Source: Myxococcales bacterium (GTDB lineage Bacteria > Myxococcota_A > Polyangia > Polyangiales > DASUME01). Taken from it: a DNA stretch of 64,000 bases. Made by a program: the position numbers and the translations under genes. This document shows positions 1 through 64,000 of the stretch, piece after piece. The stretch lies in the NCBI GenBank assembly GCA_047601445.1, contig JASGJH010000001.1, positions 4,064,001 to 4,128,000 of the forward strand, in the 5' to 3' direction. Every line of letters begins with the position of its first letter. Position 1 is the stretch's first letter. The notes under the pieces were generated by a model, which was given only the letters and a program-made list of their open reading frames with translations, did no database searches and was not told the DNA's origin.

Positions 1-883
1 TGGCGCTGAGCTCCGCGCAGATGAAGCCGCTGCGATTGTAGGCGTCCAGCGCGCCCGCAAGGTTGCCCTGGGTCTCGAGCACGCGGCCGACGTTGTCGTG
101 GCTCACGCTGAGGTCGCGCTGCCGCGCCGCATCGGCAGGCTCCTTCTCGGCAAGGTTCGCGCGGATGAACCCTGCCTGGTTGTAAGTCTCGAGGGCGCCG
201 ACGAGGTCGCCCTGGCGACACAGCACGCGACCGACGTCGTCCAGGCTGGCGCACAGGTCTTGCTGCCATACCTTGTTGAAGGGCTCCTTCTGAACCAGCT
301 TCATCAAGATTTGCCGACTCTGATCGAAGGACTCCCGAGCCGCCTCGAGTGCGTTCTGCGCGAACAGCACCCGCCCAATGTGGTCGCAGCTGATGCCGAG
401 CAAGCGCTGCCAGACGAGGTTGTCGGGCTCGAGGGTGGTGAGCCGCGTCGCGATGCCGTGGCTCTCTTCGTAGCTCTTGAGCGCGCGTGCGAACTCGCCT
501 TCCGCCTCCTGAACACGTCCCACGTTGAGGAAGCTGACGCCGAAGTCTCCATGCAAGGTGGCGTCCTCGGGGTCGAGCGCGATGAGCCGTACGGTGATGA
601 GGCCACTTCGGTTGTAGGCCTGGAGCGCAGCGCTGAAGTTCCCCTGCGCTTCGAGCACGCGCCCTGTGTCATCGATACTTGCGGCGAGCTCACGCTGCCG
701 CTGGATGTTGAAGGGTGCCTTGGCGGCGAGTTTCGCGCGGATGGCGCGACTCCGCTCGTAGGCATCGAACGCGCGTCCGAGGTCGCCTCTGGTGAAGAGC
801 AGCCCCCCTGCCTTCGCGAGCTTCTTCAGCTCGTTCTCGGTGGACTCGACGACCGTCGAGCTGCTGTCTTTGTATTCCAGCAT
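1..883 (-). CDS. Tetratricopeptide-repeat protein, 3' end runs off the window
   Basis: Translated by hand from ATG at 883: MLEYKDSSSTVVESTENELKKLAKAGGLLFTRGDLGRAFDAYERSRAIRAKL... Repeated TPR-like units (GRVLEAQGNFSAALQAYNRS; QRDLSVSHDNVGRVLETQGNLAGALDAYNRS). Absent from the ORF track because there is no stop inside the window. Confidence 0.8.
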   Translation of the reverse strand, partial: MLEYKDSSSTVVESTENELKKLAKAGGLLFTRGDLGRAFDAYERSRAIRAKLAAKAPFNIQRQRELAASIDDTGRVLEAQGNFSAALQAYNRSGLITVRLIALDPEDATLHGDFGVSFLNVGRVQEAEGEFARALKSYEESHGIATRLTTLEPDNLVWQRLLGISCDHIGRVLFAQNALEAARESFDQSRQILMKLVQKEPFNKVWQQDLCASLDDVGRVLCRQGDLVGALETYNQAGFIRANLAEKEPADAARQRDLSVSHDNVGRVLETQGNLAGALDAYNRSGFICAELSA

Positions 884-1126
884 GCTGCAGCCTAGCGCAT
901 TCCCGCACAAGTCACGTCGCGATCAGCATGCGCTACGTGCAATCGTCGGCTCGTCATCCAGTGACACGCCAAGATTGACACCACGCGAAACGCGCCGGTC
1001 ATGCCTTCGACTGCACGAGGTCGACTGAAAACCAGAGGCCTTCAGAGGCAACCGCGCAAAGCTGCCACATGTGACAGCTGTGCTCGCGCGAAAAGGCCTG
1101 GAATCAAGCGAGGATCGTGATGACCT

Positions 1127-1690
1127 TCAGTGATCATCGTCGTCTTCTCGCTCGCAGATTCCGCCGTGACAGGGGCCGCGATCGCACTTGTGGCCACAGG
1201 CTCCGCAGTGCTTGTTGTCCTCCAACAGGTCGACGCATTTGTCGCGGCACGAGCTCAGTCCCGCATCGCAGGGGAGCGACGCGTCAGGATTCGCAGGGGG
1301 CTCCGGCGTGGTAGGCACGGACGGCTCGGGCGCAGAAGGCTCCGTTGGAATGGGCACCGATGGCTCCGGCGCGACAGGCTGTGTCGGAGTGGGCACCGCA
1401 GGTTGCGGCAAAGTCGACTCCGTAGGCGCACGGACGCCGGCGTCCGCAGATGGATGCCTGCCGGCGTCAGGCACGGGACTCTTGCCCGCGTCGACCTCGG
1501 TGACCGCAGCGTCTAGTTCGTGTGCCGTATCGTCGTCAGGCGCGGGCACACAGAAGCCGTGACTGCAGATTTGATCGACCTCGCAGTCTCGCTTCGAGGC
1601 GCAGCGCGGCGCCGGGTTCGCGTCGGCCGAGACGTGGCAACCTGCCAACGCCAGCCAACACAGCGCGCCTGGCCGGCATGTTTGCCTCAT
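1127..1690 (-). CDS. Cys-rich lipoprotein with Pro-rich linker and C-terminal myxobacterial Cys-rich module
   Basis: Internal ATG in ORF 1127..2308 gives MRQTCRPGALCWLALAGC (lipobox-like). Contains CASKRDCEVDQICSHGFC and CVDLLEDNKHCGACGHKC. Start overlaps the upstream stop codon. Confidence 0.7.
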   Translation of the reverse strand: MRQTCRPGALCWLALAGCHVSADANPAPRCASKRDCEVDQICSHGFCVPAPDDDTAHELDAAVTEVDAGKSPVPDAGRHPSADAGVRAPTESTLPQPAVPTPTQPVAPEPSVPIPTEPSAPEPSVPTTPEPPANPDASLPCDAGLSSCRDKCVDLLEDNKHCGACGHKCDRGPCHGGICEREDDDDH

Positions 1691-2688
1691 CGCTCCCTCC
1701 CCGTACTGCCAGGTTCGAACGTCCCCCGAACGAGCAAGCCTGCGCCGTGCCAACTCGGGGAGGCCGCCACCTGAACAGGAGCGCGCACGCGGCGCTCGCC
1801 CACGTAGCCCCAGACCAACAGCCCTGCGCCCAATACTGCAGTGGCCGCGCTCGCGACGAAGAGTCCGTTGGCAATGCGGGCCCGCTGCTCGGCCTGTTGC
1901 AGCACGTCCTGGGCGCGCGCCGCGTCGCGGGAGTCCTGGATGTTCATCGCGGCGTAGGTTCGCTCGTCGTGACGGGCAGACGTGCCCACGGCAATGCCCG
2001 CCGAAAGGAGCGCGCCTGCGATGCCGACACTGGCCCAACCCATGGCGCGACGGGCATCGAGGTCCGTACGACGGGGCTGGGCGGGAGGAGTGGCCGTAAC
2101 GACGGGTGCGGCAGGGCGTCGAACCGGCGCGGATCCATAGAGCCCAGACACCAGCGAGCTCACGACTGCGGTGATTTCTGGCTCGGCCAGAGCTGCAGTC
2201 TCGGCCTGACGGGTCCGCATCGTGGGCGCGTCCGGACCATCCTGGGCCGACAACGTGATGCGATGGGCGCCCGAAGGGAGCCGCACGAGCTGACGAACGA
2301 GCAGCCACTCCGACGCTCCCGCCGCTGGCTCGCGCACGTCCGGTGCCAGGGTGTGCGCGATGCGGCCGACGCAGTCCGCGAGTTGGTCAGCCTCGCAGCC
2401 GGCCATCTCCGCGATCTCGGAGAATGACGTGGGCGAAAACTCCACCTCGAACGGGCCCTGCGAAGCAAGTGACCTTTCGAGCGCATCGTCCACGACGCGC
2501 GCAATCGCCACACCGGGGTCGCCTTGATCGTCTCGCATGACAATCAACGGACATGTTCCTTCGGCCCGGCCACGCGAGGCGCCCCCAAGCAGCAGCAACG
2601 CGAAGATCGCGAGCGCGACCCAGGGGCACGCACTATTTCCCATCCTGCCGCGCTGTCCGAGCCAAGGATGCATCCTGCCACCCCTCAT
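1687..2688 (-). CDS. Hypothetical exported/membrane protein with two C-terminal hydrophobic helices
   Basis: Signal-like segment WVALAIFALLLLGGASRGRA. C-terminal TM pair typical of myxobacterial PEGA/TPR-associated proteins. Start uncertain. Confidence 0.6.
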   Translation of the reverse strand: MRGGRMHPWLGQRGRMGNSACPWVALAIFALLLLGGASRGRAEGTCPLIVMRDDQGDPGVAIARVVDDALERSLASQGPFEVEFSPTSFSEIAEMAGCEADQLADCVGRIAHTLAPDVREPAAGASEWLLVRQLVRLPSGAHRITLSAQDGPDAPTMRTRQAETAALAEPEITAVVSSLVSGLYGSAPVRRPAAPVVTATPPAQPRRTDLDARRAMGWASVGIAGALLSAGIAVGTSARHDERTYAAMNIQDSRDAARAQDVLQQAEQRARIANGLFVASAATAVLGAGLLVWGYVGERRVRAPVQVAASPSWHGAGLLVRGTFEPGSTGRER

Positions 2689-2775
2689 TTTCGGTGAGCC
2701 CGAAGGTCTCCGGTGCGTGTCGTAGTGCAGGACACGTGCCGTAGTTCCCCGAACGGGACGCCGAGGCGGTGGCGA

Positions 2776-3315
2776 TCACTTCACCATGCGGAAGCTCGGA
2801 TGCAGCAACCACTGCCGGAGCGCGCCCGGCGAGAGGTACACGTGGCGACAGGAGTCTCCGCTCGATGAGCGAGATTCCGACGCGAAGACACCGGGCCCCT
2901 GGAGAAGAGATTCAGCGTGTCGGCGTGCGCCAGGATCGCCCCCGAGGTCCACCACACCGTCCCAGCGTTCCGCGACGGCGCAACACAGCTCGGCCAGGAT
3001 TCGATGGTCCTGTTCCGCGTTGCAAGCGGCCGAGAACGTGAGCTCGTCGGATGGGCGAAAGCCGAACCCGCGCTCGACCTCCGCGAGCTGCTCCGCCAGC
3101 TCCGTGGGCAACAGGTACGGCTCGAAGCCATGGGTCCACGTGAAGGGTTGGCCGCCATCACCGGCGAGGAAGCTTCCCCCAATCGGACGCGTGTCGGTGA
3201 CCCAGAAGTCACGTCCCCGGACCGCGGAGGAGATGTCGCCCACGTCGGCCTCGAGACGAACCAGCTCTTCCGAAGACAGCGGACGCTCGAACAAGACGGA
3301 GGCAATCGGACCCAT
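2776..3315 (-). CDS. Conserved hypothetical protein (DUF6368-like)
   Basis: MGPIASVLF...AACNAEQDHRILAELC...DLGG...WLLHPSFRMVK pattern, recalled from this family. Confidence 0.55.
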   Translation of the reverse strand: MGPIASVLFERPLSSEELVRLEADVGDISSAVRGRDFWVTDTRPIGGSFLAGDGGQPFTWTHGFEPYLLPTELAEQLAEVERGFGFRPSDELTFSAACNAEQDHRILAELCCAVAERWDGVVDLGGDPGARRHAESLLQGPGVFASESRSSSGDSCRHVYLSPGALRQWLLHPSFRMVK

Positions 3316-3628
3316 GGGCGAATTGTACAAGGAGCGAGAGCGAACCGACGTGGAACCTCGACGCTGGTTGGTGAATTACGGTGGGCGAAGGGACGCTGTC
3401 ACTCGAGTCCTACCCGAACGGGTAGCCACGCGACGCCGCATCTCGCCGTGACTGTGTAGTGCAAGGCGCATCTCGGTTGCAGCGCGCATCCGCAGCGCGC
3501 CGAGCCTGTAGTGCAAGGCACGACCGTCGTTGCGTCCGCGCGCGCTCGAGGAATTTAACGTGGACACTCCGAACCTCCTTCGAGACGATCGAATCCGTCA
3601 CCGCTTGGAACCAGGGGGAAGGTTCACC

Positions 3629-4474
3629 ATGGATCGTGCTGGGCGCGCCGGATGGCTTGCGCGCGCGTTGCTTTGTTTGCTCATCGGTGTCTCGGGAATC
3701 GGCTGTCACGGGTATCGCGACGTCAACCTGCATGGAGACGCGCACCGTCCGATCGGATGGACGTACTTCCCCAACCTGCGCCTGAACGTGGCCCCGCCCG
3801 AGGGCAAGTTCTTGCAGAGCGCCGAGACCACGCTGCAGGAGCTGCGAAGCTGGGTGCAGGACGCCCAGGACGCATCCCATCCGGTTCAGCTGAAGTTCTC
3901 CTCGAACGTGGAGCGCAAGCGCAATCCCTACACCTTCACGGGCTGCGTGCTCACCTTGGGTGTCGTGCCTGCCACGGCGAAGTGGACGGCTCGCAGCGAG
4001 TTGGTCGTCGTGGCCTACGGCGAGCAAGTGCATGCCCATACGGTCACCGAGCACGTGCGCGAGACCGTGGTGGCGCTCGGCGCCTGGATCGGGCTAGGCG
4101 GAGGCGGCGACACCGACGCCCGCGACGTGATGGAGCGCCATCTGTTCGACCGCAGCATGGCGGCGCATCGGACCGCGCTCTTCGACACCCTGCACAAGCA
4201 CGGGCAGGAGTATCTGGCATTCGTCAACGACGGCGGGGCCGAAGCCAATCGACGCTTCGTGCAGACGCACAGGAGCTCCCTGTTCCGTGAGCTCGCCGAG
4301 CAGCGTGCCGGCGAGGCTCCAGCGAACACGCAGGCCGCCTCTGCGCCAGAGACGAGCTCGTCAGCTGTGCCCGCCACGGAGAGCACGCCTGTTGTCCCCA
4401 CGACGGAGACGAGCACACCTACCACGCCCATCGAGTCGAACACGCCTGCCGCTCCCGCGACGGAGGCCATGTGA
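3629..4474 (+). CDS. Hypothetical lipoprotein with Thr/Pro-rich tail
   Basis: MDRAGRAGWLARALLCLLIGVSGIGC lipobox-like start. First of a run of overlapping + strand genes. Confidence 0.65.
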   Translation: MDRAGRAGWLARALLCLLIGVSGIGCHGYRDVNLHGDAHRPIGWTYFPNLRLNVAPPEGKFLQSAETTLQELRSWVQDAQDASHPVQLKFSSNVERKRNPYTFTGCVLTLGVVPATAKWTARSELVVVAYGEQVHAHTVTEHVRETVVALGAWIGLGGGGDTDARDVMERHLFDRSMAAHRTALFDTLHKHGQEYLAFVNDGGAEANRRFVQTHRSSLFRELAEQRAGEAPANTQAASAPETSSSAVPATESTPVVPTTETSTPTTPIESNTPAAPATEAM

Positions 4475-6771
4475 ATACACTCGTGCGAAAGAGAGGGCTG
4501 TGTTTGCTGCGCTGGAGCGTCTGGCTAACTTGCTGGTTCATGCTGAGCCTGAGCGGCACGGCGATGGCGCAAAACGGAACCGTCACCGCGCGCTTTCAAG
4601 GCAGTCCGCAGCGTGATGGCTATGGATGGGCGACCGTCACGGTGCGCTATGCGTTCCTGGCGTGTCCGGGCGATCCCAACGTGCAGCTGGCCTTGGGCCT
4701 GGACAAGTCTTCGCTCTCCACCGACACGCAGTATTGGTACAAGGGAAAGCTCTATCAGCTAGGCTCGCCGCCGCTCCCGCTCTCGGTCAAAAGGCCTTCG
4801 TTCATCGACACGCGGGTCGTGGCGAGCATCCATCGCGCCGGACAGATCGTGGGCAACGTGAACCGAGAGGTAGGGGCCACCTTGGGCATGGGTTGCTTCA
4901 ACGGCGAGCTCAGCGACGTCATGAGGTTCCCGCCAGACGTCAAGGATCGCAACGAGTTCCTGCGCAGCATGGGCCTGAATGAACCCACTCCGGGTCTCGA
5001 GTCCCTGCGCAACGACGACATCGAGTCCATCATCGAGCGCGACCTGGCCGAGCAGGAGCGTTTGAAGCGCGAGGCCGAAGCCGCGGCGGCCAAGGCGGCC
5101 AAGGAAAAAGCAGATCAGGAGAAGGCGGCGGCCGAACAGGCCGAGCGCGAGAAGAAGGAAGCCGAAGAGCGCGCACAGAAAGAAGCCGAAGAGCGCGAGA
5201 AGCGCGAGCGTGACGCGGCGGCCGCAGGCGCGGCGGGAGAAGGTGCCGGAGGCGGAGGCGGCGGAGGCACGACATCCGATGTGCCCGGTGGCTCCAGCGC
5301 GGGACTCACCGATGACAGCGGCGGCAGCTCTGGCAGCGGAAGCAACGGCGACGTTCCCATCGAGTCGACCCCCGAGTACCAACGCGAGCGCTGGGAACGC
5401 TTGCAGCAAGAACAGCGCGAAGCGGAACGCGAGGCCGAGCAAGCCGAGCGTGATCGCTCACTCCAGGCGCAGATCGAGGCCCAGCAAGCACGTGAGGCCC
5501 GTGCCGAGGCCATCGGCAACGCGGCGGCCGACGCGATTACCTCGTTCGGAGCCATGATCGTCGCTGCCAACCAACAGCGAGAGCTGGAAGAGCAGCGACG
5601 CTGGGAGCGCGAGCAGCGCGAGCGAGAGGAACGCGAGCGGGAGCTGGCGGACCGCTGGGAGCAGGCCAAGGCAAGCCCCGACTTCGAGGGCTTCTGCACG
5701 CCTTCACTCGACGCCGCCGACGGACAGCTCGGCGTGGGCGACACCTTCACGGGATGGCACACCTTCACGGACTGTTTGACGCAAGAGCTTCCGCGGACTC
5801 CGAGAGATCACCTGCGCTTCAACGTGATCGAGCCAGGCATGGTGCAAATCGACGTGTTCGGTCGGGTCAGCCGCGTTGAACTCGTGTCGCCGCTCGGCGA
5901 GATCATAGTGGCCGAGCGGATGCAGAACGCGGACGCCTCCTTACGCATCCGCCGCCCCGTGGTGACTGGTCCCCACATGCTGGTGGTGGTCGGCGTCGAA
6001 GACTTGGAGGACGAGTACCGAGTGGTCGCCCAGGTCGCACCTCCAGCGAAGCCGCGCGCCTGCATACGGGGCAGCTGCGGCCCGCGTTGGCTCGAGACCG
6101 GACCCGAGTTCGGTATCCAGCTCAACGGGCTCTACGGCTCGACCCAGCTGGACGCCCAGCCGAACGTGCCCGACAACCTCACGGTGCCCTTCAAGCCCTT
6201 CGAGCCGCACTATTTGCCTGCCCTTCAGCTTGCGCGCCGCAATCCCAAGGGTAGCTGGGGCGGACGCCTGGGATTCGCGACGAGCACGCTGGACGCGCTT
6301 CAAGCGGACTCCTACCTGCTGCGCCTGAGCTCTCGCCTGACCGAATCCGAGATCCGCCGCAGCTTGCTGCGCATGGGCATGTTCCGCGATGTGACCGTCT
6401 ACAGCTTCGAGTTCGCCGACATGCACCTCTCCACATACGTCGAGGGAGCGCTCTACATGCAGACGCTGCTCTTCGGCGGCAAGGGCGTCGATGCCGACGG
6501 CGAGGAGCACCGGCAGCGCATGCGCTTCGCGATGTTCACGCCGGCGCTCGGCGTGGGCGCAGACGTGGCCTTGCTCGACGGCCTGATGCTCGGTTTCTAC
6601 GTGGGCGGCGCGCTCAACGTGGTGGGCACGGGCAAGTACATCGGCCAGGGCGGAACCCAGCGCAGCGAGGACAGCGACATGCGTCCCCAGCTCTTCATGA
6701 ACACCGAGATTCGCACCACCTTATCCTACAAGTTTGGCCAAGGTTACCGTGACCCGCTCACTGAAGACTGA
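4471..6771 (+). CDS. Large secreted protein with Glu/Lys/Ala coiled coil, Gly/Ser linker and possible C-terminal beta-rich domain
   Basis: 766 aa. Signal peptide ending AMA-Q, EAEAAAAKAAKEKADQEK coiled coil, GTGA overlap with the previous gene. Confidence 0.7.
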   Translation: MNTLVRKRGLCLLRWSVWLTCWFMLSLSGTAMAQNGTVTARFQGSPQRDGYGWATVTVRYAFLACPGDPNVQLALGLDKSSLSTDTQYWYKGKLYQLGSPPLPLSVKRPSFIDTRVVASIHRAGQIVGNVNREVGATLGMGCFNGELSDVMRFPPDVKDRNEFLRSMGLNEPTPGLESLRNDDIESIIERDLAEQERLKREAEAAAAKAAKEKADQEKAAAEQAEREKKEAEERAQKEAEEREKRERDAAAAGAAGEGAGGGGGGGTTSDVPGGSSAGLTDDSGGSSGSGSNGDVPIESTPEYQRERWERLQQEQREAEREAEQAERDRSLQAQIEAQQAREARAEAIGNAAADAITSFGAMIVAANQQRELEEQRRWEREQREREERERELADRWEQAKASPDFEGFCTPSLDAADGQLGVGDTFTGWHTFTDCLTQELPRTPRDHLRFNVIEPGMVQIDVFGRVSRVELVSPLGEIIVAERMQNADASLRIRRPVVTGPHMLVVVGVEDLEDEYRVVAQVAPPAKPRACIRGSCGPRWLETGPEFGIQLNGLYGSTQLDAQPNVPDNLTVPFKPFEPHYLPALQLARRNPKGSWGGRLGFATSTLDALQADSYLLRLSSRLTESEIRRSLLRMGMFRDVTVYSFEFADMHLSTYVEGALYMQTLLFGGKGVDADGEEHRQRMRFAMFTPALGVGADVALLDGLMLGFYVGGALNVVGTGKYIGQGGTQRSEDSDMRPQLFMNTEIRTTLSYKFGQGYRDPLTED

Positions 6772-6787
6772 ACCGCGGAGCGTCCTC

Positions 6788-8041
6788 GTGCATTCATCCG
6801 TCGCACTTCGTTCGAAGCTAAGGCTGTCACTGCTCGCGTGGTGGCTGCTCACCAGCGCGGGCTGCCCCGAGAGCTCGGGCTCCCCCGAGTACGAGTGCAG
6901 CGGCGCACAGGAGCTTTCGTTGTCCTGGACCAGCGCAGGATCCAGCTACTGCAACACCGGCTCACTCCTGCCGAACGCGATCCAGGTCGACAGCGACGGC
7001 GGTCTCTCCGCGACCGGCTGCAGCTTTCCCGAAGGCAGCCGTCTGAGCGAGGCCTGCCAGCTCGTCATCCCCGCGATCGGTGGGGGCGCCCAGTGTTCGA
7101 GCAGCAGCAGCTACGGCTACGGATCCGTCAAGTTCTCCCTCTACGCAGAGGGGCTGGGCCCGCAGCTCTCCGGGAACGAACCGATCGCCGACAACCAGGC
7201 GACCGTGCACATCGCGACGGGGGATGGCTGCTCGGCGCCCTATCGGGTGAGCGTCTCGCGTCAGATCCGAAGTCCCCAAACGTCCTGTGAGTTCGTTTGC
7301 GTGAACTACGGGGACTGCGTCGACAACGACGTCGTGTGCGACGGAAACCCCGACTGCGCAGATGGTTCGGACGAGAGCGACTGCCCGGACAGCTGTGGGG
7401 ACGCCAGCCTGGGATACCAGTGCAGCGATGACACCTGCGCTACGCGCTGCGACGGTTCCTACGAGTGCGCCGACGGTAGCGACGAAGATGGCTGTGAGAG
7501 CAATCAGGTCTGCGAGTTCAGCTGCGGCAACGGTGAGTGCGTTTTCCTCTCGCAACAATGTGACGGCTACACCGATTGCGCGACTGGCGCCGACGAGCGC
7601 AACTGCAACTCATCCTGCTCCACCCACCTGATCTGTGACGGCAGATGCGTGCCTCCGAGCTGGATGTGCGACGGCGTGTACCAGTGCAGCGACCGCGCCG
7701 ACGAGCGCACCTGCAACGGCTGCAGCTTGAGCGAGATCGACTGTGGTGATGGCACCTGTCTGGACGACCGCTACCTGTGCAACGGCATCCGGGAGTGCGG
7801 CACGGGCGCCGACGAACAGGACTGCGCGTGTTCGGCCGGCCGCTTCGAGTGCTCGGGCAAGCCCTGCCAACCAGCGGCCAAGCGCTGCGATGGCATCAGC
7901 GACTGCGCGGGCGAGGACGAGGTCGACTGCCGCTGCCCCACCAACACCTTCGACTGCGTCGACGCCTGCGTGCCACGGAGCTTCCGTTGCAACGGCTTCG
8001 TGGACTGCAACAACGGAGCGGACGAGAGCAATTGCCCGTAA
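6788..8041 (+). CDS. Lipoprotein with seven LDL-receptor class A repeats
   Basis: LLTSAGC lipobox-like motif. Seven units ending C(D/N)GxxxCxxxxDExxC, e.g. CDGNPDCADGSDESDC and CNGFVDCNNGADESNC. Start may be GTG 6788 or 6734. Confidence 0.85.
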   Translation: MHSSVALRSKLRLSLLAWWLLTSAGCPESSGSPEYECSGAQELSLSWTSAGSSYCNTGSLLPNAIQVDSDGGLSATGCSFPEGSRLSEACQLVIPAIGGGAQCSSSSSYGYGSVKFSLYAEGLGPQLSGNEPIADNQATVHIATGDGCSAPYRVSVSRQIRSPQTSCEFVCVNYGDCVDNDVVCDGNPDCADGSDESDCPDSCGDASLGYQCSDDTCATRCDGSYECADGSDEDGCESNQVCEFSCGNGECVFLSQQCDGYTDCATGADERNCNSSCSTHLICDGRCVPPSWMCDGVYQCSDRADERTCNGCSLSEIDCGDGTCLDDRYLCNGIRECGTGADEQDCACSAGRFECSGKPCQPAAKRCDGISDCAGEDEVDCRCPTNTFDCVDACVPRSFRCNGFVDCNNGADESNCP

Positions 8042-8086
8042 GGCGAGCGTCCTACGGCCGCGCATGCGCGGGCGCTCTGTGGTACA

Positions 8087-8800
8087 TTGCGCGGCAATCC
8101 TTTGCCAGGCCAACGCAAGTTCCAAGCCCCACGCGGTGGGACCGTCGTGCTCCTCGTGGTCGGACTCGCCATCGCCAAGCTGTATGTGCTGCGCTACGGC
8201 TCGCCCCTCTGGGCCCTGGTTGACGAACCCGGTGAACGGTTCAGCGAAGCCGATGACGCTGCTGGTGAGGTCCTCGAGAACCCGCTCGAAGTGGAAGCGC
8301 TCATCCACGAGAAACCTCTCGAGCACTGGCTCGGATCCATCGAAGATTCCCTGCGGCGTTGCCGTCCCGATGTCCTTAGGCGCGCCCAATTGCGGCCGCC
8401 AGCCACCACGGAGGCGCTCGAGCAGCTCGCGGGCGAACTCGGGCACCCGCTTCCTCCCGAGCTACTGACCTTGCTGCGCTGGCACGACGGACAGCAAGGG
8501 CGCAACTCCCTGGCGGGCTCCGACTACGATTATCTCGATAGCCTGCTGCTCGGCACAGCCGACATCGCTGCGACCCTGCAACGGCTGAGGGGACTGCCCA
8601 AGTACGAACGGACGCCCCTGGTGCCCATCATGAAGAGCGTCGAGCACTCCTACTTCATCGCGATGGACTCCGTAGATCCGGGGGTACAGTGCGAGGTGTC
8701 CCTGGATCGCGATGCCGGCAAGGATCCGTGTCTCGTGGACAGCTTGCAGCAGCGCTTCGGCGTGTTGGCCCTGGACCTGGCCAAGAGCTGCTCGCCGTAG
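8087..8800 (+). CDS. SMI1/KNR4 (SUKH) family protein with N-terminal TM helix
   Basis: LRPPATTEALEQLAGELGHPLPPELLTLLRWHDGQ matches the SMI1/KNR4 N-terminal signature. Confidence 0.7.
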   Translation: MRGNPLPGQRKFQAPRGGTVVLLVVGLAIAKLYVLRYGSPLWALVDEPGERFSEADDAAGEVLENPLEVEALIHEKPLEHWLGSIEDSLRRCRPDVLRRAQLRPPATTEALEQLAGELGHPLPPELLTLLRWHDGQQGRNSLAGSDYDYLDSLLLGTADIAATLQRLRGLPKYERTPLVPIMKSVEHSYFIAMDSVDPGVQCEVSLDRDAGKDPCLVDSLQQRFGVLALDLAKSCSP

Positions 8801-9214
8801 AGCGACCGCTCGTCACTTCGCAGGGCACGTGCCGCCCGGGCAGTATCCTTCTCCGGCCCGCACGAAGCCGTCGGCATCGGGCAAGAGCTTGCGGTAGATG
8901 ATGAGCACGTGCGTAAAGGCGGCCGTCGGAGTCATCTCCATGCAGTACACGCCACTGCCGTGGTCGAGGGGTGTGCTAGCCAGGAGCTTGGCGGCCTCGC
9001 CGCCGATGGCGCAGGCAGACATGGTGCCCCAGAATCTCGAGGCGGAGTGCGTTGGGCCGGCGCTCGAAAAGCGTCATGTCGGGTGAGATGGCGTAACGCT
9101 GCCCGGCACTCATCGGTGTGTCTAGCTTCTTCCAGCTCGTACTCCACACCGAGCCTTCGCCCGTGTCGATGCCGGACGCCCGCGCGGCGGGCACGGTGCA
9201 GATCGCCGAGTTTG

Positions 9215-9568
9215 TCAGTGTTCTGCTTCGAAGGTGTAAGTGCAGAGGCCGTTCTCGCAGGTCACCTTGCCGCTCCCGCATGCGGGAATCCGCCCCATCA
9301 ACGTGCAGCCATTGGGGCACTTGAACTGCGACTCCCACCTTTCCTCGAACGCACGGTTAATGGCGGCTTCGTCTGCTCCGTTCATGCAACTGCAGCACCC
9401 GTTGTGTACGAACACGCAGTCGTCGTCCTTGCTACACCCGCGATACTTCAGCATGCCGCGCTCCGACAAGGGGCGATCGTTCGGGCGGAACTCCGGCTCG
9501 TTGTTGCAGGCGGAGCAGGCTGCCGAGGCGAGCACGAGCATGGCCAGAGCGAGAAGGCGTCGAGTCAT
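9215..9568 (-). CDS. Small Cys-rich lipoprotein
   Basis: MTRRLLALAMLVLASAAC, then CSKDDDCVFVHNGCCSCMNG...CENGLC. Confidence 0.7.
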   Translation of the reverse strand: MTRRLLALAMLVLASAACSACNNEPEFRPNDRPLSERGMLKYRGCSKDDDCVFVHNGCCSCMNGADEAAINRAFEERWESQFKCPNGCTLMGRIPACGSGKVTCENGLCTYTFEAEH

Positions 9569-9675
9569 GAAGCGCCCAGCGTAGTGCCTCTCGCGTCCCA
9601 AATCACCCGGCGCCACCCTGGCCGCGCGCTACAACAGGACCTGCCCCACGGCTTACCTCGCCAGGACCACCTTCC

Positions 9676-10266
9676 ATGCGCACCCTCGTCCGCTCGTTTA
9701 GCATCCTCCTCAGCCTGTCCTTCGTCCTACCTGCTCTGGCTGCTCCCCCCAGCAACACAGCAGTGCTCAAGCCCGTCACGGACCTGGTGTTCAAGGTGCG
9801 TACTCAAAAGGATCTGAGCGCGCTCAAGAACTTCGACAGCGAGCAGCAAGCTCGCTTCGTGCTCGAAGGCGCCTACGACGGGATGACCGACGCGCAGCGC
9901 AAGGAATTCAGCTCCCTGTTCCAGACCATCTTCGCCAAGATCGCTTTCCCCAGGGTGCGCGAGAATCTCAAGGACCTGCTGTCCGCCAGCTACGCCAAGC
10001 CCGTGGTCAAGGGCGACCGTGCGAGTGTCGACTCCACGCTGACCCTCGCCCATCCCATGAAAAACGAGGAGCTCAAGCTCCGATACGTGTTGACCAAGGA
10101 CAAGACGGGCTGGAAGGTCCTGGATGTCCTGGTGCTGGGCAACTCCATGCTGGTCGACGTGCGCGACAACCAGGTGCGCCCGCTGCTCCAGGAGAAGGGT
10201 GTAGAAGGAATGCTCCAGGCCATGCGCGACAAGAATGCGGAGCTCGCGAAGGTCATCCTCAAGTGA
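9676..10266 (+). CDS. MlaC/Ttg2D-family periplasmic lipid-binding protein
   Basis: Signal peptide, MTDAQRKEFSSLFQ, and GWKVLDVLVLGNSMLV resembling the MlaC W(K/R)VYDV motif. Confidence 0.7.
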   Translation: MRTLVRSFSILLSLSFVLPALAAPPSNTAVLKPVTDLVFKVRTQKDLSALKNFDSEQQARFVLEGAYDGMTDAQRKEFSSLFQTIFAKIAFPRVRENLKDLLSASYAKPVVKGDRASVDSTLTLAHPMKNEELKLRYVLTKDKTGWKVLDVLVLGNSMLVDVRDNQVRPLLQEKGVEGMLQAMRDKNAELAKVILK

Positions 10267-10296
10267 CCCGTCCGGAATCATGCCCAGGAGGCAGCC

Positions 10297-11082
10297 ATGG
10301 CTACGACTCAAGAAGAGAAGGGTGAGATGTTCCGCAAGCTGCACGAGGGCCCCCCCTTCGTGATCGCCAATGCGTGGGACGGCGGCTCGGCGCGCGTGCT
10401 GGCCGCGGTCGGCTTCCAGGCCCTCGCCACGTCGAGCGGGGCATCGGCCGCCACACTCGGAAAGCGCGACGGCGAGCTCACGCGCGACGAAGCACTCGCC
10501 CACGTTGCGCTCATCGCGCGTTCGACCGATCTCCCGGTGGCCGGGGATCTGGAGAATGGCTTCGGAGTGGCTCCAAGCGACGTCATGGAGACCATCCGCC
10601 TCGCCAGCGACGCTGGCCTGGTCGGCGGATCCATCGAAGACGCCACCGGCAATCCGGAACATCCCATCCATGAATTCGATCTCGCCGTGGAGCGCATCGA
10701 GGCCGCCGTGCAGACCGTGCGCACGCTTTCGGTGCCGTTCGTGCTCACGGCCCGCTGCGAGAACTTCCTGCGCGGTCGCTTGGACCTGGCGGACACCATC
10801 AAGCGGCTGCAAGCCTACTCCCGAGCCGGCGCCGACGTGCTGTTCGCACCCGGGCTGCCAGATCTGGATGCGGTGCGCGCGGTGTGTTCTGCCGTGGACA
10901 AGCCCGTCAACTTCATGGTCGCCATTCGCGGCAAGTCGTTCTCGGTGCGCGAGCTGGCAGACGCAGGCGTGCAGCGCATCAGCCTGGCAGGGTCGCTCTA
11001 CCGTGCGGCGCTGGCGAGTGTGCGCGAAGCCGCCCTGGAGGTCATGCGGGACGGAACCTTCGGCTATCTCGAGCGCAGCTGA
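10297..11082 (+). CDS. Isocitrate lyase/phosphoenolpyruvate mutase family protein
   Basis: FRKLH...NAWDGGSAR, ATSSGA, DLENGFG, GGSIED, ARCENFL, AGADVLFAPG. RBS AGGAGG. Confidence 0.9.
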   Translation: MATTQEEKGEMFRKLHEGPPFVIANAWDGGSARVLAAVGFQALATSSGASAATLGKRDGELTRDEALAHVALIARSTDLPVAGDLENGFGVAPSDVMETIRLASDAGLVGGSIEDATGNPEHPIHEFDLAVERIEAAVQTVRTLSVPFVLTARCENFLRGRLDLADTIKRLQAYSRAGADVLFAPGLPDLDAVRAVCSAVDKPVNFMVAIRGKSFSVRELADAGVQRISLAGSLYRAALASVREAALEVMRDGTFGYLERS

Positions 11083-11087
11083 GAGTT

Positions 11088-11576
11088 CTAGCGCTGCGTC
11101 GGCGCCCTCTGTTCGAAGGCGGCGATGGCGTCCACGAACGCGGACGGCACGGGCACGGGGTTCCGCGACTCGAGCGAGGCGGTCACGTACACCAGACTGC
11201 CGATCACCAGCAGCTCTTCGCCTCGATATACCGCGAGCTCCGCGGTCAGGCTCGTGCGCCCGATCCGTGCCACGCGCACCGCGACCTGAAGCTCGTCGTC
11301 ATAGCGCGCCGATGCACGGAAGGTCGCGTTGGCACTGACCGCGAACAGGTCGCAGCCTGCCGTGCTGAGACCGCCCGGGTAGGCGTAGCCAATGGCCCGC
11401 ATGTACTCGCTGAACGCGACGTCGAAGTACATGAAGTAGTTCGGGTTGAACACGATGCCTTGCGGATCGAGCTCCGCCCAGCGCACGCGCAGCGGGTGGA
11501 AGAAGACAAACTGCGAGCGACGAATGAGCTCGTCCTCTCGAGATGCTTTGGGTGGGATCGAGCCGGTGTCTTCCAT
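11088..11576 (-). CDS. Acyl-CoA thioesterase (YbgC/4HBT hot-dog family)
   Basis: RVRWAELDPQGIVFNPNYFMYFD, ARYDDEL, RIGRTS. Confidence 0.85.
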   Translation of the reverse strand: MEDTGSIPPKASREDELIRRSQFVFFHPLRVRWAELDPQGIVFNPNYFMYFDVAFSEYMRAIGYAYPGGLSTAGCDLFAVSANATFRASARYDDELQVAVRVARIGRTSLTAELAVYRGEELLVIGSLVYVTASLESRNPVPVPSAFVDAIAAFEQRAPTQR

Positions 11577-11617
11577 GGGCGAGGAATATGCCACCAGATC
11601 CCGCGACGCGCCGGCGC

Positions 11618-12091
11618 CTAGCGCGCGCCAGTGGAGCGTTCGCGCTCTCCCAGAGCCGAGCAGAACGCCAATACGATAGCCGTGAGGAGCGAGAGCCCCG
11701 CCCCCCAGCTCGCGCGCACAACACGCACGGCCCCCGGAACATCGGACACGGGTCCACCGTGCTCCGGAGTGAGCTCGGCAATGTGCGCCGCGTAGTACCA
11801 AAACGAAGTCGCCGCGAAGAGCGCGACCAGCGCCAGGAAGATCATCACGCGCGGAGCGGCCCGGGCACGCGGGCGCATGCTCCTCGAGCTCGACGAGTCG
11901 TGCAGTGCCTTGCGCATCAAGTAGAAGATGGGCCCGAGTACGGCTCCGGCGAATCCCCAGGCCGCGCTCAGGAAGATGTCGTTGTGGGAATGCCCACCTC
12001 CCGCCACCCCCATCGCGGCCCCGATCCACAGGCTGCCTGCGAAGAAGCCTGCGGGAACGGATAGGACGAAGTACAAGAATGTCCAAAGCAT
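11618..12091 (-). CDS. Hypothetical membrane protein (about 4 TM)
   Basis: Hydrophobic segments from MLWTFLYFVLSVPAGFF onward. Confidence 0.55.
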   Translation of the reverse strand: MLWTFLYFVLSVPAGFFAGSLWIGAAMGVAGGGHSHNDIFLSAAWGFAGAVLGPIFYLMRKALHDSSSSRSMRPRARAAPRVMIFLALVALFAATSFWYYAAHIAELTPEHGGPVSDVPGAVRVVRASWGAGLSLLTAIVLAFCSALGERERSTGAR

Positions 12092-12217
12092 GGAGCAGAA
12101 ATCTACAGGAGTAAGGTGAGCCTTGCGACCTTGCTGCGTAAGGGGTCCAGGTACGGCGCACCCCGCTTTCTCGGCCTGGGGAATGCGCCGGTTCCTTCGG
12201 GTCGTTCCGTAGTCCGG

Positions 12218-12775
12218 ATGCGACATTGGGTTTGGCTTGCGATGGCCGGCATGACGCTCGGCTGTGGAGACGACAAGGGTGCAAAGCGCGCCCCCGATAG
12301 TTCGAACGACGCGCCCCCTCCGGCCTGCGACGAGATGGAATGCTCGAACGTGCTCTGGGTGAAGGTGACGTCCGACGCGGGGTGGGATCCTGGCGGCAAT
12401 TCCCTGATGCTCATGGTCGACGGTGAGCCAGTCCAATGCGTCCTGGACGACACCCCTTCCGAGGTGGCCTTGCGGCGGTACGATGCCACGTGCGTCCCCG
12501 CAGAGACCCAGGACGGCCGCATCGACGTCTTTGCTTCGCAAGTCTACGCCTGCGCGCCGAGCACCGATGGCGGCGTCTCCGATTGCGGGGAAACTCCCGC
12601 CCACTTCGACTTGCAGGTCCTCGTGCAGGGGACGCCTCGCATGCTCGATATGACCCTCGAGAGCGCCGGTGAGATCATCTTCTCGGGCAGCTACGCTCCC
12701 CAATACGCACCGCCCTCCGGCGACTGGGGGTGCCTGCGCTTCTGCCTCTACGGGCGCATCGAGGCATCCTTCTAG
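12218..12775 (+). CDS. Hypothetical lipoprotein
   Basis: MRHWVWLAMAGMTLGCGDD lipobox-like start. Confidence 0.6.
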   Translation: MRHWVWLAMAGMTLGCGDDKGAKRAPDSSNDAPPPACDEMECSNVLWVKVTSDAGWDPGGNSLMLMVDGEPVQCVLDDTPSEVALRRYDATCVPAETQDGRIDVFASQVYACAPSTDGGVSDCGETPAHFDLQVLVQGTPRMLDMTLESAGEIIFSGSYAPQYAPPSGDWGCLRFCLYGRIEASF

Positions 12776-12793
12776 CGAACGCCAGCGCGAACC

Positions 12794-13408
12794 TCACCGT
12801 GCGGGCGGGCACATCGCCCCGGGGTCGTCTGCGCATCCGCCGTAGCAGACCCACTCCTTGGTCGTGGTATCGCACAGGCACTTCTCGGCGTTGCAGGCGT
12901 AGTTGCAGGCAGCGTCCTGGCACTTGAAGGTGCAGCCGAGCGGCGCGGGCTCCACGCAGCCCGCCTCGGCGCAGAGATTGGCGCAGCAGTCGAGTCGTTC
13001 ACAGCCGGATGCGCAGATGGCGCCGCGCACGCAGATCATGCTGCTGCCACAGACGTCCTCCACGCACTGGGTGGGCGGACCGCATTCACAGGTCAAGCAT
13101 CCGTTGCGACTCAGGTAGGTCCAGCCCGGCTTGCAGGCAACGCACGCAGAGTGCGCGGGACACATGGTGCACTCCCCGTCGGTGCACAGCGCGCTTTCTC
13201 CACAATCGGTGTCGTCTTTGCAACGGTCACCCTGAGGCTGGCCCGCATCCACCTCGTCCGGCACCATCATTTGTCCGTCGAGCGCGGGCTTGCCAGCCCC
13301 AGCATCGTCCGCCGAGAGCAGCTCACGCGTGGGGCTGACGCAGGAGAACGCGAGAGGAAAGAACAGCAGTCCGAGCGGCCTCGACCAAGCACGTGCGATT
13401 GAACTCAT
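12794..13408 (-). CDS. Cys-rich lipoprotein
   Basis: MSSIARAWSRPLGLLFFPLAFSC followed by more than 20 Cys. ATGA overlap with the upstream gene. Confidence 0.7.
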   Translation of the reverse strand: MSSIARAWSRPLGLLFFPLAFSCVSPTRELLSADDAGAGKPALDGQMMVPDEVDAGQPQGDRCKDDTDCGESALCTDGECTMCPAHSACVACKPGWTYLSRNGCLTCECGPPTQCVEDVCGSSMICVRGAICASGCERLDCCANLCAEAGCVEPAPLGCTFKCQDAACNYACNAEKCLCDTTTKEWVCYGGCADDPGAMCPPAR

Positions 13409-14409
13409 GGTTGCACCGCGGCATCGAGTCGAAGCCCCACGAAGGGCCCGTGCAGGGAGCTCACCAACTCGCCAAACGAGCGCGCACTCGGGCCATGGGC
13501 CAATCCCCCCACGGCCGATAACTCGAAGGCCACGGATGCCGCGCTGACGCGCGCCGAGATCACGAGGCTGCCGGACGCCACGGGAGCCTCGTAGCCCTTC
13601 CCCACCACATGCTCCACGTTTCCTCGCCCCGAAAGTTGCCCCTGGCCCACGCCGAGCTCGAGGCTCGCACAGGACTGCAGCACGGACTTGCCAACGCAGG
13701 CAACTGTCACCCCCGCATTTGCGGTGAACATACGCGCCCGGATCTCTCCGCCCGTGGTCTGCGTGGCGCCCTGCGCGAACGAGCCGCCCAGTGAAATGGG
13801 ACCGAGACCAAAGCGAACCTGCCCTCCGAAGAGCAGCGTGTCCTCGAGCGTGAAGAACACCAAGTGTCCCCCTGCGCCGATCTCGAACCAACGTGAAAAT
13901 TCCGTGCGCTGCCAGAGCGCACGCCGAAACGCACGGCGACGGCTCACAGTGGGCTCGGTGACCCACGCCTTCTCCCTTTCGCGCTGCGCGGAGTTGGCGT
14001 CCGTCTTGGGCTCCTGCGTCGACTCGGTGGGAGCCGTGGGCGCCTCGGACTGGGAATCTTGTCTCTCGCCTGCCCCGCCCGGAATCAACTCTGCCCATAA
14101 CAATGCCAGCGTTCGTGCCCGGATCTCGTCGGGTATGTCCGTCAGATGTGCGCGGGCGCTGCCGACGACCTCGCCTTCGCGCGTACTGACCTGGAGCTCC
14201 GTGGGCACCTCGGGTGAGCAGGCAAAGGTCGCCGTGAATCGATAGTCGGCTGCGCGCGCAGGCAGCTCGACCTCGAGCGCACTCTCGATGGCAGCGCGCT
14301 CCCAGCCATGGTCACAGCCGCGCAGCTCGAGCCCTACGAACGAAGCCCTGGCTCGATCGGCCGTGAACAACGCCAACGCAAGCACACCCAAGGAACGCGA
14401 GAGCCTCAA
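13405..14409 (-). CDS. Exported protein with probable C-terminal beta-barrel-like domain (ECF cassette partner)
   Basis: Signal peptide, Gly/aromatic-rich alternating C-terminal strands, overlapping stops/starts with both neighbours. Confidence 0.6.
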   Translation of the reverse strand: MRLSRSLGVLALALFTADRARASFVGLELRGCDHGWERAAIESALEVELPARAADYRFTATFACSPEVPTELQVSTREGEVVGSARAHLTDIPDEIRARTLALLWAELIPGGAGERQDSQSEAPTAPTESTQEPKTDANSAQREREKAWVTEPTVSRRRAFRRALWQRTEFSRWFEIGAGGHLVFFTLEDTLLFGGQVRFGLGPISLGGSFAQGATQTTGGEIRARMFTANAGVTVACVGKSVLQSCASLELGVGQGQLSGRGNVEHVVGKGYEAPVASGSLVISARVSAASVAFELSAVGGLAHGPSARSFGELVSSLHGPFVGLRLDAAVQP

Positions 14410-15594
14410 GGGGCCTCACTCAAGACGAACGTCATCTGGCCGCGAAAGCGCCCACGTGGATAGCGCTCGAGATAGGCACGTGCGGCGCGCAATGCCTCGT
14501 CGCGCATGCCGCGGCGCTGCTCGGCCTCCACCAAGCGCACGAGGGCGTGCTCGGCCAAGGGAGCGTTGGGCACGTCTGCGACCAAGCGAAAATGGGCGGC
14601 GGCCAGATCGGGTCGGTCCAGGGCGTCGAGCTCGAGCTTGCCAAGGGTGAACGCCGCGAGTTGAGCCTGCGGGCCCGCGGGTTCTCGCCGCAAGAGCTCG
14701 CGCAGCCCGTCCGCCGCGCGCGCGGGGTCGCCGGCTCGACGCGCCGCATCGGACTGGCGCCACAGAATCCTCGCCGGCGGGGTCGACAACCACGCCGGTG
14801 GCCCGAGCGCCGCGCGTGCTCACGGCGCGCGCTTGGGGCGCGTGTGATCGACGCGATGCCAGCGCGGGTGAAATCTGCTCCTCCCCGTGTTCGTCCGCGT
14901 ACCCGTCAGACGTGGTCGAACGCGTGCGCGCTACAACCTCATCCGCAACCACGGACGCTGCAGACACGGGCTCCACATTCACGGCCGCTGCTGTCTCGAC
15001 CTCGGGGCTCTGCACCAGGATGCTCTTGCCCGCCGACAGGCGCACCACGCGCTCCGGCACGCGCTCGCCGCGCACGAGCACCACGCCACGCTCCACGTGC
15101 ACCCGCACCTGATCTGCCTCGCGATCGACGCTGAACTTGGTGCCCAACACCTGCACCGTGAGCAACCCCGCTTCGATGGACCAGCGCCGCTTACCGTGGG
15201 GCCGCACATCGAAGGTCACCTTGCCGCGTCGCAGCACCGTCACGAGCTCGGCGCCATCGTTCCGCACCACCTCGAGCTGCGCACCGGCAGCAAAGGTCAG
15301 CTCCGAGCCATCGTCCAGCGCATAGCGCACAGCGCTCGCAGCCTCTCCCAGACTCACCGGCAAGCGGCCTGCTTCGGCCAGCCCCAGCGGCGCTTCCTTG
15401 TCACGTCCGAGCCACGCACCGAAGGCCAGCACGACGCAGAGCGCGGCCGCCGCCACGGCCCAGCCCACGCGCAGCCCGCGCGCGGGAGCCTTGCGCTCTT
15501 CACGCAGCGATCGCCACACGCGACTGACGGCCAGCTCATCGAGCGCTGGCTTGAGACGTCCCACGAGACGAGGTGGCTCTTGCTGCTCAGCCAT
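14406..15594 (-). pseudogene. FecR-domain anti-sigma factor with C-terminal TPR, split by an apparent +1 frameshift (or sequencing error)
   Basis: TM + FecR domain (LDDGSEL...VQVLGTKFSV...VHVERGVV) in ORF 14416..15594. The TPR tail (LWRQSDAARRAG...YLERYPRGRF) lies in another frame, 14406..14789. Removing one base at about 14766 joins them as ...GEDLWRQSD. Confidence 0.7.
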
Positions 15595-16318
15595 CGCGCT
15601 CTCCTTTGCGCACAGTGCGCGCCAGGTACGTGTCGGCCTTGTCCAGACGGCGCTTCACTGCAGCCAGGGAGCAGCCACAGGCCGTGGCCACCTCCTCGAG
15701 CGAACAGCCCACGGCGTGCCGCAGGAGCCAGGCCGTGCGCTCCTCTTGCTTGACGCCCGCCAGCGCCCGCTCCACCAGCGCGAGCTCGGCGCGCTCGTCG
15801 GCGCCCAGGTCATCCATGGCACAGGCGGCCAGGTCCTCCGCGTCGTTCTTGCGACCGAGGCCCACCAGCTTGCGCAGCGGGTTCCAACGCAGACGCCTGT
15901 GCACGCGGCTGAGGGCGATCTGCACCAACCAACCACGCACTGCCTGGGGATCTCGGAGCTGGCCAAGCCGCTGAAACGCCAGAATGAAAGTCTCCTGCAC
16001 GACATCTTCCGTTTCGGCACGGTGCCGCAGGAGCCTGAGCGCCGTACCGGCCACCAGCTCGACGTGCCGACGGTAGAACGCCTCCTCGGCCCAGCGATCT
16101 CCTGCGATGACGCGTGCCACGAGCTCGGCCTCGCTGAGCCCCGGGGCGAGCCTCAACACGCCGGCCCCCGTGTCCTTGACGACGCGGGGGTCCTGAAGAG
16201 GCTCGACCAGGCTCGTTTGCAACGTTCGTTTGTCCACCGGAGCCCAAGCGCGTGCGCGAGAAGAGGGGGTGACCCTACTGTGGATCGAACCGGTTCGGCG
16301 CCGAAACGGCTCGCCCAA
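15587..16318 (-). CDS. ECF sigma-70 factor
   Basis: EDVVQETFILAF, WLVQIA, SLEEVATACGCSLAAVKRRL. True start probably downstream of 16318. Confidence 0.9.
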   Translation of the reverse strand: MGEPFRRRTGSIHSRVTPSSRARAWAPVDKRTLQTSLVEPLQDPRVVKDTGAGVLRLAPGLSEAELVARVIAGDRWAEEAFYRRHVELVAGTALRLLRHRAETEDVVQETFILAFQRLGQLRDPQAVRGWLVQIALSRVHRRLRWNPLRKLVGLGRKNDAEDLAACAMDDLGADERAELALVERALAGVKQEERTAWLLRHAVGCSLEEVATACGCSLAAVKRRLDKADTYLARTVRKGERDG

Positions 16319-16324
16319 AGTGCA

Positions 16325-17176
16325 CTACTGCAGCTTTTGCATGACACCGCACTTTTGCGCGACCAGATCATCGCAGGCGTCACCCGAAAGCCCCTGGGCC
16401 TTGCACACTCCCAACACCTCGTTCACGCAGGCGACCGCGGGGTCGTAAGGGGCGGTCATGACGTCACATTTCTGGCTCACCAGCAGCTTGCAGTCCGCAT
16501 CCGAAAGCGCCGCTTGCTTGCAGTAGTCGAGCACGCTGGTGCTGCAGTCTGGGGGCGGAGAGGGGTTCGCCAGGGCGCACTTCTGGCCAATCAATTCCTT
16601 GCAGTCCTTGTCGGGCAGCGCCTGCTCGCGGCAGACCTGGCGCACGGCATCCACGCAGCCGTTGTCCACGGGCTCCACCTCGAGGGTGACGCAGGCCTTC
16701 ACCAGCAGGTCCTGGCACTCGCTGTCGCCCATCTGGTTCTTGGTGCAGGTCTCCAAGACGTGGCTCGTACAGATCGCCGCGCCATTCGCCGGTTTGCCCT
16801 CCCCCCCTTCGCCCTTGCACGGGGGAGCCTCGTTCGCACAGAGCTCCGCGATCAGCTCCATGCACTCCTCGGGCGCCAAAGCCTGACACTTCTGCAGGGC
16901 TTCCTTGGTGCACTCGTCAGCCTGACCGCAGGAAGGCGTGGGTGAAGATGGCGGCAAGTACACGCTGCAGGCCTTCTCGTCCTTCCCGGCCGCGATGCAA
17001 TCCATGTACCCGAAATACGGCCCCGCATCCTGGGGTACCGGGGTTCCCGCATCGGCCGCCGGATTCGCCGCCTGGTCAATGGAATCCGCGCCCTCACGCT
17101 TCAGGTCATCGAGCGGACACCCTGCCAGGGTGAACAACCAGCCCAACATCAAGGCTCTCTTGGAATCGAGTCGCAT
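16325..17176 (-). CDS. Lipoprotein with five Cys-patterned helical repeats
   Basis: LFTLAGC lipobox. Repeats such as CVDAVRQVCREQALPDKDCKELIGQKC. Confidence 0.75.
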   Translation of the reverse strand: MRLDSKRALMLGWLFTLAGCPLDDLKREGADSIDQAANPAADAGTPVPQDAGPYFGYMDCIAAGKDEKACSVYLPPSSPTPSCGQADECTKEALQKCQALAPEECMELIAELCANEAPPCKGEGGEGKPANGAAICTSHVLETCTKNQMGDSECQDLLVKACVTLEVEPVDNGCVDAVRQVCREQALPDKDCKELIGQKCALANPSPPPDCSTSVLDYCKQAALSDADCKLLVSQKCDVMTAPYDPAVACVNEVLGVCKAQGLSGDACDDLVAQKCGVMQKLQ

Positions 17177-17606
17177 AAGTCCTCTCTGCCGCACGGCCCA
17201 TGGTGTCCACTGCAAGGAGCACCGTAGCGGTCAGGAAGAGGGAGCCAGGCTCGGCCGTGAAACGGCTCGCAAAAAAATACGGGGGGCCTTGGCTCGAGAT
17301 CGTCGCCGGCTTGGAACGAGCGGCCAAAACCTTGGGAGCGAGGCGCCGGGGCCAGTACCTGGACGTGGGCGGGAACGTGGACGCGCCCGTGATGGTGGCC
17401 GCGCTCGTGAGCTTGGAACGACGCCGGGACCGTGATCAACCGCCCGTGAGCGAGTGAGCGTCGGGCCGCATCGATTACCCTCACGATTGGTTCCGACTCA
17501 CGAGCCCGGCCACCATCACTGGAGCGCCAACGGCCGGTGCCACGCTTACGAACACGTTCAGGACTGGCGTACTGCGATGACAACCTTGATCGGTTGGTTG
17601 ACCTCA

Positions 17607-18483
17607 CTACGGCGTCGGCGTGGGAATCGTCTGCGGCGTCAGGTCTTCCACGAAGGGCACGTCGAAGCACGCTTCATCCGATGAGCTGCCCGTGGTCTCT
17701 TCCACGAGCATGGCCGTGAGGGTCCCGCTGCCACCTGGATCCATGGTGTCGAACAGGTCCTTCTTCTCGTGGAGATCCCACTTGGCCTCCACGAACGACT
17801 TGCTCTGCGGATCATAGCGGCCGGTCATCTCGCCCTTGGCGAAGATGCGCTCCCAACCGCCCAGTTGATTCGCACTGGCGCTCAAATAGATGAGCCGCAG
17901 CTCAAAGTCGATCACGCCCGTGGTACAGTCGACATTGCCCTTCAGCTCGAAGGTGTGGCCGTAGGAAGAAACGCCCTGCTTGAAGGTCTCGGTGCCGGGT
18001 ATGCGGAAGCACCCCCCGCCCACGGTGTAGAACTCGCCGTCGCCGCTGCGCCGGAGCTCGAACTCAATCTCGAACATCGGGTGGTCGACCATGCCCGGCG
18101 TGAGCCCGCCGAAGCTGGAGGCGCGCGAGCGATACATCCCCGCAAAAACTCCCTTATAGGTCCCGGCCACGCAGCGCGGCAAGGTGGTCTCGGCGACCTG
18201 ACACGCTTCGCACTCGCCGAACGATCCGTCGGCACAGGTGCGCTCTCCGTACTCGGTGTCCGAGCACTCGCAAACTTCGTGGTCGCCCTCTTCGCACTCG
18301 GCTTCACCGGCGTCGCCTTGAGCGTTGTTCGCATCGTCATCTTCGTCCGAACCCGCGTCGTCGCCTTCGTCGTCGCACCCCGGCTTGCCAGGGTCGGGAC
18401 AGCGGTAACCCGTAGACATGGGCTTGGCAGTACAGCCGGTCGCGAGCAGGCTCGCCCACATGAGGTGTGAAAGTCGAAGCATG
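17607..18483 (-). CDS. Hypothetical lipoprotein
   Basis: MLRLSHLMWASLLATGC, acidic linker, CEC...RTCADGSFGEC module. Confidence 0.65.
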
Positions 18484-18584
18484 CCCGTGAGTGGAATGGG
18501 GCTAGTCCGATTACGACCACCGTCTGCTGTGTCGGTCGATTTCACCCCACCGAAAATGCTCGTACATGATAGGACCGAGCGCTG

Positions 18585-19733
18585 ATGGGGAGCGTGAAAG
18601 GCGTTCTAGCTCGCGGCGCGCTGCAATCACGGGCCCTCGCCATCGCACTCGTCCTCGGCTTGTCATCGAGCTCACTCTCGGCACAGACGGTGCCGGGGAT
18701 CACGATGCAAGTCGACGCCCCCGAAGGCTCGTCGTGCAGCACGCCAGAGGACCTGCAGGCCGCCGTAGAAGCGCGCCTGGGCAAGCCCGTGTTCTCCGAG
18801 CCGAGCGGCGGAATCAAGCGCGTGCAGGTGCGCTTTGCGCGCGCGGGTCAGGGCTTCGACGCCACGCTCTCGGTGTTCGACGACGCGGGCGTGCAGCGCG
18901 GCACGCGCGAACTGCACAGCGAGTCCCCGCGCTGCCGAGAGCTCGATGCGGGATTGGAGTTCGTCATCGTGACTCTGTTCCGCGCGCAGGCGGACGCTTC
19001 CGCCTCCCTGCTCGACGGCGCTGACGCTGCCTCGGATCCCCCCATGGCACCCGAGCCCAATGCCGCTCCCCCGGCGGATCCGTCGGCGGACTCGGATGAG
19101 CAGACGATGGGCCCCGAAGCCTCGCCCCCAACGGACGCCCCGCTCTCCCCTTCGGCCCCCGAGGAGACGCATCGACATCGCGTACGCGTCTGGCGCAGGC
19201 CGGGGCCAAGTGAACCCTGGAAAGTGGGGTGGACCGCGGGCGCAAGTTGCGAGGGCATGGTGCTGCCGGGCGTGGCGATGGGAGCCTCGACGGGTCTGCA
19301 GGTCGGCCGGGGAGCCTTGCTACTCATCGGAGAAGCGGTGGGCTTTCCCTCGACCAGCCAGTCCCTCGGCGACGGAGCCTCGGCACGCTTCGCCACGGCC
19401 TTTGGCCGGCTCGCGCTGTGTGGAGGGGCCGGCGATTTGCTGGGCGGCCGACTCTCGTTTTGCGCCGGGGCCCGCGCCGGCATGCTCTTCGTCCAGACGC
19501 GCGGCCTCGACGCTTCGATGCGCGCGCACGCGCCCGCCTTGCATACGGAAATCGGTCTGCGTTACGAGGGCTTACGCACGCGCCGTGCTGGCTTCTACCT
19601 CGGCCTGCGCGCCATCGTACCGGTCTATGCAGCGCGTCCTTTCTACGAGAGCGGCGGCGAGCGCCACTACTACGCCGATCCCGGGCCCGGGCTGGGAGGA
19701 GACTTCGGCGTAATCGTACGACCCGGGTCGTAA
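18585..19733 (+). CDS. Exported protein with probable C-terminal beta-barrel-like domain (ECF cassette partner)
   Basis: Signal peptide, CSTPEDLQAAVEARLG, and the same overall layout as 13405..14409. Confidence 0.65.
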   Translation: MGSVKGVLARGALQSRALAIALVLGLSSSSLSAQTVPGITMQVDAPEGSSCSTPEDLQAAVEARLGKPVFSEPSGGIKRVQVRFARAGQGFDATLSVFDDAGVQRGTRELHSESPRCRELDAGLEFVIVTLFRAQADASASLLDGADAASDPPMAPEPNAAPPADPSADSDEQTMGPEASPPTDAPLSPSAPEETHRHRVRVWRRPGPSEPWKVGWTAGASCEGMVLPGVAMGASTGLQVGRGALLLIGEAVGFPSTSQSLGDGASARFATAFGRLALCGGAGDLLGGRLSFCAGARAGMLFVQTRGLDASMRAHAPALHTEIGLRYEGLRTRRAGFYLGLRAIVPVYAARPFYESGGERHYYADPGPGLGGDFGVIVRPGS

Positions 19734-19837
19734 TCGTCCCCGGCTACTTCCACTCACGTGCAGACCGGGCGGTTCGGTCCAAGCGGGCGGGTGATGCCCC
19801 AAGCGCGCGCGAACAGTCAAGGCAGGTACCGTTCGTC

Positions 19838-20425
19838 ATGCAGGCATCCGGCTCCAACACCTTTCCGCTCGAGCTCCGAGGTCCGGCGAGCGGTGTGAGC
19901 AAGGCCCAAGACGACAAAGCGTTCCACCAGCTCGTGGTCGAGCACGCTCCTTATGTATGGCGCGTGTTGCGCTCCCTGGGCGTCTCCGAAGCGGACCTGC
20001 CGGATGTCGCTCAGGAAGCCTTCCTGGTGGTCCATCGCCAGCTGCCGACCTTCGAGGGCCGCTCCAGCTTACGCACCTGGATCTACGGCATCGTCCTGCG
20101 CGTGGCTTCAGACTATCGCTCCAAGGCCTATCGCAGGCGTGAGCGTGCCACGGACGAGGTGCCCGACCTGGCCGCCCTCGCCGGACCGGAGACGGAGCTC
20201 CAACGCCGCGAAGCTTGGCTGCTGGTCAACCAGCTCCTCGAAGGACTCGACGAGGATCGACGCCAGGTATTCGTACTCTACGAGATCGAACAGCTTGGTA
20301 TGCGCGAGGTGGCGAGCATCATCGGTTGCCCGCTGACCACGGCCTACTCGAGGCTTCACTCTGCGCGCCAAGCGGTCCAGACCGAACTCCAAGCACGAAG
20401 GCAACGAGAGGAGGGATGCCCATGA
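19838..20425 (+). CDS. ECF sigma-70 factor
   Basis: YVWRVLRSLGV...DVAQEAFLVV...FEGRSSLRTWIYGI...TAYSRLHSAR. Confidence 0.92.
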   Translation: MQASGSNTFPLELRGPASGVSKAQDDKAFHQLVVEHAPYVWRVLRSLGVSEADLPDVAQEAFLVVHRQLPTFEGRSSLRTWIYGIVLRVASDYRSKAYRRRERATDEVPDLAALAGPETELQRREAWLLVNQLLEGLDEDRRQVFVLYEIEQLGMREVASIIGCPLTTAYSRLHSARQAVQTELQARRQREEGCP

Positions 20426-21540
20426 GCGAGCTGCGCGATCCACCCCGCCTCCTCGATAGCGCCACCCTCGATCCAGGGCTGCGCAAAGCATTGGAGGTCG
20501 TGCGACGTGACGGCCTGAACCTGAGCGAAGCCCAGCTGTGGGCCGACCAGGTGGTGCAAACCCTACCCGTCGCCACGGGGGCCAAGGCCGCATCGGCGCT
20601 CAAGTCCCTTTGGATCAAGCTCGGGGCGCTCGCCGTTCTGACAGGAACGGGTTTGGTGTGGCTGCTCGCTGGTCGCGCGATGCGGCCTTCCACATTGGAC
20701 TTCGAAAACGCCACGCCCGTGGTGGAGCTAGTCGTGCCCGCGGGCTCGCGCATTCATGCGGAGTCCGCCACCCGGCGCTCAGCTCGCAGCGCAGACGGTG
20801 TCGCACAGGTCCATGTCGAAGTTGACAGGTCTACGGACCAGGTCCACGTCGAGGATCTTTTGCAACCGCAAGGCGGGGCAGCGGAGCGCGAGCAGGCAGG
20901 GCCCGCCAACGTGCAGCCCGAAATCTCAGCACTCGCGCGAGAGCCGGCTCAAGCCGTTCGTCCTGAAGCAATCGAGCCCGCAACAGGGGTCCGCACGCAA
21001 GCGATGGAAGGAGTGACAAGCTCTCCATCTCCAGATGCCCAGCACGCTCCGAATGTCGACAGCCGCGGAGTCCGTCAGGCAGGCCCCACTGAAATGCAGC
21101 CCCAAACAGCGCCATTCGCGCGAGTCGAAGCCCCGTCCACCAATTCGAGACCGACCCACGCACGGCAACATCCAGTGCGCGCGGCTAACCACGAGCCCGA
21201 AAGCTACGTACGCCCCACGGCCACATCCAAGTCTTCCGCGGATTCGGAGGCGAACTCAGAGCTCGCCCTCTTGACGCAAGCGCAGCAAGCCATGACCGTG
21301 AGCCCGGATCGTTCGCTGGCACTCCTCGAAGCTCACCGCCGCAGCTATCCTCGCGGGGCGTTCGCGGAAGAGCGTGACGCGCTCCGGGTCGAGGCACTCC
21401 ATCGATTGATGCAAAGGGCACGCGGGACCGAACGAGCGCAGCCGACCGAAGCGAAACTTCGCCAGGCCGTGCGTGACTTTCTCGGGCGCTATCCGCAGTC
21501 GCCCCAGCGCGCGCACGTCGAGAAGCGAGCGGGCGAGTGA
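20422..21540 (+). CDS. Putative anti-sigma factor (TM + low-complexity linker + C-terminal TPR-like domain)
   Basis: ATGA overlap with the sigma gene, one TM helix, ELALLTQAQQA...YPRGAFAEERDALRVEAL...FLGRYPQSP. Confidence 0.75.
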   Translation: MSELRDPPRLLDSATLDPGLRKALEVVRRDGLNLSEAQLWADQVVQTLPVATGAKAASALKSLWIKLGALAVLTGTGLVWLLAGRAMRPSTLDFENATPVVELVVPAGSRIHAESATRRSARSADGVAQVHVEVDRSTDQVHVEDLLQPQGGAAEREQAGPANVQPEISALAREPAQAVRPEAIEPATGVRTQAMEGVTSSPSPDAQHAPNVDSRGVRQAGPTEMQPQTAPFARVEAPSTNSRPTHARQHPVRAANHEPESYVRPTATSKSSADSEANSELALLTQAQQAMTVSPDRSLALLEAHRRSYPRGAFAEERDALRVEALHRLMQRARGTERAQPTEAKLRQAVRDFLGRYPQSPQRAHVEKRAGE

Positions 21541-21887
21541 ACGGCAAACCTGAGGCTGTGCCGAAGGTGCAGGTCTAAATTGTGACGTCAACTCGTGCGA
21601 CTCACGGCGCCGACGAACGCGCCTCGCGCGCCCGTTTGCCACGCTCGAAGCGATCGCTCCAGGCCACACCGATCAGCGAGCTCGCGAAGAAGGCTCCCGC
21701 TGCCGCCCCCAACCAGTCCGCGACGAGCAGCCCTGCGAGCCATGCCATGCCGTATCAATGGGGTTCATGCATCGCACCCGCGTCGACCACGGGGTGTCAT
21801 GGCTCACCGCAGCGTCGAGAGATTGTGCGCGCACCCAAACACGATGGAGACATCAGGCAGGCGTGAGGCGGCCGGCGGGCCACCAGC

Positions 21888-23480
21888 TCAACTCCGATGC
21901 TTGCCGGCCGAAGCGGCAGCCCGCCCCGGCGCCTCCACCGTTCGAGCGTTGTCATTCGCCACCTCCGGAAGCCGGCGGACCGCCGAACCGGCCTCGAGCG
22001 GCCGCGGCCGAAGAGCTCCCCACAACGCGCTCACGGTCTGGGACGCCGGCTCCTGAATGCGAAGGCCCACGAAGGCTGCGCCAAAGCGCAAGAAGCCCGA
22101 TGCCACGAACACGACCTGCAGATCGGTGAGCTCGTGACCGGCGAGCAAGAAGCGATCTGGCAGTGCCTCCGCGACGAGGCCTCCCGCCAGCGTGGCAAGC
22201 GTGAACGAGAGCCCCGTGAGCGTGGCGAACGCCGCCAAATAGAAGGGACGCTCGGCGCGTGGCGTGATGGCGAGCGGAAGATTGAAGATGGCGAGCGCGT
22301 GCCCCGACCACAACACGCCTGCGAGCACAGCATCCGCCACCAGGGGCCAAAGGAAGTTCGCGGTGGGAAACAACCAGATAAAGGGGATGGAGGCGATGGT
22401 GAAGGAGCACGCGATCAGGACCGGACGTGCGCCCATCCGATCGAGCAAGCGTCCCCACACGGGCGCCGCCAACATGCGCACCGCGGCCACCGCGGTGGCA
22501 TGCAGCGCGACCAAGGTGTAGCTCATGCGCAGATTGCGGAGGCTGTGCAACACGAAGAAGCTTCCTGCCACGCCCACGGCCGCGTTCCACACCACCAGGT
22601 ACAACATCAGGCCTCGCACGCTCGCATCGCGAAACGGCGCCGCTACCCAACGCCACGCGAGGGGCACCGTGCGACGTTCGCTGCGCGGTGCATGCTGTCG
22701 CAGCATGAGCCACGTCGTCACGAGACCCGTGACCGCGCCCAAGATCTGCAGCGAGGCCAGCGCCATGCCCGTGCGCTGGTGCTGCTTCGCCAAGTCGAGC
22801 AACGCGCCTGCGGCCGCCGAGGCCAACGCGCCGCCGAGTGTGCACCAGGCCGTGCGCCGGCCGAAATAGCGTCCGCGCACGCGCTTGGGCACCAGGTCGC
22901 TCATCCAGGAGACCCAGGCGTTGTTGCCCAGCGTCCCGAGTACCGCGGACAGCCCGGCCACCACGAGCAGGATCGTCTGCCGCACCTCGTTTGACACCGG
23001 CAAGAACGGCAGCGCTGCCAGCGGCAGCATGGCCTGTCGCGATGCGGCCACCAGCACGATGCAAGCGCGTCGGTGACCCAGCGCCGAAGTGATCCAGGCA
23101 GCGGGAAACTGAAACAGCTGAGCGAGCTGCGAGAGCGCGACCAGTGTCCCCGTCAACAGCGTGCCCGCGTCGAGATAGATGGCCCAGGCCGTCAGGATGG
23201 CGCCGCCCGCACAGGCGCCCACCACCTCGGCGAGAATTCCCTCTGCCATGCAGGCCCGCAACGATCGCCGCAGCTGTCCCTTCTGCGCGAGGCCCACCGC
23301 CCCATCGTTGCGTCCGGGCGCCGCGGCCAGCGAAGGCGATGCCCCCGGCCCCATGCCGCCGAGACGACTCGGCGAGATCGCCGCCATGGGCGTCGCGAGG
23401 CTCGAAAGCCAGCGAAATTTACGAAGGTTCTTGAGCACAGCCTCGGCGCGCGGGACGACGGCGCCGCGCCATCCTCTCAC
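21888..23480 (-). CDS. MFS transporter
   Basis: About 12 hydrophobic segments, WMSDLVPKRVRGRYFGRR, WGRLLDRMGARPVL. Start uncertain. Confidence 0.85.
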   Translation of the reverse strand: MRGWRGAVVPRAEAVLKNLRKFRWLSSLATPMAAISPSRLGGMGPGASPSLAAAPGRNDGAVGLAQKGQLRRSLRACMAEGILAEVVGACAGGAILTAWAIYLDAGTLLTGTLVALSQLAQLFQFPAAWITSALGHRRACIVLVAASRQAMLPLAALPFLPVSNEVRQTILLVVAGLSAVLGTLGNNAWVSWMSDLVPKRVRGRYFGRRTAWCTLGGALASAAAGALLDLAKQHQRTGMALASLQILGAVTGLVTTWLMLRQHAPRSERRTVPLAWRWVAAPFRDASVRGLMLYLVVWNAAVGVAGSFFVLHSLRNLRMSYTLVALHATAVAAVRMLAAPVWGRLLDRMGARPVLIACSFTIASIPFIWLFPTANFLWPLVADAVLAGVLWSGHALAIFNLPLAITPRAERPFYLAAFATLTGLSFTLATLAGGLVAEALPDRFLLAGHELTDLQVVFVASGFLRFGAAFVGLRIQEPASQTVSALWGALRPRPLEAGSAVRRLPEVANDNARTVEAPGRAAASAGKHRS

Positions 23481-23562
23481 AGGCCGCGACGCGAAGAAAT
23501 GCCGCCATGGCGCTGACTCGGTGACACTCGCGTTTCGACTACGTCGTTCGATACGCGGACGT

Positions 23563-23937
23563 TTAGCGCTCCAGCAGCCAGCGCAAACGATCGAGTGAAA
23601 GCCCGTAGTGAACCAACGTCACCAGCCCCAGCGCCGCTGCTCCGCTCTTCGCCCCCGTCCTCCACAGCGCGAAGCTCGCGATCGCGAAAAAGGCTAGTTC
23701 CACTCCCAGACGCGCGGCACCAGGCACAGAAACCGGCGCGCGCCCCGAGCGACTCGGATCTCCAGGCACGGCAAACGTCCCCCAAGCCGCTGCCGCCGCC
23801 AGCGGGAACACCAGCATCAACACGTATCCCGCGACGCCGTCTGCACTACGCAAGCCCGCGCGGCCGTAGGCGTAGAGAGCCGTGAGCTCGAGCGCGAAGC
23901 GGAGAGCCAGATTCAAACCGTGGGTACCGAAGTTCAT
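23563..23937 (-). CDS. YrdB/DUF2568-family membrane protein
   Basis: NLALRFALEL...AWGTFAVPGDPSRSG. Confidence 0.75.
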   Translation of the reverse strand: MNFGTHGLNLALRFALELTALYAYGRAGLRSADGVAGYVLMLVFPLAAAAAWGTFAVPGDPSRSGRAPVSVPGAARLGVELAFFAIASFALWRTGAKSGAAALGLVTLVHYGLSLDRLRWLLER

Positions 23938-23993
23938 GGGAGTGCGATTCTCCCTGCTATCCTCGCCCTCTGCCAGAGGAGCACGCCCCCCGC

Positions 23994-24584
23994 ATGAGCA
24001 AGAAGAACCCGAAAGTCGATGCCTACATCGACCGCGCGAAGCAGTGGCAAGGAGAGACCAAGAAGCTGCGGTCCATCCTCATCGGGTGCGGGCTCGGCGA
24101 AGAGCTGAAGTGGGGCAAGCCCTGCTACACCCATGGCGAGGCCAACTTGGCCATCATCCAGGGCTTCAAGGAGCACTGCTCGGTGATGTTCTTCAAGGGC
24201 TCGCTGCTCAAGGACCCCAAGAAACACCTGGTGCGTCCTGGTGAGCACTCGCAGGCCGGAAAGCGCATGGAGTTCACGAGCCTCAAGAAGATCAAGGAGC
24301 TCGAGCCCGTATTGAAGTCCTTCGTCGACCAGGCCATCGCGGTCGAGGAGGCCGGCCTCAAGGTGGACTTCAAGGAGAAGCACGAGCTCGAGCTCCCCGA
24401 TGAGCTCACCAACCGACTCGCCGGTGACCCGGACCTCTCTGCGGCCTTCGATGGTTTGACCCCCGGCAGGCGCCGCGCCTACGTGCTGCACTTCACGGCG
24501 GCGAAGCAGAGTGCCACCCGGGCCACCCGGATCGAGAAGTGCGTCGAGAGGATCCTCGCAGGCAAGGGCCTCAACGACTTCTAG
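23994..24584 (+). CDS. YdeI/OmpD-associated (DUF1801) family protein
   Basis: NPKVDAYI, EELKWGKPCY, LTPGRRRAY, AKQSATRATRIEK. Confidence 0.9.
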   Translation: MSKKNPKVDAYIDRAKQWQGETKKLRSILIGCGLGEELKWGKPCYTHGEANLAIIQGFKEHCSVMFFKGSLLKDPKKHLVRPGEHSQAGKRMEFTSLKKIKELEPVLKSFVDQAIAVEEAGLKVDFKEKHELELPDELTNRLAGDPDLSAAFDGLTPGRRRAYVLHFTAAKQSATRATRIEKCVERILAGKGLNDF

Positions 24585-24594
24585 TGCAGCCGCC

Positions 24595-24930
24595 TCACAG
24601 CTGAATCAGGGCCGACCGCACCGACGTCCACATACGAGGATCCAGGCAACGTCGGTGGAAGATCTGGAGCGCGTCGATCACATCCGCGCCGATGATCTCG
24701 TGGGCGGTCTGGGAGGCATTGGGCGAAGGCTCCTGGTTCCACTTCACCCGACCGCGGTCGTAGTTTCCGGTCAGAACGACGTTCCGCTTCTCAACGCTCC
24801 ATACGAGGACCCGCAAGTCGGGCCAAATGTGGACCTCTACCTGCGCCCCCTCCCCCCCGGGCATGAGGCGCTGGAACGTGAGGGGGGCGTCCTTGACCAA
24901 GAACGGTTTGGTGATGGCGAACTCGGGCAA
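24595..24930 (-). CDS. Hypothetical protein
   Basis: Plausible composition and fills the gap between recognised genes. Confidence 0.4.
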   Translation of the reverse strand: MPEFAITKPFLVKDAPLTFQRLMPGGEGAQVEVHIWPDLRVLVWSVEKRNVVLTGNYDRGRVKWNQEPSPNASQTAHEIIGADVIDALQIFHRRCLDPRMWTSVRSALIQL

Positions 24931-25074
24931 GCCTGTAGTCCCAAGGATGAAATGTGCGCGCGACGGACGGCGGGCGCCCAGGCCCCCGCCTCCCCTTCTG
25001 GTGGCGGGACCTGGGGATGAGGTTGAAAGAAAAAGCGCGGCCGGGGCGATTCTTAGCCGCCTGCGGGTGGAGAG

Positions 25075-25524
25075 CTAGGGCTCCTTGGCCTCGGCCCAGT
25101 CACGAGTGGTGAAGTAGGGACCACACAGGTCCTCGTGGGTGAAGACCATGGTCCAGGTAAGCTCGGGATCCGACACGTATGCATCGCGTCCATGGAGCAT
25201 GGGGAGCTGCTCCGATTCGCACCAATACCCTGGCTCCTCGGCCAGGTGCGGGAGCACGAGAAACCGCGCAGCCACCCGAGCTTGATATTGCGCGATTGCC
25301 TGCGCCCCCCGGCGACAATAGACCAGCTCGTAGCTGAACGCGTGCCAGTCGAAGTCCCGATAGATCCAGGAGCCCGTGGCCGCTTTGACCCGCACTGCGA
25401 ACACTTCGCGCCAGCGTTGCTGGAGTGCGGCGGTCTCTGCCGCCGTCATGCGCGCGACCACGACGAGCGGCGTGCACTCAGCGAGTGCGTTCGCGATGGG
25501 ATGGCGTCGATTCGGGCGGCTCAT
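25075..25524 (-). CDS. DUF4275-like protein
   Basis: WHAFSY...DAYVSDPELTWTMVFTHEDLCGPYF. Confidence 0.65.
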   Translation of the reverse strand: MSRPNRRHPIANALAECTPLVVVARMTAAETAALQQRWREVFAVRVKAATGSWIYRDFDWHAFSYELVYCRRGAQAIAQYQARVAARFLVLPHLAEEPGYWCESEQLPMLHGRDAYVSDPELTWTMVFTHEDLCGPYFTTRDWAEAKEP

Positions 25525-25600
25525 GGATCCTGGAAACGATGGCTCGGACTATACCGTGGTCCCCGCGGCTTCACCCTCGCGTTCCGAGCCGGCCACCTCA

Positions 25601-26287
25601 TCACCCCCGTCGCTCCACCCGCCACACGCCGATCCGCTCGAGCACCGCGTTGACCACGCGGTCACAGCGCGTGAGGTGGAACCCGTAGGCGGTTTCGGTG
25701 CCGCGCTCGATGGAAGACACGAGACTCTCCTGCAGTTTCTTGCGCGCGCGGAAGAGTCGCGTCTTCACGGTCTGCTCCTGCACTCCCAGGATCTCCGAAG
25801 TCTCGGCCACGCTCATCTGCTCGACTTCGCGCAGCACGAACACCAGGCGGAACTCCTCGGGGAGTTCGTCGATGGCTCGATCCAGCAAGCGCCGCATCTC
25901 GAAGTCCATCGCTGCCTGCTCGGGGGATTGCCGCTCCGCTACCATGCTGGCCTCCTGACTCGGCGCATCCAACGACTCGAGCCTCCGCTCTCGCCTGACC
26001 CGCGCGTACGCCTCGTAGATCGCGATGCGAGTCAGCCACGTGGAGAAGCGCGCCTCGCCCTTGAACTCGGCCAGGTGCGTGAATGCGCGGACGTAGGCGT
26101 CCTGCATCACGTCCTCGGCTTCATCGTCGCGCTTCAAGATCGCGCGCGCGGCGCGGAACACCTTGCGGTTGTGACGGCGCATCAAGAGCTCGAACAAATG
26201 GCGCTCTCCCGCACACACGCGCTCGACGATCTCTTCGTCCGAGAGCAGGCTGAACACCGGTAGTTCGCTGGGATGCAGACTGGTCAT
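25601..26287 (-). CDS. ECF sigma-70 factor with C-terminal RCDRVV extension
   Basis: AEDVMQDAYVRAF, FSTWLTRIA, TVKTRLFRAR, GFHLTRCDRVVNAVL. Confidence 0.92.
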   Translation of the reverse strand: MTSLHPSELPVFSLLSDEEIVERVCAGERHLFELLMRRHNRKVFRAARAILKRDDEAEDVMQDAYVRAFTHLAEFKGEARFSTWLTRIAIYEAYARVRRERRLESLDAPSQEASMVAERQSPEQAAMDFEMRRLLDRAIDELPEEFRLVFVLREVEQMSVAETSEILGVQEQTVKTRLFRARKKLQESLVSSIERGTETAYGFHLTRCDRVVNAVLERIGVWRVERRG

Positions 26288-26483
26288 GGTTCGCTCGCGC
26301 GGGTTCGAAGGACTATTTCCTCGAGTCGGAAGCAGGCCAAATGGTTCCCCAAAATGTGCGGTCCAAGAAAGAATCTCCCCGGGTCGGAGCGGGGAACCAA
26401 ACCGGCCCCTCGCGACTCGATCCTGGAGAGCGGGCACACAACTTCCCCGAGCAGGGGCCCCCGCTCAGGAAAGGATCCCTACC

Positions 26484-26960
26484 ATGTCCCCCTCGAGCGA
26501 AGTAACCGACGCACTCACGCGGGCTACGACCATCGAGCCCCCCGTCCGCCAAGCCTTCCAAATCCTGCATTGGGGCTTCGTGGCGGCACCGGTGCTCGCG
26601 GGCCTCGACAAGTTCTTCAATCTGCTCACCGCCTGGGAGCACTACCTGGCCCCGAGCCTCGCGAAGCTCTCTCCGCTGAGCGCCCACGCCACGATGATGG
26701 CCGTGGGAGTCGTGGAGATCATCGCAGGTCTCTTGGTCGCCTTTCGACCGCGCATCGGCGCCCCGATTGTCGCCGCCTGGCTCGCCGCCATCATCATGAA
26801 CCTGCTCATGCTCGGGAACTACTTCGACGTCGCGCTGCGCGACTTCGGACTGTTCTTGGGTGCGATCGCGCTGGGCCGACTCAGCGTCGTCTGCGAGAGC
26901 GAATCCCACAAGGAGGCAACGGTCCACGGGCCGCGCCGCCACGCGTGGGGTGGAGTGTAG
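26484..26960 (+). CDS. DoxX-like membrane protein
   Basis: PVLAGLDKFFNLL...VGVVEI...YFDVALRDFGL. Confidence 0.75.
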   Translation: MSPSSEVTDALTRATTIEPPVRQAFQILHWGFVAAPVLAGLDKFFNLLTAWEHYLAPSLAKLSPLSAHATMMAVGVVEIIAGLLVAFRPRIGAPIVAAWLAAIIMNLLMLGNYFDVALRDFGLFLGAIALGRLSVVCESESHKEATVHGPRRHAWGGV

Positions 26961-26993
26961 AGGCTCGTCGCTTGGCGCTCGAGTGCACGACGG

Positions 26994-27524
26994 CTAGTCG
27001 TCGCTGATCGCTTCAGCCAGCATGTCGAGAAACTCGAGCAGGTTTTCAATGGGCCCCACCTTCCGCGGGGAACCCACTCCTGCCCACTTGTTTTCAGCTT
27101 GCAGCTCGGCCTGGGCACGTGCGATCTCGACATCGTGAGGAGACGCTACGTGCTTCGGCCGCAGCGCAATCCGGAGCCGCTCGAGCTCTCCGCCGTCAAG
27201 CCAAACCAACTGGCAACTCGGGCATGCATCGAGCTCCAACGCTTCGCTATGGGCTTGTGTGGCGCCGTGTTGGTGCTCGCCCGCCCGCGTCTCGAGCACA
27301 CGCATCGCAGCGAAGCAGGACGGACAGCGTCGGCTCGAACGCTCCGCTGCGTCACGCACGCGTGCATGGAGAGCGGCACCGAAAGTGGGCTCAACGTGCC
27401 GCCGCAACAACCCCAAAGTCACCGCCGTGCCAGCACAGCTCGGGCAGCGCCAGGTGAACCCCAGCTCATGCGCGGTGCGCACGAGTTGGGTTTGGCATGC
27501 TGGGCAGGGGTAGAGCTCGGCCAC
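26994..27524 (-). CDS. Zinc-ribbon (zf-TFIIB-like) protein
   Basis: CPAC, CPSC, CPSC, LDACPSCQLVWLDGGEL. Confidence 0.7.
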   Translation of the reverse strand: MAELYPCPACQTQLVRTAHELGFTWRCPSCAGTAVTLGLLRRHVEPTFGAALHARVRDAAERSSRRCPSCFAAMRVLETRAGEHQHGATQAHSEALELDACPSCQLVWLDGGELERLRIALRPKHVASPHDVEIARAQAELQAENKWAGVGSPRKVGPIENLLEFLDMLAEAISDD

Positions 27525-27639
27525 CGGTTGGTTCGAGCGTAGCTCAGCGATGGGGCCTCTGGCTCCCGGCTCCGAGCGCCGATGTGTTGCTCACCTCACG
27601 CACAGCCGAGGTGACGGCAGCTCCTTTCCAGAGCGCCCC

Positions 27640-28350
27640 TCAGTTGCTTGCCGCCACGGCTGCCGCAGCTTGCTTGATGAGCTCGGCGACCACCTTGGGT
27701 CGGGACACGTAGATGGCGTGGCTGCCAGGGCTCTCGGAGATCTTCGCTCCCGCGCGCTGAGCCATCGTGCGCTGCGCAGGCGGAGGAATCATCTTGTCCT
27801 CGGTGGCGACGAGGTACCAGCTCGGCTTGGTCTTCCACGCGGGTTCGCTCACGGCTCCCGCGAGCGCCTCCACGCCCCAGGGCACCTGCGAGTCCGCGAG
27901 GAAGGTCGCCTTGTCGTGCGGGAGGTCACCCGCGAAGGACGCCGGGAACTTCTCACGATCGAGCAGCAGCATGCCGTCCTGTGGGGGCAGAATCGGCGGG
28001 ACCGGCGCGCCCGGAGGAGGATTCGCGATCAGCGTCTGCACGGACTCTCCCTTGTCTGGCGCAAACGCCGTTACATAGACGAGCGCTCCGACCGAGGGAT
28101 CGGTGCCCGCCTCGGAGATGACTGCCCCACCGTAGGAGTGCCCCACCAGGACGACCTTCCCGCGCTGCTTCTTGAGCACACGCTTGGTCGAGGCGACGTC
28201 GTCGGCCAGGGTGGTCGTGGGGTTCTGAACGATGGACACGTCGAAGCCCTCGGCCGTGAGGATTCGGTAGACCGACTCCCAGCCGGAGCCATCGACGAAG
28301 CCGCCGTGGACGAGGACAATGGATGGACGCTCAATATTCGCTGTCGACAT
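27640..28350 (-). CDS. Alpha/beta hydrolase
   Basis: IVLVHGGFVDGSGW, nucleophile motif GHSYGG, EDKMIP, GSHA. RBS AAGGA. Confidence 0.9.
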   Translation of the reverse strand: MSTANIERPSIVLVHGGFVDGSGWESVYRILTAEGFDVSIVQNPTTTLADDVASTKRVLKKQRGKVVLVGHSYGGAVISEAGTDPSVGALVYVTAFAPDKGESVQTLIANPPPGAPVPPILPPQDGMLLLDREKFPASFAGDLPHDKATFLADSQVPWGVEALAGAVSEPAWKTKPSWYLVATEDKMIPPPAQRTMAQRAGAKISESPGSHAIYVSRPKVVAELIKQAAAAVAASN

Positions 28351-28558
28351 GGCCAGTTCCTTTCGCTCTCCGCCCAGGAACGCAAAGGCTGCGCCATGCC
28401 CCTCCTTCCACGAATTCGCCGAAATTTCAGGTCGACACTGCTCACCCGAAACGGCCCGCCGCCACACCACGGCGCCGCGACGCTCCTTTTTCCCCCAGGC
28501 CCCCGCCAAGGATTGGGGCCGTAGGGACATAGAGTCTTCACCAGTGGACCGAGGAACC

Positions 28559-29293
28559 ATGTCAAACGCTTGCTTGGCTTATTCTACCCGCCCCCTCCGA
28601 ATCACCCTCGCGCTCGCCCTCTCCATGCTTGGCGTCTCGGGATGTAGCGAGGACCCGGTCACCTACGGTCCGGAAAGCGGGCACACCGACGGCGGACCGC
28701 ACAACCACGAGGGCGATGGTGACGGCGACGGTGATGGTGACGGCGACGGTGATGGTGATGGTGATGGTGACGGCGACGGTACGGCCGGCAATGACGCCGG
28801 AGTCGTCCCAAGTACCAGCTCCGGTGACGGCTGCATGCTCGGTGAGGCGGGCAGCTTCGCGACCGATCAGAGCCTCAACCTCTTCGGCGACATCGTGTAC
28901 TTCGCCAAGGGCAAGGACTTGCCCGCCGGTCGCTACCGCGTGGCCTACGACGACGGCTGCATGAAGTACAACTTGCTCTTCAACTGGGCCGTGAACAGTC
29001 AGGCCGGCAAGGACGGTTGGTGGCTGGTGGGTGCCACCTCGCAAGACCGCGTCGTGGTGCTCCCCGGCGAGGCAGGGTCCAGCGTGCTCGGGGTAGCCCA
29101 GAACTTCGAAGACTGCGTCGCCGCAAACAAGAAGTTGCTTCCCAAGGAGTTCGACTTTACCGGCGGCAAGCTCGGCATCTGGCTCAACGACGCGCCCTAC
29201 GAAGACAACATCGCGGGCGAGGGTGGACGCAATCCCAAGTGGAAGCTCACGCTGTTGGTCGAAGAGTGCCCGCCCGACCTCGTACTCTTGTGA
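28559..29293 (+). CDS. Lipoprotein with (Gly-Asp)n linker
   Basis: LGVSGC lipobox, GD repeat, RBS GAGGA. Confidence 0.7.
   Translation: MSNACLAYSTRPLRITLALALSMLGVSGCSEDPVTYGPESGHTDGGPHNHEGDGDGDGDGDGDGDGDGDGDGDGTAGNDAGVVPSTSSGDGCMLGEAGSFATDQSLNLFGDIVYFAKGKDLPAGRYRVAYDDGCMKYNLLFNWAVNSQAGKDGWWLVGATSQDRVVVLPGEAGSSVLGVAQNFEDCVAANKKLLPKEFDFTGGKLGIWLNDAPYEDNIAGEGGRNPKWKLTLLVEECPPDLVLL
28712..28780 (+). repeat. Coding hexamer repeat GG(C/T)GA(C/T) encoding (GD)n
   Basis: ggcgatggtgacggcgacggtgatggtgac..., about 11 units. Confidence 0.9.
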
Positions 29294-29381
29294 GGTCCCA
29301 CGCGGGGTGTCCGCAGCCTCGTCGAGCGCAACGCGCGGCCCACATGTAGGCGAAGGCGACGCCAGCGCTCGGGGTCTCAGA

Positions 29382-29684
29382 TCATTTGAACGGGCGCTTG
29401 TAGCAATGCACGAGGCCCGAGTGATAGTCGACCGAGGCCGAGACGAGCTCCCAGCCCTGGCTCCCATACTTGACGATCTCTTCGTTGGCTTCGTCCATGA
29501 ATCCGAGCCCCGCATGCCTGTGACAAAACTGCTGCCACGGGGTGAAGCTGGTTACCGGTTTGAAGGCGATCTGCTTATCCTCCGCCCGAACTCCGACCAC
29601 GGCGCCCACGGCACAGCCGATCAAGACGCCGACGACGAAGATCCAATTCTTGCTGAGTGTGTTCGGACTTGGCTTGACTTCCAC
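29382..29684 (-). CDS. Small hypothetical protein (DUF4177-like C-terminus)
   Basis: N-terminal TM, KYGSQGWELVS...YKRP. Confidence 0.55.
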   Translation of the reverse strand: MEVKPSPNTLSKNWIFVVGVLIGCAVGAVVGVRAEDKQIAFKPVTSFTPWQQFCHRHAGLGFMDEANEEIVKYGSQGWELVSASVDYHSGLVHCYKRPFK

Positions 29685-29811
29685 GTTCGACGTCCCTTCG
29701 CGGTCTGACTGAGGCGGTCGCTGCGGCAGCGGCGCTTCCGCGCCAACGTAGAATTGGCGCCCCTGCGGTCAACGCTCAATTTCGAAAGCTCCTGAGATAT
29801 CCTCCCTTCCC

Positions 29812-30765
29812 ATGGGTTGGCAGTGGCTGGGGCGGGGTGCCCGCGTGAACTGGGTCCGAGGCGCCTTACATCGTGGGACGGGTGCCATTTTCCTTTCGCT
29901 GTTGGTGGCCTGCGGCGGGAGCCCTCCCCCTCCAGTCGAATCCTCGGCAGCCGCCAAAGAGCAGGAACCGGCCACCGATCCCCTGGCCTCGAGCGCCAAG
30001 AGTCTGGCCCTGGCCTCCCCTGCCAGTCATGGCGCACCTCCCGAAGCGCGCTCGGCCCATGCCAGTCCGAGTCCAGCACCGGCCCGCGATGCAAGCCGCA
30101 GCGTCGGAGTGCGCGGCATCACGGGAAGCCTCAGCGCCTACGAGGTGGAGCAGGCCATGAACGAGCGGCAGACCGAGCTGCTCGCGTGCGTCCAACAGCG
30201 TCCGCGCGGGCTGGGCTTCGTGGCGGGTAACATCGCCTTTCACATGGAAGTGGACGGGAAGGGTCGGGTCGACCGCGTGCTCGTGACTGAGTCGGATATC
30301 GGATACCCCGTGCTCGAAGCGTGCCTGAGCTCGGTGGTGGCCACGGCGCCCTTGAAGGCACCGGCTGGTGGCCAGGCGGCGGAGGCGCAGTGGCGTATGG
30401 GCGTGGACCCCCTGGGTCGCGCTGCGGAGTTCATCGACAGCGCCGAACTAGAGAGCACCATCGAACGTCATGCCGCCGACACCTACGAGAGCTGCGAGAT
30501 CGCCAAGAACAAGCGCTTCCTGGTGAACGGCTACGTCGGCCGCAAGCACACGCTCGACCCGGCCAGCGTAGTCCCCGCGCAGCGCAAGCTCGAAGCCCAA
30601 GACGAAGAGACCCGTACGCAGATCGCGTGTCTTACGCAGGCCCTGGCGCAATGGAAGGGTTGGCCGAAAGTGCGCGGCGCTGCCAAGGTCGGCTTCGAGT
30701 TGCGTTGGGTTCCCGAACCTCCACCACCAGCTCGCAAGGGCAAGAAGGCCAAGCGTAGGCGCTGA
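29812..30765 (+). CDS. Lipoprotein with AgmX/PglI/TonB-C-like domain
   Basis: LLVACGG, VAGNIAFHMEVDGKGRV...SDIGYPVLEACL. Confidence 0.65.
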   Translation: MGWQWLGRGARVNWVRGALHRGTGAIFLSLLVACGGSPPPPVESSAAAKEQEPATDPLASSAKSLALASPASHGAPPEARSAHASPSPAPARDASRSVGVRGITGSLSAYEVEQAMNERQTELLACVQQRPRGLGFVAGNIAFHMEVDGKGRVDRVLVTESDIGYPVLEACLSSVVATAPLKAPAGGQAAEAQWRMGVDPLGRAAEFIDSAELESTIERHAADTYESCEIAKNKRFLVNGYVGRKHTLDPASVVPAQRKLEAQDEETRTQIACLTQALAQWKGWPKVRGAAKVGFELRWVPEPPPPARKGKKAKRRR

Positions 30766-30871
30766 ACGGCACCAGATGGACACCGCCGCGCGTTCGCACC
30801 TGCTCTAGAAAGGGCGGACGCTGCTGTCTGCCTGATTGGAACAGAATCACCAAAAACAATAGACTAGCTGG

Positions 30872-32659
30872 GTGAGCGGTCCCGATGCACCTCTGAGCCC
30901 AGCGGCGCCATGGCGAGAGCTGTTAGCCCTGCGCATGATGCAGGCGCTGACACCTCTGTGTGCCCTTGCCATCCTCAACCTTCTCTGGTTCGAGCGCTCT
31001 GCGAGCACACTCTTGGTGTCCAGCGTGCTCGCGATCCAGTTCGTGATCCAGCTGCGCGAAATCGCGCGCGGGCCGGTGACGTCCTCGCGTCACGCGTGGA
31101 TCTTGGTCGTGTTTCTGATGATCTGCAGTCTGGTCTCTTACTCGCAGGTCGGCTTTCTCTCCGGCCCCACGGCCGGCCTCCTCGTCGCCATCATGATGGC
31201 GGGCCTGCTGCTGAGCTTCCGAGCCATGATCGCGGTGATCGCGATCGCCTTCTTGGGTATCTCGGCCGTTGGTTGGGGAATCGTGAGTGGCCTTCTTCCC
31301 GCGCCAACCACGTCCGACATCTCCATGCTCAGCGGACGCGTGTGGATCCGCACGACCATCACCACCTTCATCTTGATCGTCCTCGCGGTGATCTTGGTTC
31401 GCCGACTGGTCCTCGAGCTCGAGGGCGCGCTTGCGAGGGCCGAAGTCCAGGCCTCGGAGCGCGAACGCGCCAACCAGGAGAGACTCCGAACGCAGCAGCG
31501 CGCTCTGGAAGCCCAAAAGCTCGAAGCGCTGGGTACGCTCGCGGCCAGCGTCGCGCACGACTTCAACAACTCGCTGATGATCGTCCAGATGTGGAACGAC
31601 ATCCTCGAGCGCAGCGAGGTGACGCCGGCTCAGCGGCGCGAGGGGAGCGCGGCCATCGCTCAAGCGGTGGACGGCGCTGCAGCCCTGTCGCGCCAGCTCC
31701 TCATGTTCGCGCGCAAAGAGCCCCGCGCGCCCAAGCGCCTCTCGCTGGCAGGCACCGTGAATACGTTCAAGCGCAGTCTCGGAAAGCTCCTGCCCAGCGA
31801 CATCGAATTGGTTGCTCAAGCCGATGGAGACACTCCGATCAGGGCGGACCCGCTGCAGATTGACCAGGTGCTCCTCAACCTCTCCATCAATGCGCGCGAC
31901 GCCATGCCGCGCGGTGGCCGTCTCGAGCTCCGTGCTCGCGAGGTGCAGCTCACGGAGGACGTCAGCGCAGTGAACGGCCTGCTCGCCCCGGGCGACTACA
32001 GCGTGCTCGAGGTCACCGACAGTGGAACGGGGATGAGCTCCGAGACCGTCGCACGCGTGTTCGAGCCCTTCTTCACCACCAAGGAATCCGGCAAGGGGAC
32101 CGGGCTGGGGCTCGCGACGGTGATGGCCGTCGCCGAACAAAGCGGTGCACGAATTCGGCTCGAGACCGCGCTCGGCCGTGGAACAAGCATCGGTCTTTGG
32201 TTTCCCGCAGATCGCTCCGTCGCGGGCGAAGAGCAGGTGCGCCCGGTGGAGACGCCAAAAGCTCGCAGCATGTGTGTTCTGCTTGCCGAAGATAATCGGC
32301 TCCTCCGAAACACCCTGGAGCGGGCGCTCGTGGAGGGTGGCTATCGCGTGATCACTGCCGGAGACGTGCCGGATGCACAGAAGATCGTCGGAGAGAATCG
32401 GGGCGCGATCGATCTCCTGTGCACCGATGGTGTGATGCCCGGTGCTCCGGTCAGCGACCTGATCCGAACCTTCCAGGAAAACTGTCCCCAGGGGCGCGTC
32501 TTGATCATGTCCGGCTATGTCGACGACGAACTCGCGCGACGCGGGCTCGAATCGGGACGCTACAACTTCATTTCCAAGCCGGTTGGCCTCGAGGAGCTGT
32601 TGCTCGCAGTGGCTCAGACGACGACACGCCCCTCGGACTTCTCCGCTCGGCTCGCTTGA
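30872..32659 (+). CDS. Membrane hybrid sensor histidine kinase/response regulator
   Basis: H-box VAHDFNN, N-box NLSINARDAM, DSGTGM, FEPFFTTK, GTGLGL. Receiver LLAED...TDGVMP...KP. Confidence 0.95.
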   Translation: MSGPDAPLSPAAPWRELLALRMMQALTPLCALAILNLLWFERSASTLLVSSVLAIQFVIQLREIARGPVTSSRHAWILVVFLMICSLVSYSQVGFLSGPTAGLLVAIMMAGLLLSFRAMIAVIAIAFLGISAVGWGIVSGLLPAPTTSDISMLSGRVWIRTTITTFILIVLAVILVRRLVLELEGALARAEVQASERERANQERLRTQQRALEAQKLEALGTLAASVAHDFNNSLMIVQMWNDILERSEVTPAQRREGSAAIAQAVDGAAALSRQLLMFARKEPRAPKRLSLAGTVNTFKRSLGKLLPSDIELVAQADGDTPIRADPLQIDQVLLNLSINARDAMPRGGRLELRAREVQLTEDVSAVNGLLAPGDYSVLEVTDSGTGMSSETVARVFEPFFTTKESGKGTGLGLATVMAVAEQSGARIRLETALGRGTSIGLWFPADRSVAGEEQVRPVETPKARSMCVLLAEDNRLLRNTLERALVEGGYRVITAGDVPDAQKIVGENRGAIDLLCTDGVMPGAPVSDLIRTFQENCPQGRVLIMSGYVDDELARRGLESGRYNFISKPVGLEELLLAVAQTTTRPSDFSARLA

Positions 32660-32681
32660 TCGTGCAGGGCCCTTCAAATCC

Positions 32682-33296
32682 TCAGCGCCACGTGGCGTAG
32701 ACCCCGAGCGCGGCCGAGATCACCATGCACAGGGCCGCGATGCGGAAAAAGCCGACCGCGAATGCGCGCGAGCGAAAGCGTCGGGCCAGGGCATCCGCAC
32801 TGACTCCGTAGACGGCGAGCCCGAGCAGCTCGGTGCACGTGACGGAGACCATCACGATGGCCGCCTGTGTCATCAGGGGCCGTTTGGGGTCGAGATACGC
32901 AGGCAGCATGCCGCCGAAGTAGACCAGCGCATTGGGATTGCCTAGCTGCAGCGCTACCCCGCTGGCGAACAAGCGTGTGCGCGGCGGCGCCTTTTCGCGC
33001 TCCAGCTGCACCGTACCAGCGCGGAACAGGCGCACACCGAGCACGATGATAAAGGCGAGACCTCCCAGCTTGAGCAGCGCGAATAGCAGCGGGAACGCCT
33101 GCGAAAGCGAGGCAGCCCCTGCCACCGCGAGACTCGTCCAGAGCAAGTTCGAGGCGCAGATGCCGAGCGCGGGCAGCATGGCGGGCCAGAAGCCGTAGCG
33201 AATGGAACAGGTCACCACCAACATCACGGCCGGGCCGGGTGTGAGTCCGCCGGCAAGGAAGAGCAACATGAGGGCGATCCACGCCGCGAGTTCCAT
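32682..33296 (-). CDS. LysE/RhtB family translocator
   Basis: LTPGPAVMLVV, LKLGGLAF, LQLGNPNALVYF. Confidence 0.88.
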   Translation of the reverse strand: MELAAWIALMLLFLAGGLTPGPAVMLVVTCSIRYGFWPAMLPALGICASNLLWTSLAVAGAASLSQAFPLLFALLKLGGLAFIIVLGVRLFRAGTVQLEREKAPPRTRLFASGVALQLGNPNALVYFGGMLPAYLDPKRPLMTQAAIVMVSVTCTELLGLAVYGVSADALARRFRSRAFAVGFFRIAALCMVISAALGVYATWR

Positions 33297-33397
33297 GGCG
33301 CCAAGGATGACGTGAAACGAAGCGAGAGCACGAGGGCGGCCGCCCAGGCCGGGGTGAGTACGGAATAGCCAGCATCCCTGGGCCCGTTCGCGGAGCC

Positions 33398-34351
33398 GTG
33401 GTCCAGCACTCCTCCTCCCATCACGGCCCGCTGCCCAAGTACGCCCGGCACAGACGCGGCATGCTCTGCGTGCTCGGCTGCCTGCTCGTTGGCGCCTGCT
33501 CCGATGAGCCCTGCCTCCCCCAGAAGGTCTACGCAGAGGACGACTCCTTTCCCGCCGGAGGAGGGGCGACCACGAAAGAAATGGCGGAACGCCTGGCCCA
33601 AGAACAGGCACTGCCCATCACCTGGGGCGGCGAAGAGCATGGGCTCGATTTCCCACCCTTGCCGATCCAGGGCGACGACGAACTGCTGATGCAAGTTACA
33701 CTCGAGAGTGACCTGACCCAGACGTTCTACGAAGGTCACTCCGACAACGGGGAGGACCATCCGCCTCAGCCCGTCAAAGGCAACTGCTACGCGCACGAAC
33801 CCGAGGCCCACGTGCATGTACACGTGCGAACCCGAAGCGGGATACTCGAGGGGTCGTTCGAAGCGAAGCTCGTCGTGGCGACTGAGCTGGAGCAGATGCT
33901 CTTTTTCGAGCGCACCGGACTGGAAACACCCGACGCGCTAGCGAACTACGCTGCCGCGCTCGGCTTCGACCGTCATCAGGTTCACCTGGGCCTGGCTCTC
34001 TACTACGACTTTCGAGGAAGACTTTCGTACGCTCGCGGGTTCCTCGTCATCGATGCCGAGAACGATCCGAGTCGCGACGTCTTCTTTGGTGCGTGCGGAG
34101 ATCAGCCTGGATTGGGTTGGGATGCGGACGCAGGCCTGCAACCCGACCCGCTCGATTGTCCGCCGATCCTGGCCTCGTGCATGAACCCCAAGGCGAGCGG
34201 GCTCGACAGCTGGGGCTCCTTCCTTGCCTGCCTCAACAAGCCTAATTGCGTGACGTGCCCAACTTCGTCGCCCGTGGACGGGGATCCTCAAAAGGCGGTC
34301 TTTGCCGCGTTCGATGGGCCTTGCCGCTGTACTCAGCTGGACATGCCGTGA
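33398..34351 (+). CDS. Hypothetical lipoprotein
   Basis: MLCVLGCLLVGAC lipobox-like segment. True start may be ATG 33461. Confidence 0.55.
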   Translation: MVQHSSSHHGPLPKYARHRRGMLCVLGCLLVGACSDEPCLPQKVYAEDDSFPAGGGATTKEMAERLAQEQALPITWGGEEHGLDFPPLPIQGDDELLMQVTLESDLTQTFYEGHSDNGEDHPPQPVKGNCYAHEPEAHVHVHVRTRSGILEGSFEAKLVVATELEQMLFFERTGLETPDALANYAAALGFDRHQVHLGLALYYDFRGRLSYARGFLVIDAENDPSRDVFFGACGDQPGLGWDADAGLQPDPLDCPPILASCMNPKASGLDSWGSFLACLNKPNCVTCPTSSPVDGDPQKAVFAAFDGPCRCTQLDMP

Positions 34352-34867
34352 GGCTACGAGAGGGGCGCCAGTTCCGAGACGCTCTCGCCCCGAGACTTCC
34401 TGCTTCGCCTCCGTAGCGCGTCGGCGCCGCTCCATGCACAGACACCGTGGGAGCTAGTGGAGGGAGTCGCACCACTGTCCCCCGTACCCGAATCCGAGCC
34501 GTCGCCGATGCTGATGCACACTGCTTGGTCGCGCATGCCTGCATCGTCCTGCTCGTCGGCGCAGCCACAAAACACCTTGGCCGCATACTCGCGATCGAGC
34601 TCTCGAGTGTCGACGTAAATGTCGGCCGGATCCTCGGCCAAGTAGTGGCACAGTGGCGTCGTAGTGTCCCTCGTCTCGGCCCAAGCGCACGTGCCGCTCC
34701 GCGAACTCGGCGCAGAGCTCGCAACGGTTACTTCCCTGAAGGTCCTTGAGCTTCGCTAGATCGTACTCGGTCATGAGCCCGCACCAATCGGCCGCGTGCG
34801 CCCGATGGTAGGCTCGGGCGATCCAGGTCGAACGATCGCGTTCAAGCGACCCTGCTCCGCCCTCCTC

Positions 34868-34904
34868 AGACACGCGAGAGTCCGTGCTTCGACCACCGCG
34901 TGTG
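34868..34904 (+). repeat. Left copy of 37-bp direct repeat bounding the biosynthetic island
   Basis: agacacgcgagagtccgtgcttcgaccaccgcgtgtg. 34/37 identical to 44782-44818, last 22 bp identical. Confidence 0.85.
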
Positions 34905-35156
34905 TCGCCAACAACCACCAAGGTTGATCTCGGCCGCGACAGAGGCTCGCGGAGCGCTGCGCTTCAGCGCATCGAGCACGCGCAAAGGAAACACCGACAT
35001 CTTGCACTCACCCCTCGCTTGCGATTCGCGCTGCACTCAGAGTTCGAACGCGCACAAGCGGGTTAACCTCCGCACTCGCAGAGAAGATGCGTGATAGGAG
35101 ATGCTTGTACGACGGAGCTCTCCCCCGAGTGTCCGTCTGCAGAGAGGAGGTCTCTC

Positions 35157-35180
35157 ATGAAGTACGACCACGTTGGTTGA
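35157..35180 (+). CDS. Candidate biarylitide-type precursor heptapeptide MKYDHVG
   Basis: ATG AAG TAC GAC CAC GTT GGT TGA with RBS GAGGAGG 6 nt upstream. MxYxH motif, about 330 bp upstream of a P450. Confidence 0.7.
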   Translation: MKYDHVG

Positions 35181-35226
35181 TCGTAGCCAATCCTCCATTT
35201 CTTGGTTTCAACAAGGAGCAATCAAA

Positions 35227-35403
35227 ATGAAGTACAGCAATCAAAGCGGTGCTGTGACGAGCGAAGAGGATCTCTTGCTTTCGGATGAGGAGCTCGGCAG
35301 CGTGCATGGTGGACTCTCGACTCCCCCCAGGATTCCGATCCCGCCGCACTTTCCGCCGATCATTCGCCCACCGGTGACCTTCAACCCCGGCTTCTTCGCA
35401 TGA
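35227..35403 (+). CDS. Candidate RiPP precursor: 29-aa double-glycine leader + 29-aa Pro-rich core
   Basis: RBS AAGGAG. MKYSNQSGAVTSEEDLLLSDEELGSVHGG | LSTPPRIPIPPHFPPIIRPPVTFNPGFFA. LSDEELxxVxGG is the classic GG-leader motif. Confidence 0.8.
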   Translation: MKYSNQSGAVTSEEDLLLSDEELGSVHGGLSTPPRIPIPPHFPPIIRPPVTFNPGFFA

Positions 35404-35409
35404 GTCGGT

Positions 35410-35450
35410 GCAGGGGCGAGTTTCGGCTCGCGAGCGAAATTCGTCCCTGC
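35410..35450 (+). terminator. Stem-loop between the precursor genes and the P450 (mRNA-stabilising or attenuating element)
   Basis: gcaggggcgagtttcg pairs with cgaaattcgtccctgc: 16-bp stem, 14 WC + 2 GU. No U-tract follows. Confidence 0.6.
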
Positions 35451-35507
35451 GCTGCTCCCAACGCGGTCGTCGCGAATATGCCTACGAGAAGAGAGGAGAT
35501 TGAGCCG

Positions 35508-36716
35508 ATGCCCCCCGATCCTGTCTACAACCCGTTGGACGCAGACACCCTGGAGAACCCGTTTCCGATCTATGACTATCTGCGATCCAACGCGCCGGTT
35601 TATTGGCACGAGCAGATGCAGTCATGGGTACTCACCCGATACGCGGACTGCCGGAACGTACTCCTGGACCACAAGCTCTTCGCACGCGACGAACGGCGTG
35701 TGGGTGAGTCGATCCCAGACGATCGCCTGAGCGTGCAACAGCTGGATCCCCCGGAAGTCATCCCTTTACGCCGCTTGTTCTTTCAGGCGTTCAAGGCGGT
35801 CGACCTCGAGCAGATTGCAAGGCGCGCACGCGGCCAGATCAGGGGGCTGCTCGATGCCCATGGCAAGAGGCCGATCTTCGATCTCATGGCAGACGTCGCT
35901 TCACCCGTGGCGGAGTCGCTGACTTGCGAATTCTTCGGTTCACCCACCCCACCGGCGCCGGGAAAGTTCATGCAGATTGCCCATGGCATCGCTCTCGGAA
36001 TGGATGCGGGGCTCGAACCCTGTCAGAGGGGCGCCGGGCGGGCCGTCAGCGTCGAGCTCGACCGCATGGTGCGCGACTGGTCGGAGGACCCCATTCCGGG
36101 AAGTTTCATGGCTGAGGTCAAAGACAAGATCCTCCCACGGAAATACCCGGACACGTTGATCTACCGCACCGTCGACGCCATGGTGAACGCATCGTACTCC
36201 ACGATTTACGCGTCCATTGGAAACGCAGCGCTCACCCTGTTTCAGCATCCAGAGATCCGCGCCGCCTTCACTCCGCACAACCTGGTCAGCGGATGCGACG
36301 AGATCCTGCGCTTCGACAGCCCCGCACATGCAACGAGCCGTGTCGCCACCGAGCGCACCACCATCGGCGGCACGGTGATCGAGCGTGGACAGGTGGTCAT
36401 CACGTTGTTCGCCGCTGCGAATCGAGACCCCGACGGTTTTGAACGCCCCAACGATCTCGTTCTCGACCGCCGTCACAATCATCACCTGGGCTTCGGCTGG
36501 GGTTCGCACCAGTGCCTTGGCATCGGCCTGGCGAACGTCGCCCTGCACGAGTTCGTGTCTGCCGCCCTGGCGCTGCCCGCGTTGCGCTCCCTGGGCAAGC
36601 CGAAGCGCTTTCGAACGGCCACTCTGCGCTGGCTGCAAAACCTGCCCGTAACCGCCTCGCCACAGTCGTCACCGGAAATGGAGGAGCAACGTCATGGCAC
36701 AACTGAACACGCATGA
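35508..36716 (+). CDS. Cytochrome P450, resembling peptide-crosslinking (biarylitide BytO-type) P450s
   Basis: Heme motif HLGFGWGSHQCLG, ExxR in DEILRFDSP, RBS GAGGAG before ATG 35508. RRVGESIP...LSVQQLDPP and GMDAGL segments recalled from biarylitide P450s. P450 call is firm, subfamily less so. Confidence 0.9.
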   Translation: MPPDPVYNPLDADTLENPFPIYDYLRSNAPVYWHEQMQSWVLTRYADCRNVLLDHKLFARDERRVGESIPDDRLSVQQLDPPEVIPLRRLFFQAFKAVDLEQIARRARGQIRGLLDAHGKRPIFDLMADVASPVAESLTCEFFGSPTPPAPGKFMQIAHGIALGMDAGLEPCQRGAGRAVSVELDRMVRDWSEDPIPGSFMAEVKDKILPRKYPDTLIYRTVDAMVNASYSTIYASIGNAALTLFQHPEIRAAFTPHNLVSGCDEILRFDSPAHATSRVATERTTIGGTVIERGQVVITLFAAANRDPDGFERPNDLVLDRRHNHHLGFGWGSHQCLGIGLANVALHEFVSAALALPALRSLGKPKRFRTATLRWLQNLPVTASPQSSPEMEEQRHGTTEHA

Positions 36717-37830
36717 TGAATGGTCGCGAATCAGGGAAGTCATCGTCGGCAGCGCTGCCAACTACACTTCTCATGACCGAGAGCTCTCGTTCGACCTGTT
36801 CTTCCACGAAAACCTCTTCCGCTCGGACTGGGCCTACCCGCGCCTCAAGAGCGCGTGTCCCGTGCGCGATCGGGCCTGGGAGATCAAGCAGCGGTACGTC
36901 GAAGAGCTCAATGAAGACGTGGAAGGCCTCGTCGAGGTCCTGCGCTCTCTCGGCATCACCGTGCACAGGCCGATGCCGCTGCCGCCCAACACCCCCTCAA
37001 TCAAGGGCTTCGGCTGGGAAGCGATGCCCGTTCCTGCGCTCAACGTCCGCGACAACACGCTGATCCTCGGCAACGAGATCATCGAGACCCCGCCGGCCAT
37101 CCGCTCACGCTACCTCGAAACGCGCCTGCTTGCTCCCGCCTTCAAGCACTACCACGACGCAGGCGCTCGCTGGACGACGATGCCGCGTCCCCTCCTCACC
37201 GACCGCTCGTTCGATCTCTCCTACGCGCGCGACACCGAGACCAGCTTGGGGGGACCGACCGAGCCAATCGAGGATCCGCAAGCGTCGCCGTATGACGTGG
37301 GCTTCGAGATGATGTTCGACGGGGCTCAGTGCCTACGCCTTGGCCGCGACCTGGTGATGAACATCGCGAACGCCAACCACGCGCTCGCAGTTGACTGGCT
37401 CGAGCGTCATCTGGAGGGCCGCTACCGCATCCACCGTGCCTTCCGCATGAGTGACAACCACATCGACTCGATGATCTTGGCCTTGCGCCCCGGCGTCTTC
37501 CTTGCGCGTCACGCAGGCATCCGTGAGCACCTTCCGGAGTGCTTCAAGCGCTGGGAGTTCATCGTTCCTCCGGTGCCGGACGTCTTCCCCACCTACGAGG
37601 ACGCAGACCTCGTATTGACCAGCCCATACATCGACCTCAACGTACTCTCCATCAGCCCTACGACATTGCTGGCCAACGCGGCCTGCGTCGATCTGATCAG
37701 AACCCTCGAGCACCGGGGCTTCGAGGTGATCCCCGTTCGGCACCGTCACCGGCGCCTCTTCGGAGGTGGCTTTCATTGCTTCACCTTGGACACCGTCCGC
37801 GATGGCGGACTCGAGGACTACAGCGCCTAG
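36694..37830 (+). CDS. Amidinotransferase (glycine/inosamine-phosphate amidinotransferase family)
   Basis: HDEWSRIREVIVG, NVRD, MFDGAQ, HIDS, catalytic GGGFHCFTLDTVRDG. RBS GGAGGAG. Confidence 0.92.
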   Translation: MAQLNTHDEWSRIREVIVGSAANYTSHDRELSFDLFFHENLFRSDWAYPRLKSACPVRDRAWEIKQRYVEELNEDVEGLVEVLRSLGITVHRPMPLPPNTPSIKGFGWEAMPVPALNVRDNTLILGNEIIETPPAIRSRYLETRLLAPAFKHYHDAGARWTTMPRPLLTDRSFDLSYARDTETSLGGPTEPIEDPQASPYDVGFEMMFDGAQCLRLGRDLVMNIANANHALAVDWLERHLEGRYRIHRAFRMSDNHIDSMILALRPGVFLARHAGIREHLPECFKRWEFIVPPVPDVFPTYEDADLVLTSPYIDLNVLSISPTTLLANAACVDLIRTLEHRGFEVIPVRHRHRRLFGGGFHCFTLDTVRDGGLEDYSA

Positions 37831-37851
37831 CGCGCGGCATGGGAGGCCTGT

Positions 37852-39162
37852 GTGCGCATCCTGATTGGAAATCACATCGACGACTCACTGCTCTGGCAGA
37901 AGGATCAAAGGGCATTTAGTCAGCGCATCTTGTGGTTTGCGCAGGACGGCGACATCGTGATCCTCTCGTGCGAGCCGGACCCCTCTTTTCTCGAGTACGT
38001 CACGTCGCTTGCGGGGGTCGGACGCGACACCCTCGAGTTTCTCGTCGTGCCCCCGGGCGGCCACGGAACACGGCTATTCGATCCCAATTCACTGCTCGAT
38101 CCCGACTTCGTGGCCGAGGTGAAACGGCGCATCGGCGACGTGTCTGATGTCTTTGCGCTGTGGCCCTCCGCCCAGGTCGCCGAGTTTGCCGAACTGCTCG
38201 GGATCCGAGAGAAGCTACCGGGGGCCAGCTTTTTCGCTCAACAAGGCGACGAGCTCGCGAACAACAAAGGAAACTTCCGTGCCTTTGCCGCGGCCCTCGG
38301 CGTACCCGTCGCCGAGGGGGCAGTTTGCCGAACCAAGGAGCACGCAGAGCGAGTCATCGCGCGGCTCCTGCGGACCGGGCCAGTCATGGTCAAACAGGTT
38401 CACAACGGGGCCGGCAACGGCAACGAAGTTCTCGTCTGCGACGACGAGTTGGCCACTGACCATGCCGGCAACAATCGTCGACAGCGAATCGAACCTGGAT
38501 TTTTCGAGGTTCGCGACTACCTCGAAGCGCGCTGGAATTGGGCATCCGTCGGCGGGCGATTCGCCGTGGTGGTCGAGCGCTTCGTGCCAGGGGCTCGCAC
38601 CATATACGCCGAATTCGAGGCCAGAGACGATGGACTGGCGCACACCGCAACCGGATCACTGGGATATGAGCACGGCCGGCTCGTCGAAGAGGTTACGCCG
38701 CTGCGAGGCGTCACCGATGCGGTGCTCGCGCGACTCGTACACCTTGGCGGCCGCCTCGCCGAGACCTACCGGGCGTTTGGCTACCGCGGGTTCATGAGCG
38801 CTGACGCCGTCGTTGACCAATCCGGCAACCTGTTCTTCACCGAAATGAACGCACGTGTGGGCGCTTCTCTCCACCTCTACGAAGGCATCGGAAAGCGGGT
38901 CGTCGATCAGTTTCGTGTTCCTGAGCGGTCACTGATACAGCTCGTGACGCCCAAGCATTGGAAGGTACCAGGCTTCGACGCATTTTCGCGCGTCACTCGC
39001 GAACTCGGCGTCGCCTTCGACCCACTGACTCGGAAAGGAGTGATGGCGGCGATGCCCTTCGCTGGCGAGCCCTGCGCGGGGGGCCTCCTGTTTTGTATAG
39101 CCTACGAGACGGAGCGAGAGCACCACGCCATCGTGGCCCGGCTGACAGAGCGGTTCGGCTGA
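37852..39162 (+). CDS. PGM1-related ATP-grasp peptide ligase (preATP-grasp domain)
   Basis: MRILIGN...QRILWFAQDGDIVIL...PDPSFLEYV, NNKGNFRAFAA, GYRGFMSADAV, FTEMNARVG. RBS GGGAGG. Confidence 0.85.
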   Translation: MRILIGNHIDDSLLWQKDQRAFSQRILWFAQDGDIVILSCEPDPSFLEYVTSLAGVGRDTLEFLVVPPGGHGTRLFDPNSLLDPDFVAEVKRRIGDVSDVFALWPSAQVAEFAELLGIREKLPGASFFAQQGDELANNKGNFRAFAAALGVPVAEGAVCRTKEHAERVIARLLRTGPVMVKQVHNGAGNGNEVLVCDDELATDHAGNNRRQRIEPGFFEVRDYLEARWNWASVGGRFAVVVERFVPGARTIYAEFEARDDGLAHTATGSLGYEHGRLVEEVTPLRGVTDAVLARLVHLGGRLAETYRAFGYRGFMSADAVVDQSGNLFFTEMNARVGASLHLYEGIGKRVVDQFRVPERSLIQLVTPKHWKVPGFDAFSRVTRELGVAFDPLTRKGVMAAMPFAGEPCAGGLLFCIAYETEREHHAIVARLTERFG

Positions 39163-39186
39163 CCCGCCCTTCGCCCGTTCAGCGCG

Positions 39187-40455
39187 TCATGGCGCACTGG
39201 CTTCCGCGGCTAGCGCTGGCGCCGCTTCGTTGAGACGGGACACCCGCCGCTGGAGGCTCGCCATCAAGTCCGTGCATTGCTCTTGATCGACCGCCTCGAC
39301 TACTGCAACGCCAATGCAGGTGGTCGAGCTCTCACGCATGTCGGCCATCGTCTGGCCCACCGGCACGGTCAGCGTGGCCTCCACGACGCCAGGAAGAGCG
39401 CGGATGTCCTCGCATCCAACACGATTGATCCGACCGGCCGACGCGGGGAGAGTCGTTACTCCGAAGACCTTATTCGGCTCACACGGTCGCCGCGGGATCG
39501 CGTCGCCCGTGATCGAGAGCGCTCCGGCCGCCCATAGGTCGACCCCGACCGCGCGCTCAATCATGCTCGAGATGTTGTTGCCAGCTACCCGCGCGGCCAG
39601 CTCGCCCGCAACGAAATCGAACGTACCCGGTCGAGCGAAGACCTCGAAGTGAAACACCCCGGTGACGTGCCCCAAGGCGTCGAGGGCCCGTTGGGTGAAC
39701 GTGCCCGCGGCTTGGTAGAGCTGCGGATGGCGGGACGGCGGGAAGGAAATGCTGGCGTGCTGTTTGCCGTTCTTGATCTCGAGGATAGGGGTCACGTACC
39801 TGGACGCATGGAACGTGTGCAGCTGGCCTTGCAGTACGACCCCGTCGAAGTGCCACTCATCGCCGGCGACAAACTCCTCGACCATCAGCCGGCGCAAATT
39901 CGGGTAATTCGCCACCGTGGTAGATACCGCGCTGACGAGCGCTTCGTCGTCCGATACGAACTGCACGTGACGCGTACCGTACCCGGCGACCGGCTTCAGC
40001 ACGAAGGGAGGACGCAGACCGGCGGTTCGTACCGACGCGAGCACAATGTCGGGGCTGGCACATGCATCGGGCACCACGACGAATCTGGCGGTGGGTATCC
40101 CAGCCTCGTGCCATGCGGCTTTTTGCACCGGCTTGTCGCGACAACGCAGAGCTACCTCGGGGTCGAGCCCACGGATGCCCAGGAGTCGTGCCAGGATGGC
40201 GCTCGAAACGACCCCCGTCTCGCAATTCGAGACCACGGCCCCGATCGGACGTGCGAGCGCACCCACCTGATGCAGCGCCGACCATAGGGACTCGACAGAG
40301 GTAAGCGTGTCGATGGCGCAAAAGTGACGGGCCCGTGGGCGCAGCGCCGAAACCCAGGGCTCTTGCCAGGCTTCGTACAGAAGGGTCACCTCGTGACCGG
40401 CCTCGACGAGGGCATCGAACGCTTCCCGTTTTGCTCTCACCAGCACTACGTGCAT
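39187..40455 (-). CDS. ATP-grasp enzyme (L-amino acid ligase/carboxylate-amine ligase-like); C-terminal part of ORF 39187..42522
   Basis: RCRDKPVQK, PFVLKPVAGYGT, MVEEFVAGDEWHFDG, GVFHFEVF, GELAARVAG. Own in-frame ATG at 40455 preceded by AAGGAG. Confidence 0.85.
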   Translation of the reverse strand: MHVVLVRAKREAFDALVEAGHEVTLLYEAWQEPWVSALRPRARHFCAIDTLTSVESLWSALHQVGALARPIGAVVSNCETGVVSSAILARLLGIRGLDPEVALRCRDKPVQKAAWHEAGIPTARFVVVPDACASPDIVLASVRTAGLRPPFVLKPVAGYGTRHVQFVSDDEALVSAVSTTVANYPNLRRLMVEEFVAGDEWHFDGVVLQGQLHTFHASRYVTPILEIKNGKQHASISFPPSRHPQLYQAAGTFTQRALDALGHVTGVFHFEVFARPGTFDFVAGELAARVAGNNISSMIERAVGVDLWAAGALSITGDAIPRRPCEPNKVFGVTTLPASAGRINRVGCEDIRALPGVVEATLTVPVGQTMADMRESSTTCIGVAVVEAVDQEQCTDLMASLQRRVSRLNEAAPALAAEASAP

Positions 40456-42522
40456 CGCTCTGCTCTCCTTCCGGTAGGCAGCTCTACTCTTCGATGTTTG
40501 GCGATTTGGAGCGGGCTCCGAGCGTGTCCCATGGGCAACAGAGGGAGCCCAATCACAACCTCTCCCGCATTTGAGCGAAGGCGGATTCGAAGCGTTCACG
40601 AGGTCGGATCCAATCGGCACTCGGGCGGTGAAGCCCTTCTCCAGGCGCTCGCATCTTACGTGAGTTGCTCTCGTCGTAGACGAGCCGGGTCGTCCAACGC
40701 TGACCGCGAGCTCCCCGCCCCGTTCCAGTGACAATCTTTGGCCGAAGGCCGACACCCCGGAGAACTCGTGAGGGACAGCCACATCGATCGCGTAGCCTTG
40801 GCCCGGCTCAAATAGATACCGGATGCGGAGACCCGATGAGCGGTCGTCCCAGGAACGGAGCACGCACAGCTCGGCCGAGTCCTCAAAGTGTCGGCGATTG
40901 GAGGCGATCAAGCCCTCGATTCGGTCGGAGATCAGCGCGCGATCCCCCGACTCGGCGTACTGGCGGAGCAGCGGAACGTGCCGTCGCAACAGCTGCGGGA
41001 GATACAACTCGGGTCGCTTCTCGTTGCGGATGACAGCCAGTCGAAAGGTCAGCTCCTGAAGCTCAGCGCGCTCGATTTCAGAGTTCGTCGCCCGCGCATC
41101 GAGCTCCTCGCGATACCGAGCGTACGCATCGATCAAGTCCCGAATCCGCTCGTCCTGAGCGCCTCCGAGCAGAACCTGGTTCAGCGCTTCTCGTCCTCTG
41201 GGCCACAGGCGAGCCAGCAAGCAGAGGATGCCACCGAGATCGTAGGTCCCCGTCCAGCGCGGCATGCGCCTCTCGATGAGAATCGGGGATGTGCCATCGA
41301 AAGCAACCTGATGAAGGTGCAAACCAAGCTGACCGTAGAACTTGCTCGGAGTGCACCGGGCCAGCCAGAATTGGGGAAACCCGCACAAGCGCAGGAGGCC
41401 TCGGATGACAGCCTGGGCATACTTTCGCTTCACCCGTTGCTCGAGCTCCTCGCGCTCGGGGATGGCAGCAGCGAGTCGAGGCGACAGCCCGAGGGCGGTG
41501 CAGTGCGCAAGATTTCTCAGCATGTCGCTGAGATTGGCAGGCGAGTCGGAACGGAACGGCGAGCCGCGCACCGCAATGGTGGAACCATGGTTTGGTTGAG
41601 TCGATTGCGTCTCGAAGTCGAGCAGTCGCCCACTGGTCTCGACATTCGACGACGACAGCGCTCCGTGGGGTGCCCGCCGCACGAGTAGCGCAGCTTGCTG
41701 TTCGGCAAGGCGATCGGCGAACTGCAGGAACCCCTCGCGTAGCGCCTCCTCGCAGGAGGCGGGCTCCGGAGTGTTCCGCGGCAAGGCGGCCATGATGCAT
41801 TGCTGCAGGGACCGGAGACTATCGGCGTCCTGACGAGAATAGGGGTTGAGCATGAAATGCGCCGGGCGCACCGGGAAAGGGCGTAGGAGCAGCGCGCGGC
41901 GCTTGCTGCGGCCATCCGGCAAGAGCATTGATGTCCCACAGTCCAGAATGGCGAGCACGCGGTTGGCGCCATGCGGCGCTTCGGCCTGGTTGAGCTCACC
42001 CCAGACTGCCTCGCGCATGGCATCTCCCAAGAACAGACCTCCATGCCGATGATCGTGCGGACTTCCGTGGTCGGCCAGCGACGTCGTCCCGATGCCTTTG
42101 ATCTGCAGCGATCCGAGCGCGGCTGCGCGGCCGCTCCCACGGTTGGCCCCGATGCCCTCACCACCGTATCGATCGGCATAAAAAGCCCGGGCTTCACCGA
42201 TGAACATGCCAGGCTCATCCTGGTCGTCCGGGATCCGATACGCGAAAGCTTCGAGGAATATGTGCTCGAGCTCAGGTGTGATGCCGTCGCTAGGCAACCC
42301 GAGCTCGAGGTCGCGCAACAGAGACCAGTTCACCCACAGCAGCCTCGCGTCGCGCATTCTTCGGGCGAGCACCGGCACGAACGCCTCCGGTGGTGGTGCC
42401 ACCGGCGCGTTGTCCATGAGCCGAGCGAGCCCGGCTCGGAGCCTGTCGTAGGGGGAAACGGACACGCCAATAGAGGCATGAAGCGATGTTGCGTCGCGAG
42501 CAATCCTCATCACCCCGCACAA
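40456..42522 (-). CDS. SelO/YdiU-like (MchC-like) nucleotidyltransferase-fold domain, in frame with the downstream ATP-grasp
   Basis: LLWVN, ADRYGGEGIGANRGSGRA, LQIKGIGTT, REAVWGE, HGALSSSN...LLDFET parallel the SelO motifs (GDGRA, QLKGAG, RE, HGxxNxDN, D). Start may be 42417. Confidence 0.7.
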
Positions 42523-42554
42523 CAGTACCGACGCGAACCTTCAGGCGGCTCTGC

Positions 42555-43514
42555 TCACCCGGTTGCAAAGCGATCGAGCGCGCTCATCAGGGCCAATCGC
42601 TTGCTGTTGCTGCGCAGGTGCCCGGCGTCGTCCACCGCGATGAGCTCCGCCCCCGCCCATGCTCGCGCAAGGGCCCAGGCGGTGTCGATTGGACAACTCA
42701 TGTCTCGTCTTCCGTGGATCACCACCCCGGGGATTCCATCGAGCCGCGCCGCGTTCTGGATCAGAGCGCCTTCTTCCAACCAACCGCCATGCCGAAGGTA
42801 GTGGGTACAAATGCGCACGAAGGCCAGCATGTCCTCGACCGGCATCTCAGAGCTCGAGGCCGCGCCGGCACCAGTCTCGAGTGAGAGCACCGCGTCCTCC
42901 CATTTGCACCACCCCCTGGCGGCCGCCACCCTGACGGCCTCCTCAGGGTGATCCATGCGCTGGGCGTAAGCCTCGATCAGGTCCGCCCCACGCGCGGTGT
43001 TGGGTAAGGGACCTCGGAATTGTTCCCATGCTTCCGGGAAGAAACGAGCAGCCCCTGCGTACAGCCACTCGGCCTCACGACGAGTCCACGTAGTCACATT
43101 GCTGAGCACGAGCTCAGAAACCGACTCGCGATGGCGATGCGCATAGGCCAGCGCGAGCGCGACACCCCACGAGGCGCCGGAGACCAACCAACGCTCGATG
43201 CCGAGGTGACGCCGGAGGGATTCCATGTCCGCGATGAGGTGATCCGTCGTGTTGCATGACATGTCCGTGGCGAGGTCACTGGCGGAGGGGATCGACCTTC
43301 CGCAGCCCCGTTGGTCGAACAGAACCACCCTATACTGCTCCGGGTCGAACGCGCGCGCCATGTTGGGAGCGCAGCCTTGCCCGGGACCGCCGTGCAGCAC
43401 CACAGCGGGCTTTCCGTGGGGTACGCCGAAGACCTGCCACGCGATGCGGTTTTCGGAGCTGACCTCCAGGTGTCCTTCTTGGATGGGTCCTCGCAGCGGA
43501 TACAAGTCGACCAT
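42555..43514 (-). CDS. pip: Proline iminopeptidase (peptidase S33)
   Basis: VVLHGGPG, FDQRGCGRS, nucleophile GASWG, HGRRD, DAGH. Confidence 0.88.
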   Translation of the reverse strand: MVDLYPLRGPIQEGHLEVSSENRIAWQVFGVPHGKPAVVLHGGPGQGCAPNMARAFDPEQYRVVLFDQRGCGRSIPSASDLATDMSCNTTDHLIADMESLRRHLGIERWLVSGASWGVALALAYAHRHRESVSELVLSNVTTWTRREAEWLYAGAARFFPEAWEQFRGPLPNTARGADLIEAYAQRMDHPEEAVRVAAARGWCKWEDAVLSLETGAGAASSSEMPVEDMLAFVRICTHYLRHGGWLEEGALIQNAARLDGIPGVVIHGRRDMSCPIDTAWALARAWAGAELIAVDDAGHLRSNSKRLALMSALDRFATG

Positions 43515-43571
43515 GGAGACCTCGCATTCGTTGACACCGGATTTTCGCCAAACGCAACCGACCCCGACCGT

Positions 43572-44615
43572 CTACCCTGAAGACGGGCCCGTGTCTCGTG
43601 GAGGAACGGCCTGCGCGACGAGCACGTGAACGCCGGAGCGGGTGGTCAACACTCGCTCGATCACGAAGCCGGCTGCAACGAGCAAGGCGCGGTTCTCGTC
43701 GAGCGTGCGATCCCGAGCCCCGAACAACACGAGCATCGTCAGGTCTCGAATCGACGATGGAAGTCCGCCCTCGCGCTCCAGGTCGAGCGAGCGCTCGATG
43801 AGCAAGAGGCGCCCACCTCCCGTGATGGCGCGCCGCACGTTGCCAAGGATTTGCAAGGCCTCTTCGTCGCGCCAGTTGTGAATCACTGCCTTGAGCAAAT
43901 AGAGTTCTGCTCCAGCAGGAACCTCCCGCAACAGGTCGCCGGCGAGCGCTGTGCCTCGCCCGCTCACTCCTCGCTCCTGAAGAGTATGCCTGACTTGTTC
44001 GACCACGGCCGCCTGCTCGACCGCGATTCCTTGCAACTCCGGGTGTCCCTTCAGTACCTCGGCGAGCAGGGTTCCGTCACCCGCTCCCAGGTCGACGACC
44101 AGGCCTCGCTCGGGGAACTCGTACAGGGCTTCGAACTCGTTCCAGAAATGGGAGCTGTTGAAGCGCATCGTGCGCGCGAAGGAACGCGCCAGCTCGGGGG
44201 TTTCGCTCATGTAGGTCCACAGCCCCCGCCCATGCACGTGCTCGAAAGCCGAGCGACCGGTACGCAACGCGTAGCTCAAGCAGGCCCAGGCGTCGTAGTA
44301 TTCGGTTCCAGACATTCGAGCGTGACCATGAAGCAGACCCGCCTCGTGGTGCAGCAGCTTGCAGAGCGCGGTACCGTGAACCAGACCGTCGACGCGCTGT
44401 ACGAGCTCGAGTCCCTCAAGCGCATCCAAGTACCTGCGCAGTTCGTTCGTGCCGATACCGGTCAGCTCCGCGAGAGTGCGTTCGGTCTGCGGCCCCTCGG
44501 CCAGAAAGTCCGGGATGCGGAGCGTCACCGCCGAGGCCACGAGCTGCGTAACGATGTACCCACCCAACAGCTTCCCGAGCCGCTCGCCTTCCGGCCTGGC
44601 TTCGTTCTGGAGCAT
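43572..44615 (-). CDS. SAM-dependent methyltransferase (O-MT family 2 with dimerisation domain)
   Basis: VVDLGAGDG, GDLLREVP, YLLKAVIHNWRDE, DLTMLVLFGARDRT. RBS GAGGAGG before ATG 44615. Confidence 0.92.
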   Translation of the reverse strand: MLQNEARPEGERLGKLLGGYIVTQLVASAVTLRIPDFLAEGPQTERTLAELTGIGTNELRRYLDALEGLELVQRVDGLVHGTALCKLLHHEAGLLHGHARMSGTEYYDAWACLSYALRTGRSAFEHVHGRGLWTYMSETPELARSFARTMRFNSSHFWNEFEALYEFPERGLVVDLGAGDGTLLAEVLKGHPELQGIAVEQAAVVEQVRHTLQERGVSGRGTALAGDLLREVPAGAELYLLKAVIHNWRDEEALQILGNVRRAITGGGRLLLIERSLDLEREGGLPSSIRDLTMLVLFGARDRTLDENRALLVAAGFVIERVLTTRSGVHVLVAQAVPPRDTGPSSG

Positions 44616-44781
44616 TCGGAACCTCCTCAACTGCTTGCCTCAAGTCGTACTCGAGTGCGAGGCCCATGGCGACGAGGTTAACCCCGCGTGGCGCAAGATG
44701 ACGGCGGTCCAGCCCGCCCAACCGCCGATGGTCCCTATCCGCCATAGCGATGGCGTTCAAGCGCCCCGCCAACGCCCCATG

Positions 44782-44818
44782 AGACAAGCCAGAGTGCGTG
44801 CTTCGACCACCGCGTGTG
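44782..44818 (+). repeat. Right copy of 37-bp direct repeat bounding the biosynthetic island
   Basis: agacaagccagagtgcgtgcttcgaccaccgcgtgtg. Confidence 0.85.
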
Positions 44819-44855
44819 GGGAAGACGCTTGGCTTCTCTTGCAACGAGGTTGGTG

Positions 44856-45839
44856 ATGAGCGAGCACTTGCTTGGTGCGGCCGCGGCGTGCGGCTGTTTG
44901 GTAATGTGGAATCTGCTGGGTGGCTGCGGATCGGAAGACAGCACGTCTGCACGGAGCGCGGACACGCCGAGCGCGCAGGATGCGGGTGAAGGCGACGACT
45001 CTTCCACGGAGCAAGACGGTGATGAACCGTGGGACGACGCAGACGCATCGAGCGAGGAGCCCGGCCCCGATGCCTCGGACAAGGGCTCGCAACCCCCGCA
45101 AGACTCCGCCCTGTGCCACCTGGCTGGCGAGCAGGTGGCGGTGCTGGGGGACTCCTACGTCGCGCTGGATCCCACCTACGTGAAGTTCGACACCCATCCT
45201 TTCACGCGCAATCTGGAGGCGCTGGCGCGCAGCGCGGGAGCGCTCGGCGAGAGCGAGCAATATCGCCGCCTCGCCGTGAGTGGCGCCTCGATGAACGGGT
45301 TTCCCAATGTTCCTGCGCAGCTCGACGGCGCACTCGAGAGCGATCCGGACCTGAAGCTGATCATCATGGACGGCGGAGGCAACGATGTGCTGGTGAACAA
45401 CCGCCAGTGCCTGGAGCACGCCACGGCCGACGAGCTCCTACGGGACGAAAGTTGTGTGGGCACCGTGGATGATGTGCTCGCCGCAGCTCAAGGAATGTTC
45501 GACAAGGCCAGCGCCGCGGGAGTGGAATCCGTGGTCTATTTCTTCTATCCGCATCTGCCTGGCTACGCGTCCGGCTATCTCAACCTCGCCGGTACCTATC
45601 CGAACGTCATGTTGGACTACGCGTATCCACGCATGCAGGCCTTCTGCACGGGACAGCACGCCTTGCCTTGCACCTTCGTGGACATGCGGCCCGTGTTCGA
45701 CACGGACGGCGACGGCGCGCCCGATCCCGGCATGATCAACGTGGATGGCATCCATCCGACCGAGGCGAGCTCCAAGCTGCTGGCCGCGGAGGTCTGGAAG
45801 GTCATGCGGCGGGAGTGCCTTGCCGTGGAGCGCCCGTGA
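44856..45839 (+). CDS. SGNH/GDSL hydrolase lipoprotein
   Basis: LLGGC lipobox, block I LGDSY, block III DGGGND, block V DGIHP. Confidence 0.88.
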   Translation: MSEHLLGAAAACGCLVMWNLLGGCGSEDSTSARSADTPSAQDAGEGDDSSTEQDGDEPWDDADASSEEPGPDASDKGSQPPQDSALCHLAGEQVAVLGDSYVALDPTYVKFDTHPFTRNLEALARSAGALGESEQYRRLAVSGASMNGFPNVPAQLDGALESDPDLKLIIMDGGGNDVLVNNRQCLEHATADELLRDESCVGTVDDVLAAAQGMFDKASAAGVESVVYFFYPHLPGYASGYLNLAGTYPNVMLDYAYPRMQAFCTGQHALPCTFVDMRPVFDTDGDGAPDPGMINVDGIHPTEASSKLLAAEVWKVMRRECLAVERP

Positions 45840-46185
45840 TGCTCGGAGCGTTCACGCAGCGCTCGACCTCGGCTGCCATCTGCCCGCGCAGAGCTAGGCG
45901 CAGCATCTTGAAGTCGGCCATGAACGAGTACAGCGCGTGGCCGAAGGTCGCGGGCCGATTGCCCTCCACCAAGAAGTGCCCCAGCCAGGCAGCACCGTAG
46001 CCGACCGCGGGTGCCGCCAGGAGCCACATCGGCTGCAGCGCGAGCGCGCCCGCAGCGACACAACCTAGCGCGCAGAAGGTACCCAGGTAGTGCAGGGCGC
46101 GCGTGAGCGGCTTTTGGTGGGCGCGCACGTAGTACGGCCAGAACGCTTCGAATGAGGTGATTTGGAGACCTGTCATGGCCCTCAC
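45802..46185 (-). CDS. DUF962/Mpo1-like membrane protein
   Basis: FEAFWPYYVRAH...RALHYLGT...AWLGHFLVEGNRPATF. Confidence 0.88.
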   Translation of the reverse strand: MRAMTGLQITSFEAFWPYYVRAHQKPLTRALHYLGTFCALGCVAAGALALQPMWLLAAPAVGYGAAWLGHFLVEGNRPATFGHALYSFMADFKMLRLALRGQMAAEVERCVNAPSITGAPRQGTPAA

Positions 46186-46236
46186 GCTGCCACATTCAGT
46201 CGCGTCCGCTTGAACGCTAGCGCTGCGGAAAGCCGC

Positions 46237-47148
46237 TCAGGCTGGGGTGGCTTGCTGGCGCACGTGGCGCACCATGGCCTCGAGTCGATCGCGGTCCTGA
46301 TGGGCGTGGGGTCCCCTCAGGGGCTGCGTCGGAAGCTCCAATGAAAGGCGCAAGCTAGGCGAGCGCAGATAGCGCGAAGGCGGCAGGCCGAACATGCCGC
46401 GAAAGACGCGCGTGAGATGCGCAGAGTCGGCAAAGCCCGCGTCGTGAGCCGCGTCCGTCAAATCGTTCCCGAACGCCACGCTGTACACCACCTGGCGCAC
46501 GCGCAGCCATGCCATGTAGCGCCCCAGGGGAACGCCCATCTGCTCCACGAACAGGTGTCCGAGCCGACTCTCCGAGAGCCTGGCGAGCTCGGCCAGCTCG
46601 GCGGCGACGGGGGCCTGCGGAGCGCTGCGCTTCAATGCGTCGAGCACACGCAGGACACGCGCGTCGAGTCGACGCTCGGCGGGACCTGGTGCGCCCAAGA
46701 TCTCCAGTGCCACCTGCCAGACGCCCATGCCCGGGGACAGCCGTGCCAGCGCCGCGAGAACGCCTTCGCGCACAGCTCCGACGTGGGGCTTTTCGAGCAA
46801 GGTCACACGGGGCTGCTCGGTCGGCCACAGGCGCGCGGCCAAACGCGCATACTCCGCGCTCTCGGGATCGATCTGAAGGCTCAACACCAGTCCATTGCCG
46901 GACAGCGCGAGCGGCGTGTTGGGCGGCACGATCACGGCGCATGCCTCTTGCCAGGCCGCGTCCGCGCGATGTCTGAAGCGAAGGCTCCCACTCAACGCCA
47001 GCGTGGCGGAGGCCGTGAAGTGCGTGTGCAAGCCGGTCGTGAGGCCCTCACACAGGAGCGCGCTGCCACCCGGGTGGATGAAGAGTCGGCCGTGGGGGGC
47101 GCGATCACCGGGCAATGCAGAACCTCCGAGAGCTCGAAGGTGCCACAA
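46237..47148 (-). CDS. AraC-family transcriptional regulator
   Basis: LSESRLGHLF, LTDAAHDAGFADSAHLTRVFRGMFGLPPS. Confidence 0.9.
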   Translation of the reverse strand: MWHLRALGGSALPGDRAPHGRLFIHPGGSALLCEGLTTGLHTHFTASATLALSGSLRFRHRADAAWQEACAVIVPPNTPLALSGNGLVLSLQIDPESAEYARLAARLWPTEQPRVTLLEKPHVGAVREGVLAALARLSPGMGVWQVALEILGAPGPAERRLDARVLRVLDALKRSAPQAPVAAELAELARLSESRLGHLFVEQMGVPLGRYMAWLRVRQVVYSVAFGNDLTDAAHDAGFADSAHLTRVFRGMFGLPPSRYLRSPSLRLSLELPTQPLRGPHAHQDRDRLEAMVRHVRQQATPA

Positions 47149-47487
47149 CGTTTTTGGCTTTGGGGATACGCCGAGTTGGCTGCTGCGGCGTGTCGGCTGT
47201 GAGCAGTCTCCCGCGGATGCGGGTTCAGCTCGTCACCCACAAACAATGGTTAGACCAGTGCTTGCGCGCGCCCTCATGCGCAGCGCCGGTGTTCTTTTGA
47301 AGCTTGCGTGTTAAACGCGGTCTCTGGCGTCACTCCGGAGGCCGCGACAGCAAATTATCCGGCGAAGTCACGTTCCTCGCTCCCCCTAGTATCCGGCTTG
47401 TCGTGCGGGCCGCGTTTGCGCGCTGGCCCAGCGCAACAGGGGGAGGCGGAGCGAGCTGTGCCGCAAGAGGACTCCATTGGACATCAG

Positions 47488-48498
47488 ATGTCCTTGGCCT
47501 TTGCTCGGGGGTTGATCGAAGCCCTCGAAGCACTCGGCATCTCGCAGGCTGAGCTCTTGCGCGGAACCACGGTCTCCGAGGCCGCGCTCGCGGCCAAGGG
47601 TGGCACTCAGCCACTGCACCAGCTCGACGAGTTGGTGGAGCGAGCCCTCGCGCTCACGGCGGACCCTGCCCTCGGCCTTCGCTGGTGGGATCGCGCGACC
47701 TTCGGTGCCTTTGGCGCGGTCGCCCATGCGCTCTCGGTGGCCGAGAACTACCGCGCAGCGCTGGAGTTGATGGCGCGCTACTGGCCGCTCTACTCCAACG
47801 TCGAGCTATTTACGCTGGGCGACGATTCCGAGGCGTGTCGCCTCCGCATGATCCGTCACTCCAAGTCGCAGCTGGCACACCGAACCTACATGGAGTCGGT
47901 CGCTTTCGTGTTGCGCCGCCTGTTGCGCCAGCATGCCGGCTTGTCCGCGGTGCCGCGTCGCATCAGCTTCGACTTTCCCGCCCCGGCGCACGCGCGTGTC
48001 TATGAAGAGGTGCTGGAATGTCCGGTATTGTTCGACGCGCAAGCCACGGAGGTCGTGGTCGACCACGTGCACGCGTTGCGGCCGCAGCCGAACTACCTGG
48101 TGGAGCTCGAGGCTCATCTCACGGCATTCGCGGACGAGTTGATGCAGCAGCGAGGCATGGACGCACTCGCCGGCCGCGTGCTCAAGCTTTTGCGGTCGAC
48201 CCCAGAAGGCCATCGCACCACGATGGAGGATGCTGCCTCGCAGCTGGGAATGAGCGCACGCACGCTGCGTCGACGTCTTCAACTCGAAGGGACGTCCTAC
48301 CCAGTCCTGCTGCAGCGCGTGCAACACGAGACGGCCGAAGCCATGCTGCTCAATCCGAGCCTCTCGGTGAAGGAGATCGCTTACGCTCTCGGCTTCGCCA
48401 ACTCGAGCGCATTTCATCGCGCGGTCCAGCGCTGGACGGGCAAATCCCCGACAGCTCTGCGCACTGCCCAGAGCGCGCTGCCCAAAGCAGGACGCTGA
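47488..48498 (+). CDS. AraC-family transcriptional regulator (OruR/VqsM-like)
   Basis: ADPALGLR, MSARTLRRRL, IAYALGFANSSAFHRAVQRWTGKSP. Start uncertain (47308-47488). Confidence 0.9.
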   Translation: MSLAFARGLIEALEALGISQAELLRGTTVSEAALAAKGGTQPLHQLDELVERALALTADPALGLRWWDRATFGAFGAVAHALSVAENYRAALELMARYWPLYSNVELFTLGDDSEACRLRMIRHSKSQLAHRTYMESVAFVLRRLLRQHAGLSAVPRRISFDFPAPAHARVYEEVLECPVLFDAQATEVVVDHVHALRPQPNYLVELEAHLTAFADELMQQRGMDALAGRVLKLLRSTPEGHRTTMEDAASQLGMSARTLRRRLQLEGTSYPVLLQRVQHETAEAMLLNPSLSVKEIAYALGFANSSAFHRAVQRWTGKSPTALRTAQSALPKAGR

Positions 48499-48545
48499 CA
48501 TCATCAGCGCCCTGCTTCCCGTGCCAGCCTCGTGCAGCAAGGCGC

Positions 48546-48602
48546 GCCCGTGCCCGCATTCGTGCCCCTGCCCGCATTCGTTCCCGCACTCGCTCCCGCT
48601 CC
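48546..48602 (+). repeat. Intergenic degenerate short tandem repeat
   Basis: gcccgtgcccgcattcgtgcccctgcccgcattcgttcccgcactcgctcccgctcc, roughly 6-bp periodicity. Confidence 0.6.
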
Positions 48603-48758
48603 ACCTCTCCGTCGACGGACAACACATACCCTTGCGCGGAACGTTCTTGTGCTGCCGCAACGAGGGCGGCTAAGTCCGGTTTTCTGCTGATTTCGGCGTG
48701 TGCGAATCGTCTTCGCAGATCGTGAGTTCGCGCGCGCCGACACCGGAGGGGGAACCGC

Positions 48759-50849
48759 ATGTCCGCACGAAGCGCATTGGCTTGGCTCACGCTCTTGGTT
48801 GGTTGTACGGCGGCAGCCCCGCAGAGCGATGTCACCTCAGCCCCATCACCCAGCGCGCCAGGTGACGCGCCCGGGAGTACGCCGACGGGAGAAGCGTCGT
48901 CGAGCTCCGCGCGGGAAGAGGCCCCGAACCCCGACCCGATGTTCGTGGACGCCATTTTCCAGGCCAAGTCCGCGGTGGTCGTGAAGGATGGCCAGATGTT
49001 CGGCGACTGGGAGTGGGTCGAGGTACCTGGTTCCCAGTGTCGGGATGGGTCCACCGCCGGCTACTACATCAAGCGCAACAGTGCGTCCGACAATCTGATG
49101 ATCTTCCTGAACGGCGGCGGCGTCTGCTACGACGACTTCTTCTGCTCCATCAACCCGGCCAACGTGGACCAAAGTCTACCGGGCGAAAACCTGCTCGGCG
49201 CCATCGGCGATATCCTGACAAACAGCGTCGCTCCGGTGCGCCAGGTTCCGCCCGAGGCAGGCATCTTCTTGGATCGTCCCGAGAACCCCGTCGGCAAGTG
49301 GAACATGGTCTACGTGCCCTATTGCACGGGCGATGTGCATGCTGGCACCAAGCGCGACGCGCCCGTGTTCACGGCGTCGTTCGTGGGCAAGCAGCAGTTC
49401 GTGGGCTACGACAACCTGAGCTTGTTCCTGGAAGACTTCGGCGCTGCATTTCAGGGCGCAGAGAAGGTGCTGCTCACCGGATCGAGCGCCGGTGGCTTTG
49501 GCACCCTGCTCAACTTCGACCGCACCCAGCGCTTCTTCTCCGACAGCATGGTGTATGCGGTGAGCGACTCGGGCATCCCCTTCGGCGACGAGTTCCTCGA
49601 GCCGTGTCTGCAGAAGCGCTGGCGCGAGCTCTGGGGCCTCGACGCCGTCTTGCCGCGCGACTGCTCGGGTTGCTTCAACGCCGACGGCGGCGGCCTGGCC
49701 TCGGGACTCGGCCACTACATCTTCAAAGAGAAATACGCAGGCCGCATGTTGGGTGGGGGGATCTCCACCGAGCAGGACGAGATCATCAAGCTCTTCTTCA
49801 GCTCGGGCTTGCGCGAGTGCACCAACAGTGCCCTGCTCGAGACCATCCCACTCTTCCTCGGCTTGACTGGCTATCCTGCAGATCGCTACCCGGGCGGCCT
49901 GCGCGACTTCGTGCAGAACATCGCCGGACTCGACAGTGTGGGCAGCTACATCATGGCCGGCAGCAATCACCAGCACTTGTTCCGCGATCGCTTCTACAGC
50001 TCGAACGGCCTTGGAATCACGCTGGCCCACTGGCTGGCCAAGACCCTGGATGGCGAAGCGGTCCACGCGGGTGCGCTGCTCGATGCGGCGCCCGAGCCCA
50101 CTTTCGGATCCACGGGTCACAACGGTCCACTGAAGGTCGCCAGCTACACCAGCGGCTTCCGCGACGGCCCCGACTTCGCGGACGCGACCATCTGGTACCC
50201 CGATGGCGTGACGGGGCCCCTGGCGAGCGTGGCCGTGGTTCCAGGCTGGGTTTCGAGCCAAGGCGACGTGACCGATTGGGGGCCGTTCTTGGCCTCTCAC
50301 GGTTTTGCCGTGATCACCATCGGCACCAACAGCCCTGCCACGGATCTGCCGGCCGACCGTGAACGCGCGGTCATGGACGCGCTCGAGACGATGCGCGCCG
50401 AGAACAGCCGCTGGTTCGGTCCGCTGCAGAACAAGCTCGACCTGACGCGTCAGGCGGTGATCGGCTGGTCCATGGGAGGCGGCGCGAGCCTGCTGGCGGC
50501 AGCCGATCATCCCGAGCTCAAGGCGGCCGTCTCGCTGTGTGGCTGGAACCCTGGCCATTCCTACAACGACGTGACGGTTCCTTCCCTACTCTTTGCGGGC
50601 ACCCTCGATGCTCTTGCCGGCGGTCAGTCGCAGGGCTTCTACGAGAGCATCCCCAACGCTACGCCGCGCTTGCTCTACGAAGTTCAAGGCGGTGACCACT
50701 GGGTCGCGAATGACCCCGCACACGAAGAGGGACAAATTGGACGCCTCGCGCTGTCGTGGTTGAAGCTCTACGTCGATGGCGACGAGCGCTACCGCAAGTT
50801 CCTGCTCGAAGAGCCCTTCAACGCCGCCGACTTCCGGGTCGACCTGTAG
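48759..50849 (+). CDS. Lipoprotein fusing a pectinacetylesterase-family esterase with a cutinase/PETase-like hydrolase
   Basis: LLVGC lipobox. Domain 1: CRDGS, FLNGGGVC, YVPYCTGDVH, TGSSAGG. Domain 2: VVPGW, WGPFLASHGF, GWSMGGG, D in GTLDAL, H in GGDHW. Confidence 0.85.
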   Translation: MSARSALAWLTLLVGCTAAAPQSDVTSAPSPSAPGDAPGSTPTGEASSSSAREEAPNPDPMFVDAIFQAKSAVVVKDGQMFGDWEWVEVPGSQCRDGSTAGYYIKRNSASDNLMIFLNGGGVCYDDFFCSINPANVDQSLPGENLLGAIGDILTNSVAPVRQVPPEAGIFLDRPENPVGKWNMVYVPYCTGDVHAGTKRDAPVFTASFVGKQQFVGYDNLSLFLEDFGAAFQGAEKVLLTGSSAGGFGTLLNFDRTQRFFSDSMVYAVSDSGIPFGDEFLEPCLQKRWRELWGLDAVLPRDCSGCFNADGGGLASGLGHYIFKEKYAGRMLGGGISTEQDEIIKLFFSSGLRECTNSALLETIPLFLGLTGYPADRYPGGLRDFVQNIAGLDSVGSYIMAGSNHQHLFRDRFYSSNGLGITLAHWLAKTLDGEAVHAGALLDAAPEPTFGSTGHNGPLKVASYTSGFRDGPDFADATIWYPDGVTGPLASVAVVPGWVSSQGDVTDWGPFLASHGFAVITIGTNSPATDLPADRERAVMDALETMRAENSRWFGPLQNKLDLTRQAVIGWSMGGGASLLAAADHPELKAAVSLCGWNPGHSYNDVTVPSLLFAGTLDALAGGQSQGFYESIPNATPRLLYEVQGGDHWVANDPAHEEGQIGRLALSWLKLYVDGDERYRKFLLEEPFNAADFRVDL

Positions 50850-50857
50850 CGCTGACC

Positions 50858-51874
50858 TTACGGGCAGTGATCCACGGGCACCAGGTTGTCCACCGCGAGG
50901 ATGCCGCCCTTGTTGGCATCGGTGCTCGACGGCGCGAGCGAGAGATGAGCGACGTCCGCGGTCGGCACGAAGGTGGCGCAAAAGGTCTGCCACGTGGTCG
51001 TCGGCGTCGGAGACGCCCACAGCAGCTGATCTCGCCCGCAACGCGAGCTTCCGCCCCAGATCTCGAGGTGGTTCGTGCCCGAGACTTCGCCCTGCAGTAG
51101 CGGTGCGGCAACGTCGATCAAGAAGCTGTGGGAAGTGCCCGCTTTGAGCGGCGCGCACAGCGGCTCCGAAGCCCCCTGGGTCCCCACTCCACCGTTGGCC
51201 GAGGTGAGCAAGTAGGTCTTGCCGTCGGTCGGCGCGAGCTGTCCATCCATCCCGGGGTACGGCCGATCGGACCAGATGGTGTTGTTGTCGGTGGGAAAGC
51301 TGCCACAGCTCACCCACGGGCTCGCGCTGGACACCCCGTCGCCGAGCCAGCCTGGCGAGCTGCTTCCCGAAGGATCGCCCTCGATGGATGGATTCGTGAA
51401 ACACACGTTCCCGTCGCCCTTGGTTCCACCATCGGCCTCGCAGTCCAGCACCTCGGCCGTCACCATCGCAGTCGCAGTTTGCTGCTGCTGCGAGAACTCC
51501 TGCGACGAGGCGGGCGCATCCTTCACCGTCACCGAGTAGGCTGTCGTCGCCGTGGGGCAGAGGTGCCGCATGGGATTCGCCGAGCCGTCCTCCCAGGTGA
51601 ATGAGTAAGGTGCCACACCGCCCTTGGCGACCGCGACCACGTCGGCGCAATCTCCTGCGCAGGCGAGCGTGACGATATCGATGGTGACGTGGTCTCGCTC
51701 CACGTGAGCTTTCAGCTTGTCCTCTGGGTCTGCGCCGTCGGGGCCGTCGTCGTCCGCCCCCTGATTGTCATCGGGCGGGCCCCCGGGATCGTCGGTCCGG
51801 CCGACGGTCGCCTGGGTCGCAGAGCAGCCTGCAAGGGCGATGAGCGCCAAGAGAAGAGAGGGCCGGAGGTTCAT
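50858..51874 (-). CDS. Lipoprotein with SprB/Ig-like repeat
   Basis: ALAGC lipobox, AKGGVAPYSFTW...YSVTVKD. Confidence 0.65.
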   Translation of the reverse strand: MNLRPSLLLALIALAGCSATQATVGRTDDPGGPPDDNQGADDDGPDGADPEDKLKAHVERDHVTIDIVTLACAGDCADVVAVAKGGVAPYSFTWEDGSANPMRHLCPTATTAYSVTVKDAPASSQEFSQQQQTATAMVTAEVLDCEADGGTKGDGNVCFTNPSIEGDPSGSSSPGWLGDGVSSASPWVSCGSFPTDNNTIWSDRPYPGMDGQLAPTDGKTYLLTSANGGVGTQGASEPLCAPLKAGTSHSFLIDVAAPLLQGEVSGTNHLEIWGGSSRCGRDQLLWASPTPTTTWQTFCATFVPTADVAHLSLAPSSTDANKGGILAVDNLVPVDHCP

Positions 51875-51930
51875 GCTCCCTTCATGCGGCGATCCGACCA
51901 GTCCTTGGCCATGGGGAAGGAATTTCTGGC

Positions 51931-52932
51931 TCAGGGATCTCGCGCGCAGCGGAAGCCGAGATGGTTCGTGGTGCTGTCAGGGGCGCCCTTGCCCCGCGCA
52001 CCGGGCATGTAACGGGAGCAGTACTGGTCGGTGCAGAGAAACGAGCCGCCCTTTTGTACCCGCTTGGCCACCCCGGGTTCTTCGGGGTCGTCGCTGTCAT
52101 TCGGACCTCCAGGGTCGGTGACTCGACCGTGGGCCGACACCACCGCGTAGTAGTCCGCACGGTACCAATCCGAAACCCACTCCCAAACGTTCCCCGACAT
52201 GTCGAACAGACCCAAGGCATTGGGAGGGAACGAGCCTACGGGCGCCGTGTGTCGATACCCGTCTTCTTCCGTATTGTGGGTGGGAAATCGCCCCTGGAAG
52301 GTGTTCGCCATCAACCTTCCTTCGGGTCGCGGCTCATGCCCCCAGGTGTAGGGCGCGCGCTCGAGACCACCCCGCGCTGCGAACTCCCACTCGGCTTCGG
52401 TGGGTAGCCGCTTGCGTGCCCAACGCGCGAAAGCCTGCGCGTCTTCATGGGCGATGTGCACCACCGGATGATTGCCGAGGCCACGCAAGTCGCTATCCGG
52501 CCCGCTCGGACGGCGCCAACTCGCTCCCTGCACATAGCGCCACCATGCGTAATGGGAGCCCAGATTCGTCGAGCTTCGAGGGGGCGTAAAGACGGACGAG
52601 CCTGCGACGAGGTTCTCCTTGGGAACCCCGGGATAGCGGTCCGCAGTGGGCATGCGCTCCGCCAGCGTGACGTACCCAGTCGCTCGGACGAAGCGTGCGA
52701 ACTGCTCGTTCGTGACCTCGGTGACGTCGATCCAGAATGGGCTGACCTTCACTTCGTGAATGGGCTGCGCGTCGCGCATGTGGCGCGACGGATTGCCCAT
52801 CGCGAACACACCGCCAGAAACGAACACCATCCCAGTTGGAGGGGTCAGCTCAGTTTGTGCACCGCGTCCGAACGCTGCCGCACTGCCAAAGACGATGGCA
52901 GCCAAGCACCCAAGCACGAGCCATCTTCGCAT
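51931..52932 (-). CDS. Formylglycine-generating enzyme (sulfatase-modifying factor)
   Basis: EVTNEQF, RLPTEAEWE, GNVWEW, KGGSFLCTDQYCSRY (CxxxxC), HLGFRC. Confidence 0.92.
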   Translation of the reverse strand: MRRWLVLGCLAAIVFGSAAAFGRGAQTELTPPTGMVFVSGGVFAMGNPSRHMRDAQPIHEVKVSPFWIDVTEVTNEQFARFVRATGYVTLAERMPTADRYPGVPKENLVAGSSVFTPPRSSTNLGSHYAWWRYVQGASWRRPSGPDSDLRGLGNHPVVHIAHEDAQAFARWARKRLPTEAEWEFAARGGLERAPYTWGHEPRPEGRLMANTFQGRFPTHNTEEDGYRHTAPVGSFPPNALGLFDMSGNVWEWVSDWYRADYYAVVSAHGRVTDPGGPNDSDDPEEPGVAKRVQKGGSFLCTDQYCSRYMPGARGKGAPDSTTNHLGFRCARDP

Positions 52933-53059
52933 ATCGCCTCACCTGGTCGTCGCCCCGGCAAGGCAATGCAAAAGCGAAGCCGGAAGAGGTGCAAAACCGT
53001 TCGAGCGCCCGTTGGTGGCTCCCTTCTTGCTGCCGGGTCCTGGCTAGAGGAGGTTCGAC

Positions 53060-54799
53060 ATGGGACGCACTTACTTCGCGCAGCCCCGCACGCTGTCCGC
53101 CTGCACGGCGGTCGCGCTTCAAGTCGTTCTGGGCTGCGCCGGACGCCCGGAATCAACCACCACGGCGGTCGCGCAGGCGGCGCCCCCAAAGCAGGCAGCG
53201 TCTCCAACCCAAGCTTCGCCCACGCCGGGGCCGAATCCGAGTCGAGCGCAGGGGTTCAAGGGGTTCGACCACCCGAACCAGTACATCACCGTGAAGCCGG
53301 TGGCGCCGGCCCCCAACATGGAGCCGATGATTCAACACCCGGAGCAGGAGCGCGAGGTGCGCGATCGACTGGCAGCGCTCGAGAAGAAGATCGGCAAGAA
53401 GCCCAACTTGCTCTTCTTCATGCTCGACGACGTGGGCTGGATGGACGTCGGCTTCAATGGCGGCGGCGCGAGCGTCGGCAACCCCACGCCGAACCTGGAC
53501 GCCACGGCATCCGAGGGCCTCATCCTCACGTCAGCCTACTCGCAGCCCTCCTGCTCTCCCACGCGCGCGACGATCATGACGGGCCAGTACCCCGTGCACC
53601 ACGGCATCTTGCGGCCGCCGATGTACGGCGAGAAAGGCGGTCTCGAGGGTTTTACCACCATCGCCAAAGTTCTTTCCGACCAGGGCTACACCACCCAAGC
53701 CATCGGCAAGTGGCACATCGGAGAGAATGAGAGTTCGCAGCCCCAGAACGTCGGCTTCGACGATTTCCGCGGCTTCCTCTCGGTCTCGGACATGTACACC
53801 GAATGGCGAGATCCGTCGGCCAATCCCGAGGTCGCGCTCAGCCCCGCTCGCACCAAGTTCATGGAGAAGCTCGGCTTCAACAAGAACGACGTGCACGCCA
53901 CACGCGGCGCCAAGGTCCAGAAGGTTCGCGAGATCACGCCGGACAACATTCCGAACCTCGACCAAGAATGGGCTGCCTACGGAGAGCAATTCCTGCGCAA
54001 GATGAAGGACAGCAAGAAGCCGTTCTTCCTCTACTACAACACGCGCGGCTGCCACTTCGACAACTACCCGAACGAGAAGTTCGCCGGACGCTCGCCCGCT
54101 CGCACGCCCTACAGCGATTGCATGGTGGAGGTCGACGACATCTTCGGTCGCTTGCGGAAGGCCCTCGAAGAGACCGGGCAGCTTGAAAACACCCTCATCG
54201 TCTTCACCTCGGACAACGGCCCGGAACAGGAGGTTCCGCCGTACGGACGCACCCCGTTCCGCGGTGGAAAGGGCTCCACCTGGGAGGGCGGCGTTCGCGT
54301 TCCGACGTTCGTCTACTGGAAGGGCATGATCACACCGCGCAAGTCGGAGGGCCTATTCGACATGACCGACGTGTTCCCGACCTTTGCCGCGCTGTCCGGC
54401 AAGCCCACCAAGGATGTCGGACGACTCGTTGGAGACAAGCAATACGTGGACGGTGTCGACCAGGCCTCCTTCCTGCTAGCGAATGACGGCGTCTCGAACC
54501 GCCGAAGCATTCTCTACTTCCTGGACGACAAGCTCTCGGCCACGCGCATCGATGAGCTCAAATACGTCGCTCTCGCGCAATCCCCCACGGCACTGACCAC
54601 CCGAGGAGAACAGGGAGGCTTCACGGGAGCCGTTGAAAAGACGGCTGGTGCACTGATCTTCAACCTCTATACCAATCCGCAAGAGGATGAGGCGGTCGGC
54701 ATTCGCCACATCCCCATGTCCCTGCCCCTGATGCAGGAGCTCGAGCGCTACGGCGAGGTACTGAAGAAGTTCCCGCCCAAGACGCAGATCGGATTCTGA
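53060..54799 (+). CDS. Arylsulfatase (AslA-like, Cys-type)
   Basis: [17 protein letters not shown] signature, [21 protein letters not shown]. Confidence 0.93.
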
Positions 54800-55134
54800 G
54801 AGGAAGATGAGCGGCCACGCTCACGCACGCCGTCGCTGTTCATGTCAAAGTCCAGGCCCACGTCTTCCACCGCGCTCACGACCCGAGTTGCCATCTGAGC
54901 TCGTTGGCCTGGACTTGGTCGGAAGACGTCGACTTCGACATGAACGGCGACGGCGTGCGTGAACGACAACACGTCACCTACCACGCAAACAGCCGCTCCA
55001 CTCCGCGCCGTCCCAAGAGCACTTCGCTCACACTTGTATGCATTCCATGAATGACACACCAGAATTCGTTTCATTGGAACAATAACGCTCACGAGCCTAT
55101 CGTCGTGCCGGTTGAGGGCGCCAGGGAGCACGAC

Positions 55135-55854
55135 ATGGGCAGCTTGCTTGTTCCAATCGATCAGGGTTTCGCAGAACACTTTGCCCACGAGTGGGTCGCC
55201 GCCTGGAACGCTCACGATCTCGACCGCATCTTCTCGCACTACGCGGACGACTTTGAGTTTTCCTCCCCATTGATCGCTCAGCGGGGCTTCTCGACGACCG
55301 GGACGCTTCGGGGCAAGCAGGCCATGCGTCCCTATTGGTCGGCGGGCTTGGCGTCGGCTCCGCAACTGCGCTTCGAGATCCGCGAGGTGTTCGCGGGCGC
55401 CGATTGCGTGTCCATTCAATATCACAGCGTCGGCCGAGGTCTGGTCAGCGAGATGTTCTTCTTCGATGAGCAGCGCCGAGTCGTGCGCGCAGCGGCGAGC
55501 TATGGACGGAAGATCGAGTCGCCCCCACAGCTGCAGCAAGCTTGCCATGCCTACCGCGTCGACTTCGACTCGCTGCCTTGGGAATCTCCGATGCCGGGAG
55601 TGCGCCACAAGGTGGTGTCGTGCGAAGCGAGCGCCCTTCGCCTCGTCGAGTATTCGCAGGAGATGCCCCCGCATGCATGCGAGCGGGGCCACGCCGGGCA
55701 GATCCTGTCTGGGCGATTGCAAGTCGAGATCTCGGGTCAACGGCTCCAGTTTGGTCCCGGCGATGGGTTGCTGATCCCGCCGGGTCCCGCCCATGCCCAT
55801 GTCGCGGCCGCGCTCACTCCCACCGTGCTGGCGCTCTTCGTCGAGAAGGCCTAG
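55135..55854 (+). CDS. SnoaL/NTF2-like domain fused to a cupin domain
   Basis: EWVAAWNAHDLDRIFSHYADD (NTF2), then PHACERGHAG...GDGLLIPPGPAHAH (cupin). Confidence 0.75.
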   Translation: MGSLLVPIDQGFAEHFAHEWVAAWNAHDLDRIFSHYADDFEFSSPLIAQRGFSTTGTLRGKQAMRPYWSAGLASAPQLRFEIREVFAGADCVSIQYHSVGRGLVSEMFFFDEQRRVVRAAASYGRKIESPPQLQQACHAYRVDFDSLPWESPMPGVRHKVVSCEASALRLVEYSQEMPPHACERGHAGQILSGRLQVEISGQRLQFGPGDGLLIPPGPAHAHVAAALTPTVLALFVEKA

Positions 55855-57587
55855 CGGCGGGCCCCACGCACGAACTCCGTGATCCTCACGGCGCGCTCTC
55901 GGGCCTCTTCGATCTCCTTCGGATCCTGGGTCTCGATCGCGGCACGCAGATGCGCGATGACAGCACCGAGTTCTGCGCGCTCCACGCCCGTGAGCTCCGC
56001 GTAGAGTGCATCGGCGCGCGCGAGGGCCGTGCGGTTCGGGAGCGCCTCGCGCGGGTGGAACTTGAGGCCCTTCATGGCCGCCCGAGCTTGCTCGATTTGC
56101 TTGGGGCTCAGCGCTCCCGGGCGCTGCTCGATCACCACCACGTGTTTCTTGTCGGAGTCGACGACCTGCATCTCCACCTCGAGAATGCCGTTCAGGTCAT
56201 AGGTGAAGCGCACTTCGACGCCGGCCTCACCCTTGGGCTTTCGCGGGAGATCCTTGACGGTGTATTCGCCGAGCTTGGTGTTGTCCTTACACAGCGAATG
56301 TTCGCCCTGGAAGACCTCCACCTGGATTTGCTTCTGGTTGTCCTCGATGGTGGCGAAACGCTCCGAGCGACTGACGGGAATGGTGGTGCCGCGCTCGATG
56401 ATCGGCGAGAAGATGCCCGCCACGTGACGCTGACCGAATTGGGTCGCGGTCGCGATGCCGAGGCTGAAGGGAGCCACGTCCGTGGCGATCAAGTCGTCCA
56501 CCGCTTGATCCCCCTGCTTGAGCGCAGCTTGCACGGCGGCACCCATGGCCACCGCCTCGTCGGCAGGCAACGTGCGATTCGGCACGCGTCCGAAGGTCTT
56601 CGCCACCATGTCCGCGACGCAGCCCATGCGCGTGGCGCCGCCCACCAGCAGCACCTCGTGCACCGCGGAGGGCAAGAGCGACGCGTCGCGCAGCGCTCGC
56701 GCGATGGGGCCACGCAGGCGCTCGATCAAGGGCTGCCAGATCTGCTCCGCGCGCGCCCGTGTGATGGTCAGCTCCACGTCCTGCGTACCTTGCTTGGTTG
56801 CGAGTCCCACGAGCGCCACGGTGGCCTCAGCAGCCAGTGAGAGGCGTCGCTTGGCGGCCTCGGCGGCCTCTCTCACGCGAGCCTTGAGGACCACATCCCT
56901 GGCCACATCGACGCCATGTCGCTCGAGAAGCTCCCGTTCAAACTCGAGCGCCAGCAGGTCGGCGAAGTCTTCGCCACCCAGGCGGGCGTCACCCGCGGAT
57001 GCTTGAACCTCGATCACACCCTCGATGATCTCGAGCACGGTGACGTCGAAGGTCCCGCCCCCCAGGTCGAGCACGATGGCGCGGATTTCCTGGTCGCGCG
57101 CGTGCAGCCCGTAGGCAAGAGCTGCAGCGGTGGGCTCGTTGATGATGCGCTCCACGTGCAAACCCGCGAGGTCACCCGCGACGCGAGTGGCCTGACGTTG
57201 CGCATCCCCGAAGTAGGCAGGAACCGTGACAATGGCTTCGCGAATCGGGCGACCGAGGGCCGCCTCTGCATCTCGCTTCAACTCCGCCAGCACCAGTGCG
57301 CTCAGCTGCTCGGGCCGAAAGCTGTGCTTGCCCAGGGTGTAGAGGCGGTCGGTCCCCATGTCGCGCTTGAACGCCAGGGCTGTGTGCTCGGGGTGCGTAG
57401 CGGCTCGCGCACGGGCGGCTGCCCCGACCAGCATGCGCCCGTCGTCATCCACGGAGACGGCGCTGGGCGTCAAGAGCTCTCCCACCGCGTTGGGCAGGAG
57501 CACAGGTTTGCCTGCTTGCAGCACGGCACACAGGGAGAACGTGGTCCCGAGGTCGATGCCAACGATCAAGTCGTTCGTGTCACTCAC
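55851..57587 (-). CDS. hscC: Hsp70-family chaperone HscC
   Basis: GIDLGTT, TVPAYF, INEPTAAA, DLGGGTFD, FTYDLNGILEV. C-terminal LKFHPRE is typical of HscC. Confidence 0.85.
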   Translation of the reverse strand: MSDTNDLIVGIDLGTTFSLCAVLQAGKPVLLPNAVGELLTPSAVSVDDDGRMLVGAAARARAATHPEHTALAFKRDMGTDRLYTLGKHSFRPEQLSALVLAELKRDAEAALGRPIREAIVTVPAYFGDAQRQATRVAGDLAGLHVERIINEPTAAALAYGLHARDQEIRAIVLDLGGGTFDVTVLEIIEGVIEVQASAGDARLGGEDFADLLALEFERELLERHGVDVARDVVLKARVREAAEAAKRRLSLAAEATVALVGLATKQGTQDVELTITRARAEQIWQPLIERLRGPIARALRDASLLPSAVHEVLLVGGATRMGCVADMVAKTFGRVPNRTLPADEAVAMGAAVQAALKQGDQAVDDLIATDVAPFSLGIATATQFGQRHVAGIFSPIIERGTTIPVSRSERFATIEDNQKQIQVEVFQGEHSLCKDNTKLGEYTVKDLPRKPKGEAGVEVRFTYDLNGILEVEMQVVDSDKKHVVVIEQRPGALSPKQIEQARAAMKGLKFHPREALPNRTALARADALYAELTGVERAELGAVIAHLRAAIETQDPKEIEEARERAVRITEFVRGARR

Positions 57588-59008
57588 CGAGAACTACCTC
57601 CCACAGAGATCGACATTGGACAGCGTCCGTTCGTTTCCTTGAGCGCCAGCGCAAAGCCCAACCGCTGGTTCAAACTGGGCTGTGAGTACTTGCTTGCAAG
57701 CTCGTACTCTCGCGCGAGAGCCGAGAACGCAGCGCGCATCTCATCGCACTCCTCCGCGCGCGACCAACGCAAGGCTTCGTCGCACAGCGCCCCCTGCTCC
57801 TCGCAGAACGCCTTCTGAGGGGTATCTTTCTCGAGGACGGCGTGCTCGTCGAACTTGGGCTTGGCGGTGTCATTGACGCAGTGGTTGCACGTGAGGCGCA
57901 AGAAGTTGATCAAGACCAGCATGCCCCACGTCGGGCCTCCCCAGCTGCCGCGGTACCAGGGCTCGCGGACCGAGTCGTGGGTGCCGCGCAGGCCCTTCTC
58001 GTAGTAGGAGAAGAGCGTGGGCGCCTGGCGTTTGAGTAGGCGTGTGACTTCTTTTCTCGTGGCCTTGTCGGACTGATCGACGAGGTCCAGCAGCTGGCTC
58101 TCTGCGCGCTCCATCTCGCCACTGTCGATGGCCTTCGCGAGCACGCGTGCGAACGCGTCGGGGAGCTCGGGACGTACCGCGACGAGCTCCCGCAGCAAGG
58201 TCAGGCGTGCACCGTCGATGCCAGCTTCGCCGATATCCGTGCGGGCGGAAACCGCTCCGAACACCTGCAGCGCCAGCGCGACCTCGGAGGAACCGAGCAG
58301 CCCAGTGACGACTCGCGTCACCCACCACATCGGCGCACGCGGGCTGAGCGGGTCACCCTTTTCGCGCGCGAGCTCCGACAAGGCAAGTTGTGCTGCCGCC
58401 TTGGCATTCCCGCGCTCGAGCAGAATGCTGGCCATGCGAGCCCACTCGGGTTTGCCCTCGGAGATCTCGCGAAGGGAGGTCAGCTCGGCATCGGTCAGCT
58501 GGTCCGGCCATTGATCTCCGATGCGCAGCAGAAACTCGCGATGCCCACGACGCACAGCCTGGCGCGCCACCAGGAGCTGCTCATTCTCGGCGTCGCGTTC
58601 CTCGAGCGAGGCGAGCAAAAGGGAGTAGGCCTCCTCGGATTGCTCGCGCGCCACGGCCTCCCGAGCGATGCTCTCCTGAACCGCCGGGTCGGACTCGCTC
58701 CAGTAGCGCTCGCTCAACGAGGGCGGTGGATTGGCCAGGGGCTCCTCGAGTGTGACAGGGGCTTCACTCGCTTCCGGTGGAGTCGGCATCTCCATGGCCA
58801 ATGCGAGCGACGACCCGACCACCTCCGGGGCCGGCCCAGACCGTAGGCGCGGCTGCACCGTCTCATAGGCGGCACGCAAGCGCTTGAAGCTCTCTGGGTC
58901 GCGCTCGGGCGGATGCTGCTTGAGTAGACGCAGATAGGCGCGACGCGCCGTCGCGGCGTCGGTCGTGCGCTCGATACCAAGGAGCGAAAGAGCTTCGTCG
59001 AAGGTCAC
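57584..59008 (-). CDS. J-domain protein (DjlB/DjlC-like) with TM segment
   Basis: LLGIERTTD...RRAYLRLLKQHPPERDPESFKRLRAAYE. GTGA overlap with hscC. Confidence 0.8.
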   Translation of the reverse strand: MTFDEALSLLGIERTTDAATARRAYLRLLKQHPPERDPESFKRLRAAYETVQPRLRSGPAPEVVGSSLALAMEMPTPPEASEAPVTLEEPLANPPPSLSERYWSESDPAVQESIAREAVAREQSEEAYSLLLASLEERDAENEQLLVARQAVRRGHREFLLRIGDQWPDQLTDAELTSLREISEGKPEWARMASILLERGNAKAAAQLALSELAREKGDPLSPRAPMWWVTRVVTGLLGSSEVALALQVFGAVSARTDIGEAGIDGARLTLLRELVAVRPELPDAFARVLAKAIDSGEMERAESQLLDLVDQSDKATRKEVTRLLKRQAPTLFSYYEKGLRGTHDSVREPWYRGSWGGPTWGMLVLINFLRLTCNHCVNDTAKPKFDEHAVLEKDTPQKAFCEEQGALCDEALRWSRAEECDEMRAAFSALAREYELASKYSQPSLNQRLGFALALKETNGRCPMSISVGGSSR

Positions 59009-59154
59009 AAGATCGCGCCGACTATACCCCAGGACCCGGGGTGAATCCGGGGTGAACGAGGGGAACGCTCAGCCCGGCAACTGTATTGAACGCCACATAG
59101 CGGTTGGAGCTCACCGCGCCGGTATGAAGCCATGATATTTAGGTTCGATACCAG

Positions 59155-60807
59155 ATGCGTGAACGGCACATGGCGTTCGTGACAGGACTGTTCTGGGGAG
59201 CGCTTGCTGCCTGCTCACCGCAGGGGTCGCCGACGAGTGGGTCTGGCAGCGAGCTCCCGAGGGACCCGGATTCCTTGGCCCCGGTCCCCGACGTCCCCAC
59301 CGTCGCTCCCCCAGCGACACCTTCCTCGGATGCGATGTGTACGGACAACGCGATCGGTGGCATCGCCTATCGGATCTGCAACGCTCCGCGCTCCTGGAGC
59401 CACGCGCGGGAGCGATGCGAAGCACAGGGCATGGTGTTGGCCCAACCTTCCAGCCCTGAATCGATGACGGCACTGGGCGCCGCTTTGAAACGGGCGTTCT
59501 GGCTGGGTGGTTCCGATCGCGCAAGCGAAGGCGAGTGGCGCTGGACCGACGGTACCGTCATCAGCCGCGCCCGCCGCTTCGGCAAGCCCTTCGTCAACCT
59601 TCCGGAATCGGCCTACTACTTCCAGAGCTTCGGGCAGCTAGAGGTGGACTTCGGGCGCAACTGCTTGCGCCTGGCGGAAGGCCGCGTGGACGCGCATGCC
59701 TGCCAGGAAGCCTTGCCCTTCGTGTGCCAGGAGCGTCCGACCGAATACGCCCCGCAGGAGAACGCGCGTGCGACTTGCACGAGCGACGACCTGGGCGGTC
59801 ATCATTATCTGATCTGTGGCGACGCGCGCACGTGGCAAGAGGCGGAGGCACACTGCAATCGCAACGACATGCACCTGGCGACGCTTCAAAGCGTGGATGA
59901 AGCCAAGTTCATCGCCGAGCGCATCCGCGCCGACAGCTTCATCGGCCTCGTCAACTCGACGCATCCGGACTTCAAGCCACAGTTCCCAGTGTTTCCGGAC
60001 AGCCTCGAGCGCGGCGTGTGGAGAAACCTCGACGACAATCGCATCGTCTGGTGTGGCAATGCGCAGGGCATGAGCACCCCGCTCAGCTACACGCGCTGGG
60101 CACAGAACGAGCCGAGCCGCGATGATCTGGCCTGCAGCGCCATGGCATCGGGCACGGGCCAGTGGCGCGCGGTCGCCTGCGGTCGTCCCCTTGCCTATGT
60201 GTGCGAGCAGATCGACGACGGCAAGCCCGACGCTTTTGCCACGCGGCCCGAGCTGATGATCGATTCCTCTCCCGAGCTGCGGCCGGGCACCCTCGTCACT
60301 TCACCCATGCTCTCGCTCGATCGCGCGTTCCATGTCCGCGCGTGTGTGGACCTCTACGAAGCAGCGAGCGTCCCGCAGACCCGTATCAAGGACGTCGAAG
60401 AGCGCTGGTACACGCAACGAGTCAACGGATACCTCGTTGCAGCAAGCGCAGGAACCTTCAGGCTGCGACGCGACCTCCGCACACGGGCGATACGTGCCAT
60501 TTGGGTGGCGTCCGAGAACAATTTCCGCATCCCCGAGCTCGCCAAGCCGAAGCTCTCCGAACGCCAAGCATTCATCAAACTGGGCGAGATCACCGGCGTC
60601 GCGCCGGAGCACATCTCCCTCCAGGCCGGCAGCGGGCTCAGGATTAATCGCAAGCCGCGCATCGTCGAGGAGGAGTACGAGCTCGTCTACGGCTTCCAAA
60701 TCATCGCCGACGCGCCCAAGCTGTCTCCTCTCACCACGCGCCACTACATTGCAGTGAACGCCAATACCGGCGAAATGTCGGGCTACGCCAACGACGTCTA
60801 CTACTGA
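59155..60807 (+). CDS. Lipoprotein with two C-type lectin-like domains and a PepSY-like C-terminus
   Basis: ALAAC, SWSHARERC...FWLGGSD...EGEWRW, TWQEAEAHC...WAQNEP...WRAVAC...YVCE, ends IAVNANTGE. Confidence 0.8.
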   Translation: MRERHMAFVTGLFWGALAACSPQGSPTSGSGSELPRDPDSLAPVPDVPTVAPPATPSSDAMCTDNAIGGIAYRICNAPRSWSHARERCEAQGMVLAQPSSPESMTALGAALKRAFWLGGSDRASEGEWRWTDGTVISRARRFGKPFVNLPESAYYFQSFGQLEVDFGRNCLRLAEGRVDAHACQEALPFVCQERPTEYAPQENARATCTSDDLGGHHYLICGDARTWQEAEAHCNRNDMHLATLQSVDEAKFIAERIRADSFIGLVNSTHPDFKPQFPVFPDSLERGVWRNLDDNRIVWCGNAQGMSTPLSYTRWAQNEPSRDDLACSAMASGTGQWRAVACGRPLAYVCEQIDDGKPDAFATRPELMIDSSPELRPGTLVTSPMLSLDRAFHVRACVDLYEAASVPQTRIKDVEERWYTQRVNGYLVAASAGTFRLRRDLRTRAIRAIWVASENNFRIPELAKPKLSERQAFIKLGEITGVAPEHISLQAGSGLRINRKPRIVEEEYELVYGFQIIADAPKLSPLTTRHYIAVNANTGEMSGYANDVYY

Positions 60808-60903
60808 GAGGCCGCCTCTTGGCCGACCCTGCCCGGTGCTTGACTTCTTACGTCGGCTCGAGTGCAGCCCAGACCCGCGAGCGGAACACTCGCTGGCCCT
60901 CTT

Positions 60904-62490
60904 TCAGCGCGGAAGAGTCACCTGGATCCACTGCGGATCGCTGGTTTCCGCGGTGTCGTTCGTGCCCAGGACCGCGTGATTGCCCTGTCCGCTGGCGTCG
61001 GCCGCAGTCTGGCCGGCCCCCTCCTCGAAGTTCCAGGCGCCCACCAGGGTCGATGCCGCACTCGGCGTGGCGCTGTGCATGTCCGCCCAGACTTGCTCGG
61101 CGGTGCGCACCGACGAGAACACGCGCACTTCGTCGATGGCTCCCTTCAAGAGCCCGTTGAGCGATTCATTGTCGGTGTCCGCGCCGATGTACAGCGGATG
61201 CGCGTCGTAGGCGATCGGCGAGGTGGCCTGGGCGCAGGATCGCAGCACACCGTCCACGTAGATGCGAGCTCGGCTGAGCGCGCTCTCGAAGGTCAAGGTC
61301 ACGTGATGCCAGGTCTGTGCATCCGCTGACCATGGCAGCGTGGGCGCGCCGCTCGTGCTCGCCAGGTTGGCTCCTGCGTACAGGGCGTCCGACTGAAACC
61401 AGATCGTGTACGAGTCGTCCGTGCCGGTCTGATAGGGCTTGCTGACCAAGGAAGCGTAGGAGCCGGGACTCACTCCCGAGAACAAGAACCAAGCTTCGAG
61501 GGTCACATCCGAGGGGCGCAGCGACTCGGCATCGCTCACGCTGGCGAACTGGCCTCCATGGAGGGCCAGGGCCGTGCTGGCGGTACCTTGCGACTGCGGC
61601 TGCACCGCATCGGGACTCACCGAGACGACGTCCATCTCGATGAACTGACCGTCGTAGGGCTGGGCAAGGCTGACACCGCCCACACTGACAGGCGCGTTGG
61701 GACCGCCGATATTGAGCAGCTCCGCGCCATCGATGGAGGCGGCGTAGAGCGTCACGGTCGCCCCCGCAGCGACGCGCACCGTCTCCTCGAAATCGAGAGC
61801 CAGCAGCGCCGGGTCCCCCGAAGTACCGCGATTCAGGTAGTAGGTTTGTGCCGGGGAGGAGATGTCGAGCCGATAGATGTTGCCCGTGTCGGAAGCGGGT
61901 GTGCCACCCACCTGCCAGGTGTCGTCGGCCGTGCTGCACCCATCCAGATAGGTCTTGGCTTCCACCACGCCGCGGAAGCGCAGGCGCACGTCGTACACGG
62001 TGCCGGGCGCGCCGCCGAGCGTTGCGGCCACGTTGACGTCCGGACCGTTCGCGCACGCTTCAGTGTTCTTGCTACCCGTGCAGGGCAGCTCCCACGCGAG
62101 GCCTGCCAAGCTGCCGGCAACGTCCAGGCAGCGGTGGTCTGCGCCACACAGGAACCCTTCGCCGCACCCGCTGGCCCCACAACACTCGCCCACCACGCAG
62201 CTGCCGCCGCAGCAGATTCCCTGGCCCCCCGCCTCTGCTGAACAGGTCGCGCCGTCCGCCGTGCAGAGCATGGGAGCACCGCTGTCCGTCTCGGTCGAGG
62301 CGTCCGTGCCTGGCATGTCCGCGTCGTGCTCGCCTGCGTCGGGGGTGGGCACGCGCGCGTCACCCATCGACTGGTTGCCCGAGTCCGCCAGGCTCGCGTC
62401 GGGCTGCGGCCCTTCGTCATACCCGTCTTCGCTGGAACCAGAGCAAGCGCTCAAAGCGATGCAGACCAACCAACAACCACGCCTACGCAT
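60904..62490 (-). CDS. Lipoprotein with C-terminal LamG/concanavalin-like domain
   Basis: ALSAC, TLEAW, WHHVTLTF...IYVDG...GAIDEVRVF, AWNFEEGAGQTAAD. Confidence 0.82.
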   Translation of the reverse strand: MRRRGCWLVCIALSACSGSSEDGYDEGPQPDASLADSGNQSMGDARVPTPDAGEHDADMPGTDASTETDSGAPMLCTADGATCSAEAGGQGICCGGSCVVGECCGASGCGEGFLCGADHRCLDVAGSLAGLAWELPCTGSKNTEACANGPDVNVAATLGGAPGTVYDVRLRFRGVVEAKTYLDGCSTADDTWQVGGTPASDTGNIYRLDISSPAQTYYLNRGTSGDPALLALDFEETVRVAAGATVTLYAASIDGAELLNIGGPNAPVSVGGVSLAQPYDGQFIEMDVVSVSPDAVQPQSQGTASTALALHGGQFASVSDAESLRPSDVTLEAWFLFSGVSPGSYASLVSKPYQTGTDDSYTIWFQSDALYAGANLASTSGAPTLPWSADAQTWHHVTLTFESALSRARIYVDGVLRSCAQATSPIAYDAHPLYIGADTDNESLNGLLKGAIDEVRVFSSVRTAEQVWADMHSATPSAASTLVGAWNFEEGAGQTAADASGQGNHAVLGTNDTAETSDPQWIQVTLPR

Positions 62491-62504
62491 GCGAGCCTCT
62501 CCCG

Positions 62505-62948
62505 GTGACGCGAGAGATCTTCGGGCTCTCTGCCCGCCGGTGCCATACGCAGTTCACCCGTCGGAATGGCCTCGAGTCGCGGGTCCCCGCGATATCGTGG
62601 GCATATGGATTCCGTGGAACTCAGGCTACGCTCGTTTCACAGGGCTGCAGCGGCCAACTCGCCGAAAACTGGAGCGTGCAGCTCGACGCGAGCCAGCAGC
62701 AAAAGCTGATGGCCTTGCTCCACGCCATGAAGACGACCAAAGGCCCGAGCTCCTGCACCACCGACGTACCGACCGATACCCTCACGGTCTTCGATCGCGC
62801 TGGCACCGCGCGGGTGTTCTTGAACTCCATCAACGCCGGGTGCGACACGAAGCCAGCGCCCGGCACCATGCTGGTCGACTACACCGGAGGCGCGCAATCA
62901 TTCGTCCCTCTGTTGCTCAGCCTCGGACCCACTCGCGACGGCGGCTAA
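62505..62948 (+). CDS. Hypothetical protein
   Basis: Plausible coding composition in the 3' half. Start uncertain. Confidence 0.4.
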   Translation: MTREIFGLSARRCHTQFTRRNGLESRVPAISWAYGFRGTQATLVSQGCSGQLAENWSVQLDASQQQKLMALLHAMKTTKGPSSCTTDVPTDTLTVFDRAGTARVFLNSINAGCDTKPAPGTMLVDYTGGAQSFVPLLLSLGPTRDGG

Positions 62949-62973
62949 GTCCTCGCTCTGTTGGGGAGACGCC

Positions 62974-64000
62974 CTAGCGAGGCAGACACGTCATGAGACT
63001 GATCAGGAGCGCTGCCAGCAGCGTGGCCAGCAACAGGGGCGCGGATAGGCGAAGGATACCGAAGGAACGCCTCGCCACCTCACGCAAAGTGGGCGCGTCC
63101 GGCTCGGTTCTGGGATGGTCGGCAGGGCGCCAAACCACGTCATGAAGTGAGTCGAGGGGCGGCCGGGGGGAGTTCACCGTCGAGCGCGACAAACTCACCG
63201 CCGGCTGCGGCAAGCTCACCGCTGGCTGAAGCAGGCTCACTGCCGGCTCGTCCGCGGGCGTGATCGCAGTGGTGGAGCGCAGGAAGCGCAAACCTTCGAG
63301 GGCCCGGCGCAGCTCCAGCACCGATGCGGTCCGTGCCTCGAGGTCGTGGGCCATCGCGCTCGCCACGCAGGCCGCAATGGAGGGAGGCAGGTCAGCACGC
63401 AGGCGCGCGAGCGGCGTCGGCCTCTCGAACAGGACTTGCTGAATCTCGGCGTGAAGCTCGCCTGCCTTGAAGGCGGGCTTTCCACTCAGCATCTCGTAGA
63501 GGATGATGCCCAGCGCATAGACATCGGCGCGAGCGTCCACGCCTGAAGCATTCTTGAGCTGCTCCGGCGCCATATAGCGCGTGGTCCCAACCAAGGTGCC
63601 AGGCTTGGTCTGCCCGTTGCCCTCCGCCAGCACGGATTTGGCGACCCCGAAGTCCAGCACCTTGATCCGCTCACTGCCGTCCGGTCCCTGACATAGGAAG
63701 AGATTCTCGGGCTTGAGGTCCCGATGCACGAGTCCGCGCGCGTGGGCGGCCTGAACTCCGTCGCAGCACTGCAGCATCAAGCTCAGGGCGCGCGGCAAGT
63801 CCAACGCCCCTTCGGCGCCTAGCAGGTTGCGCAGGGTTCGCCCATGGAGCAGCTCCATCACCAAGTACGGCGTGCCGCCGTCGTCGTCATAGTCGACGAT
63901 CGTCACCACATGATCGTTCACGATCGCGCCGGCGAGCTCGGCCTCGGCACGAAAGCGCTGCAAGGCCGGCCCCCTGGTGATCAAGTCCGGACTCATGAGC
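62974..64000 (-). CDS. Hanks-type Ser/Thr protein kinase, 5' end outside the window
   Basis: RFRAEA, YLVMELL, HRDLKPEN, KVLDFG, GTTRYMAPEQ, DVYALG, C-terminal TM. Gly loop and VAIK are not inside the window. Confidence 0.93.
   Translation of the reverse strand, partial: LMSPDLITRGPALQRFRAEAELAGAIVNDHVVTIVDYDDDGGTPYLVMELLHGRTLRNLLGAEGALDLPRALSLMLQCCDGVQAAHARGLVHRDLKPENLFLCQGPDGSERIKVLDFGVAKSVLAEGNGQTKPGTLVGTTRYMAPEQLKNASGVDARADVYALGIILYEMLSGKPAFKAGELHAEIQQVLFERPTPLARLRADLPPSIAACVASAMAHDLEARTASVLELRRALEGLRFLRSTTAITPADEPAVSLLQPAVSLPQPAVSLSRSTVNSPRPPLDSLHDVVWRPADHPRTEPDAPTLREVARRSFGILRLSAPLLLATLLAALLISLMTCLPR

What the first reader, a model, noticed from the sequence alone, without database searches (positions are those of the whole stretch)
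35144..35180. Hidden 7-codon ORF MKYDHVG with the biarylitide MxYxH motif
Seen: GAGGAGG, 6 nt, then ATG AAG TAC GAC CAC GTT GGT TGA upstream of the P450; too short for the ORF track. Known: biarylitide precursors are MxYxH pentapeptides (MRYYH; myxarylin MNYLH) whose Tyr and His are joined by the adjacent P450, and the myxarylin cluster also uses a methyltransferase. Inference: this is the P450 substrate. The acidic middle residue and the VG extension are unusual, and VG could be a handle for the ligases or the SelO-like enzyme.
Basis: partly seen in the sequence, partly recalled or inferred. Interest (0 to 1): 0.9.

Follow-up and report, generated by a model that had tools for sequence, protein, structure and literature searches.

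The report
Seven-codon biarylitide precursor gene, myxobacterial
A real seven-codon gene (MKYDHVG) sits in front of a peptide-cross-linking cytochrome P450 in a myxobacterium; it belongs to an already catalogued class of tiny peptide genes whose final product is still unknown.

Summary
GAGGAGG (35144-35150), a 6-nt spacer, then ATG AAG TAC GAC CAC GTT GGT TGA (35157-35180) is in the window. It is the only Shine-Dalgarno-preceded M-x-Y-x-H ORF of 5-9 codons in the whole 9.5-Mb genome.

The P450 (35508-36716) is closest to the solved biarylitide-type P450s NsRufO, RufO and P450Blt (E 1e-79 to 1e-67; the next unrelated P450 scores 1e-31). Of 13 loci with a P450 relative and usable flanks, 12 carry a YDH micro-ORF within about 300 nt of the P450. 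Eight Streptomyces loci have MRYDHCL, and all their differences are synonymous.

The features it called unusual are not unusual. YDH is one of the three commonest motifs, and a "YxHx2/x3" class that includes MRYDHCL and MKYDHIF is listed in Khan 2025, Table S1. The pairing of Asp-4 with Pgm1 ligases is described in Padva 2026.

The neighbours are an amidinotransferase, a PGM1 homologue, an L-amino-acid-ligase fusion, a prolyl-aminopeptidase-family hydrolase and an O-methyltransferase. An orphan 58-aa peptide gene with a double-glycine-type leader lies between the micro-ORF and the P450. It is a new member of a known kind, and its product is unknown.

The parts
35144..35150 (+). Shine-Dalgarno site GAGGAGG, 6 nt before the ATG of the micro-ORF
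   Evidence: All 14 micro-ORF copies in the 12 positive loci have a GGAG/GAGG-containing stretch within the 18 nt upstream.
35157..35180 (+). Seven-codon precursor gene MKYDHVG (bytA-like, 'YxHx2' type), stop codon included
   Evidence: unique in the genome. Conservation is shown, and the literature class.
35213..35218 (+). Shine-Dalgarno site AAGGAG, 8 nt before the ATG of the 58-aa ORF
35227..35403 (+). 58-aa orphan peptide gene. The leader ends LSDEELGSVHGG (double-glycine type). The 29-aa core is proline-rich. It may be a second precursor.
   Evidence: coding score +0.218 per codon in frame, the other five frames negative; no relative; the only convincing such leader in the genome; weak bacteriocin-leader match, E 0.092.
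35402..35457 (+). Strong RNA stem-loop between the two peptide genes and the P450 gene
   Evidence: -45.3 kcal/mol, z -4.13, 0 of 200 shuffles fold as well. A comparable hairpin lies right after MRYDHCL in Streptomyces locus L006 (the sequences of all eight loci are).
35508..36716 (+). Cytochrome P450 of the biarylitide-synthase type (YDH sub-clade). The start is ATG 35508, behind AGGAGA.
   Evidence: The heme-ligand motif FGWGSHQCLG and the EILR motif are present.
36694..37830 (+). Amidinotransferase (StrB1/AGAT family). It overlaps the end of the P450 gene by 23 nt.
   Evidence: 1BWD, E 9e-46. One search shows GGGFHC, HIDS and FDGA aligned to the corresponding StrB1/AGAT stretches.
37852..39162 (+). 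PGM1-type ATP-grasp peptide ligase
   Evidence: PGM1, 3WVQ, E 2e-78, residues 1-421 against 1-420. (Pre-ATP-grasp domain).
39187..42522 (-). 1111-aa fusion protein. The N-terminal ~690 aa are of unknown family (SelO-like is a lead only). The C-terminal part is an L-amino-acid-ligase-type ATP-grasp.
   Evidence: (4WD3, E 1e-19). Negative calls: 41, 42, 73, 74, 80.
42555..43514 (-). Alpha/beta hydrolase of the prolyl aminopeptidase family (S33). It is a candidate leader or trimming peptidase.
   Evidence: TIGR01249, 294.4 bits against a cut-off of 259.75..
43572..44630 (-). SAM-dependent O-methyltransferase (Methyltransf_2)
   Evidence: PF00891, E 1.1e-33.

Best explanation
MKYDHVG is a genuine, ribosomally made biarylitide-type precursor. 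Its first two residues (Met-Lys) act as the minimal leader. The adjacent P450 oxidatively joins the side chains of Tyr3 and His5 (loss of 2 Da) into a three-residue cyclophane. The cross-linked peptide is then processed by the co-encoded pheganomycin-like enzymes: an amidinotransferase, a PGM1-type ligase, an L-amino-acid-ligase-type ATP-grasp, an S33 peptidase and an O-methyltransferase. Shown here: the ORF exists, it is unique in the genome, it is conserved at the peptide level next to orthologous P450s, and the P450 and its neighbours belong to the stated families. Inferred: translation of the ORF, the cross-link and its regiochemistry, leader removal, and every later step.
For: (1) The sequence is as described and the ORF is unique in the genome. 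(2) Twelve of 13 evaluable loci with a P450 at 43-49% identity have a YDH micro-ORF within about 300 nt, on the same strand: the window (MKYDHVG, upstream), L006-L013 (MRYDHCL, upstream, 8 of 8), L015 and L016 (two MSYDH copies each, downstream) and L017 (MSYDH, downstream). Two distant P450 paralogues (L002, L005) have none, 0 of 2. (3) In the eight Streptomyces copies, all 5 variable sites within the sense codons are third positions and synonymous, the stop codon varies TAG/TGA, and the peptide is identical in 8 of 8. (4) In L011, L012, L016 (both copies), L017 and the second copy in L015 there is no in-frame start codon further upstream, so the conserved unit is the micro-ORF itself. (5) The ten best PDB sequences are NsRufO, RufO, P450Blt and one unidentified pair (9JVJ/9JV0), at E 3.5e-79 to 7.6e-57. 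The next hit is a generic P450 at 1e-31. (6) All nine P450s taken from these loci and aligned share the I-helix signature N-A-S-[YF]-[SG]-T. The P450Blt/RufO type reads H-A-G-[YF]-E-[SV] in the ten rows aligned, and P450Blt itself reads H-A-G-Y-A-S. In the careful tree, the P450s with 7-codon precursors lie on one side of a branch with support 98/94. (7) A -2 Da product from MSYDH with its own P450 MyhB is reported (main text). P450Blt also cyclises MSYDH (passage), and P450BytO accepts Asp at position 4 (passage). (8) The amidinotransferase, LAL and PGM1-like genes lie downstream of the P450 in 8 of 8 Streptomyces 7-mer loci. This matches the published link between Asp-4 and Pgm1 in 47 clusters.
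Against: No expression, ribosome-profiling or mass-spectrometry data exist for this locus. One close relative (L014, Streptomyces chattanoogensis) has the P450, amidinotransferase, hydrolase and PGM1-like genes but no YDH in any of six frames over 13 kb. The I-helix positions that hold Arg and His in P450Blt and RufO, residues that contact the substrate in RufO (passage), are Asp and Asn here, so the binding mode may differ. A second possible precursor lies between the micro-ORF and the P450. An in-frame GTG at 35091 would give a 29-aa form that ends in the same seven residues.
Confidence: 0.85

Rival explanations
1. The 58-aa leader-bearing peptide (35227-35403), not the micro-ORF, is the P450's substrate. 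On this reading the micro-ORF is a bystander.
For: The 58-aa ORF lies directly upstream of the P450. It has its own Shine-Dalgarno site, a coding-like codon pattern and a double-glycine-type leader. Its core contains His, Phe and other aromatic residues.
Against: It has no relative in 5.8 billion clustered or 1.84 billion representative proteins, whereas the YDH micro-ORF travels with the P450 in 12 of 13 loci. No similar leader peptide was seen in the five other loci scanned: L006, L014, L015, L016, L017. The core has no Tyr-x-His or comparable i/i+2 aromatic pair of the kind used by this P450 clade.
Confidence: 0.04
2. The micro-ORF is a regulatory upstream ORF (attenuation or translational coupling) for the downstream genes. 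Its peptide has no role of its own.
For: It is very short, lies at the 5' end of the operon, and a strong hairpin follows further downstream.
Against: The peptide sequence is what is conserved: all changes in 8 of 8 Streptomyces copies are synonymous. In L015, L016 and L017 the micro-ORFs lie downstream of the P450, twice in tandem copies, which does not fit a leader-ORF role. No Rfam family matches the region.
Confidence: 0.03
3. The P450 acts on the heptapeptide but does not cross-link it. It could instead nitrate Tyr3 as RufO does, or hydroxylate the peptide.
For: The best solved relative is the nitrating enzyme NsRufO (E 3.5e-79).
Against: The genome (98.7% complete) has no NO synthase, PF02898, while the control genomes gave hits. 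The I-helix keeps an alcohol residue (Ser-Thr) where RufO has Glu-Val. The cognate MSYDH/MyhB pair gives -2 Da.
Confidence: 0.05
4. The precursor is a 29-aa peptide that starts at GTG 35091 (MIGDACTTELSPECPSAERRSL-MKYDHVG). The 22 extra residues would serve as a conventional leader.
For: The frame is open from GTG 35091. Longer P450-modified precursors exist in related RiPP classes.
Against: The strong Shine-Dalgarno site sits 6 nt before ATG 35157, not before the GTG. The upstream in-frame stretches are not conserved between loci, and several loci have no upstream start codon at all.
Confidence: 0.04

Closest known systems
Extended 'YxHx2/x3' biarylitide precursors (MRYDHCL, MKYDHIF, MSYDHIS, MLYDHIA, MTYDHIL, MSYDHVAV) listed in Khan et al. 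2025, Org Lett, Table S1 rows 423-435 (PMC12150307; I read main-text part 1 of 3 and supplement part 4, and searched the rest)
   Same: The layout is M-x-Y-D-H plus two residues, with a beta-branched or Cys residue at position 6, next to a P450 of the same clade. My loci L008, L009 and L011 come from the same strains (ISL-43, ISL-94, ISL-66) as three of the table's rows.
   Different: The exact peptide MKYDHVG is not in that table ('ydhvg' 0 hits) or in any searchable main text. None of the 13 rows is a myxobacterium. None of these peptides has a characterised product.
Hybrid biarylitide/Pgm1-ligase clusters with Asp at position 4 (47 clusters; Padva et al. 2026, JACS Au, PMC13417212; section 8 and passages read, supplement unreadable)
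   Same: Asp-4 in the precursor, a PGM1 homologue (E 2e-78 to 3WVQ) and a biarylitide-type P450.
   Different: This cluster also has an amidinotransferase, a second ligase fused to a ~690-aa domain of unknown family, an S33 peptidase, an O-methyltransferase and a 58-aa leader-bearing peptide gene. I could not check whether it is among the 47, because Table S1 of that paper could not be read.
MyhA/MyhB (MSYDH, Micromonospora hortensis; Khan et al. 2025)
   Same: The YDH core. A -2 Da product is reported for the cognate pair.
   Different: That precursor is a five-residue peptide, and the structure of its cross-link was not determined. The P450s next to MSYDH in my three such loci branch apart from the 7-mer group.
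Myxarylin (MNYLH, BytO, BytZ; Pyxidicoccus fallax; PMC8708641 and PMC12951456, passages read)
   Same: A myxobacterial host, a minimal precursor, a Tyr3-His5 cross-link made by a P450, and a methyltransferase in the cluster.
   Different: The motif is YLH rather than YDH, the precursor has no tail, and the cluster has no ligases or amidinotransferase. BytZ is described as an N-methyltransferase, whereas the enzyme here matches the Pfam O-methyltransferase domain family (Methyltransf_2). The characterised biarylitide clusters have no dedicated protease, but this one has an S33 hydrolase.
Pheganomycin pathway (PGM1 joins an alpha-guanidino acid to the N-terminus of a ribosomal peptide; described in PMC10591300, passages read)
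   Same: A PGM1-type ligase, a source of guanidino groups (amidinotransferase) and one or more ribosomal peptides.
   Different: Pfam found no DpgA-D-type genes among the 62 ORFs scanned in the window. A biarylitide P450 and precursor are present instead. The donor and acceptor of the ligase are unknown.
P450Blt and RufO (solved biarylitide-type P450s; 8U2M, 9EBY, 22YX)
   Same: They have the same fold family, and the alignment runs the full length at E 1e-67 to 3.5e-79. Their substrate is a short M-R-Y-L-H peptide.
   Different: The I-helix reads D-A-M-V-N-A-S-Y-S-T here. P450Blt reads R-A-V-L-H-A-G-Y-A-S and RufO reads R-A-F-F-H-A-G-F-E-V.

Membership tests
Biarylitide (BytA/BytO-type minimal RiPP) | Ultra-short precursor ORF (5-8 codons) with aromatic residues at positions 3 and 5, next to the P450 | tested here: met
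   MKYDHVG has Tyr3 and His5 and ends 327 nt upstream of the P450 start, with its own Shine-Dalgarno site. It is unique in the genome. The 5-8 aa rule is the one used by CoreFinder in Padva 2026.
Biarylitide (BytA/BytO-type minimal RiPP) | P450 related to the characterised biarylitide synthases | tested here: met
   The ten best PDB sequences are NsRufO, RufO, P450Blt and 9JVJ/9JV0, at E 3.5e-79 to 7.6e-57. The next is a generic P450 at 1e-31. BytO itself was not available for a direct comparison.
Biarylitide (BytA/BytO-type minimal RiPP) | Precursor conserved next to orthologous P450s | tested here: met
   Twelve of 13 evaluable loci carry it. L018 and L019 were not evaluable because their contigs end at or inside the P450.
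Biarylitide (BytA/BytO-type minimal RiPP) | P450-made biaryl cross-link between residues 3 and 5 (-2 Da) | not testable with these tools
   This needs expression and mass spectrometry. It is reported for MSYDH with MyhB.
Biarylitide (BytA/BytO-type minimal RiPP) | Intact P450 catalytic motifs | tested here: met
   FGWGSHQCLG (Cys ligand) and EILR (ExxR) are present, and Thr occupies the conserved I-helix alcohol position. That these motifs define an active P450 is established knowledge, recalled here.
Extended 'YxHx2/x3' precursor class (Khan 2025, Table S1) | M-x-Y-x-H followed by 2-3 more residues | tested here: met
   MKYDHVG, set against rows 423-435.
Asp-4 / Pgm1-ligase hybrid clusters (Padva 2026) | Asp at precursor position 4 together with a Pgm1 ligase homologue in the cluster | tested here: met
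   Asp4. The ORF at 37852-39162 matches PGM1 3WVQ at E 2e-78 over its full length.
RufO-type nitrating P450 systems | Co-encoded nitric oxide synthase | tested here: not met
   PF02898 was not found in the genome (98.7% complete), while the control genomes gave hits.
RufO-type nitrating P450 systems | I-helix Glu-Val in place of the conserved alcohol residue | tested here: not met
   The window has Ser-Thr at these positions.
Pheganomycin-type pathway | PGM1 ligase plus a guanidino-forming enzyme | tested here: met
Pheganomycin-type pathway | Dihydroxyphenylglycine genes (DpgA-D type) | tested here: not met
   No such Pfam family was found among the 62 ORFs scanned in the window.
Pheganomycin-type pathway | Ribosomal acceptor peptide for the ligase | tested here: inconclusive
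   There are two candidates, the cross-linked heptapeptide and the 58-aa peptide. No test discriminates between them.
Double-glycine-leader peptides (class II bacteriocin / NHLP-like) | Leader motif L-S-x-x-E-L-x-x-[IV]-x-G-G (consensus recalled, not from a call) | tested here: met
   LSDEELGSVHGG at residues 18-29. A relaxed pattern finds only 3 small ORFs in the genome, and only this one is convincing.
Double-glycine-leader peptides (class II bacteriocin / NHLP-like) | Match to a curated family model | tested here: inconclusive
   Pfam gives nothing. NCBIfam NF046113 gives E 0.092, 12.8 bits against a cut-off of 40. The Atlas scores 0.84, which is at noise level.
Double-glycine-leader peptides (class II bacteriocin / NHLP-like) | C39 peptidase or transporter encoded nearby | tested here: not met
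   None in the window. Two C39-domain proteins lie 0.77 and 4.2 Mb away.
SelO (PF02696) for the N-terminal 690 aa of the 1111-aa protein | Match to the SelO family model | tested here: not met
   No Pfam, NCBIfam or PDB match. The genome's real SelO lies elsewhere. Two leads remain. The nearest Atlas clusters score 0.96 but carry PF02696 in only 11-14% of members. BLASTP against the genome's own SelO gives E 0.35, 22% identity over 214 aa, and aligns the Gly-rich/Lys and H-G...N...D stretches.

The most novel reading that the evidence does not exclude
The locus makes one product from two ribosomal peptides. The P450-cross-linked YDH unit, trimmed and N-amidinated, would take the place of pheganomycin's aromatic alpha-guanidino acid. 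The PGM1-type ligase would join it to the N-terminus of the proline-rich core released from the 58-aa double-glycine-leader peptide. The product would be a biarylitide-capped proline-rich peptide. Three arguments support this: both peptide genes lie upstream of the same strong hairpin, a PGM1 homologue and an amidinotransferase are present, and there is an S33 prolyl-aminopeptidase-family gene. Two points count against it: the 58-aa peptide is an orphan, and no counterpart was seen in related clusters.
Probability: 0.12. Interest if true: 0.8.

Novelty: new member of a known kind. Interest (0 to 1): 0.4.

Why it matters
Gene callers miss genes of 5-8 codons, so each verified case helps calibrate mining for minimal RiPPs. 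This locus is a clean, single-contig example of the Asp-4 biarylitide plus Pgm1-ligase clusters. Those clusters are reported as widespread, but I found no product for them in the papers I read. Against the one catalogue I could read, it would be the first myxobacterial member of the extended 'YxHx2/x3' precursor class. The gene set (P450, amidinotransferase, two ATP-grasp ligases, peptidase, methyltransferase, a possible second precursor) is compact enough for heterologous expression. That experiment could show what the conserved Asp and the C-terminal tail are for. It could also show whether a ribosomal cyclophane is used as a building block by a peptide ligase.

Tried and rejected
- RNA or DNA sequencing runs for 34800-37800: none was listed.
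- Complex prediction with the PGM1-like protein and the 58-aa peptide: 'no answer', score 0.00, controls not run. This is not evidence either way.
- Structure prediction for the N-terminal domain of the 1111-aa protein: not accepted at that time.
- Family and structure-sequence searches for that domain were negative. No relative was found in 400 sampled genomes of the phylum.
- Relatives of the 58-aa peptide: only the peptide itself in three searches.
- Rfam on 34400-35700: no match. Sigma-70 promoter and intrinsic-terminator consensus scans: 0 sites. The hairpin has no T-tract.
- The metagenome scan returned only three loci, at 40-43% identity.
- Padva 2026, Table S1: unreadable.
- Earlier findings of this scan: none near this place. 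Two hits for the word 'biarylitide' were unrelated to this locus.
- A duplication origin for the two peptide genes was considered, because both start ATGAAGTAC. Nothing beyond those 9 nt is shared, so I did not pursue it.
- I considered and rejected ATG 35400 as the P450 start. Homologues align from residue 3-8 of the 35508 form, and the 35400 form would be translated through the hairpin.

Full report
**Observation.** One search shows GAGGAGG at 35144-35150, six bases of spacer, then ATG AAG TAC GAC CAC GTT GGT TGA at 35157-35180. The ORF lies in a stretch of about 235 nt with no convincing gene on either strand.

It is not a chance ORF. It is the only ATG ORF of the form M-x-aromatic-x-aromatic plus 0-4 residues on either strand of the window. 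In the whole 9,502,601-bp genome, both strands, there are 5 ATG ORFs of 5-9 codons that start M-x-Y-x-H. Only one of them has a Shine-Dalgarno-like site and only one is M-x-Y-D-H, and both are this ORF.

**The P450.** The gene downstream most likely starts at ATG 35508, with AGGAGA 8 nt upstream. Homologues align from residue 3-8 of that form. It carries the Cys-ligand motif FGWGSHQCLG and an ExxR motif.

- *Solved relatives.* Against all PDB sequences, its ten best hits run from E 3.5e-79 to 7.6e-57. They are the RufO homologue NsRufO (22YX), RufO (9EBY, 8SPC, 8SPP, 9M47), P450Blt (8U2M and variants) and one pair I could not identify (9JVJ/9JV0). The next hit is a generic P450 at 1e-31. The identities of these entries come from passages of PMC13651536.
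- *No sign of nitration.* The genome has no NO synthase. The I-helix has Ser-Thr where RufO has Glu-Val. Cross-linking is therefore the expected chemistry, not nitration.

**Comparative test.** I collected P450 relatives from four sources:
- one genome of the same order (G205, 49% identity; 1 of 300 other genomes sampled in the order, 0 of 9 in the same genus);
- none of 400 genomes sampled from the phylum;
- ten Streptomyces loci (44-49% identity);
- three metagenome loci.

Thirteen loci, counting the window, have usable flanks on both sides of the P450. Twelve of them carry a YDH micro-ORF on the P450's strand within about 300 nt:
- MKYDHVG upstream in the window;
- MRYDHCL upstream in L006-L013 (8 of 8);
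- two tandem MSYDH copies downstream in L015 and in G205 (L004/L016);
- one MSYDH downstream in L017.

L018 and L019 end at or inside the P450 and were not evaluable. Two distant paralogues (L002, L005) have no micro-ORF.

All 14 micro-ORF copies have a GGAG/GAGG-containing stretch just upstream. Among the eight MRYDHCL copies, all five variable sites in sense codons are synonymous third positions, and the stop codon varies between TAG and TGA. In several loci no in-frame start codon exists further upstream, so the conserved unit is the tiny ORF itself.

The one exception is L014 (Streptomyces chattanoogensis). It has no YDH in any of six frames over 13 kb.

**Sub-family.** All nine P450s taken from these loci and aligned share the I-helix signature N-A-S-[YF]-[SG]-T. 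The ten P450Blt/RufO-like rows in the same alignment read H-A-G-[YF]-E-[SV]; P450Blt itself reads H-A-G-Y-A-S.

I built a careful maximum-likelihood tree of 60 P450s. I left out L008, L009, L011 and L013 as near-copies, and P0027 and P0049 as fragments.
- The window's enzyme sits in a 15-row clade of metagenomic proteins (support 100/100).
- The P450s paired with 7-codon precursors lie on one side of a branch (98/94).
- They are apart from the clade that holds the MSYDH-linked enzymes and from the H-A-G type (100/99).

**What is already known.** Khan et al. 2025 (PMC12150307; I read main-text part 1 of 3 and supplement part 4, and searched the rest) list 435 putative precursors.
- YDH is one of the three commonest motifs, at 94 entries.
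- A class 'YxHx2/x3' (rows 423-435) holds MRYDHCL from strains ISL-94, ISL-66 and ISL-43, the strains behind my L009, L011 and L008. It also holds MKYDHIF, MSYDHIS, MLYDHIA, MTYDHIL, MSYTHIL, MTYNHIV and MSYDHVAV.
- None of those 13 rows is a myxobacterium.
- MSYDH with its own P450 MyhB gave a -2 Da product.

Padva et al. 2026 (PMC13417212; section 8 and passages read) report 47 clusters that combine Asp at position 4 with a Pgm1 ligase homologue. No product is described in the parts I read, and I could not open their Table S1.

MKYDHVG, MKYDH and MRYDH occur in no searchable main text. The finding is therefore a new member of a catalogued kind.

**Neighbourhood.**
- *Plus strand, after the P450.* An amidinotransferase at 36694-37830 matches StrB1 at E 9e-46, with GGGFHC, HIDS and FDGA aligned to the enzyme's conserved stretches. 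A PGM1 homologue at 37852-39162 matches 3WVQ at E 2e-78 over its full length.
- *Minus strand, converging.* An O-methyltransferase lies at 43572-44630. An S33 hydrolase at 42555-43514 scores above the cut-off of the prolyl-aminopeptidase model. A 1111-aa protein at 39187-42522 has an L-amino-acid-ligase-type ATP-grasp as its C-terminal 420 aa.
- *The N-terminal 690 aa of the 1111-aa protein.* These match no family model, and no relative was found in 400 genomes sampled from the phylum. The nearest Atlas clusters score 0.96 but carry PF02696 in just 11-14% of their members. A weak pairwise alignment to the genome's own SelO gives E 0.35.
- *Synteny.* All eight Streptomyces 7-mer loci have amidinotransferase, LAL and PGM1-like genes downstream of the P450. 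In L006 an MFS-like membrane protein gene lies in between.
- *Gene transfer.* The window's amidinotransferase is 70.6% identical to that of L014, while the two P450s are only about 43% identical. This points to a mosaic origin by transfer between phyla.
- *Host.* The genome is a myxobacterium. The named relatives of a window-encoded Hsp70 paralogue are Minicystis, Sandaracinus, Polyangium and Myxococcus, at 61-66% identity.

**A second peptide gene.** It encodes a leader ending LSDEELGSVHGG, followed by a 29-residue proline-rich core.
- *Coding signal.* The codon score is positive in this frame and negative in the other five.
- *Leader.* The leader fits the double-glycine consensus, which I recall from memory. 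A relaxed pattern finds only three small ORFs in the genome, and only this one is convincing.
- *No relatives.* It has none in 5.8 billion clustered proteins, in 1.84 billion representatives read by HMMER, or in its own genome. No counterpart was seen in five related loci.
- *Hairpin.* A very stable hairpin at 35402-35457 (-45.3 kcal/mol, z -4.1) separates the two peptide genes from the P450. In Streptomyces a comparable hairpin follows the micro-ORF directly, and a conserved 49-52-aa ORF that looks like a signal peptide lies 70 nt upstream of it.

Placing precursor genes ahead of a hairpin is a common layout in RiPP operons. That is recalled knowledge, not a tool result. The role of the 58-aa peptide is open.

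**Mechanism.**
- *Shown:* a unique micro-ORF conserved at the peptide level, a biarylitide-type P450, and a pheganomycin-like enzyme set.
- *Inferred:* the ribosome makes MKYDHVG, and Met-Lys serves as the two-residue leader, as shown for myxarylin (passage). The P450 then couples Tyr3 to His5 (-2 Da). A peptidase, possibly the S33 hydrolase, trims the peptide. Finally the amidinotransferase, the two ATP-grasp ligases and the methyltransferase elaborate the cyclophane at its amine and carboxylate groups (Asp4, C-terminus).

I put 0.85 on the first part, that the micro-ORF is a precursor and the P450's substrate. None of the later steps can be ranked with the present data.

The boldest reading not excluded is that the PGM1-type ligase joins the modified biarylitide to the core of the 58-aa peptide. 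I put that at about 0.12.

**Verdict.** This is a new member of a known kind and of moderate interest, mainly as a compact and tractable example of the uncharacterised YDH/Pgm1 hybrid clusters.

Noticed in passing
window 35227-35403 (+): An orphan 58-aa ORF with a double-glycine-type leader (LSDEELGSVHGG) and a proline-rich 29-aa core lies between the micro-ORF and the P450. It has a coding-like codon pattern and no relative in any search.
   Followed up: yes
window 35402-35457 (+): A very stable stem-loop (-45.3 kcal/mol, z -4.1) without a T-tract separates the two peptide genes from the P450. A comparable hairpin follows MRYDHCL in the Streptomyces loci.
   Followed up: partly
window 40453-42522 (-): A ~690-aa N-terminal domain of no recognised family is fused to an L-amino-acid-ligase ATP-grasp. 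Its motifs align weakly with the genome's own SelO. No relative was found in 400 sampled genomes of the phylum.
   Followed up: partly
L014 7284-8285 (+) and 9582-10844 (-): This Streptomyces chattanoogensis locus has the P450, amidinotransferase, hydrolase and PGM1-like genes but no YDH micro-ORF. A 333-aa ORF starting MSYDS begins about where MSYDH sits in its sister locus L015. Its amidinotransferase is 70.6% identical to the myxobacterial one, although the P450s are only about 43% identical.
   Followed up: partly
L006-L013, about 5606-5820 (+): A conserved 49-52-aa ORF that looks like a signal peptide (MNGHFWTRRL...AFAS...) lies 70 nt upstream of MRYDHCL in 8 of 8 Streptomyces loci. Its C-terminal part is more variable than its N-terminal part.
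   Followed up: partly
L015 7259 and 7338; L016 12859 and 12762 (-): Tandem duplicate MSYDH micro-ORFs, each with its own Shine-Dalgarno site, lie downstream of the P450 in a Streptomyces locus and in a genome of the window's own order.
   Followed up: partly
window 35157-35165 and 35227-35235: Both small ORFs start with the same nine bases, ATGAAGTAC (Met-Lys-Tyr). Nothing further is shared.
   Followed up: no
window 6734-8041, 59155-60807, 10297-11082: Three unrelated genes stood out: a protein with four LDL-receptor class A repeats, a C-type lectin domain protein, and a PEP-mutase-family gene that may point to phosphonate metabolism.
   Followed up: no

What the first reader, a model, noticed from the sequence alone, without database searches (positions are those of the whole stretch)
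35157..44615. Candidate new RiPP system: biarylitide-like P450 + amidinotransferase/PGM1 ligase + SelO/MchC-like domain + second ATP-grasp, with two precursor peptides
Seen: two convergent operons, 24 bp apart at their 3' ends. They encode two small peptides, a P450, an amidinotransferase, a PGM1-type ligase, a methyltransferase, a proline iminopeptidase, a SelO-like domain and an ATP-grasp enzyme. Known: P450s crosslink YxH in biarylitides and myxarylin; amidinotransferase + PGM1-type ligase cap peptide N-termini in pheganomycin and ketomemicin; MchC/MceJ take part in C-terminal modification of siderophore-microcins. Inference: three normally separate RiPP chemistries are combined here, to make a crosslinked, amidino-capped, possibly methylated and C-terminally modified or ligated peptide. 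I do not know a characterised cluster like this, but cannot exclude one.
Basis: partly seen in the sequence, partly recalled or inferred. Interest (0 to 1): 0.95.

Follow-up and report, generated by a model that had tools for sequence, protein, structure and literature searches.

The report
Biarylitide gene island with extra ligases
A compact 9.9-kb gene island encodes a tiny seven-residue peptide, the P450 that should cross-link it, and an unusual set of capping and ligating enzymes plus a second bacteriocin-type peptide, so it probably makes an undescribed relative of a peptide class whose chemistry is only partly known.

Summary
All listed genes are present at the stated coordinates, and the two operons end 24 bp apart.

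- **What it is:** a Tyr-Asp-His ("YDH") biarylitide cluster.
- **Core genes:** the mini-ORF MKYDHVG lies upstream of a BytO/P450Blt/RufO-clade P450. An amidinotransferase and a PGM1-type ligase follow it.
- **Conservation:** four Streptomyces plasmids carry the same core (M[ST]YDH, P450, PGM1-like, amidinotransferase, second ATP-grasp). Their amidinotransferases are 66-70% identical to this one.
- **Prior report:** a July 2026 paper noted, from sequence only, that Pgm1 ligases accompany Asp-4 precursors in 47 biarylitide clusters. No product is known. This subfamily is therefore already reported, which lowers the novelty.
- **What I did not find described:** a divergent MchC/SelO-like domain fused to an L-amino-acid-ligase-type ATP-grasp domain, an in-cluster S33 aminopeptidase, and an O-methyltransferase. 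There is also a 58-aa peptide whose double-glycine leader motif occurs only once in the 9.5-Mb genome.
- **One unit, not two:** A direct repeat with a 21-nt core found only twice in the genome brackets exactly these genes.

The chemistry after the cross-link is inferred, and the role of the 58-aa peptide is open.

The parts
34833..34904 (.). Left copy of an imperfect ~72-nt direct repeat that brackets the cluster. Its 21-nt perfect core lies at 34884-34904.
   Evidence: families D1 and D2, 80-86% identity, spacing 9914-9915 nt; the 21-nt core occurs exactly twice in the 9.5-Mb genome, here and at 44798.
35157..35180 (+). bytA-like mini-ORF encoding MKYDHVG. This is the biarylitide precursor, with Tyr3, Asp4 and His5 and a two-residue C-terminal extension.
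   Evidence: sequence and Shine-Dalgarno site. (unique in the window; the only YDH mini-ORF in the genome); 4 of 4 Streptomyces plasmid loci carry M[ST]YDH mini-ORFs upstream of the homologous P450.
35227..35403 (+). 58-aa precursor-type peptide. It has a double-glycine leader (residues 1-29, ending GG) and a proline-rich 29-residue core.
   Evidence: translation; AAGGAG 8 nt upstream; the strict GG-leader pattern is unique in six frames of the genome; no homologue among 1.84 billion representatives; only weak leads (0.84) to lantibiotic and ComC peptide clusters.
35508..36716 (+). Cytochrome P450 of the BytO/P450Blt/RufO clade. The frame is open from 35400; the likely start is 35508.
   Evidence: PF00067. 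(22yx 3.5e-79; 8spc, 8spp and 8u2m about 5e-68; next group 1e-31). (N-terminal 26-36 residues not conserved; the FGWGSHQCLG haem-ligand Cys is invariant). (GAGGAG before 35508).
36694..37830 (+). Amidinotransferase
   Evidence: StrB1 9e-46, AGAT about 1e-43, SxtG 2.5e-41. The FDGA, HIDS and GGGFHCFT motifs align with FDAA, HVDS and GGGFHCAT of StrB1; 66-70% identical to the amidinotransferase of 4 Streptomyces YDH clusters.
37852..39162 (+). PGM1-type ATP-grasp peptide ligase
   Evidence: PF18604 Pre-ATP-grasp, 2e-24. (PGM1 3wvq, 2e-78, residues 1-421); 44-48% identical to PGM1-related proteins next to the P450 on 4 Streptomyces plasmids.
40423..42417 (-). MchC/SelO-like kinase-fold domain: the N-terminal part of the fusion protein. 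The ORF is open to 42522; the database start is at 42417.
   Evidence: 5 relatives at 46-50% identity, 1 with PF02696. (AF2 model pLDDT 64; the top 9 Foldseek hits are all YdiU/SelO, 8e-8 to 9e-7, next hit 0.049). (tblastn to annotated MchC / SelO-family bacteriocin-maturation proteins, down to 2e-33). (hhalign to the genome's own SelO, E 4e-5, motifs aligned).
39187..40422 (-). L-amino-acid-ligase-type ATP-grasp domain: the C-terminal part of the same protein.
   Evidence: LAL_C2 3e-9, ATP-grasp_4. (L-amino acid ligase 4wd3, 3e-20). (24-28% identical to the second ATP-grasp of the Streptomyces clusters). (no frameshift at the junction).
42555..43514 (-). S33 prolyl aminopeptidase
   Evidence: TIGR01249, 294.4 bits, above cut-off. 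(0 of 9 same-genus genomes at E<=1e-60; 22 of 31 other same-order genomes at 40-48% identity). (a second, 37.5%-identical paralogue elsewhere in the genome).
43572..44615 (-). Class I O-methyltransferase (PF00891 type). The start is ATG 44615, behind AGGAGG.
   Evidence: Methyltransf_2 1e-33, dimerisation domain. (sequence of the start region).
44748..44818 (.). Right copy of the bracketing direct repeat. It lies upstream of the GDSL lipase gene.

Best explanation
The stretch 34905-44797 is one horizontally acquired biosynthetic gene island. It encodes a Tyr-Asp-His biarylitide of the Pgm1-ligase-associated subfamily.

**Shown by sequence and comparison**

- A BytO-clade P450 sits downstream of a 7-codon precursor with the subfamily's M-x-Y-D-H signature.
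- An amidinotransferase and a PGM1-type ligase follow. They are orthologous to those in Streptomyces YDH clusters.
- The convergent operon (methyltransferase, S33 aminopeptidase, MchC-like/ATP-grasp fusion) belongs to the same unit.

**Inferred mechanism**

1. The P450 cross-links Tyr3 to His5 of MKYDHVG.
2. The two leader residues are removed. The in-cluster S33 aminopeptidase is the candidate.
3. The amidinotransferase makes an N-amidino (guanidino) acid. The PGM1-type ligase joins it by an amide bond to the freed N-terminus, as in pheganomycin.
4. The fused ATP-grasp ligase and the MchC-like nucleotidyl/phosphoryl-transferase domain derivatise a carboxylate (Asp4 side chain or the C-terminus) or the Tyr hydroxyl.
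5. The methyltransferase O-methylates the product.

The 58-aa double-glycine peptide is a genuine precursor-type gene inside the island. Its link to these enzymes is unresolved.
For: **P450 clade.** The best solved relatives are an unnamed P450 (22yx, 3.5e-79), RufO (8spc/8spp) and P450Blt (8u2m) at about 5e-68. The next group scores 1e-31. The entries were identified.

**Precursor.**
- MKYDHVG is the only 5-8-aa mini-ORF with aromatic residues at positions 3 and 5 in the window.
- It is the only YDH mini-ORF among 26 such mini-ORFs in the genome.
- 4 of 4 Streptomyces plasmid loci carry M[ST]YDH mini-ORFs 70-100 bp upstream of the homologous P450.

**Shared core in those 4 loci.** P450 38-42% identical, PGM1-like 44-48%, amidinotransferase 66-70%, second ATP-grasp 24-28%.

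**One unit.**
- Only 5 close relatives (46-50% identity) of the MchC-like domain appeared in a word-filtered search of a 5.8-billion-protein collection (7999 candidates scored).
- A direct repeat whose 21-nt core occurs only twice in the genome brackets exactly these genes.
- The island's GC is 0.633 against 0.663 for the genome, which is the 4.5th percentile of equal-sized tiles.

**Enzymes look active.** The amidinotransferase motifs that carry the catalytic Asp, His and Cys in StrB1 and AGAT align. The P450 haem Cys is invariant. The MchC-like domain keeps its Lys, Asn and Asp motifs.

**No NO synthase** was found in the genome, while the control genomes gave hits. This argues against RufO-type nitration.
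Against: - No product is known for any cluster of this subfamily. In the one published test of a biarylitide cluster with an amidinotransferase (MRYVH type, Saccharothrix), only the unmodified cross-linked tripeptide was seen.
- Co-occurrence on the sister contigs rests on equal contig lengths, not on their DNA, which I could not fetch.
- The aminopeptidase belongs to a very common family. There were 7151 hits at E<=1e-60 among 8000 candidates scored, and none of the top 120 lies on a contig of a sister length. Only its position inside the repeats and the operon ties it to the cluster.
- The Streptomyces clusters have no MchC-like, aminopeptidase, PF00891 methyltransferase or 58-aa homologue within 9 kb. 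They carry an Asp/Asn beta-hydroxylase and an APH-family kinase that are missing here.
- The gap between the mini-ORF and the P450 is 327 nt, against about 70-100 nt in Streptomyces.
- All steps after the cross-link are inferred by analogy.
Confidence: 0.75

Rival explanations
1. **Two systems side by side.** The plus-strand genes make a Pgm1-type YDH biarylitide. Separately, the MchC-like/ATP-grasp protein modifies the C-terminus of the 58-aa double-glycine peptide, perhaps with the aminopeptidase and methyltransferase. That would resemble microcin maturation, with export by a distant C39 transporter.
For: The nearest annotated relatives of the MchC-like domain sit in bacteriocin clusters that also hold an acyltransferase and, in 2 of the 3 loci viewed, a HlyD-family protein and a peptidase-domain ABC transporter (one of these also an annotated bacteriocin gene). 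MchC/MceJ act on microcin C-termini (PMC3281104 passages; PMC6071977 abstract). The 58-aa peptide has a textbook double-glycine leader. The genome has two C39 transporters elsewhere. The Streptomyces YDH clusters work without any MchC-like gene or second peptide.
Against: 4 of the 5 close relatives of the MchC-like protein appear to share a contig with this P450 clade, one contig being only 4848 bp long. The 58-aa gene lies in the P450 operon, not beside the MchC-like gene. No HlyC-type acyltransferase partner was found in the island by Pfam; the whole-genome search for that family was uninformative because its controls did not ring. The peptide's C-terminus (NPGFFA) is not Ser-rich.
Confidence: 0.15
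2. **Peptide-peptide conjugate.** The cross-linked, amidino-capped biarylitide is ligated by the PGM1-type ligase or the MchC-like/ATP-grasp protein to the leader-cleaved proline-rich 29-mer. This would give a hybrid of two ribosomal peptides.
For: Both peptide genes lie in one operon inside one island. PGM1 joins acids to N-termini of ribosomal peptides (PMC13417212 section 8). MchC-type enzymes attach a moiety to a peptide C-terminus. The unusual VG tail on the biarylitide precursor could serve as a linker.
Against: The same amidinotransferase/PGM1/ATP-grasp core exists in 4 Streptomyces clusters without a second peptide. The 58-aa peptide has no detectable homologue anywhere. There is no direct evidence for any ligation.
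Confidence: 0.1
3. **The 58-aa peptide is the real P450 substrate**, and MKYDHVG is a chance mini-ORF.
For: The 58-aa ORF is the larger, conventional-looking precursor and lies closer to the P450 (104 nt). It also begins MKY.
Against: Its core has no Tyr or Trp and only one His. M-x-Y-D-H is conserved upstream of the homologous P450 in 4 of 4 Streptomyces loci. The mini-ORF is unique in the genome. Position 5 of the 58-aa peptide is Asn.
Confidence: 0.03
4. **RufO-like route.** The P450 nitrates or otherwise modifies Tyr3 to supply a non-canonical amino acid to another pathway.
For: RufO structures are among the best solved relatives. RufO acts on a ribosomal pentapeptide (abstracts).
Against: No NO synthase was found in the genome, while the control genomes gave hits. 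Pfam found no NRPS genes among the ORFs scanned between 27.6 and 54.8 kb.
Confidence: 0.02

Closest known systems
Pgm1-ligase-associated x-Y-D-H biarylitide clusters (47 clusters noted in Padva et al., JACS Au 2026, PMC13417212; examples on Streptomyces plasmids NZ_CP061283, NZ_CP108495, NZ_CP013744, NZ_CP107846)
   Same: M-x-Y-D-H mini-ORF, BytO-type P450, PGM1-type ligase, amidinotransferase (66-70% identical) and a second ATP-grasp ligase.
   Different: Here the precursor has 7 residues (VG tail), and a 58-aa double-glycine peptide lies between the precursor and the P450. There is no Asp/Asn beta-hydroxylase. There is no APH-family kinase; an MchC/SelO-like domain fused to the second ATP-grasp takes its place. 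An S33 aminopeptidase and a PF00891 methyltransferase are added. The gene order differs and the two operons converge. The host is apparently not an actinomycete. No member of this subfamily has a known product.
Minimal biarylitide clusters (bytA-bytO; myxarylin bytA-bytO-bytZ)
   Same: An ultra-short precursor with Tyr3 and His5, a P450 of the same clade and a methyltransferase in the cluster.
   Different: The myxarylin methyltransferase is an N-methyltransferase. I did not compare its family with the PF00891 enzyme here. Characterised biarylitide clusters lack a dedicated protease (PMC12951456 section 11). They also have no ligases, amidinotransferase or MchC-like gene.
Pheganomycin-type peptide ligase systems (PGM1)
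   Same: A full-length PGM1 homologue (2e-78) with an amidinotransferase and ribosomal peptide gene(s).
   Different: Pfam found no genes for a phenylglycine-type acid in the island. A P450 and a biarylitide precursor are present. The pairing of PGM1-type ligases with amidinotransferases in ketomemicin and resorcinomycin is recalled, not checked here.
MchC/MceJ of siderophore-microcin maturation
   Same: A kinase-fold SelO-family domain with direct similarity to annotated MchC proteins (E down to 2e-33 over 29-43% of the domain). It shares the motifs QIKGxG, RPAHF, [ST]xSN and D. A double-glycine peptide is encoded nearby.
   Different: There is no HlyC-type acyltransferase partner, glycosyltransferase or siderophore genes, and no C39 transporter in the island. 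The domain is fused to an ATP-grasp ligase, and the peptide's C-terminus is not Ser-rich.
SelO/YdiU protein AMPylases/UMPylases
   Same: The fold matches: the top 9 Foldseek hits have TM 0.49-0.55 by target. The Gly-rich loop/Lys, HG...N and D motifs align.
   Different: It does not reach Pfam PF02696 even at E<=1, whereas a canonical SelO elsewhere in the genome scores 409 bits. The catalytic loop reads SSSN instead of NTDN. It has about 200 extra C-terminal residues and sits in a biosynthetic cluster.

Membership tests
Biarylitide RiPP cluster | Ultra-short precursor (5-8 aa) with aromatic residues at positions 3 and 5 (MxYxH/Y), as defined in PMC13417212 sections 7-8 | tested here: met
   MKYDHVG, 7 aa, Tyr3/His5, with a Shine-Dalgarno site. 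Unique in the window and the only YDH mini-ORF in the genome.
Biarylitide RiPP cluster | Cognate P450 of the BytO/P450Blt clade | tested here: met
   RufO and P450Blt structures at about 5e-68, against 1e-31 for other P450s; 38-42% identity to P450s that follow M[ST]YDH mini-ORFs.
Biarylitide RiPP cluster | Precursor gene close to the P450 (within the conventional 500-bp window) | tested here: met
   The mini-ORF ends at 35180 and the P450 starts at 35508, a 327-nt gap. That is within 500 bp but longer than in Streptomyces (about 70-100 nt), and it holds another ORF.
Biarylitide RiPP cluster | Tyr-His biaryl cross-linked tripeptide product | not testable with these tools
   Needs expression or an in vitro assay.
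Pgm1-associated Asp-4 biarylitide subfamily | Asp at precursor position 4 together with a Pgm1 ligase homologue in the cluster | tested here: met
   Asp4. PGM1 at 2e-78 over its full length. Definition.
Pgm1-associated Asp-4 biarylitide subfamily | Listed among the 277 clusters / 47 Pgm1 clusters of the paper | not testable with these tools
   Table S1 is in a supplement that could not be read.
Pheganomycin-type system | PGM1-type ligase plus amidinotransferase | tested here: met
Pheganomycin-type system | Genes that build the aromatic guanidino acid (recalled: type III PKS / phenylglycine pathway) | tested here: not met
   Pfam on all island ORFs shows none.
Siderophore-microcin maturation (MchC/MceJ) | MchC-type SelO-family protein | tested here: met
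   tblastn to annotated MchC proteins, 1e-15 to 2e-20, and to SelO-family bacteriocin-maturation proteins, down to 2e-33. Shared motifs.
Siderophore-microcin maturation (MchC/MceJ) | Adjacent HlyC-type acyltransferase (MchD/MceI) | tested here: not met
   Present next to the homologue in 3 of 3 plasmid loci viewed. Pfam shows none in the island. The genome-wide search was uninformative because no control genome gave a hit.
Siderophore-microcin maturation (MchC/MceJ) | C39-peptidase ABC exporter and HlyD protein in the cluster; Ser-rich C-terminus of the precursor (the latter recalled) | tested here: not met
   The genome's two C39 transporters lie about 0.77 and 4.2 Mb away. The peptide ends NPGFFA.
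SelO/YdiU (Pfam PF02696) | Match to the family model above its cut-off | tested here: not met
   No PF02696 hit at E<=10 on the protein or at E<=1 in the six-frame genome search, which found only the canonical copy.
SelO/YdiU (Pfam PF02696) | SelO fold and metal/nucleotide-binding motifs | tested here: met
   Foldseek top 9 hits (the model has only pLDDT 64). hhalign E 4e-5 with GxGRA...KGxG, HG...N and D aligned.
Double-glycine-leader peptides | Leader consensus LSxxELxxIxGG (recalled) immediately before the core | tested here: met
   Residues 18-29 match at every fixed position. This is the only such match in six frames of the genome.
Double-glycine-leader peptides | Cognate C39 peptidase nearby | tested here: not met
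   two copies in the genome, neither in the window.

The most novel reading that the evidence does not exclude
The island makes a conjugate of two ribosomal peptides. A P450-cross-linked, guanidino-capped Tyr-Asp-His unit would be joined by the PGM1-type ligase, or by the MchC-like/ATP-grasp fusion, to the leader-cleaved proline-rich 29-mer. This would parallel the way siderophore-microcins carry a C-terminal appendage, with a biarylitide in place of the siderophore. In that case the MchC-like domain, fused here to an amide-forming ligase instead of pairing with an acyltransferase, would define a new way of activating a peptide carboxylate.
Probability: 0.1. Interest if true: 0.9.

Novelty: new variant of a known kind. 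Interest (0 to 1): 0.6.

Why it matters
- **A compact test case for an uncharacterised subfamily.** Biarylitides have the smallest known ribosomal precursors, and the Pgm1-associated Asp-4 subfamily (47 clusters) has no known product. This island holds that subfamily's core in 9.9 kb with clear borders, so it can be cloned and expressed as one piece.
- **Unusual accessory genes.** An MchC/SelO-like domain fused to an ATP-grasp ligase could show what MchC-type enzymes do chemically. A dedicated aminopeptidase is also present, whereas characterised biarylitide clusters lack a protease. A proline-rich double-glycine peptide is the third addition.
- **If the peptides are joined,** the product would be a new kind of hybrid RiPP.
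- **If they are not,** the cluster still extends the subfamily outside actinomycetes. The 66-70% identity of its amidinotransferase to the Streptomyces enzymes points to transfer between distant lineages.

Tried and rejected
**Searches that found no relatives or no context**

- MchC-like/ATP-grasp protein in 60 relatives: only the ATP-grasp part matched, with 0 of 9 same-genus genomes hit.
- P450 in 400 genomes of the same phylum: only two matches, at 33-35% identity, neither with a mini-ORF in the upstream sequence scanned (first 1600 nt of each locus).
- Pattern scans with the MchC-like alignment gave only distant relatives (31-33% identity; one 49% fragment on a 1.3-kb low-GC contig). These sit in housekeeping contexts and were not informative.
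- I could not obtain the DNA of the four sister contigs. Equal contig length was used as a proxy.

**Empty-site and synteny tests**

- Island and flanks as DNA against 9 same-genus genomes: too divergent for synteny.
- Three lipase-bearing contigs fetched from same-genus genomes shared no other flank gene.

**Uninformative or blank results**

- 58-aa peptide: no homologue among 1.84 billion representatives. This cannot exclude divergent precursors. The atlas gave only weak leads.
- Complex prediction of the PGM1-type ligase with the 58-aa peptide: no verdict, score 0.00.
- The look-up of sequencing runs: no run was listed, so there are no expression data.
- Promoter/terminator scan: nothing above shuffled expectation.
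- The supplement of PMC13417212 was unreadable.

**Literature searches for a characterised product**

- Searches for MSYDH-type motifs, biarylitide + Pgm1, biarylitide + amidinotransferase and biarylitide + guanidin found no characterised product. They turned up only the 2026 genome-mining paper and a 2022 substrate test of an MSYDH peptide with P450Blt.

**Readings checked and rejected**

- A second mini-ORF, MKYLH, elsewhere in the genome lies inside an opposite-strand gene. I take it as chance.
- A frameshift as the origin of the fusion protein: no alternative frame encodes the conserved tail.
- One call failed on a stop codon in my coordinates. I listed the ORFs instead.

Full report
**Observation**

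Plus strand:
- A 7-codon ORF at 35157-35180 encodes MKYDHVG. GAGAGGAGG precedes it.
- A 58-codon ORF at 35227-35403 encodes MKYSNQSGAVTSEEDLLLSDEELGSVHGGLSTPPRIPIPPHFPPIIRPPVTFNPGFFA. AAGGAG lies 8 nt upstream.
- A cytochrome P450 follows (PF00067).
- Next is a 378-aa protein with no Pfam or NCBIfam hit. It matches the amidinotransferases StrB1 (9e-46), AGAT and SxtG in the PDB.
- Last is a full-length PGM1 homologue (2e-78 to 3wvq; Pre-ATP-grasp domain 2e-24).

Minus strand, convergent:
- A PF00891 O-methyltransferase.
- A prolyl aminopeptidase that passes the TIGR01249 equivalog cut-off (294.4 against 259.75 bits).
- One long protein whose last ~410 residues are an L-amino-acid-ligase-type ATP-grasp (LAL_C2 and ATP-grasp_4; 4wd3 at 3e-20).

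The stop codons of the two operons are 24 bp apart.

Two corrections:
- The 'SelO-like domain' and the 'second ATP-grasp' are one polypeptide, with no sign of a frameshift at the junction.
- The first 26-36 residues of the longest P450 frame are not conserved in relatives. GAGGAG precedes the ATG at 35508. The P450 therefore most likely starts 104 nt after the 58-aa ORF and does not overlap its stop.

**Is it more than chance?**

- MKYDHVG is the only ATG-started 5-8-residue mini-ORF with aromatic residues at positions 3 and 5 on either strand of the 64-kb window.
- The 9.5-Mb genome holds 26 such mini-ORFs. Five have a Shine-Dalgarno-like word, and only this one reads x-Y-D-H.
- A second candidate, MKYLH, lies inside an opposite-strand gene far from any P450. 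I take it as background.
- The double-glycine leader consensus (LSxxELxxIxGG, recalled from the bacteriocin literature) is matched at every fixed position by residues 18-29 of the 58-aa peptide. That pattern occurs once in all six reading frames of the genome and not at all in three shuffles of 3 Mb.

Both small ORFs are therefore very unlikely to be accidents.

**What the plus-strand operon is**

The P450's best solved relatives form a separate group (3.5e-79 to 7e-57), ahead of all other P450s (1e-31 and weaker). Within that group, 8spc and 8spp are RufO and 8u2m is P450Blt with its pentapeptide (listing; passage). These enzymes act on five-residue ribosomal peptides.

A tblastn search of plasmid records found six P450 matches. 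I viewed five of them.
- Four are Streptomyces plasmids with the same gene set: P450, PGM1-related ligase, Asp/Asn beta-hydroxylase, glycine-amidinotransferase-type protein, a second ATP-grasp protein and a convergent APH-family kinase.
- All four carry an unannotated M[ST]YDH mini-ORF behind a purine-rich ribosome-binding site, 70-100 bp upstream of the P450.
- Identities to the window's proteins: P450 38-42%, PGM1-like 44-48%, amidinotransferase 66-70%, second ATP-grasp 24-28%.
- The fifth, a Bacillus arachidis plasmid, has a 42%-identical P450 next to an IS6 transposase and two ATP-grasp genes. No mini-ORF was found in the 1 kb upstream.

The literature agrees. In the parts I read (sections 7 and 8, plus passages), Padva et al. 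(JACS Au 2026, PMC13417212) searched for 5-8-residue precursors. [quoted passage not shown] They gave no product. In a different (MRYVH) cluster with an amidinotransferase, only the plain cross-linked tripeptide was detected. An MSYDH peptide was accepted, poorly, by P450Blt in 2022.

My searches for a characterised product of this subfamily found none. The paper's Table S1 could not be read, so I cannot say whether this cluster is on their list.

**What the minus-strand operon is, and whether it belongs**

Relatives of the N-terminal ~690 residues of the long protein:
- They match no Pfam or PDB sequence.
- In a word-filtered search of a collection of 5.8 billion proteins (7999 candidates scored), they have only five close relatives (46-50% identity). 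All five are stand-alone proteins of 621-680 aa. One more distant relative (32%) carries PF02696 SelO.

Fold and motifs:
- An AlphaFold model from that seven-sequence alignment is of moderate quality (pLDDT 64, pTM 0.60).
- Its nine best Foldseek hits are all YdiU/SelO structures (8e-8 to 9e-7). The next hit has E 0.049.
- A profile comparison with the genome's own canonical SelO (409 bits to PF02696, at 5.97 Mb) gives E 4e-5. It aligns GSGRA...QIKGIG with GDGRA...LKGAG, and HGALSSSN...LLDFE with HGVMNTDN...TIDYG.

Similarity to MchC:
- tblastn against plasmids hits 22 records. Of the 10 listed, 3 are annotated 'MchC protein', 2 'protein adenylyltransferase SelO family protein', 1 'putative bacteriocin maturation protein' and 4 'hypothetical protein' (E 9e-11 to 2e-33, 29-43% of the domain).
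- In the three loci I viewed, the homologue sits beside a HlyC-type acyltransferase. In two of them, bacteriocin-export genes follow.
- The alignment shows shared invariant residues, including Lys107, Arg184-Pro-Ala-His187, Ser257-Asn258 and Asp267.
- MchC/MceJ are known remote SelO homologues needed for the C-terminal modification of microcins (PMC3281104 passages; PMC6071977 abstract).

Three results tie this operon to the P450 operon:
- **Shared contigs.** The closest P450 relatives (54-63% identity) sit on contigs of 4848, 17036, 20566 and 13456 bp. Those are the contig lengths recorded for four of the five close MchC-like relatives. The 4848-bp contig has room for little beyond those two genes.
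- **A bracketing repeat.** An imperfect ~72-nt direct repeat lies at 34833-34904 and 44748-44818. Its 21-nt perfect core occurs exactly twice in the 9.5-Mb genome, 9914 nt apart. It brackets precisely the mini-ORF through the methyltransferase.
- **Composition and absence from relatives.** The bracketed 9893 bp have 63.3% GC against 66.3% for the genome, the 4.5th percentile of equal-sized tiles. The MchC-like domain was not found in the 9 same-genus or the other 51 related genomes searched. The P450 clade was not found in 400 genomes of the phylum, apart from two matches at 33-35% identity.

Together these indicate one horizontally acquired unit.

The aminopeptidase is the weakest member:
- Its family is very common. 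There were 7151 hits at E<=1e-60 among 8000 candidates, and none of the 120 listed lies on a sister-length contig.
- However, it lies inside the repeats and inside the operon.
- It has no match at E<=1e-60 in the 9 same-genus genomes.
- It is not the only copy: a 37.5%-identical paralogue exists elsewhere in the genome.

**How it most likely works**

Shown: the gene content, the family assignments, conservation of catalytic motifs and the conserved core shared with the Streptomyces clusters.

Inferred by homology to P450Blt/BytO: the P450 cross-links Tyr3 and His5 of MKYDHVG.

Inferred by analogy:
- The two leader residues are removed. In myxarylin a serine peptidase encoded elsewhere does this, and characterised clusters lack a protease (PMC12951456 section 11). 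Here the S33 aminopeptidase is a candidate.
- The amidinotransferase and PGM1-type ligase add a guanidino-acyl cap at the new N-terminus. [quoted passage not shown] The same pairing in ketomemicin and resorcinomycin is my recollection.
- The second ATP-grasp makes a further amide, at Asp4 or at the C-terminus.
- The MchC-like domain activates or tags a carboxylate or hydroxyl with a nucleotide or phosphate. In Streptomyces an APH-family kinase occupies the corresponding place next to the second ATP-grasp.
- The PF00891 enzyme O-methylates.

A RufO-like nitration is unlikely, because the genome has no NO synthase while control genomes gave hits.

**The 58-aa peptide**

It is a real precursor-type gene, but its role is open.

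For a role in the pathway:
- It lies in the operon and in the island.
- PGM1 enzymes use leader-cleaved ribosomal peptides as amine partners.
- MchC-type enzymes work on double-glycine bacteriocins.

Against:
- The Streptomyces clusters have no counterpart.
- No homologue exists among 1.84 billion representatives, although short, fast-evolving precursors could escape that search.
- The core has no Tyr or Trp for the P450.
- The two C39 exporters in the genome are far away.

A complex prediction gave no verdict and no sequencing runs were listed.

**Comparison, novelty and verdict**

This is a member of the biarylitide class and of its Pgm1-associated Asp-4 subfamily; each defining feature I could test was met. 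The subfamily is already reported in print, though only from sequence.

It is not a siderophore-microcin system. The acyltransferase partner, exporter, siderophore genes and Ser-rich tail are all missing. It is also not a pheganomycin system, because it has no genes to build the acid.

What I did not find described in the sources I could search: the MchC-like/ATP-grasp fusion, the aminopeptidase, the 7-residue precursor and the embedded double-glycine proline-rich peptide.

I could not establish the host's taxon. The only hint is that some named relatives of the aminopeptidase come from Polyangiales MAGs.

I rate it a new variant of a known kind, with interest 0.6. It remains a compact, well-delimited and chemically uncharacterised cluster. 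There is a small chance (about 0.1) that it makes a hybrid of two ribosomal peptides.

Noticed in passing
window 34354-34921 (minus strand) and 33398-34351 (plus strand): The left flank of the island looks degraded. An ORF starting MTEYDLAKLK at about 34775 runs into low-complexity sequence. Beside it is a 317-aa putative lipoprotein (LVGAC lipobox) with no Pfam family. The island may have inserted into the divergent promoter region between this gene and the GDSL lipase gene.
   Followed up: partly
window 32682-33611 (minus strand): A LysE-type translocator (PF01810, 4e-25) lies just outside the left repeat. It could export a small basic product, but it is not part of the bracketed unit.
   Followed up: no
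genome C1:8275520-8275903 and C1:4869434-4869817 (L027, L028): Two C39-peptidase ABC transporters lie far from the island. The strict double-glycine leader motif occurs only once in the genome, so their own substrates must have looser leaders, or one of them serves the 58-aa peptide.
   Followed up: no
genome C1:5967914-5969332 (L051): A canonical SelO gene (409 bits to PF02696). The island's MchC-like domain is therefore an additional, divergent paralogue.
   Followed up: partly
genome C1:241004: An MKYLH mini-ORF with a weak Shine-Dalgarno-like word lies inside a 589-aa opposite-strand ORF with no P450 nearby. It is taken as a chance match, and it shows the background rate for such mini-ORFs.
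   Followed up: yes
L023-L026 (Streptomyces plasmids NZ_CP061283, NZ_CP108495, NZ_CP013744, NZ_CP107846): All four YDH clusters sit on plasmids and keep an APH-family kinase gene on the opposite strand just beyond the second ATP-grasp gene. Two of them have a tyrosine recombinase a few kb upstream. The mini-ORFs are not annotated in any of the four records.
   Followed up: partly
L022 (Bacillus arachidis plasmid NZ_CP127373): A 42%-identical P450 next to an IS6 transposase, two ATP-grasp genes, a PLP enzyme and a methyltransferase. No aromatic mini-ORF was found in the 1 kb upstream, so the precursor may be displaced or lost.
   Followed up: partly
window 48759-50849: A 696-aa protein combines a pectin-acetylesterase domain with a PET-hydrolase-like domain (PF12740, 8e-60).
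   Followed up: no
window 51931-54799: A formylglycine-generating enzyme (PF03781, 3e-80) is divergently paired with a sulfatase (PF00884, 1e-63).
   Followed up: no

Follow-up and report, generated by a model that had tools for sequence, protein, structure and literature searches.

Double-glycine leaders are N-terminal stretches of ~15-30 residues that end in Gly-Gly (or Gly-Ala/Ser), with hydrophobic consensus residues at positions -4, -7, -12 and -15 and an acidic residue near -8. Animal proline-rich antimicrobial peptides, to which the core described below has been likened, are strongly cationic.

Biarylitide precursors (BytA) have 5-8 residues, carry aromatic residues at positions 3 and 5, and are encoded next to a BytO-type P450; YDH is reported as their commonest motif (94/435; PMC12150307). 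PGM1 is described as a peptide ligase that couples a guanidino acid to the N-terminus of a ribosomally made core peptide (PMC8939145, PMC13417212). Biarylitide clusters with Pgm1-type ligases are common: a study from 2026 reports the association of Asp-4 precursors with Pgm1 homologues for 47 clusters, and its supplement lists 277 clusters (PMC13417212).

We analysed a stretch of 64,000 nucleotides, in the following called the window. It contains an operon with a 58-codon ORF, which is located between a mini-ORF precursor gene and a P450 gene.

The operon and its relatives

The surroundings of the 58-codon ORF represent an already known kind of cluster, with a YDH mini-ORF, a P450 of the P450Blt/RufO type, an amidinotransferase and a PGM1-type ligase (Table 1). 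The mini-ORF product MKYDHVG has the length, the two aromatic residues and the adjoining P450 of a BytA, while the 58-codon peptide does not qualify. Loci L025-L028 and L021 have the M-x-Y-D-H motif too, in the form MSYDH or MTYDH, next to the homologous P450; the Val-Gly extension seen here is missing from the Streptomyces and metagenome versions.

Table 1. Features of the operon, with positions in the window.
Feature	Position	Strand	Remarks
GAGGAGG ribosome-binding site of the mini-ORF	35144..35150	+	6 nt ahead of the ATG at 35157
Biarylitide-type mini-ORF, 7 codons	35157..35180	+	MKYDHVG* (Tyr3-x-His5, Asp4)
AAGGAG ribosome-binding site and 8-nt spacer of the 58-codon ORF	35213..35226	+	AAGGAG itself at 35213-35218
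58-codon ORF	35227..35403	+	MKYSNQSGAVTSEEDLLLSDEELGSVHGG followed by LSTPPRIPIPPHFPPIIRPPVTFNPGFFA
Leader, 29 codons	35227..35313	+	MKYSNQSGAVTSEEDLLLSDEELGSVHGG; predicted cleavage after Gly-Gly
Core, 29 codons and stop	35314..35403	+	LSTPPRIPIPPHFPPIIRPPVTFNPGFFA; 10 Pro, 2 Arg, 1 His, 4 Phe
Long hairpin, 25 predicted pairs	35402..35457	+	begins at the stop of the 58-codon ORF; no U-tract
Cytochrome P450, P450Blt/RufO (biarylitide) group	35508..36716	+	PDB sequence search
Amidinotransferase	36694..37830	+	StrB1 (1bwd) E 9.1e-46, AGAT 1e-43, also SxtG, HsvA
PGM1-type ATP-grasp peptide ligase	37852..39162	+	PGM1 (3wvq) E 2e-78 over residues 1-421; Pre-ATP-grasp domain E 2.2e-24
1111-codon ORF, N-terminal domain (weakly SelO-like) fused to an L-amino-acid-ligase-type ATP-grasp domain	39187..42522	-	
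Prolyl aminopeptidase (S33)	42555..43514	-	TIGR01249 294.4 bits, cut-off 259.75
O-methyltransferase	43572..44630	-	Methyltransf_2, E 1.1e-33

For the P450, the ten best PDB sequences (22yx, 9m47, 8ukz, 9eby, 8spp, 8spc, 8u2m, 8u3n, 9jvj, 9jv0) gave E values of 3.8e-79 to 7.9e-57, and the next one 1.3e-31. Of these structures, 8U2M is reported as P450Blt, 8SPC, 8SPP and 9EBY as RufO, and 22YX as NsRufO (PMC13651536). A P450 start at the ATG at 35400, overlapping the stop of the 58-codon ORF, was rejected, as the homologues begin near 35508, with its own GAGAGGAG, and the hairpin would be coding. The amidinotransferase is 66-70% identical to the enzyme of four Streptomyces clusters and 83% identical to that of a Duganella MAG, which also has the amidinotransferase-ligase pair. 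The PGM1 homologue, encoded on the same strand and in the same operon as the 58-codon ORF, shares 44-48% identity with the ligase following the P450 in L025-L028 and 58% with L013. The C-terminal part of the 1111-codon ORF is 48% identical to a stand-alone ATP-grasp protein in L021. Consensus scans for promoters and terminators found nothing.

P450, amidinotransferase and PGM1-type ligase recur together with an M[ST]YDH mini-ORF on four Streptomyces plasmids and one metagenome contig. Closer to the host, no close relative of the cluster was found with the ligase as query in 40 genomes of the genus and order, or with the P450 in 400 genomes of the phylum, where the best matches had 33-35% identity. 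None of seven related clusters (L013 with L030, L021, L024, L025-L028) carries a relative of the 58-codon peptide or any ORF with a double-glycine leader; L022, in whose examined DNA the ligase is absent, stands outside this count. Among the clusters examined, the precursor cassette contains a second peptide gene, one with a leader, only in the present case. The prolyl aminopeptidase, a member of a family that cleaves off only N-terminal proline, was likewise not found in the related loci, and nine genomes of the same genus hold no close orthologue; the O-methyltransferase was not found in the related loci either. The joint absence of aminopeptidase and 58-codon peptide from the related clusters is a single case that is compatible with a link between them.

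A strong hairpin lies 3' of the mini-ORF in five of five related loci. Here, no hairpin is present directly after the MKYDHVG mini-ORF (z +0.86); it appears instead at the stop of the 58-codon ORF, with a folding energy of -40.6 kcal/mol and a z of -3.93, and 0 of 200 shuffles fold as well. The 58-codon ORF sits inside a conserved cassette of precursor, then hairpin, then P450, with the ribosome-binding site of the P450 outside the hairpin. A repeated REP-type element was rejected as the origin of the hairpin, since the genome has no other copy.

A double-glycine leader with a proline-rich core

The translation of the 58-codon ORF is exactly as an earlier note on this DNA had read it, with a double-glycine leader and a core in which 10 of 29 residues are proline and Cys, Trp and Tyr are missing. 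In agreement with the class, the leader has a suitable length and a Gly-Gly end, its last residues being LSDEELGSVHGG with a terminal HGG. Val at -4, Leu at -7, Leu at -12, Ser at -11 and Glu at -8/-9 are found in the leader; position -15 is occupied by Asp, not by a hydrophobic residue, with Leu at -13 and -14. The core contains four Pro-Pro motifs and has a net charge of ~ +2, with only two Arg, and the predicted mature peptide would begin with Leu-Ser-Thr, not with Pro.

In the six-frame translation of the 9.5-Mb genome (19.0 million residues), the pattern L[ST]x[DEQ][DE]Lxx[LIVM]xGG, which was composed after the peptide was known but matches the textbook consensus, has a single match, the leader of the 58-codon ORF, with 0.10 expected from composition. 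LSxxELxx[IVL]xGG was observed once versus 0.32 expected. The reversed genome gave 0 matches to the leader patterns, and a relaxed pattern gave one in the 64-kb window and none in ~107 kb of related loci. Chance does not account for the leader motif. Among the profile models, which are very short and of low power, NF046113 was the sole leader-model match of NCBIfam to the ORF (E 0.092), and TIGR01847, run on the genome, did not report it; Pfam found nothing.

By its codon score, its position in the cassette and its host-like ribosome-binding region, the 58-codon ORF looks like a real gene. Its codon log-odds of +0.23 bits per codon is the best of the six frames (others -0.19 to -1.34) and falls inside the range of the neighbouring genes (0.12-0.42), with a higher value for the leader (0.32) than for the core (0.15); the power of this score is limited, as it is equalled or exceeded by 9% of stop-free non-coding windows, and 16% of truly coding windows fall below it. 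Of the three forward frames, that of the ORF has the highest GC3 (0.70), with 0.71 in one antisense frame. At the GC content of this genome the length of the ORF is uninformative, 58 stop-free codons arising by chance in ~14% of frames (arithmetic from base composition). At least 10 prolines occur in only 0.19% of 29-residue windows (36,436 of 19,005,024) in the six-frame translation of the genome. At the 5' end, AGCAATCAAA at 35217-35226 has an exact second copy at 35236-35245, inside the ORF. Taken together, ribosome-binding site, canonical leader, codon score and the hairpin after the stop indicate that the ORF is built like a precursor gene with a leader and lies where this RiPP operon has its precursors.

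The searches for homologues returned no relative. A word-indexed search of 5.8 billion clusters retrieved only the peptide itself, and phmmer found no relative among 1.84 billion representatives. In its own genome the peptide matched only itself, the other match having an E value of 0.44. Forty relatives searched in six frames yielded best E values of 0.004 and 0.007, both interrupted by stop codons. The tBLASTn comparison with homologous clusters that the earlier note had suggested found no similar peptide, even with lax settings on eight related loci (best E 0.017, on a proline-rich piece). As far as these searches reach, the peptide appears to occur only in this cluster. In a protein atlas comparison its scores were 0.84 or lower, within noise, and some of the matches belonged to lantibiotic and ComC leader families.

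The genome itself offers a source of comparable leaders. A profile built from four host leaders finds 13 double-glycine peptide genes, and two ORFs combine ABC parts with a C39 domain (106.5 and 102.4 bits) and the catalytic-Cys motif QLTPTDCG. Genes for double-glycine peptides precede both of these exporters, and two HlyD-type adaptors likewise precede the one that was checked. The 64-kb window contains no exporter or peptidase gene; the two exporters, at 4.869 and 8.275 Mb of the genome, are 0.77 and 4.18 Mb distant from the 58-codon ORF. Seven of the 13 family genes are comparably remote (0.59-1.16 Mb from either exporter), and the neighbourhood of two remote sets of the family showed neither C39 nor ABC genes in the 14 of 22 large ORFs scanned. 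Judged from gene positions, the two C39-peptidase ABC exporters appear to serve the 13-member family, mostly in trans.

Several features connect the 58-codon ORF with this family. Its leader aligns with the host PCAT-linked leaders at S19, L23, V26, G28, G29 and L30, and for 9 of 12 family members the best local match to the 58-codon region is the end of the leader, e.g. LDDAALDEVNGGLS versus LSDEELGSVHGGLS. Of the 20 nt upstream of its ATG, 15 agree with the initiation region of a host family gene, the top result among 3,270 genomic ATGs that have GGAG at the same place. In other respects the two differ: the leader is ~9 residues longer than those of the family, and the core has 29 residues versus 41-55. 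The host-leader profile, a very short model with low power, gave the ORF 4.5 bits and an E value of 300 (line 101 of 293 listed, 171,839 ORFs). A frameshifted copy of a host family core was rejected as the origin of the core, as no family core matches any frame of the region, and no DNA paralogue of the region was found in the genome.

Both small ORFs of the operon do begin with ATGAAGTAC. The earlier suggestion that this reflects duplication or a shared recognition tag fares less well: the 9-nt identity is weak, being expected about once per 700 nt (arithmetic), and there is no similarity beyond it. Host family members start with MK[NKY]Q, one of them with ATGAAGTAC, and their ribosome-binding spacers resemble that of the 58-codon ORF, so that the shared MKY start is better explained by the host double-glycine family.

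Function of the peptide gene

In our best explanation, to which we give about an even chance, the 58-codon ORF is a real, lineage-specific double-glycine-leader peptide gene, processed by an exporter and recruited into the precursor slot of a horizontally acquired YDH-biarylitide/PGM1-ligase operon. Its anatomy suggests that it would be co-transcribed with the MKYDHVG mini-ORF, upstream of the hairpin that sets the precursors apart from the P450 gene and the enzyme genes that follow it, and that translation would start at the ATG at 35227. The leader may then be recognised and cut after Gly28-Gly29 in trans by one of the two C39-peptidase ABC exporters, as the host double-glycine peptides appear to be handled, and a 29-residue, proline-rich and weakly cationic peptide would be exported. 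Counted against this explanation are the missing relatives, the poor leader-profile scores, the indecisive codon score, the lack of an exporter in the window, the longer leader and Asp at -15; the 10-nt internal copy of the ribosome-binding spacer could also mark a rearranged, decaying gene.

That internal duplication fits a relic or chance ORF, in which a piece of a host double-glycine gene, with its ribosome-binding site, start and leader, ended up at this place and the proline-rich core would be GC-rich read-through that happened to stay open. The lack of relatives, the short core in comparison to the host family, the modest codon score with its lower value in the core, and the ease with which 58 codons stay stop-free agree with such an origin. 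It is nevertheless unlikely: the leader motif is wholly intact, the frame scores best of six, the proline richness is rare in the genome, the end of the ORF coincides exactly with the start of the conserved hairpin, and the genome lacks a DNA paralogue as the source of the fragment. The coincidence with the hairpin could instead point to a regulatory uORF, where ribosomes pausing at the four Pro-Pro motifs in response to EF-P or proline supply alter the folding of the hairpin and hence read-through into the P450 and ligase genes. Four such motifs in 29 codons would suit this role, as would the position of the hairpin, which begins at the stop codon, so that a terminating ribosome would cover its 5' arm. 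However, such a role would not account for the canonical double-glycine leader (0.1-0.3 per genome expected), the hairpin lacks a U-tract and leaves the ribosome-binding site of the P450 uncovered, and related operons have the hairpin without such an ORF; we regard regulation of this kind as highly improbable.

The earlier note had proposed the peptide as the amine nucleophile of the PGM1-type ligase. The N-terminal amine of the leader-freed core would then be acylated with an amidino-amino acid or with cross-linked YDHVG, and the prolyl aminopeptidase would trim the core. The operon's ligase is a full-length PGM1 homologue, PGM1 is described to acylate a ribosomal core peptide (PMC8939145, PMC13417212), and the 58-codon ORF is part of that operon's precursor cassette. 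The Val-Gly extension of the mini-ORF would also suit such a product, as would the parts present only in this cluster: peptide, prolyl aminopeptidase, methyltransferase, and the domain that is fused N-terminally to the second ligase. Yet the unique parts co-occur in a single case, the predicted N-terminus is Leu-Ser-Thr rather than Pro, and every ligase with an orthologue elsewhere occurs in clusters without the peptide (four Streptomyces plasmids, L021, Duganella MAG). As P450, amidinotransferase and PGM1-type ligase recur without the 58-codon peptide, which is absent from all seven related clusters, an outcome that the earlier note had named as a refutation, the nucleophile idea was not borne out, nor was the related idea that the ligases of the cluster join both ribosomal peptides. 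The published association is that of Pgm1 homologues with Asp-4 mini-precursors (47 clusters, PMC13417212). A role as ligase substrate is thus quite unlikely, and it is more economical to pair the ligase with the conserved YDH peptide. The cluster's conserved chemistry would consist of Tyr3-His5 cross-linking by the P450, followed by amidino-acyl ligation by the PGM1-type ligase, and would not need the 58-codon peptide. The most likely partner of the ligase in this cluster family is the 5-7-residue YDH peptide, not the leader peptide. A two-part product, in which the leader would deliver the proline-rich ribosomal peptide to the pathway and, once it is cleaved, one of two ligases (the PGM1-type or the fused ATP-grasp enzyme) would cap the new N-terminus with cross-linked, amidino-decorated Tyr-Asp-His-Val-Gly or an amidino-amino acid, is very unlikely.

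Relation to known systems

For genome miners, the locus is a caution that a conspicuous leader peptide is most likely not the partner of the PGM1-type ligase in this cluster family. If the 58-codon peptide is a mere passenger, it exemplifies the insertion of an export-leader cassette of the host into an acquired operon; should the ligases use it, a new route to hybrid peptides would result. A two-part product, if true, would be a bacterial proline-rich peptide with a biaryl warhead. It would be the first instance of a ligase joining two peptides that were translated separately, and also a bacterial counterpart of the animal proline-rich ribosome-targeting peptides.

Like the pheganomycin precursor, by description and not by sequence, the 58-codon peptide is ribosomal, has a leader and is encoded next to a PGM1-type ligase and a pathway of the amidinotransferase type (PMC8939145, PMC13417212). 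Unlike in pheganomycin, the recurrent ribosomal partner in biarylitide-Pgm1 hybrid clusters is reported to be an Asp-4 mini-ORF, not a leader peptide (PMC13417212). As in many BytA, the peptide begins with Met-Lys-Tyr, and its gene directly precedes a P450Blt/RufO-type P450; with 58 residues, Tyr3 but Asn5, it has no second aromatic residue to cross-link. The likeness to animal proline-rich antimicrobial peptides, raised in the earlier note, holds in part. By description, the core shares with Bac5, oncocin and apidaecin a proline content of about one third and Pro-Pro pairs flanked by Arg, Ile or Phe, but it has only two Arg in 29 residues and a net charge of ~ +2, is bacterial, and has a double-glycine leader where those peptides have a cathelin or insect propeptide.

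The 58-codon ORF differs from C39-exported double-glycine peptides in that it has no exporter, adaptor or immunity gene nearby and sits in a P450/ligase operon, and from the host family in that its core is proline-rich whereas theirs are rich in Gly, Asn and Leu. With the C39-exported peptides it shares a small, unmodified-looking core without Cys, in a host that has two such exporters, with HlyD-type adaptors at the one checked. The Gly-Gly leader end and the residues Leu -12, Ser -11, Glu -8, Leu -7 and Val -4 are those of double-glycine peptides, i.e. class II microcins, class II bacteriocins and the host family (MK[NK]Q..VSVEE.ALESVAGG, followed by L).

The 58-codon ORF: anatomy and position within the precursor cassette

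The 58-codon ORF encodes a 29-residue leader ending in Gly-Gly and a 29-residue core, which contains 10 Pro, 4 Phe, 2 Arg and 1 His and no Cys, Trp or Tyr. It shares the start ATGAAGTAC with the mini-ORF upstream. Re-translation, composition and shared start all agree with what the earlier note had described. The leader is ~9 residues longer than those of the double-glycine peptides encoded elsewhere in the genome (the host family) and carries Asp at position -15. An exact 10-nt direct repeat, AGCAATCAAA (window 35217-35226 and 35236-35245), flanks the ATGAAGTAC start; the first copy forms the spacer of the ribosome-binding site (RBS) and the second codes for Ser-Asn-Gln within the extra part of the leader, which points to local rearrangement. 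Starting instead from the in-frame GTG at 35254 would shorten the leader to 20 residues, as in the host family; a good RBS is absent there. A P450 start at ATG 35400-35403 (ATGA, overlapping the ORF's stop and adding 36 codons) is disfavoured by the homologues and by GAGAGGAG before 35508.

Features of the cluster, the host family and the related loci
Feature	Position	Strand or placement	Remarks
Mini-ORF MKYDHVG, 7 codons	window 35157-35180	70 nt upstream of 58-codon ORF	GAGGAGG in front
RBS of 58-codon ORF, AAGGAG	window 35213-35218	+	8 nt ahead of ATG
58-codon ORF	window 35227-35403	+	ATG start; translation MKYSNQSGAVTSEEDLLLSDEELGSVHGGLSTPPRIPIPPHFPPIIRPPVTFNPGFFA
P450	window 35508-36716	next gene after 58-codon ORF	ten best PDB matches E 3.8e-79 to 7.9e-57; next 1.3e-31
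Amidinotransferase		after P450	matches StrB1 (E 9e-46), AGAT, SxtG, HsvA
PGM1 homologue, full-length		after amidinotransferase	3wvq E 2e-78
1111-codon ORF	window 39187-42522 (-)		C-terminal L-amino-acid-ligase-type ATP-grasp domain
Prolyl aminopeptidase		opposite strand to P450	TIGR01249 294 bits vs cut-off 260
O-methyltransferase		opposite strand to P450	
C39-peptidase ABC exporters, two ORFs	genome 4.869 and 8.275 Mb		C39 domain 102 and 106 bits; catalytic-Cys motif QLTPTDCG; ABC transporter parts
Host family members (loci L045-L048)	genome 8.2718-8.2730, 4.8671, 5.4560-5.4564, 3.7108-3.7116, 3.9437, 3.7415 Mb		
Hairpin in related loci	L025-L028 about 6910-6985; L021 5642-5700	directly after YDH mini-ORF	stems ~10-23 pairs

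At 59% GC, the length of the ORF is uninformative. Two leader patterns, composed after the peptide was seen and following the textbook double-glycine consensus, were run against all 19.0 million residues that the 9.5-Mb genome yields in six-frame translation: L[ST]x[DEQ][DE]Lxx[LIVM]xGG matched only the 58-codon ORF, with 0.10 matches expected from composition, and LSxxELxx[IVL]xGG matched once against 0.32 expected. Neither matched the reversed genome, and a looser pattern found this ORF alone in the 64-kb window and none in ~107 kb of related loci. The leader is informative beyond chance. At least 10 Pro are reached by just 0.19% of 29-residue windows in the six-frame genome. Codon log-odds scoring, with 1,113 long genomic ORFs as the training set, gave +0.23 bits/codon for the frame of the ORF, -0.19 to -1.34 for the other five and 0.12-0.42 for neighbouring genes; as 9% of stop-free non-coding windows score as high and 16% of real coding windows lower, this is moderate evidence only. 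GC3 is 0.70 (neighbours 0.73-0.82). Curated leader models were marginal (NF046113 at E 0.092), TIGR01847 and Pfam reported no leader match, and a profile from host leaders scored the ORF at 4.5 bits (E 300, line 101 of 293 listed).

A hairpin (window 35402-35457; -40.6 kcal/mol, z -3.93, 0 of 200 shuffles as good) begins at the stop of the ORF; it lacks a U-tract and, as the genome contains no second copy, is no dispersed repeat. No folding is seen in the 53 nt that follow MKYDHVG (z +0.86). All five related loci with a YDH mini-ORF have a long GC-rich hairpin ~15-30 nt past it (z -1.4 to -5.4; in three, no better fold among 200 shuffles). Thus, the 58-codon ORF lies within a conserved "precursor, hairpin, enzymes" layout, which in RiPP operons is usually taken to give more precursor than enzyme message. 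Such a position-conserved hairpin could aid the search for unannotated mini-precursors.

Host exporters and the double-glycine family

The genome, a single 9.5-Mb contig of 66% GC, encodes two C39-peptidase exporters, both preceded by double-glycine peptide genes; at the one exporter checked, a pair of HlyD-type adaptor genes separates them from it. These peptide genes include MNENMLVSLDDAALEDVNGG followed by LSVNLG..., and three tandem copies of MK[KN]QEMFVSVEE.ALESVAGG followed by LLDI.... A profile of four host leaders recovered 13 genes at E <0.001 among 171,839 six-frame ORFs, with the consensus forms MK[NK]Q.FVSVEE.ALESVAGG followed by LLDI.NG.. and MNENMLVSLDDAAL[ED][ED]VNGG followed by LS... 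Six lie directly ahead of the two exporters and seven are 0.59-1.16 Mb from either. With these seven so remote, and no C39 or ABC gene seen at two of their sites among the 14 large ORFs scanned of 22, processing in trans seems usual in this genome. The 58-codon ORF is 0.77 Mb from the nearer exporter.

Several further features were recorded. The member at 3,943,671+ has a Cys-rich core, and no NCBIfam model matches the three members scanned. The exporter ORF at genome 4,869,356-4,872,079 ends in a ~150-residue Pro/Ser-rich tail with repeats ..SPHTPSPSRAPLA..; the other is without it. The organism is diderm, with Omp85 and HlyD-type adaptor genes; an AgmX/PglI C-terminal domain match, a hint of Myxococcota, fell just below its cut-off (36.7 vs 40 bits).

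The leader of the 58-codon ORF aligns with the host family at Ser19, Leu23, Val26, Gly28, Gly29 and Leu30, and for 9 of 12 host members local alignment to the region scores best at this leader's end, e.g. LDDAALDEVNGGLS vs LSDEELGSVHGGLS. The 20 nt before ATG 35227 (TTCAACAAGGAGCAATCAAA) agree at 15/20 positions with host member 3,711,417(-) and at 10-12/20 with four others; random ATGs reached at most 11/20 in 20,000 trials, and of the 3,270 ATGs in the genome that have GGAG in the corresponding position, 3,711,417(-) is the single best match. One host member also starts ATGAAGTAC (MKYQEMFASTEERALDFVAGG followed by YGESCG...). We take these likenesses as traces of kinship with the host family. 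Descent from that family therefore accounts for the shared MKY no less well than a tie to the biarylitide mini-ORF would.

The YDH cluster and its relatives

P450Blt/RufO-type enzymes act on Met-x-Tyr-x-His pentapeptides. The ten best PDB matches of the P450 include 8U2M (P450Blt), 8SPC, 8SPP and 9EBY (RufO) and 22YX (NsRufO) (PMC13651536). With this P450 and the other cluster enzymes beside it, MKYDHVG is therefore a YDH-type biarylitide precursor; YDH is the motif reported most often (94 of 435 P450-precursor pairs; PMC12150307). The string MKYDH was absent from the literature searched, and the cited literature reports no product of a YDH/Pgm1-type cluster. The 690-residue N-terminal domain fused to the ATP-grasp domain in the 1111-codon ORF has just four relatives, all stand-alone metagenome proteins of 621-680 residues (46-50% identity), and no Pfam or PDB sequence match; its likeness to the genome's own SelO is weak (hhalign: 56% probability, E 1e-4, over 237 columns that take in the glycine-rich and HG..N regions).

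On four Streptomyces plasmids (L025-L028), MSYDH or MTYDH stands 68-99 nt ahead of a P450 38-41% identical to that of the window, followed by a PGM1-related ligase (44-48%), an Asp/Asn beta-hydroxylase, an amidinotransferase (66-70%) and a second ATP-grasp gene. A metagenome contig (L021) carries a P450 (43%), a PGM1-like ligase (36%) and an ATP-grasp protein that shares 48% identity with the C-terminal portion of the 1111-residue protein; two ATP-grasp genes lie on a Bacillus plasmid (L024). In these two the mini-ORF lies just downstream of the P450 rather than upstream (MSYDH at 5627, MNYNH at 8210), each with a strong RBS. In a Duganella MAG, an epimerase and a P450 (35%) precede the amidinotransferase (83%) and ligase (58%). 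No 5-8-codon mini-ORF was found there (L030, reverse strand); about 370 nt before this P450, an 80-codon ORF with RBS, starting MCYNHVTSHL.., continues without a frame change into an XRE-type helix-turn-helix protein with its own internal Met, and may be a mini-precursor minus its stop codon or a coincidence. A LysE-type exporter gene near the amidinotransferase-ligase pair, both in the window (32682-33611(-)) and in the MAG (L013, 3819-4424(-)), is a hint that this pair by itself yields a small product resembling an amino acid.

The related loci contain no relative of the 58-residue peptide (best lax tblastn E 0.017, a proline-rich piece). None was found in 5.8 billion protein clusters, in 1.84 billion representatives (phmmer), in its own genome or in six frames of 40 relatives. 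The cluster itself was not found in 40 genus/order relatives with the ligase as query or in 400 genomes of the phylum with the P450, and window 32208-42760 had no DNA match in nine same-genus genomes, a weak search as these are divergent. The prolyl aminopeptidase, with no close orthologue in the genus, and the methyltransferase are likewise absent from the related loci. This single case is compatible with a functional tie between the aminopeptidase and the proline-rich peptide; removal of Met-Lys from the biarylitide precursor would be just as plausible a task for it. For that step in myxarylin, the enzyme proposed is a prolyl oligopeptidase, a serine peptidase of another family (PMC12951456).

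Readings of the ORF and comparison with known systems

The earlier note had suggested that the core could be the amine nucleophile of the PGM1-type ligase, with the ligases perhaps joining the two ribosomal peptides, and had said that a lack of the ORF in related clusters would refute this; such a lack, beside orthologous enzymes, is what was found. As the P450, the amidinotransferase and both ATP-grasp types occur elsewhere without the peptide, the conserved YDH peptide is the economical partner of the ligase, and we regard the core as an unlikely ligase substrate. A serious rival, somewhat less improbable, is that the ORF is a relic, a decaying fragment or a chance ORF: the leader is over-long and holds the RBS-spacer copy, Asp occupies position -15, the host-leader profile and curated models respond weakly or not at all, and relatives are lacking. 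We still think that it is a gene, because of its position in the cassette, the equipment of the host and the traces of kinship with the host family. That it is a proline-stalling regulatory ORF appears very improbable.

We give about an even chance to a real gene whose product is processed by an exporter in trans, outside the YDH chemistry. The ORF would be co-transcribed with the mini-ORF and translated from ATG 35227, a C39-peptidase exporter encoded elsewhere would cut its product behind Gly29, and the 29-residue peptide would then be exported and take no part in the YDH/amidino-acyl chemistry.

Bioinformatic work has already described the cluster type, and peptides with double-glycine leaders are likewise known. 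In the literature searched, which took in the main text of PMC13417212, biarylitide clusters with a second, leader-bearing precursor are not described. What appears to be new here is a relative-less peptide with a proline-rich core and its position among the precursor genes of a biarylitide operon.
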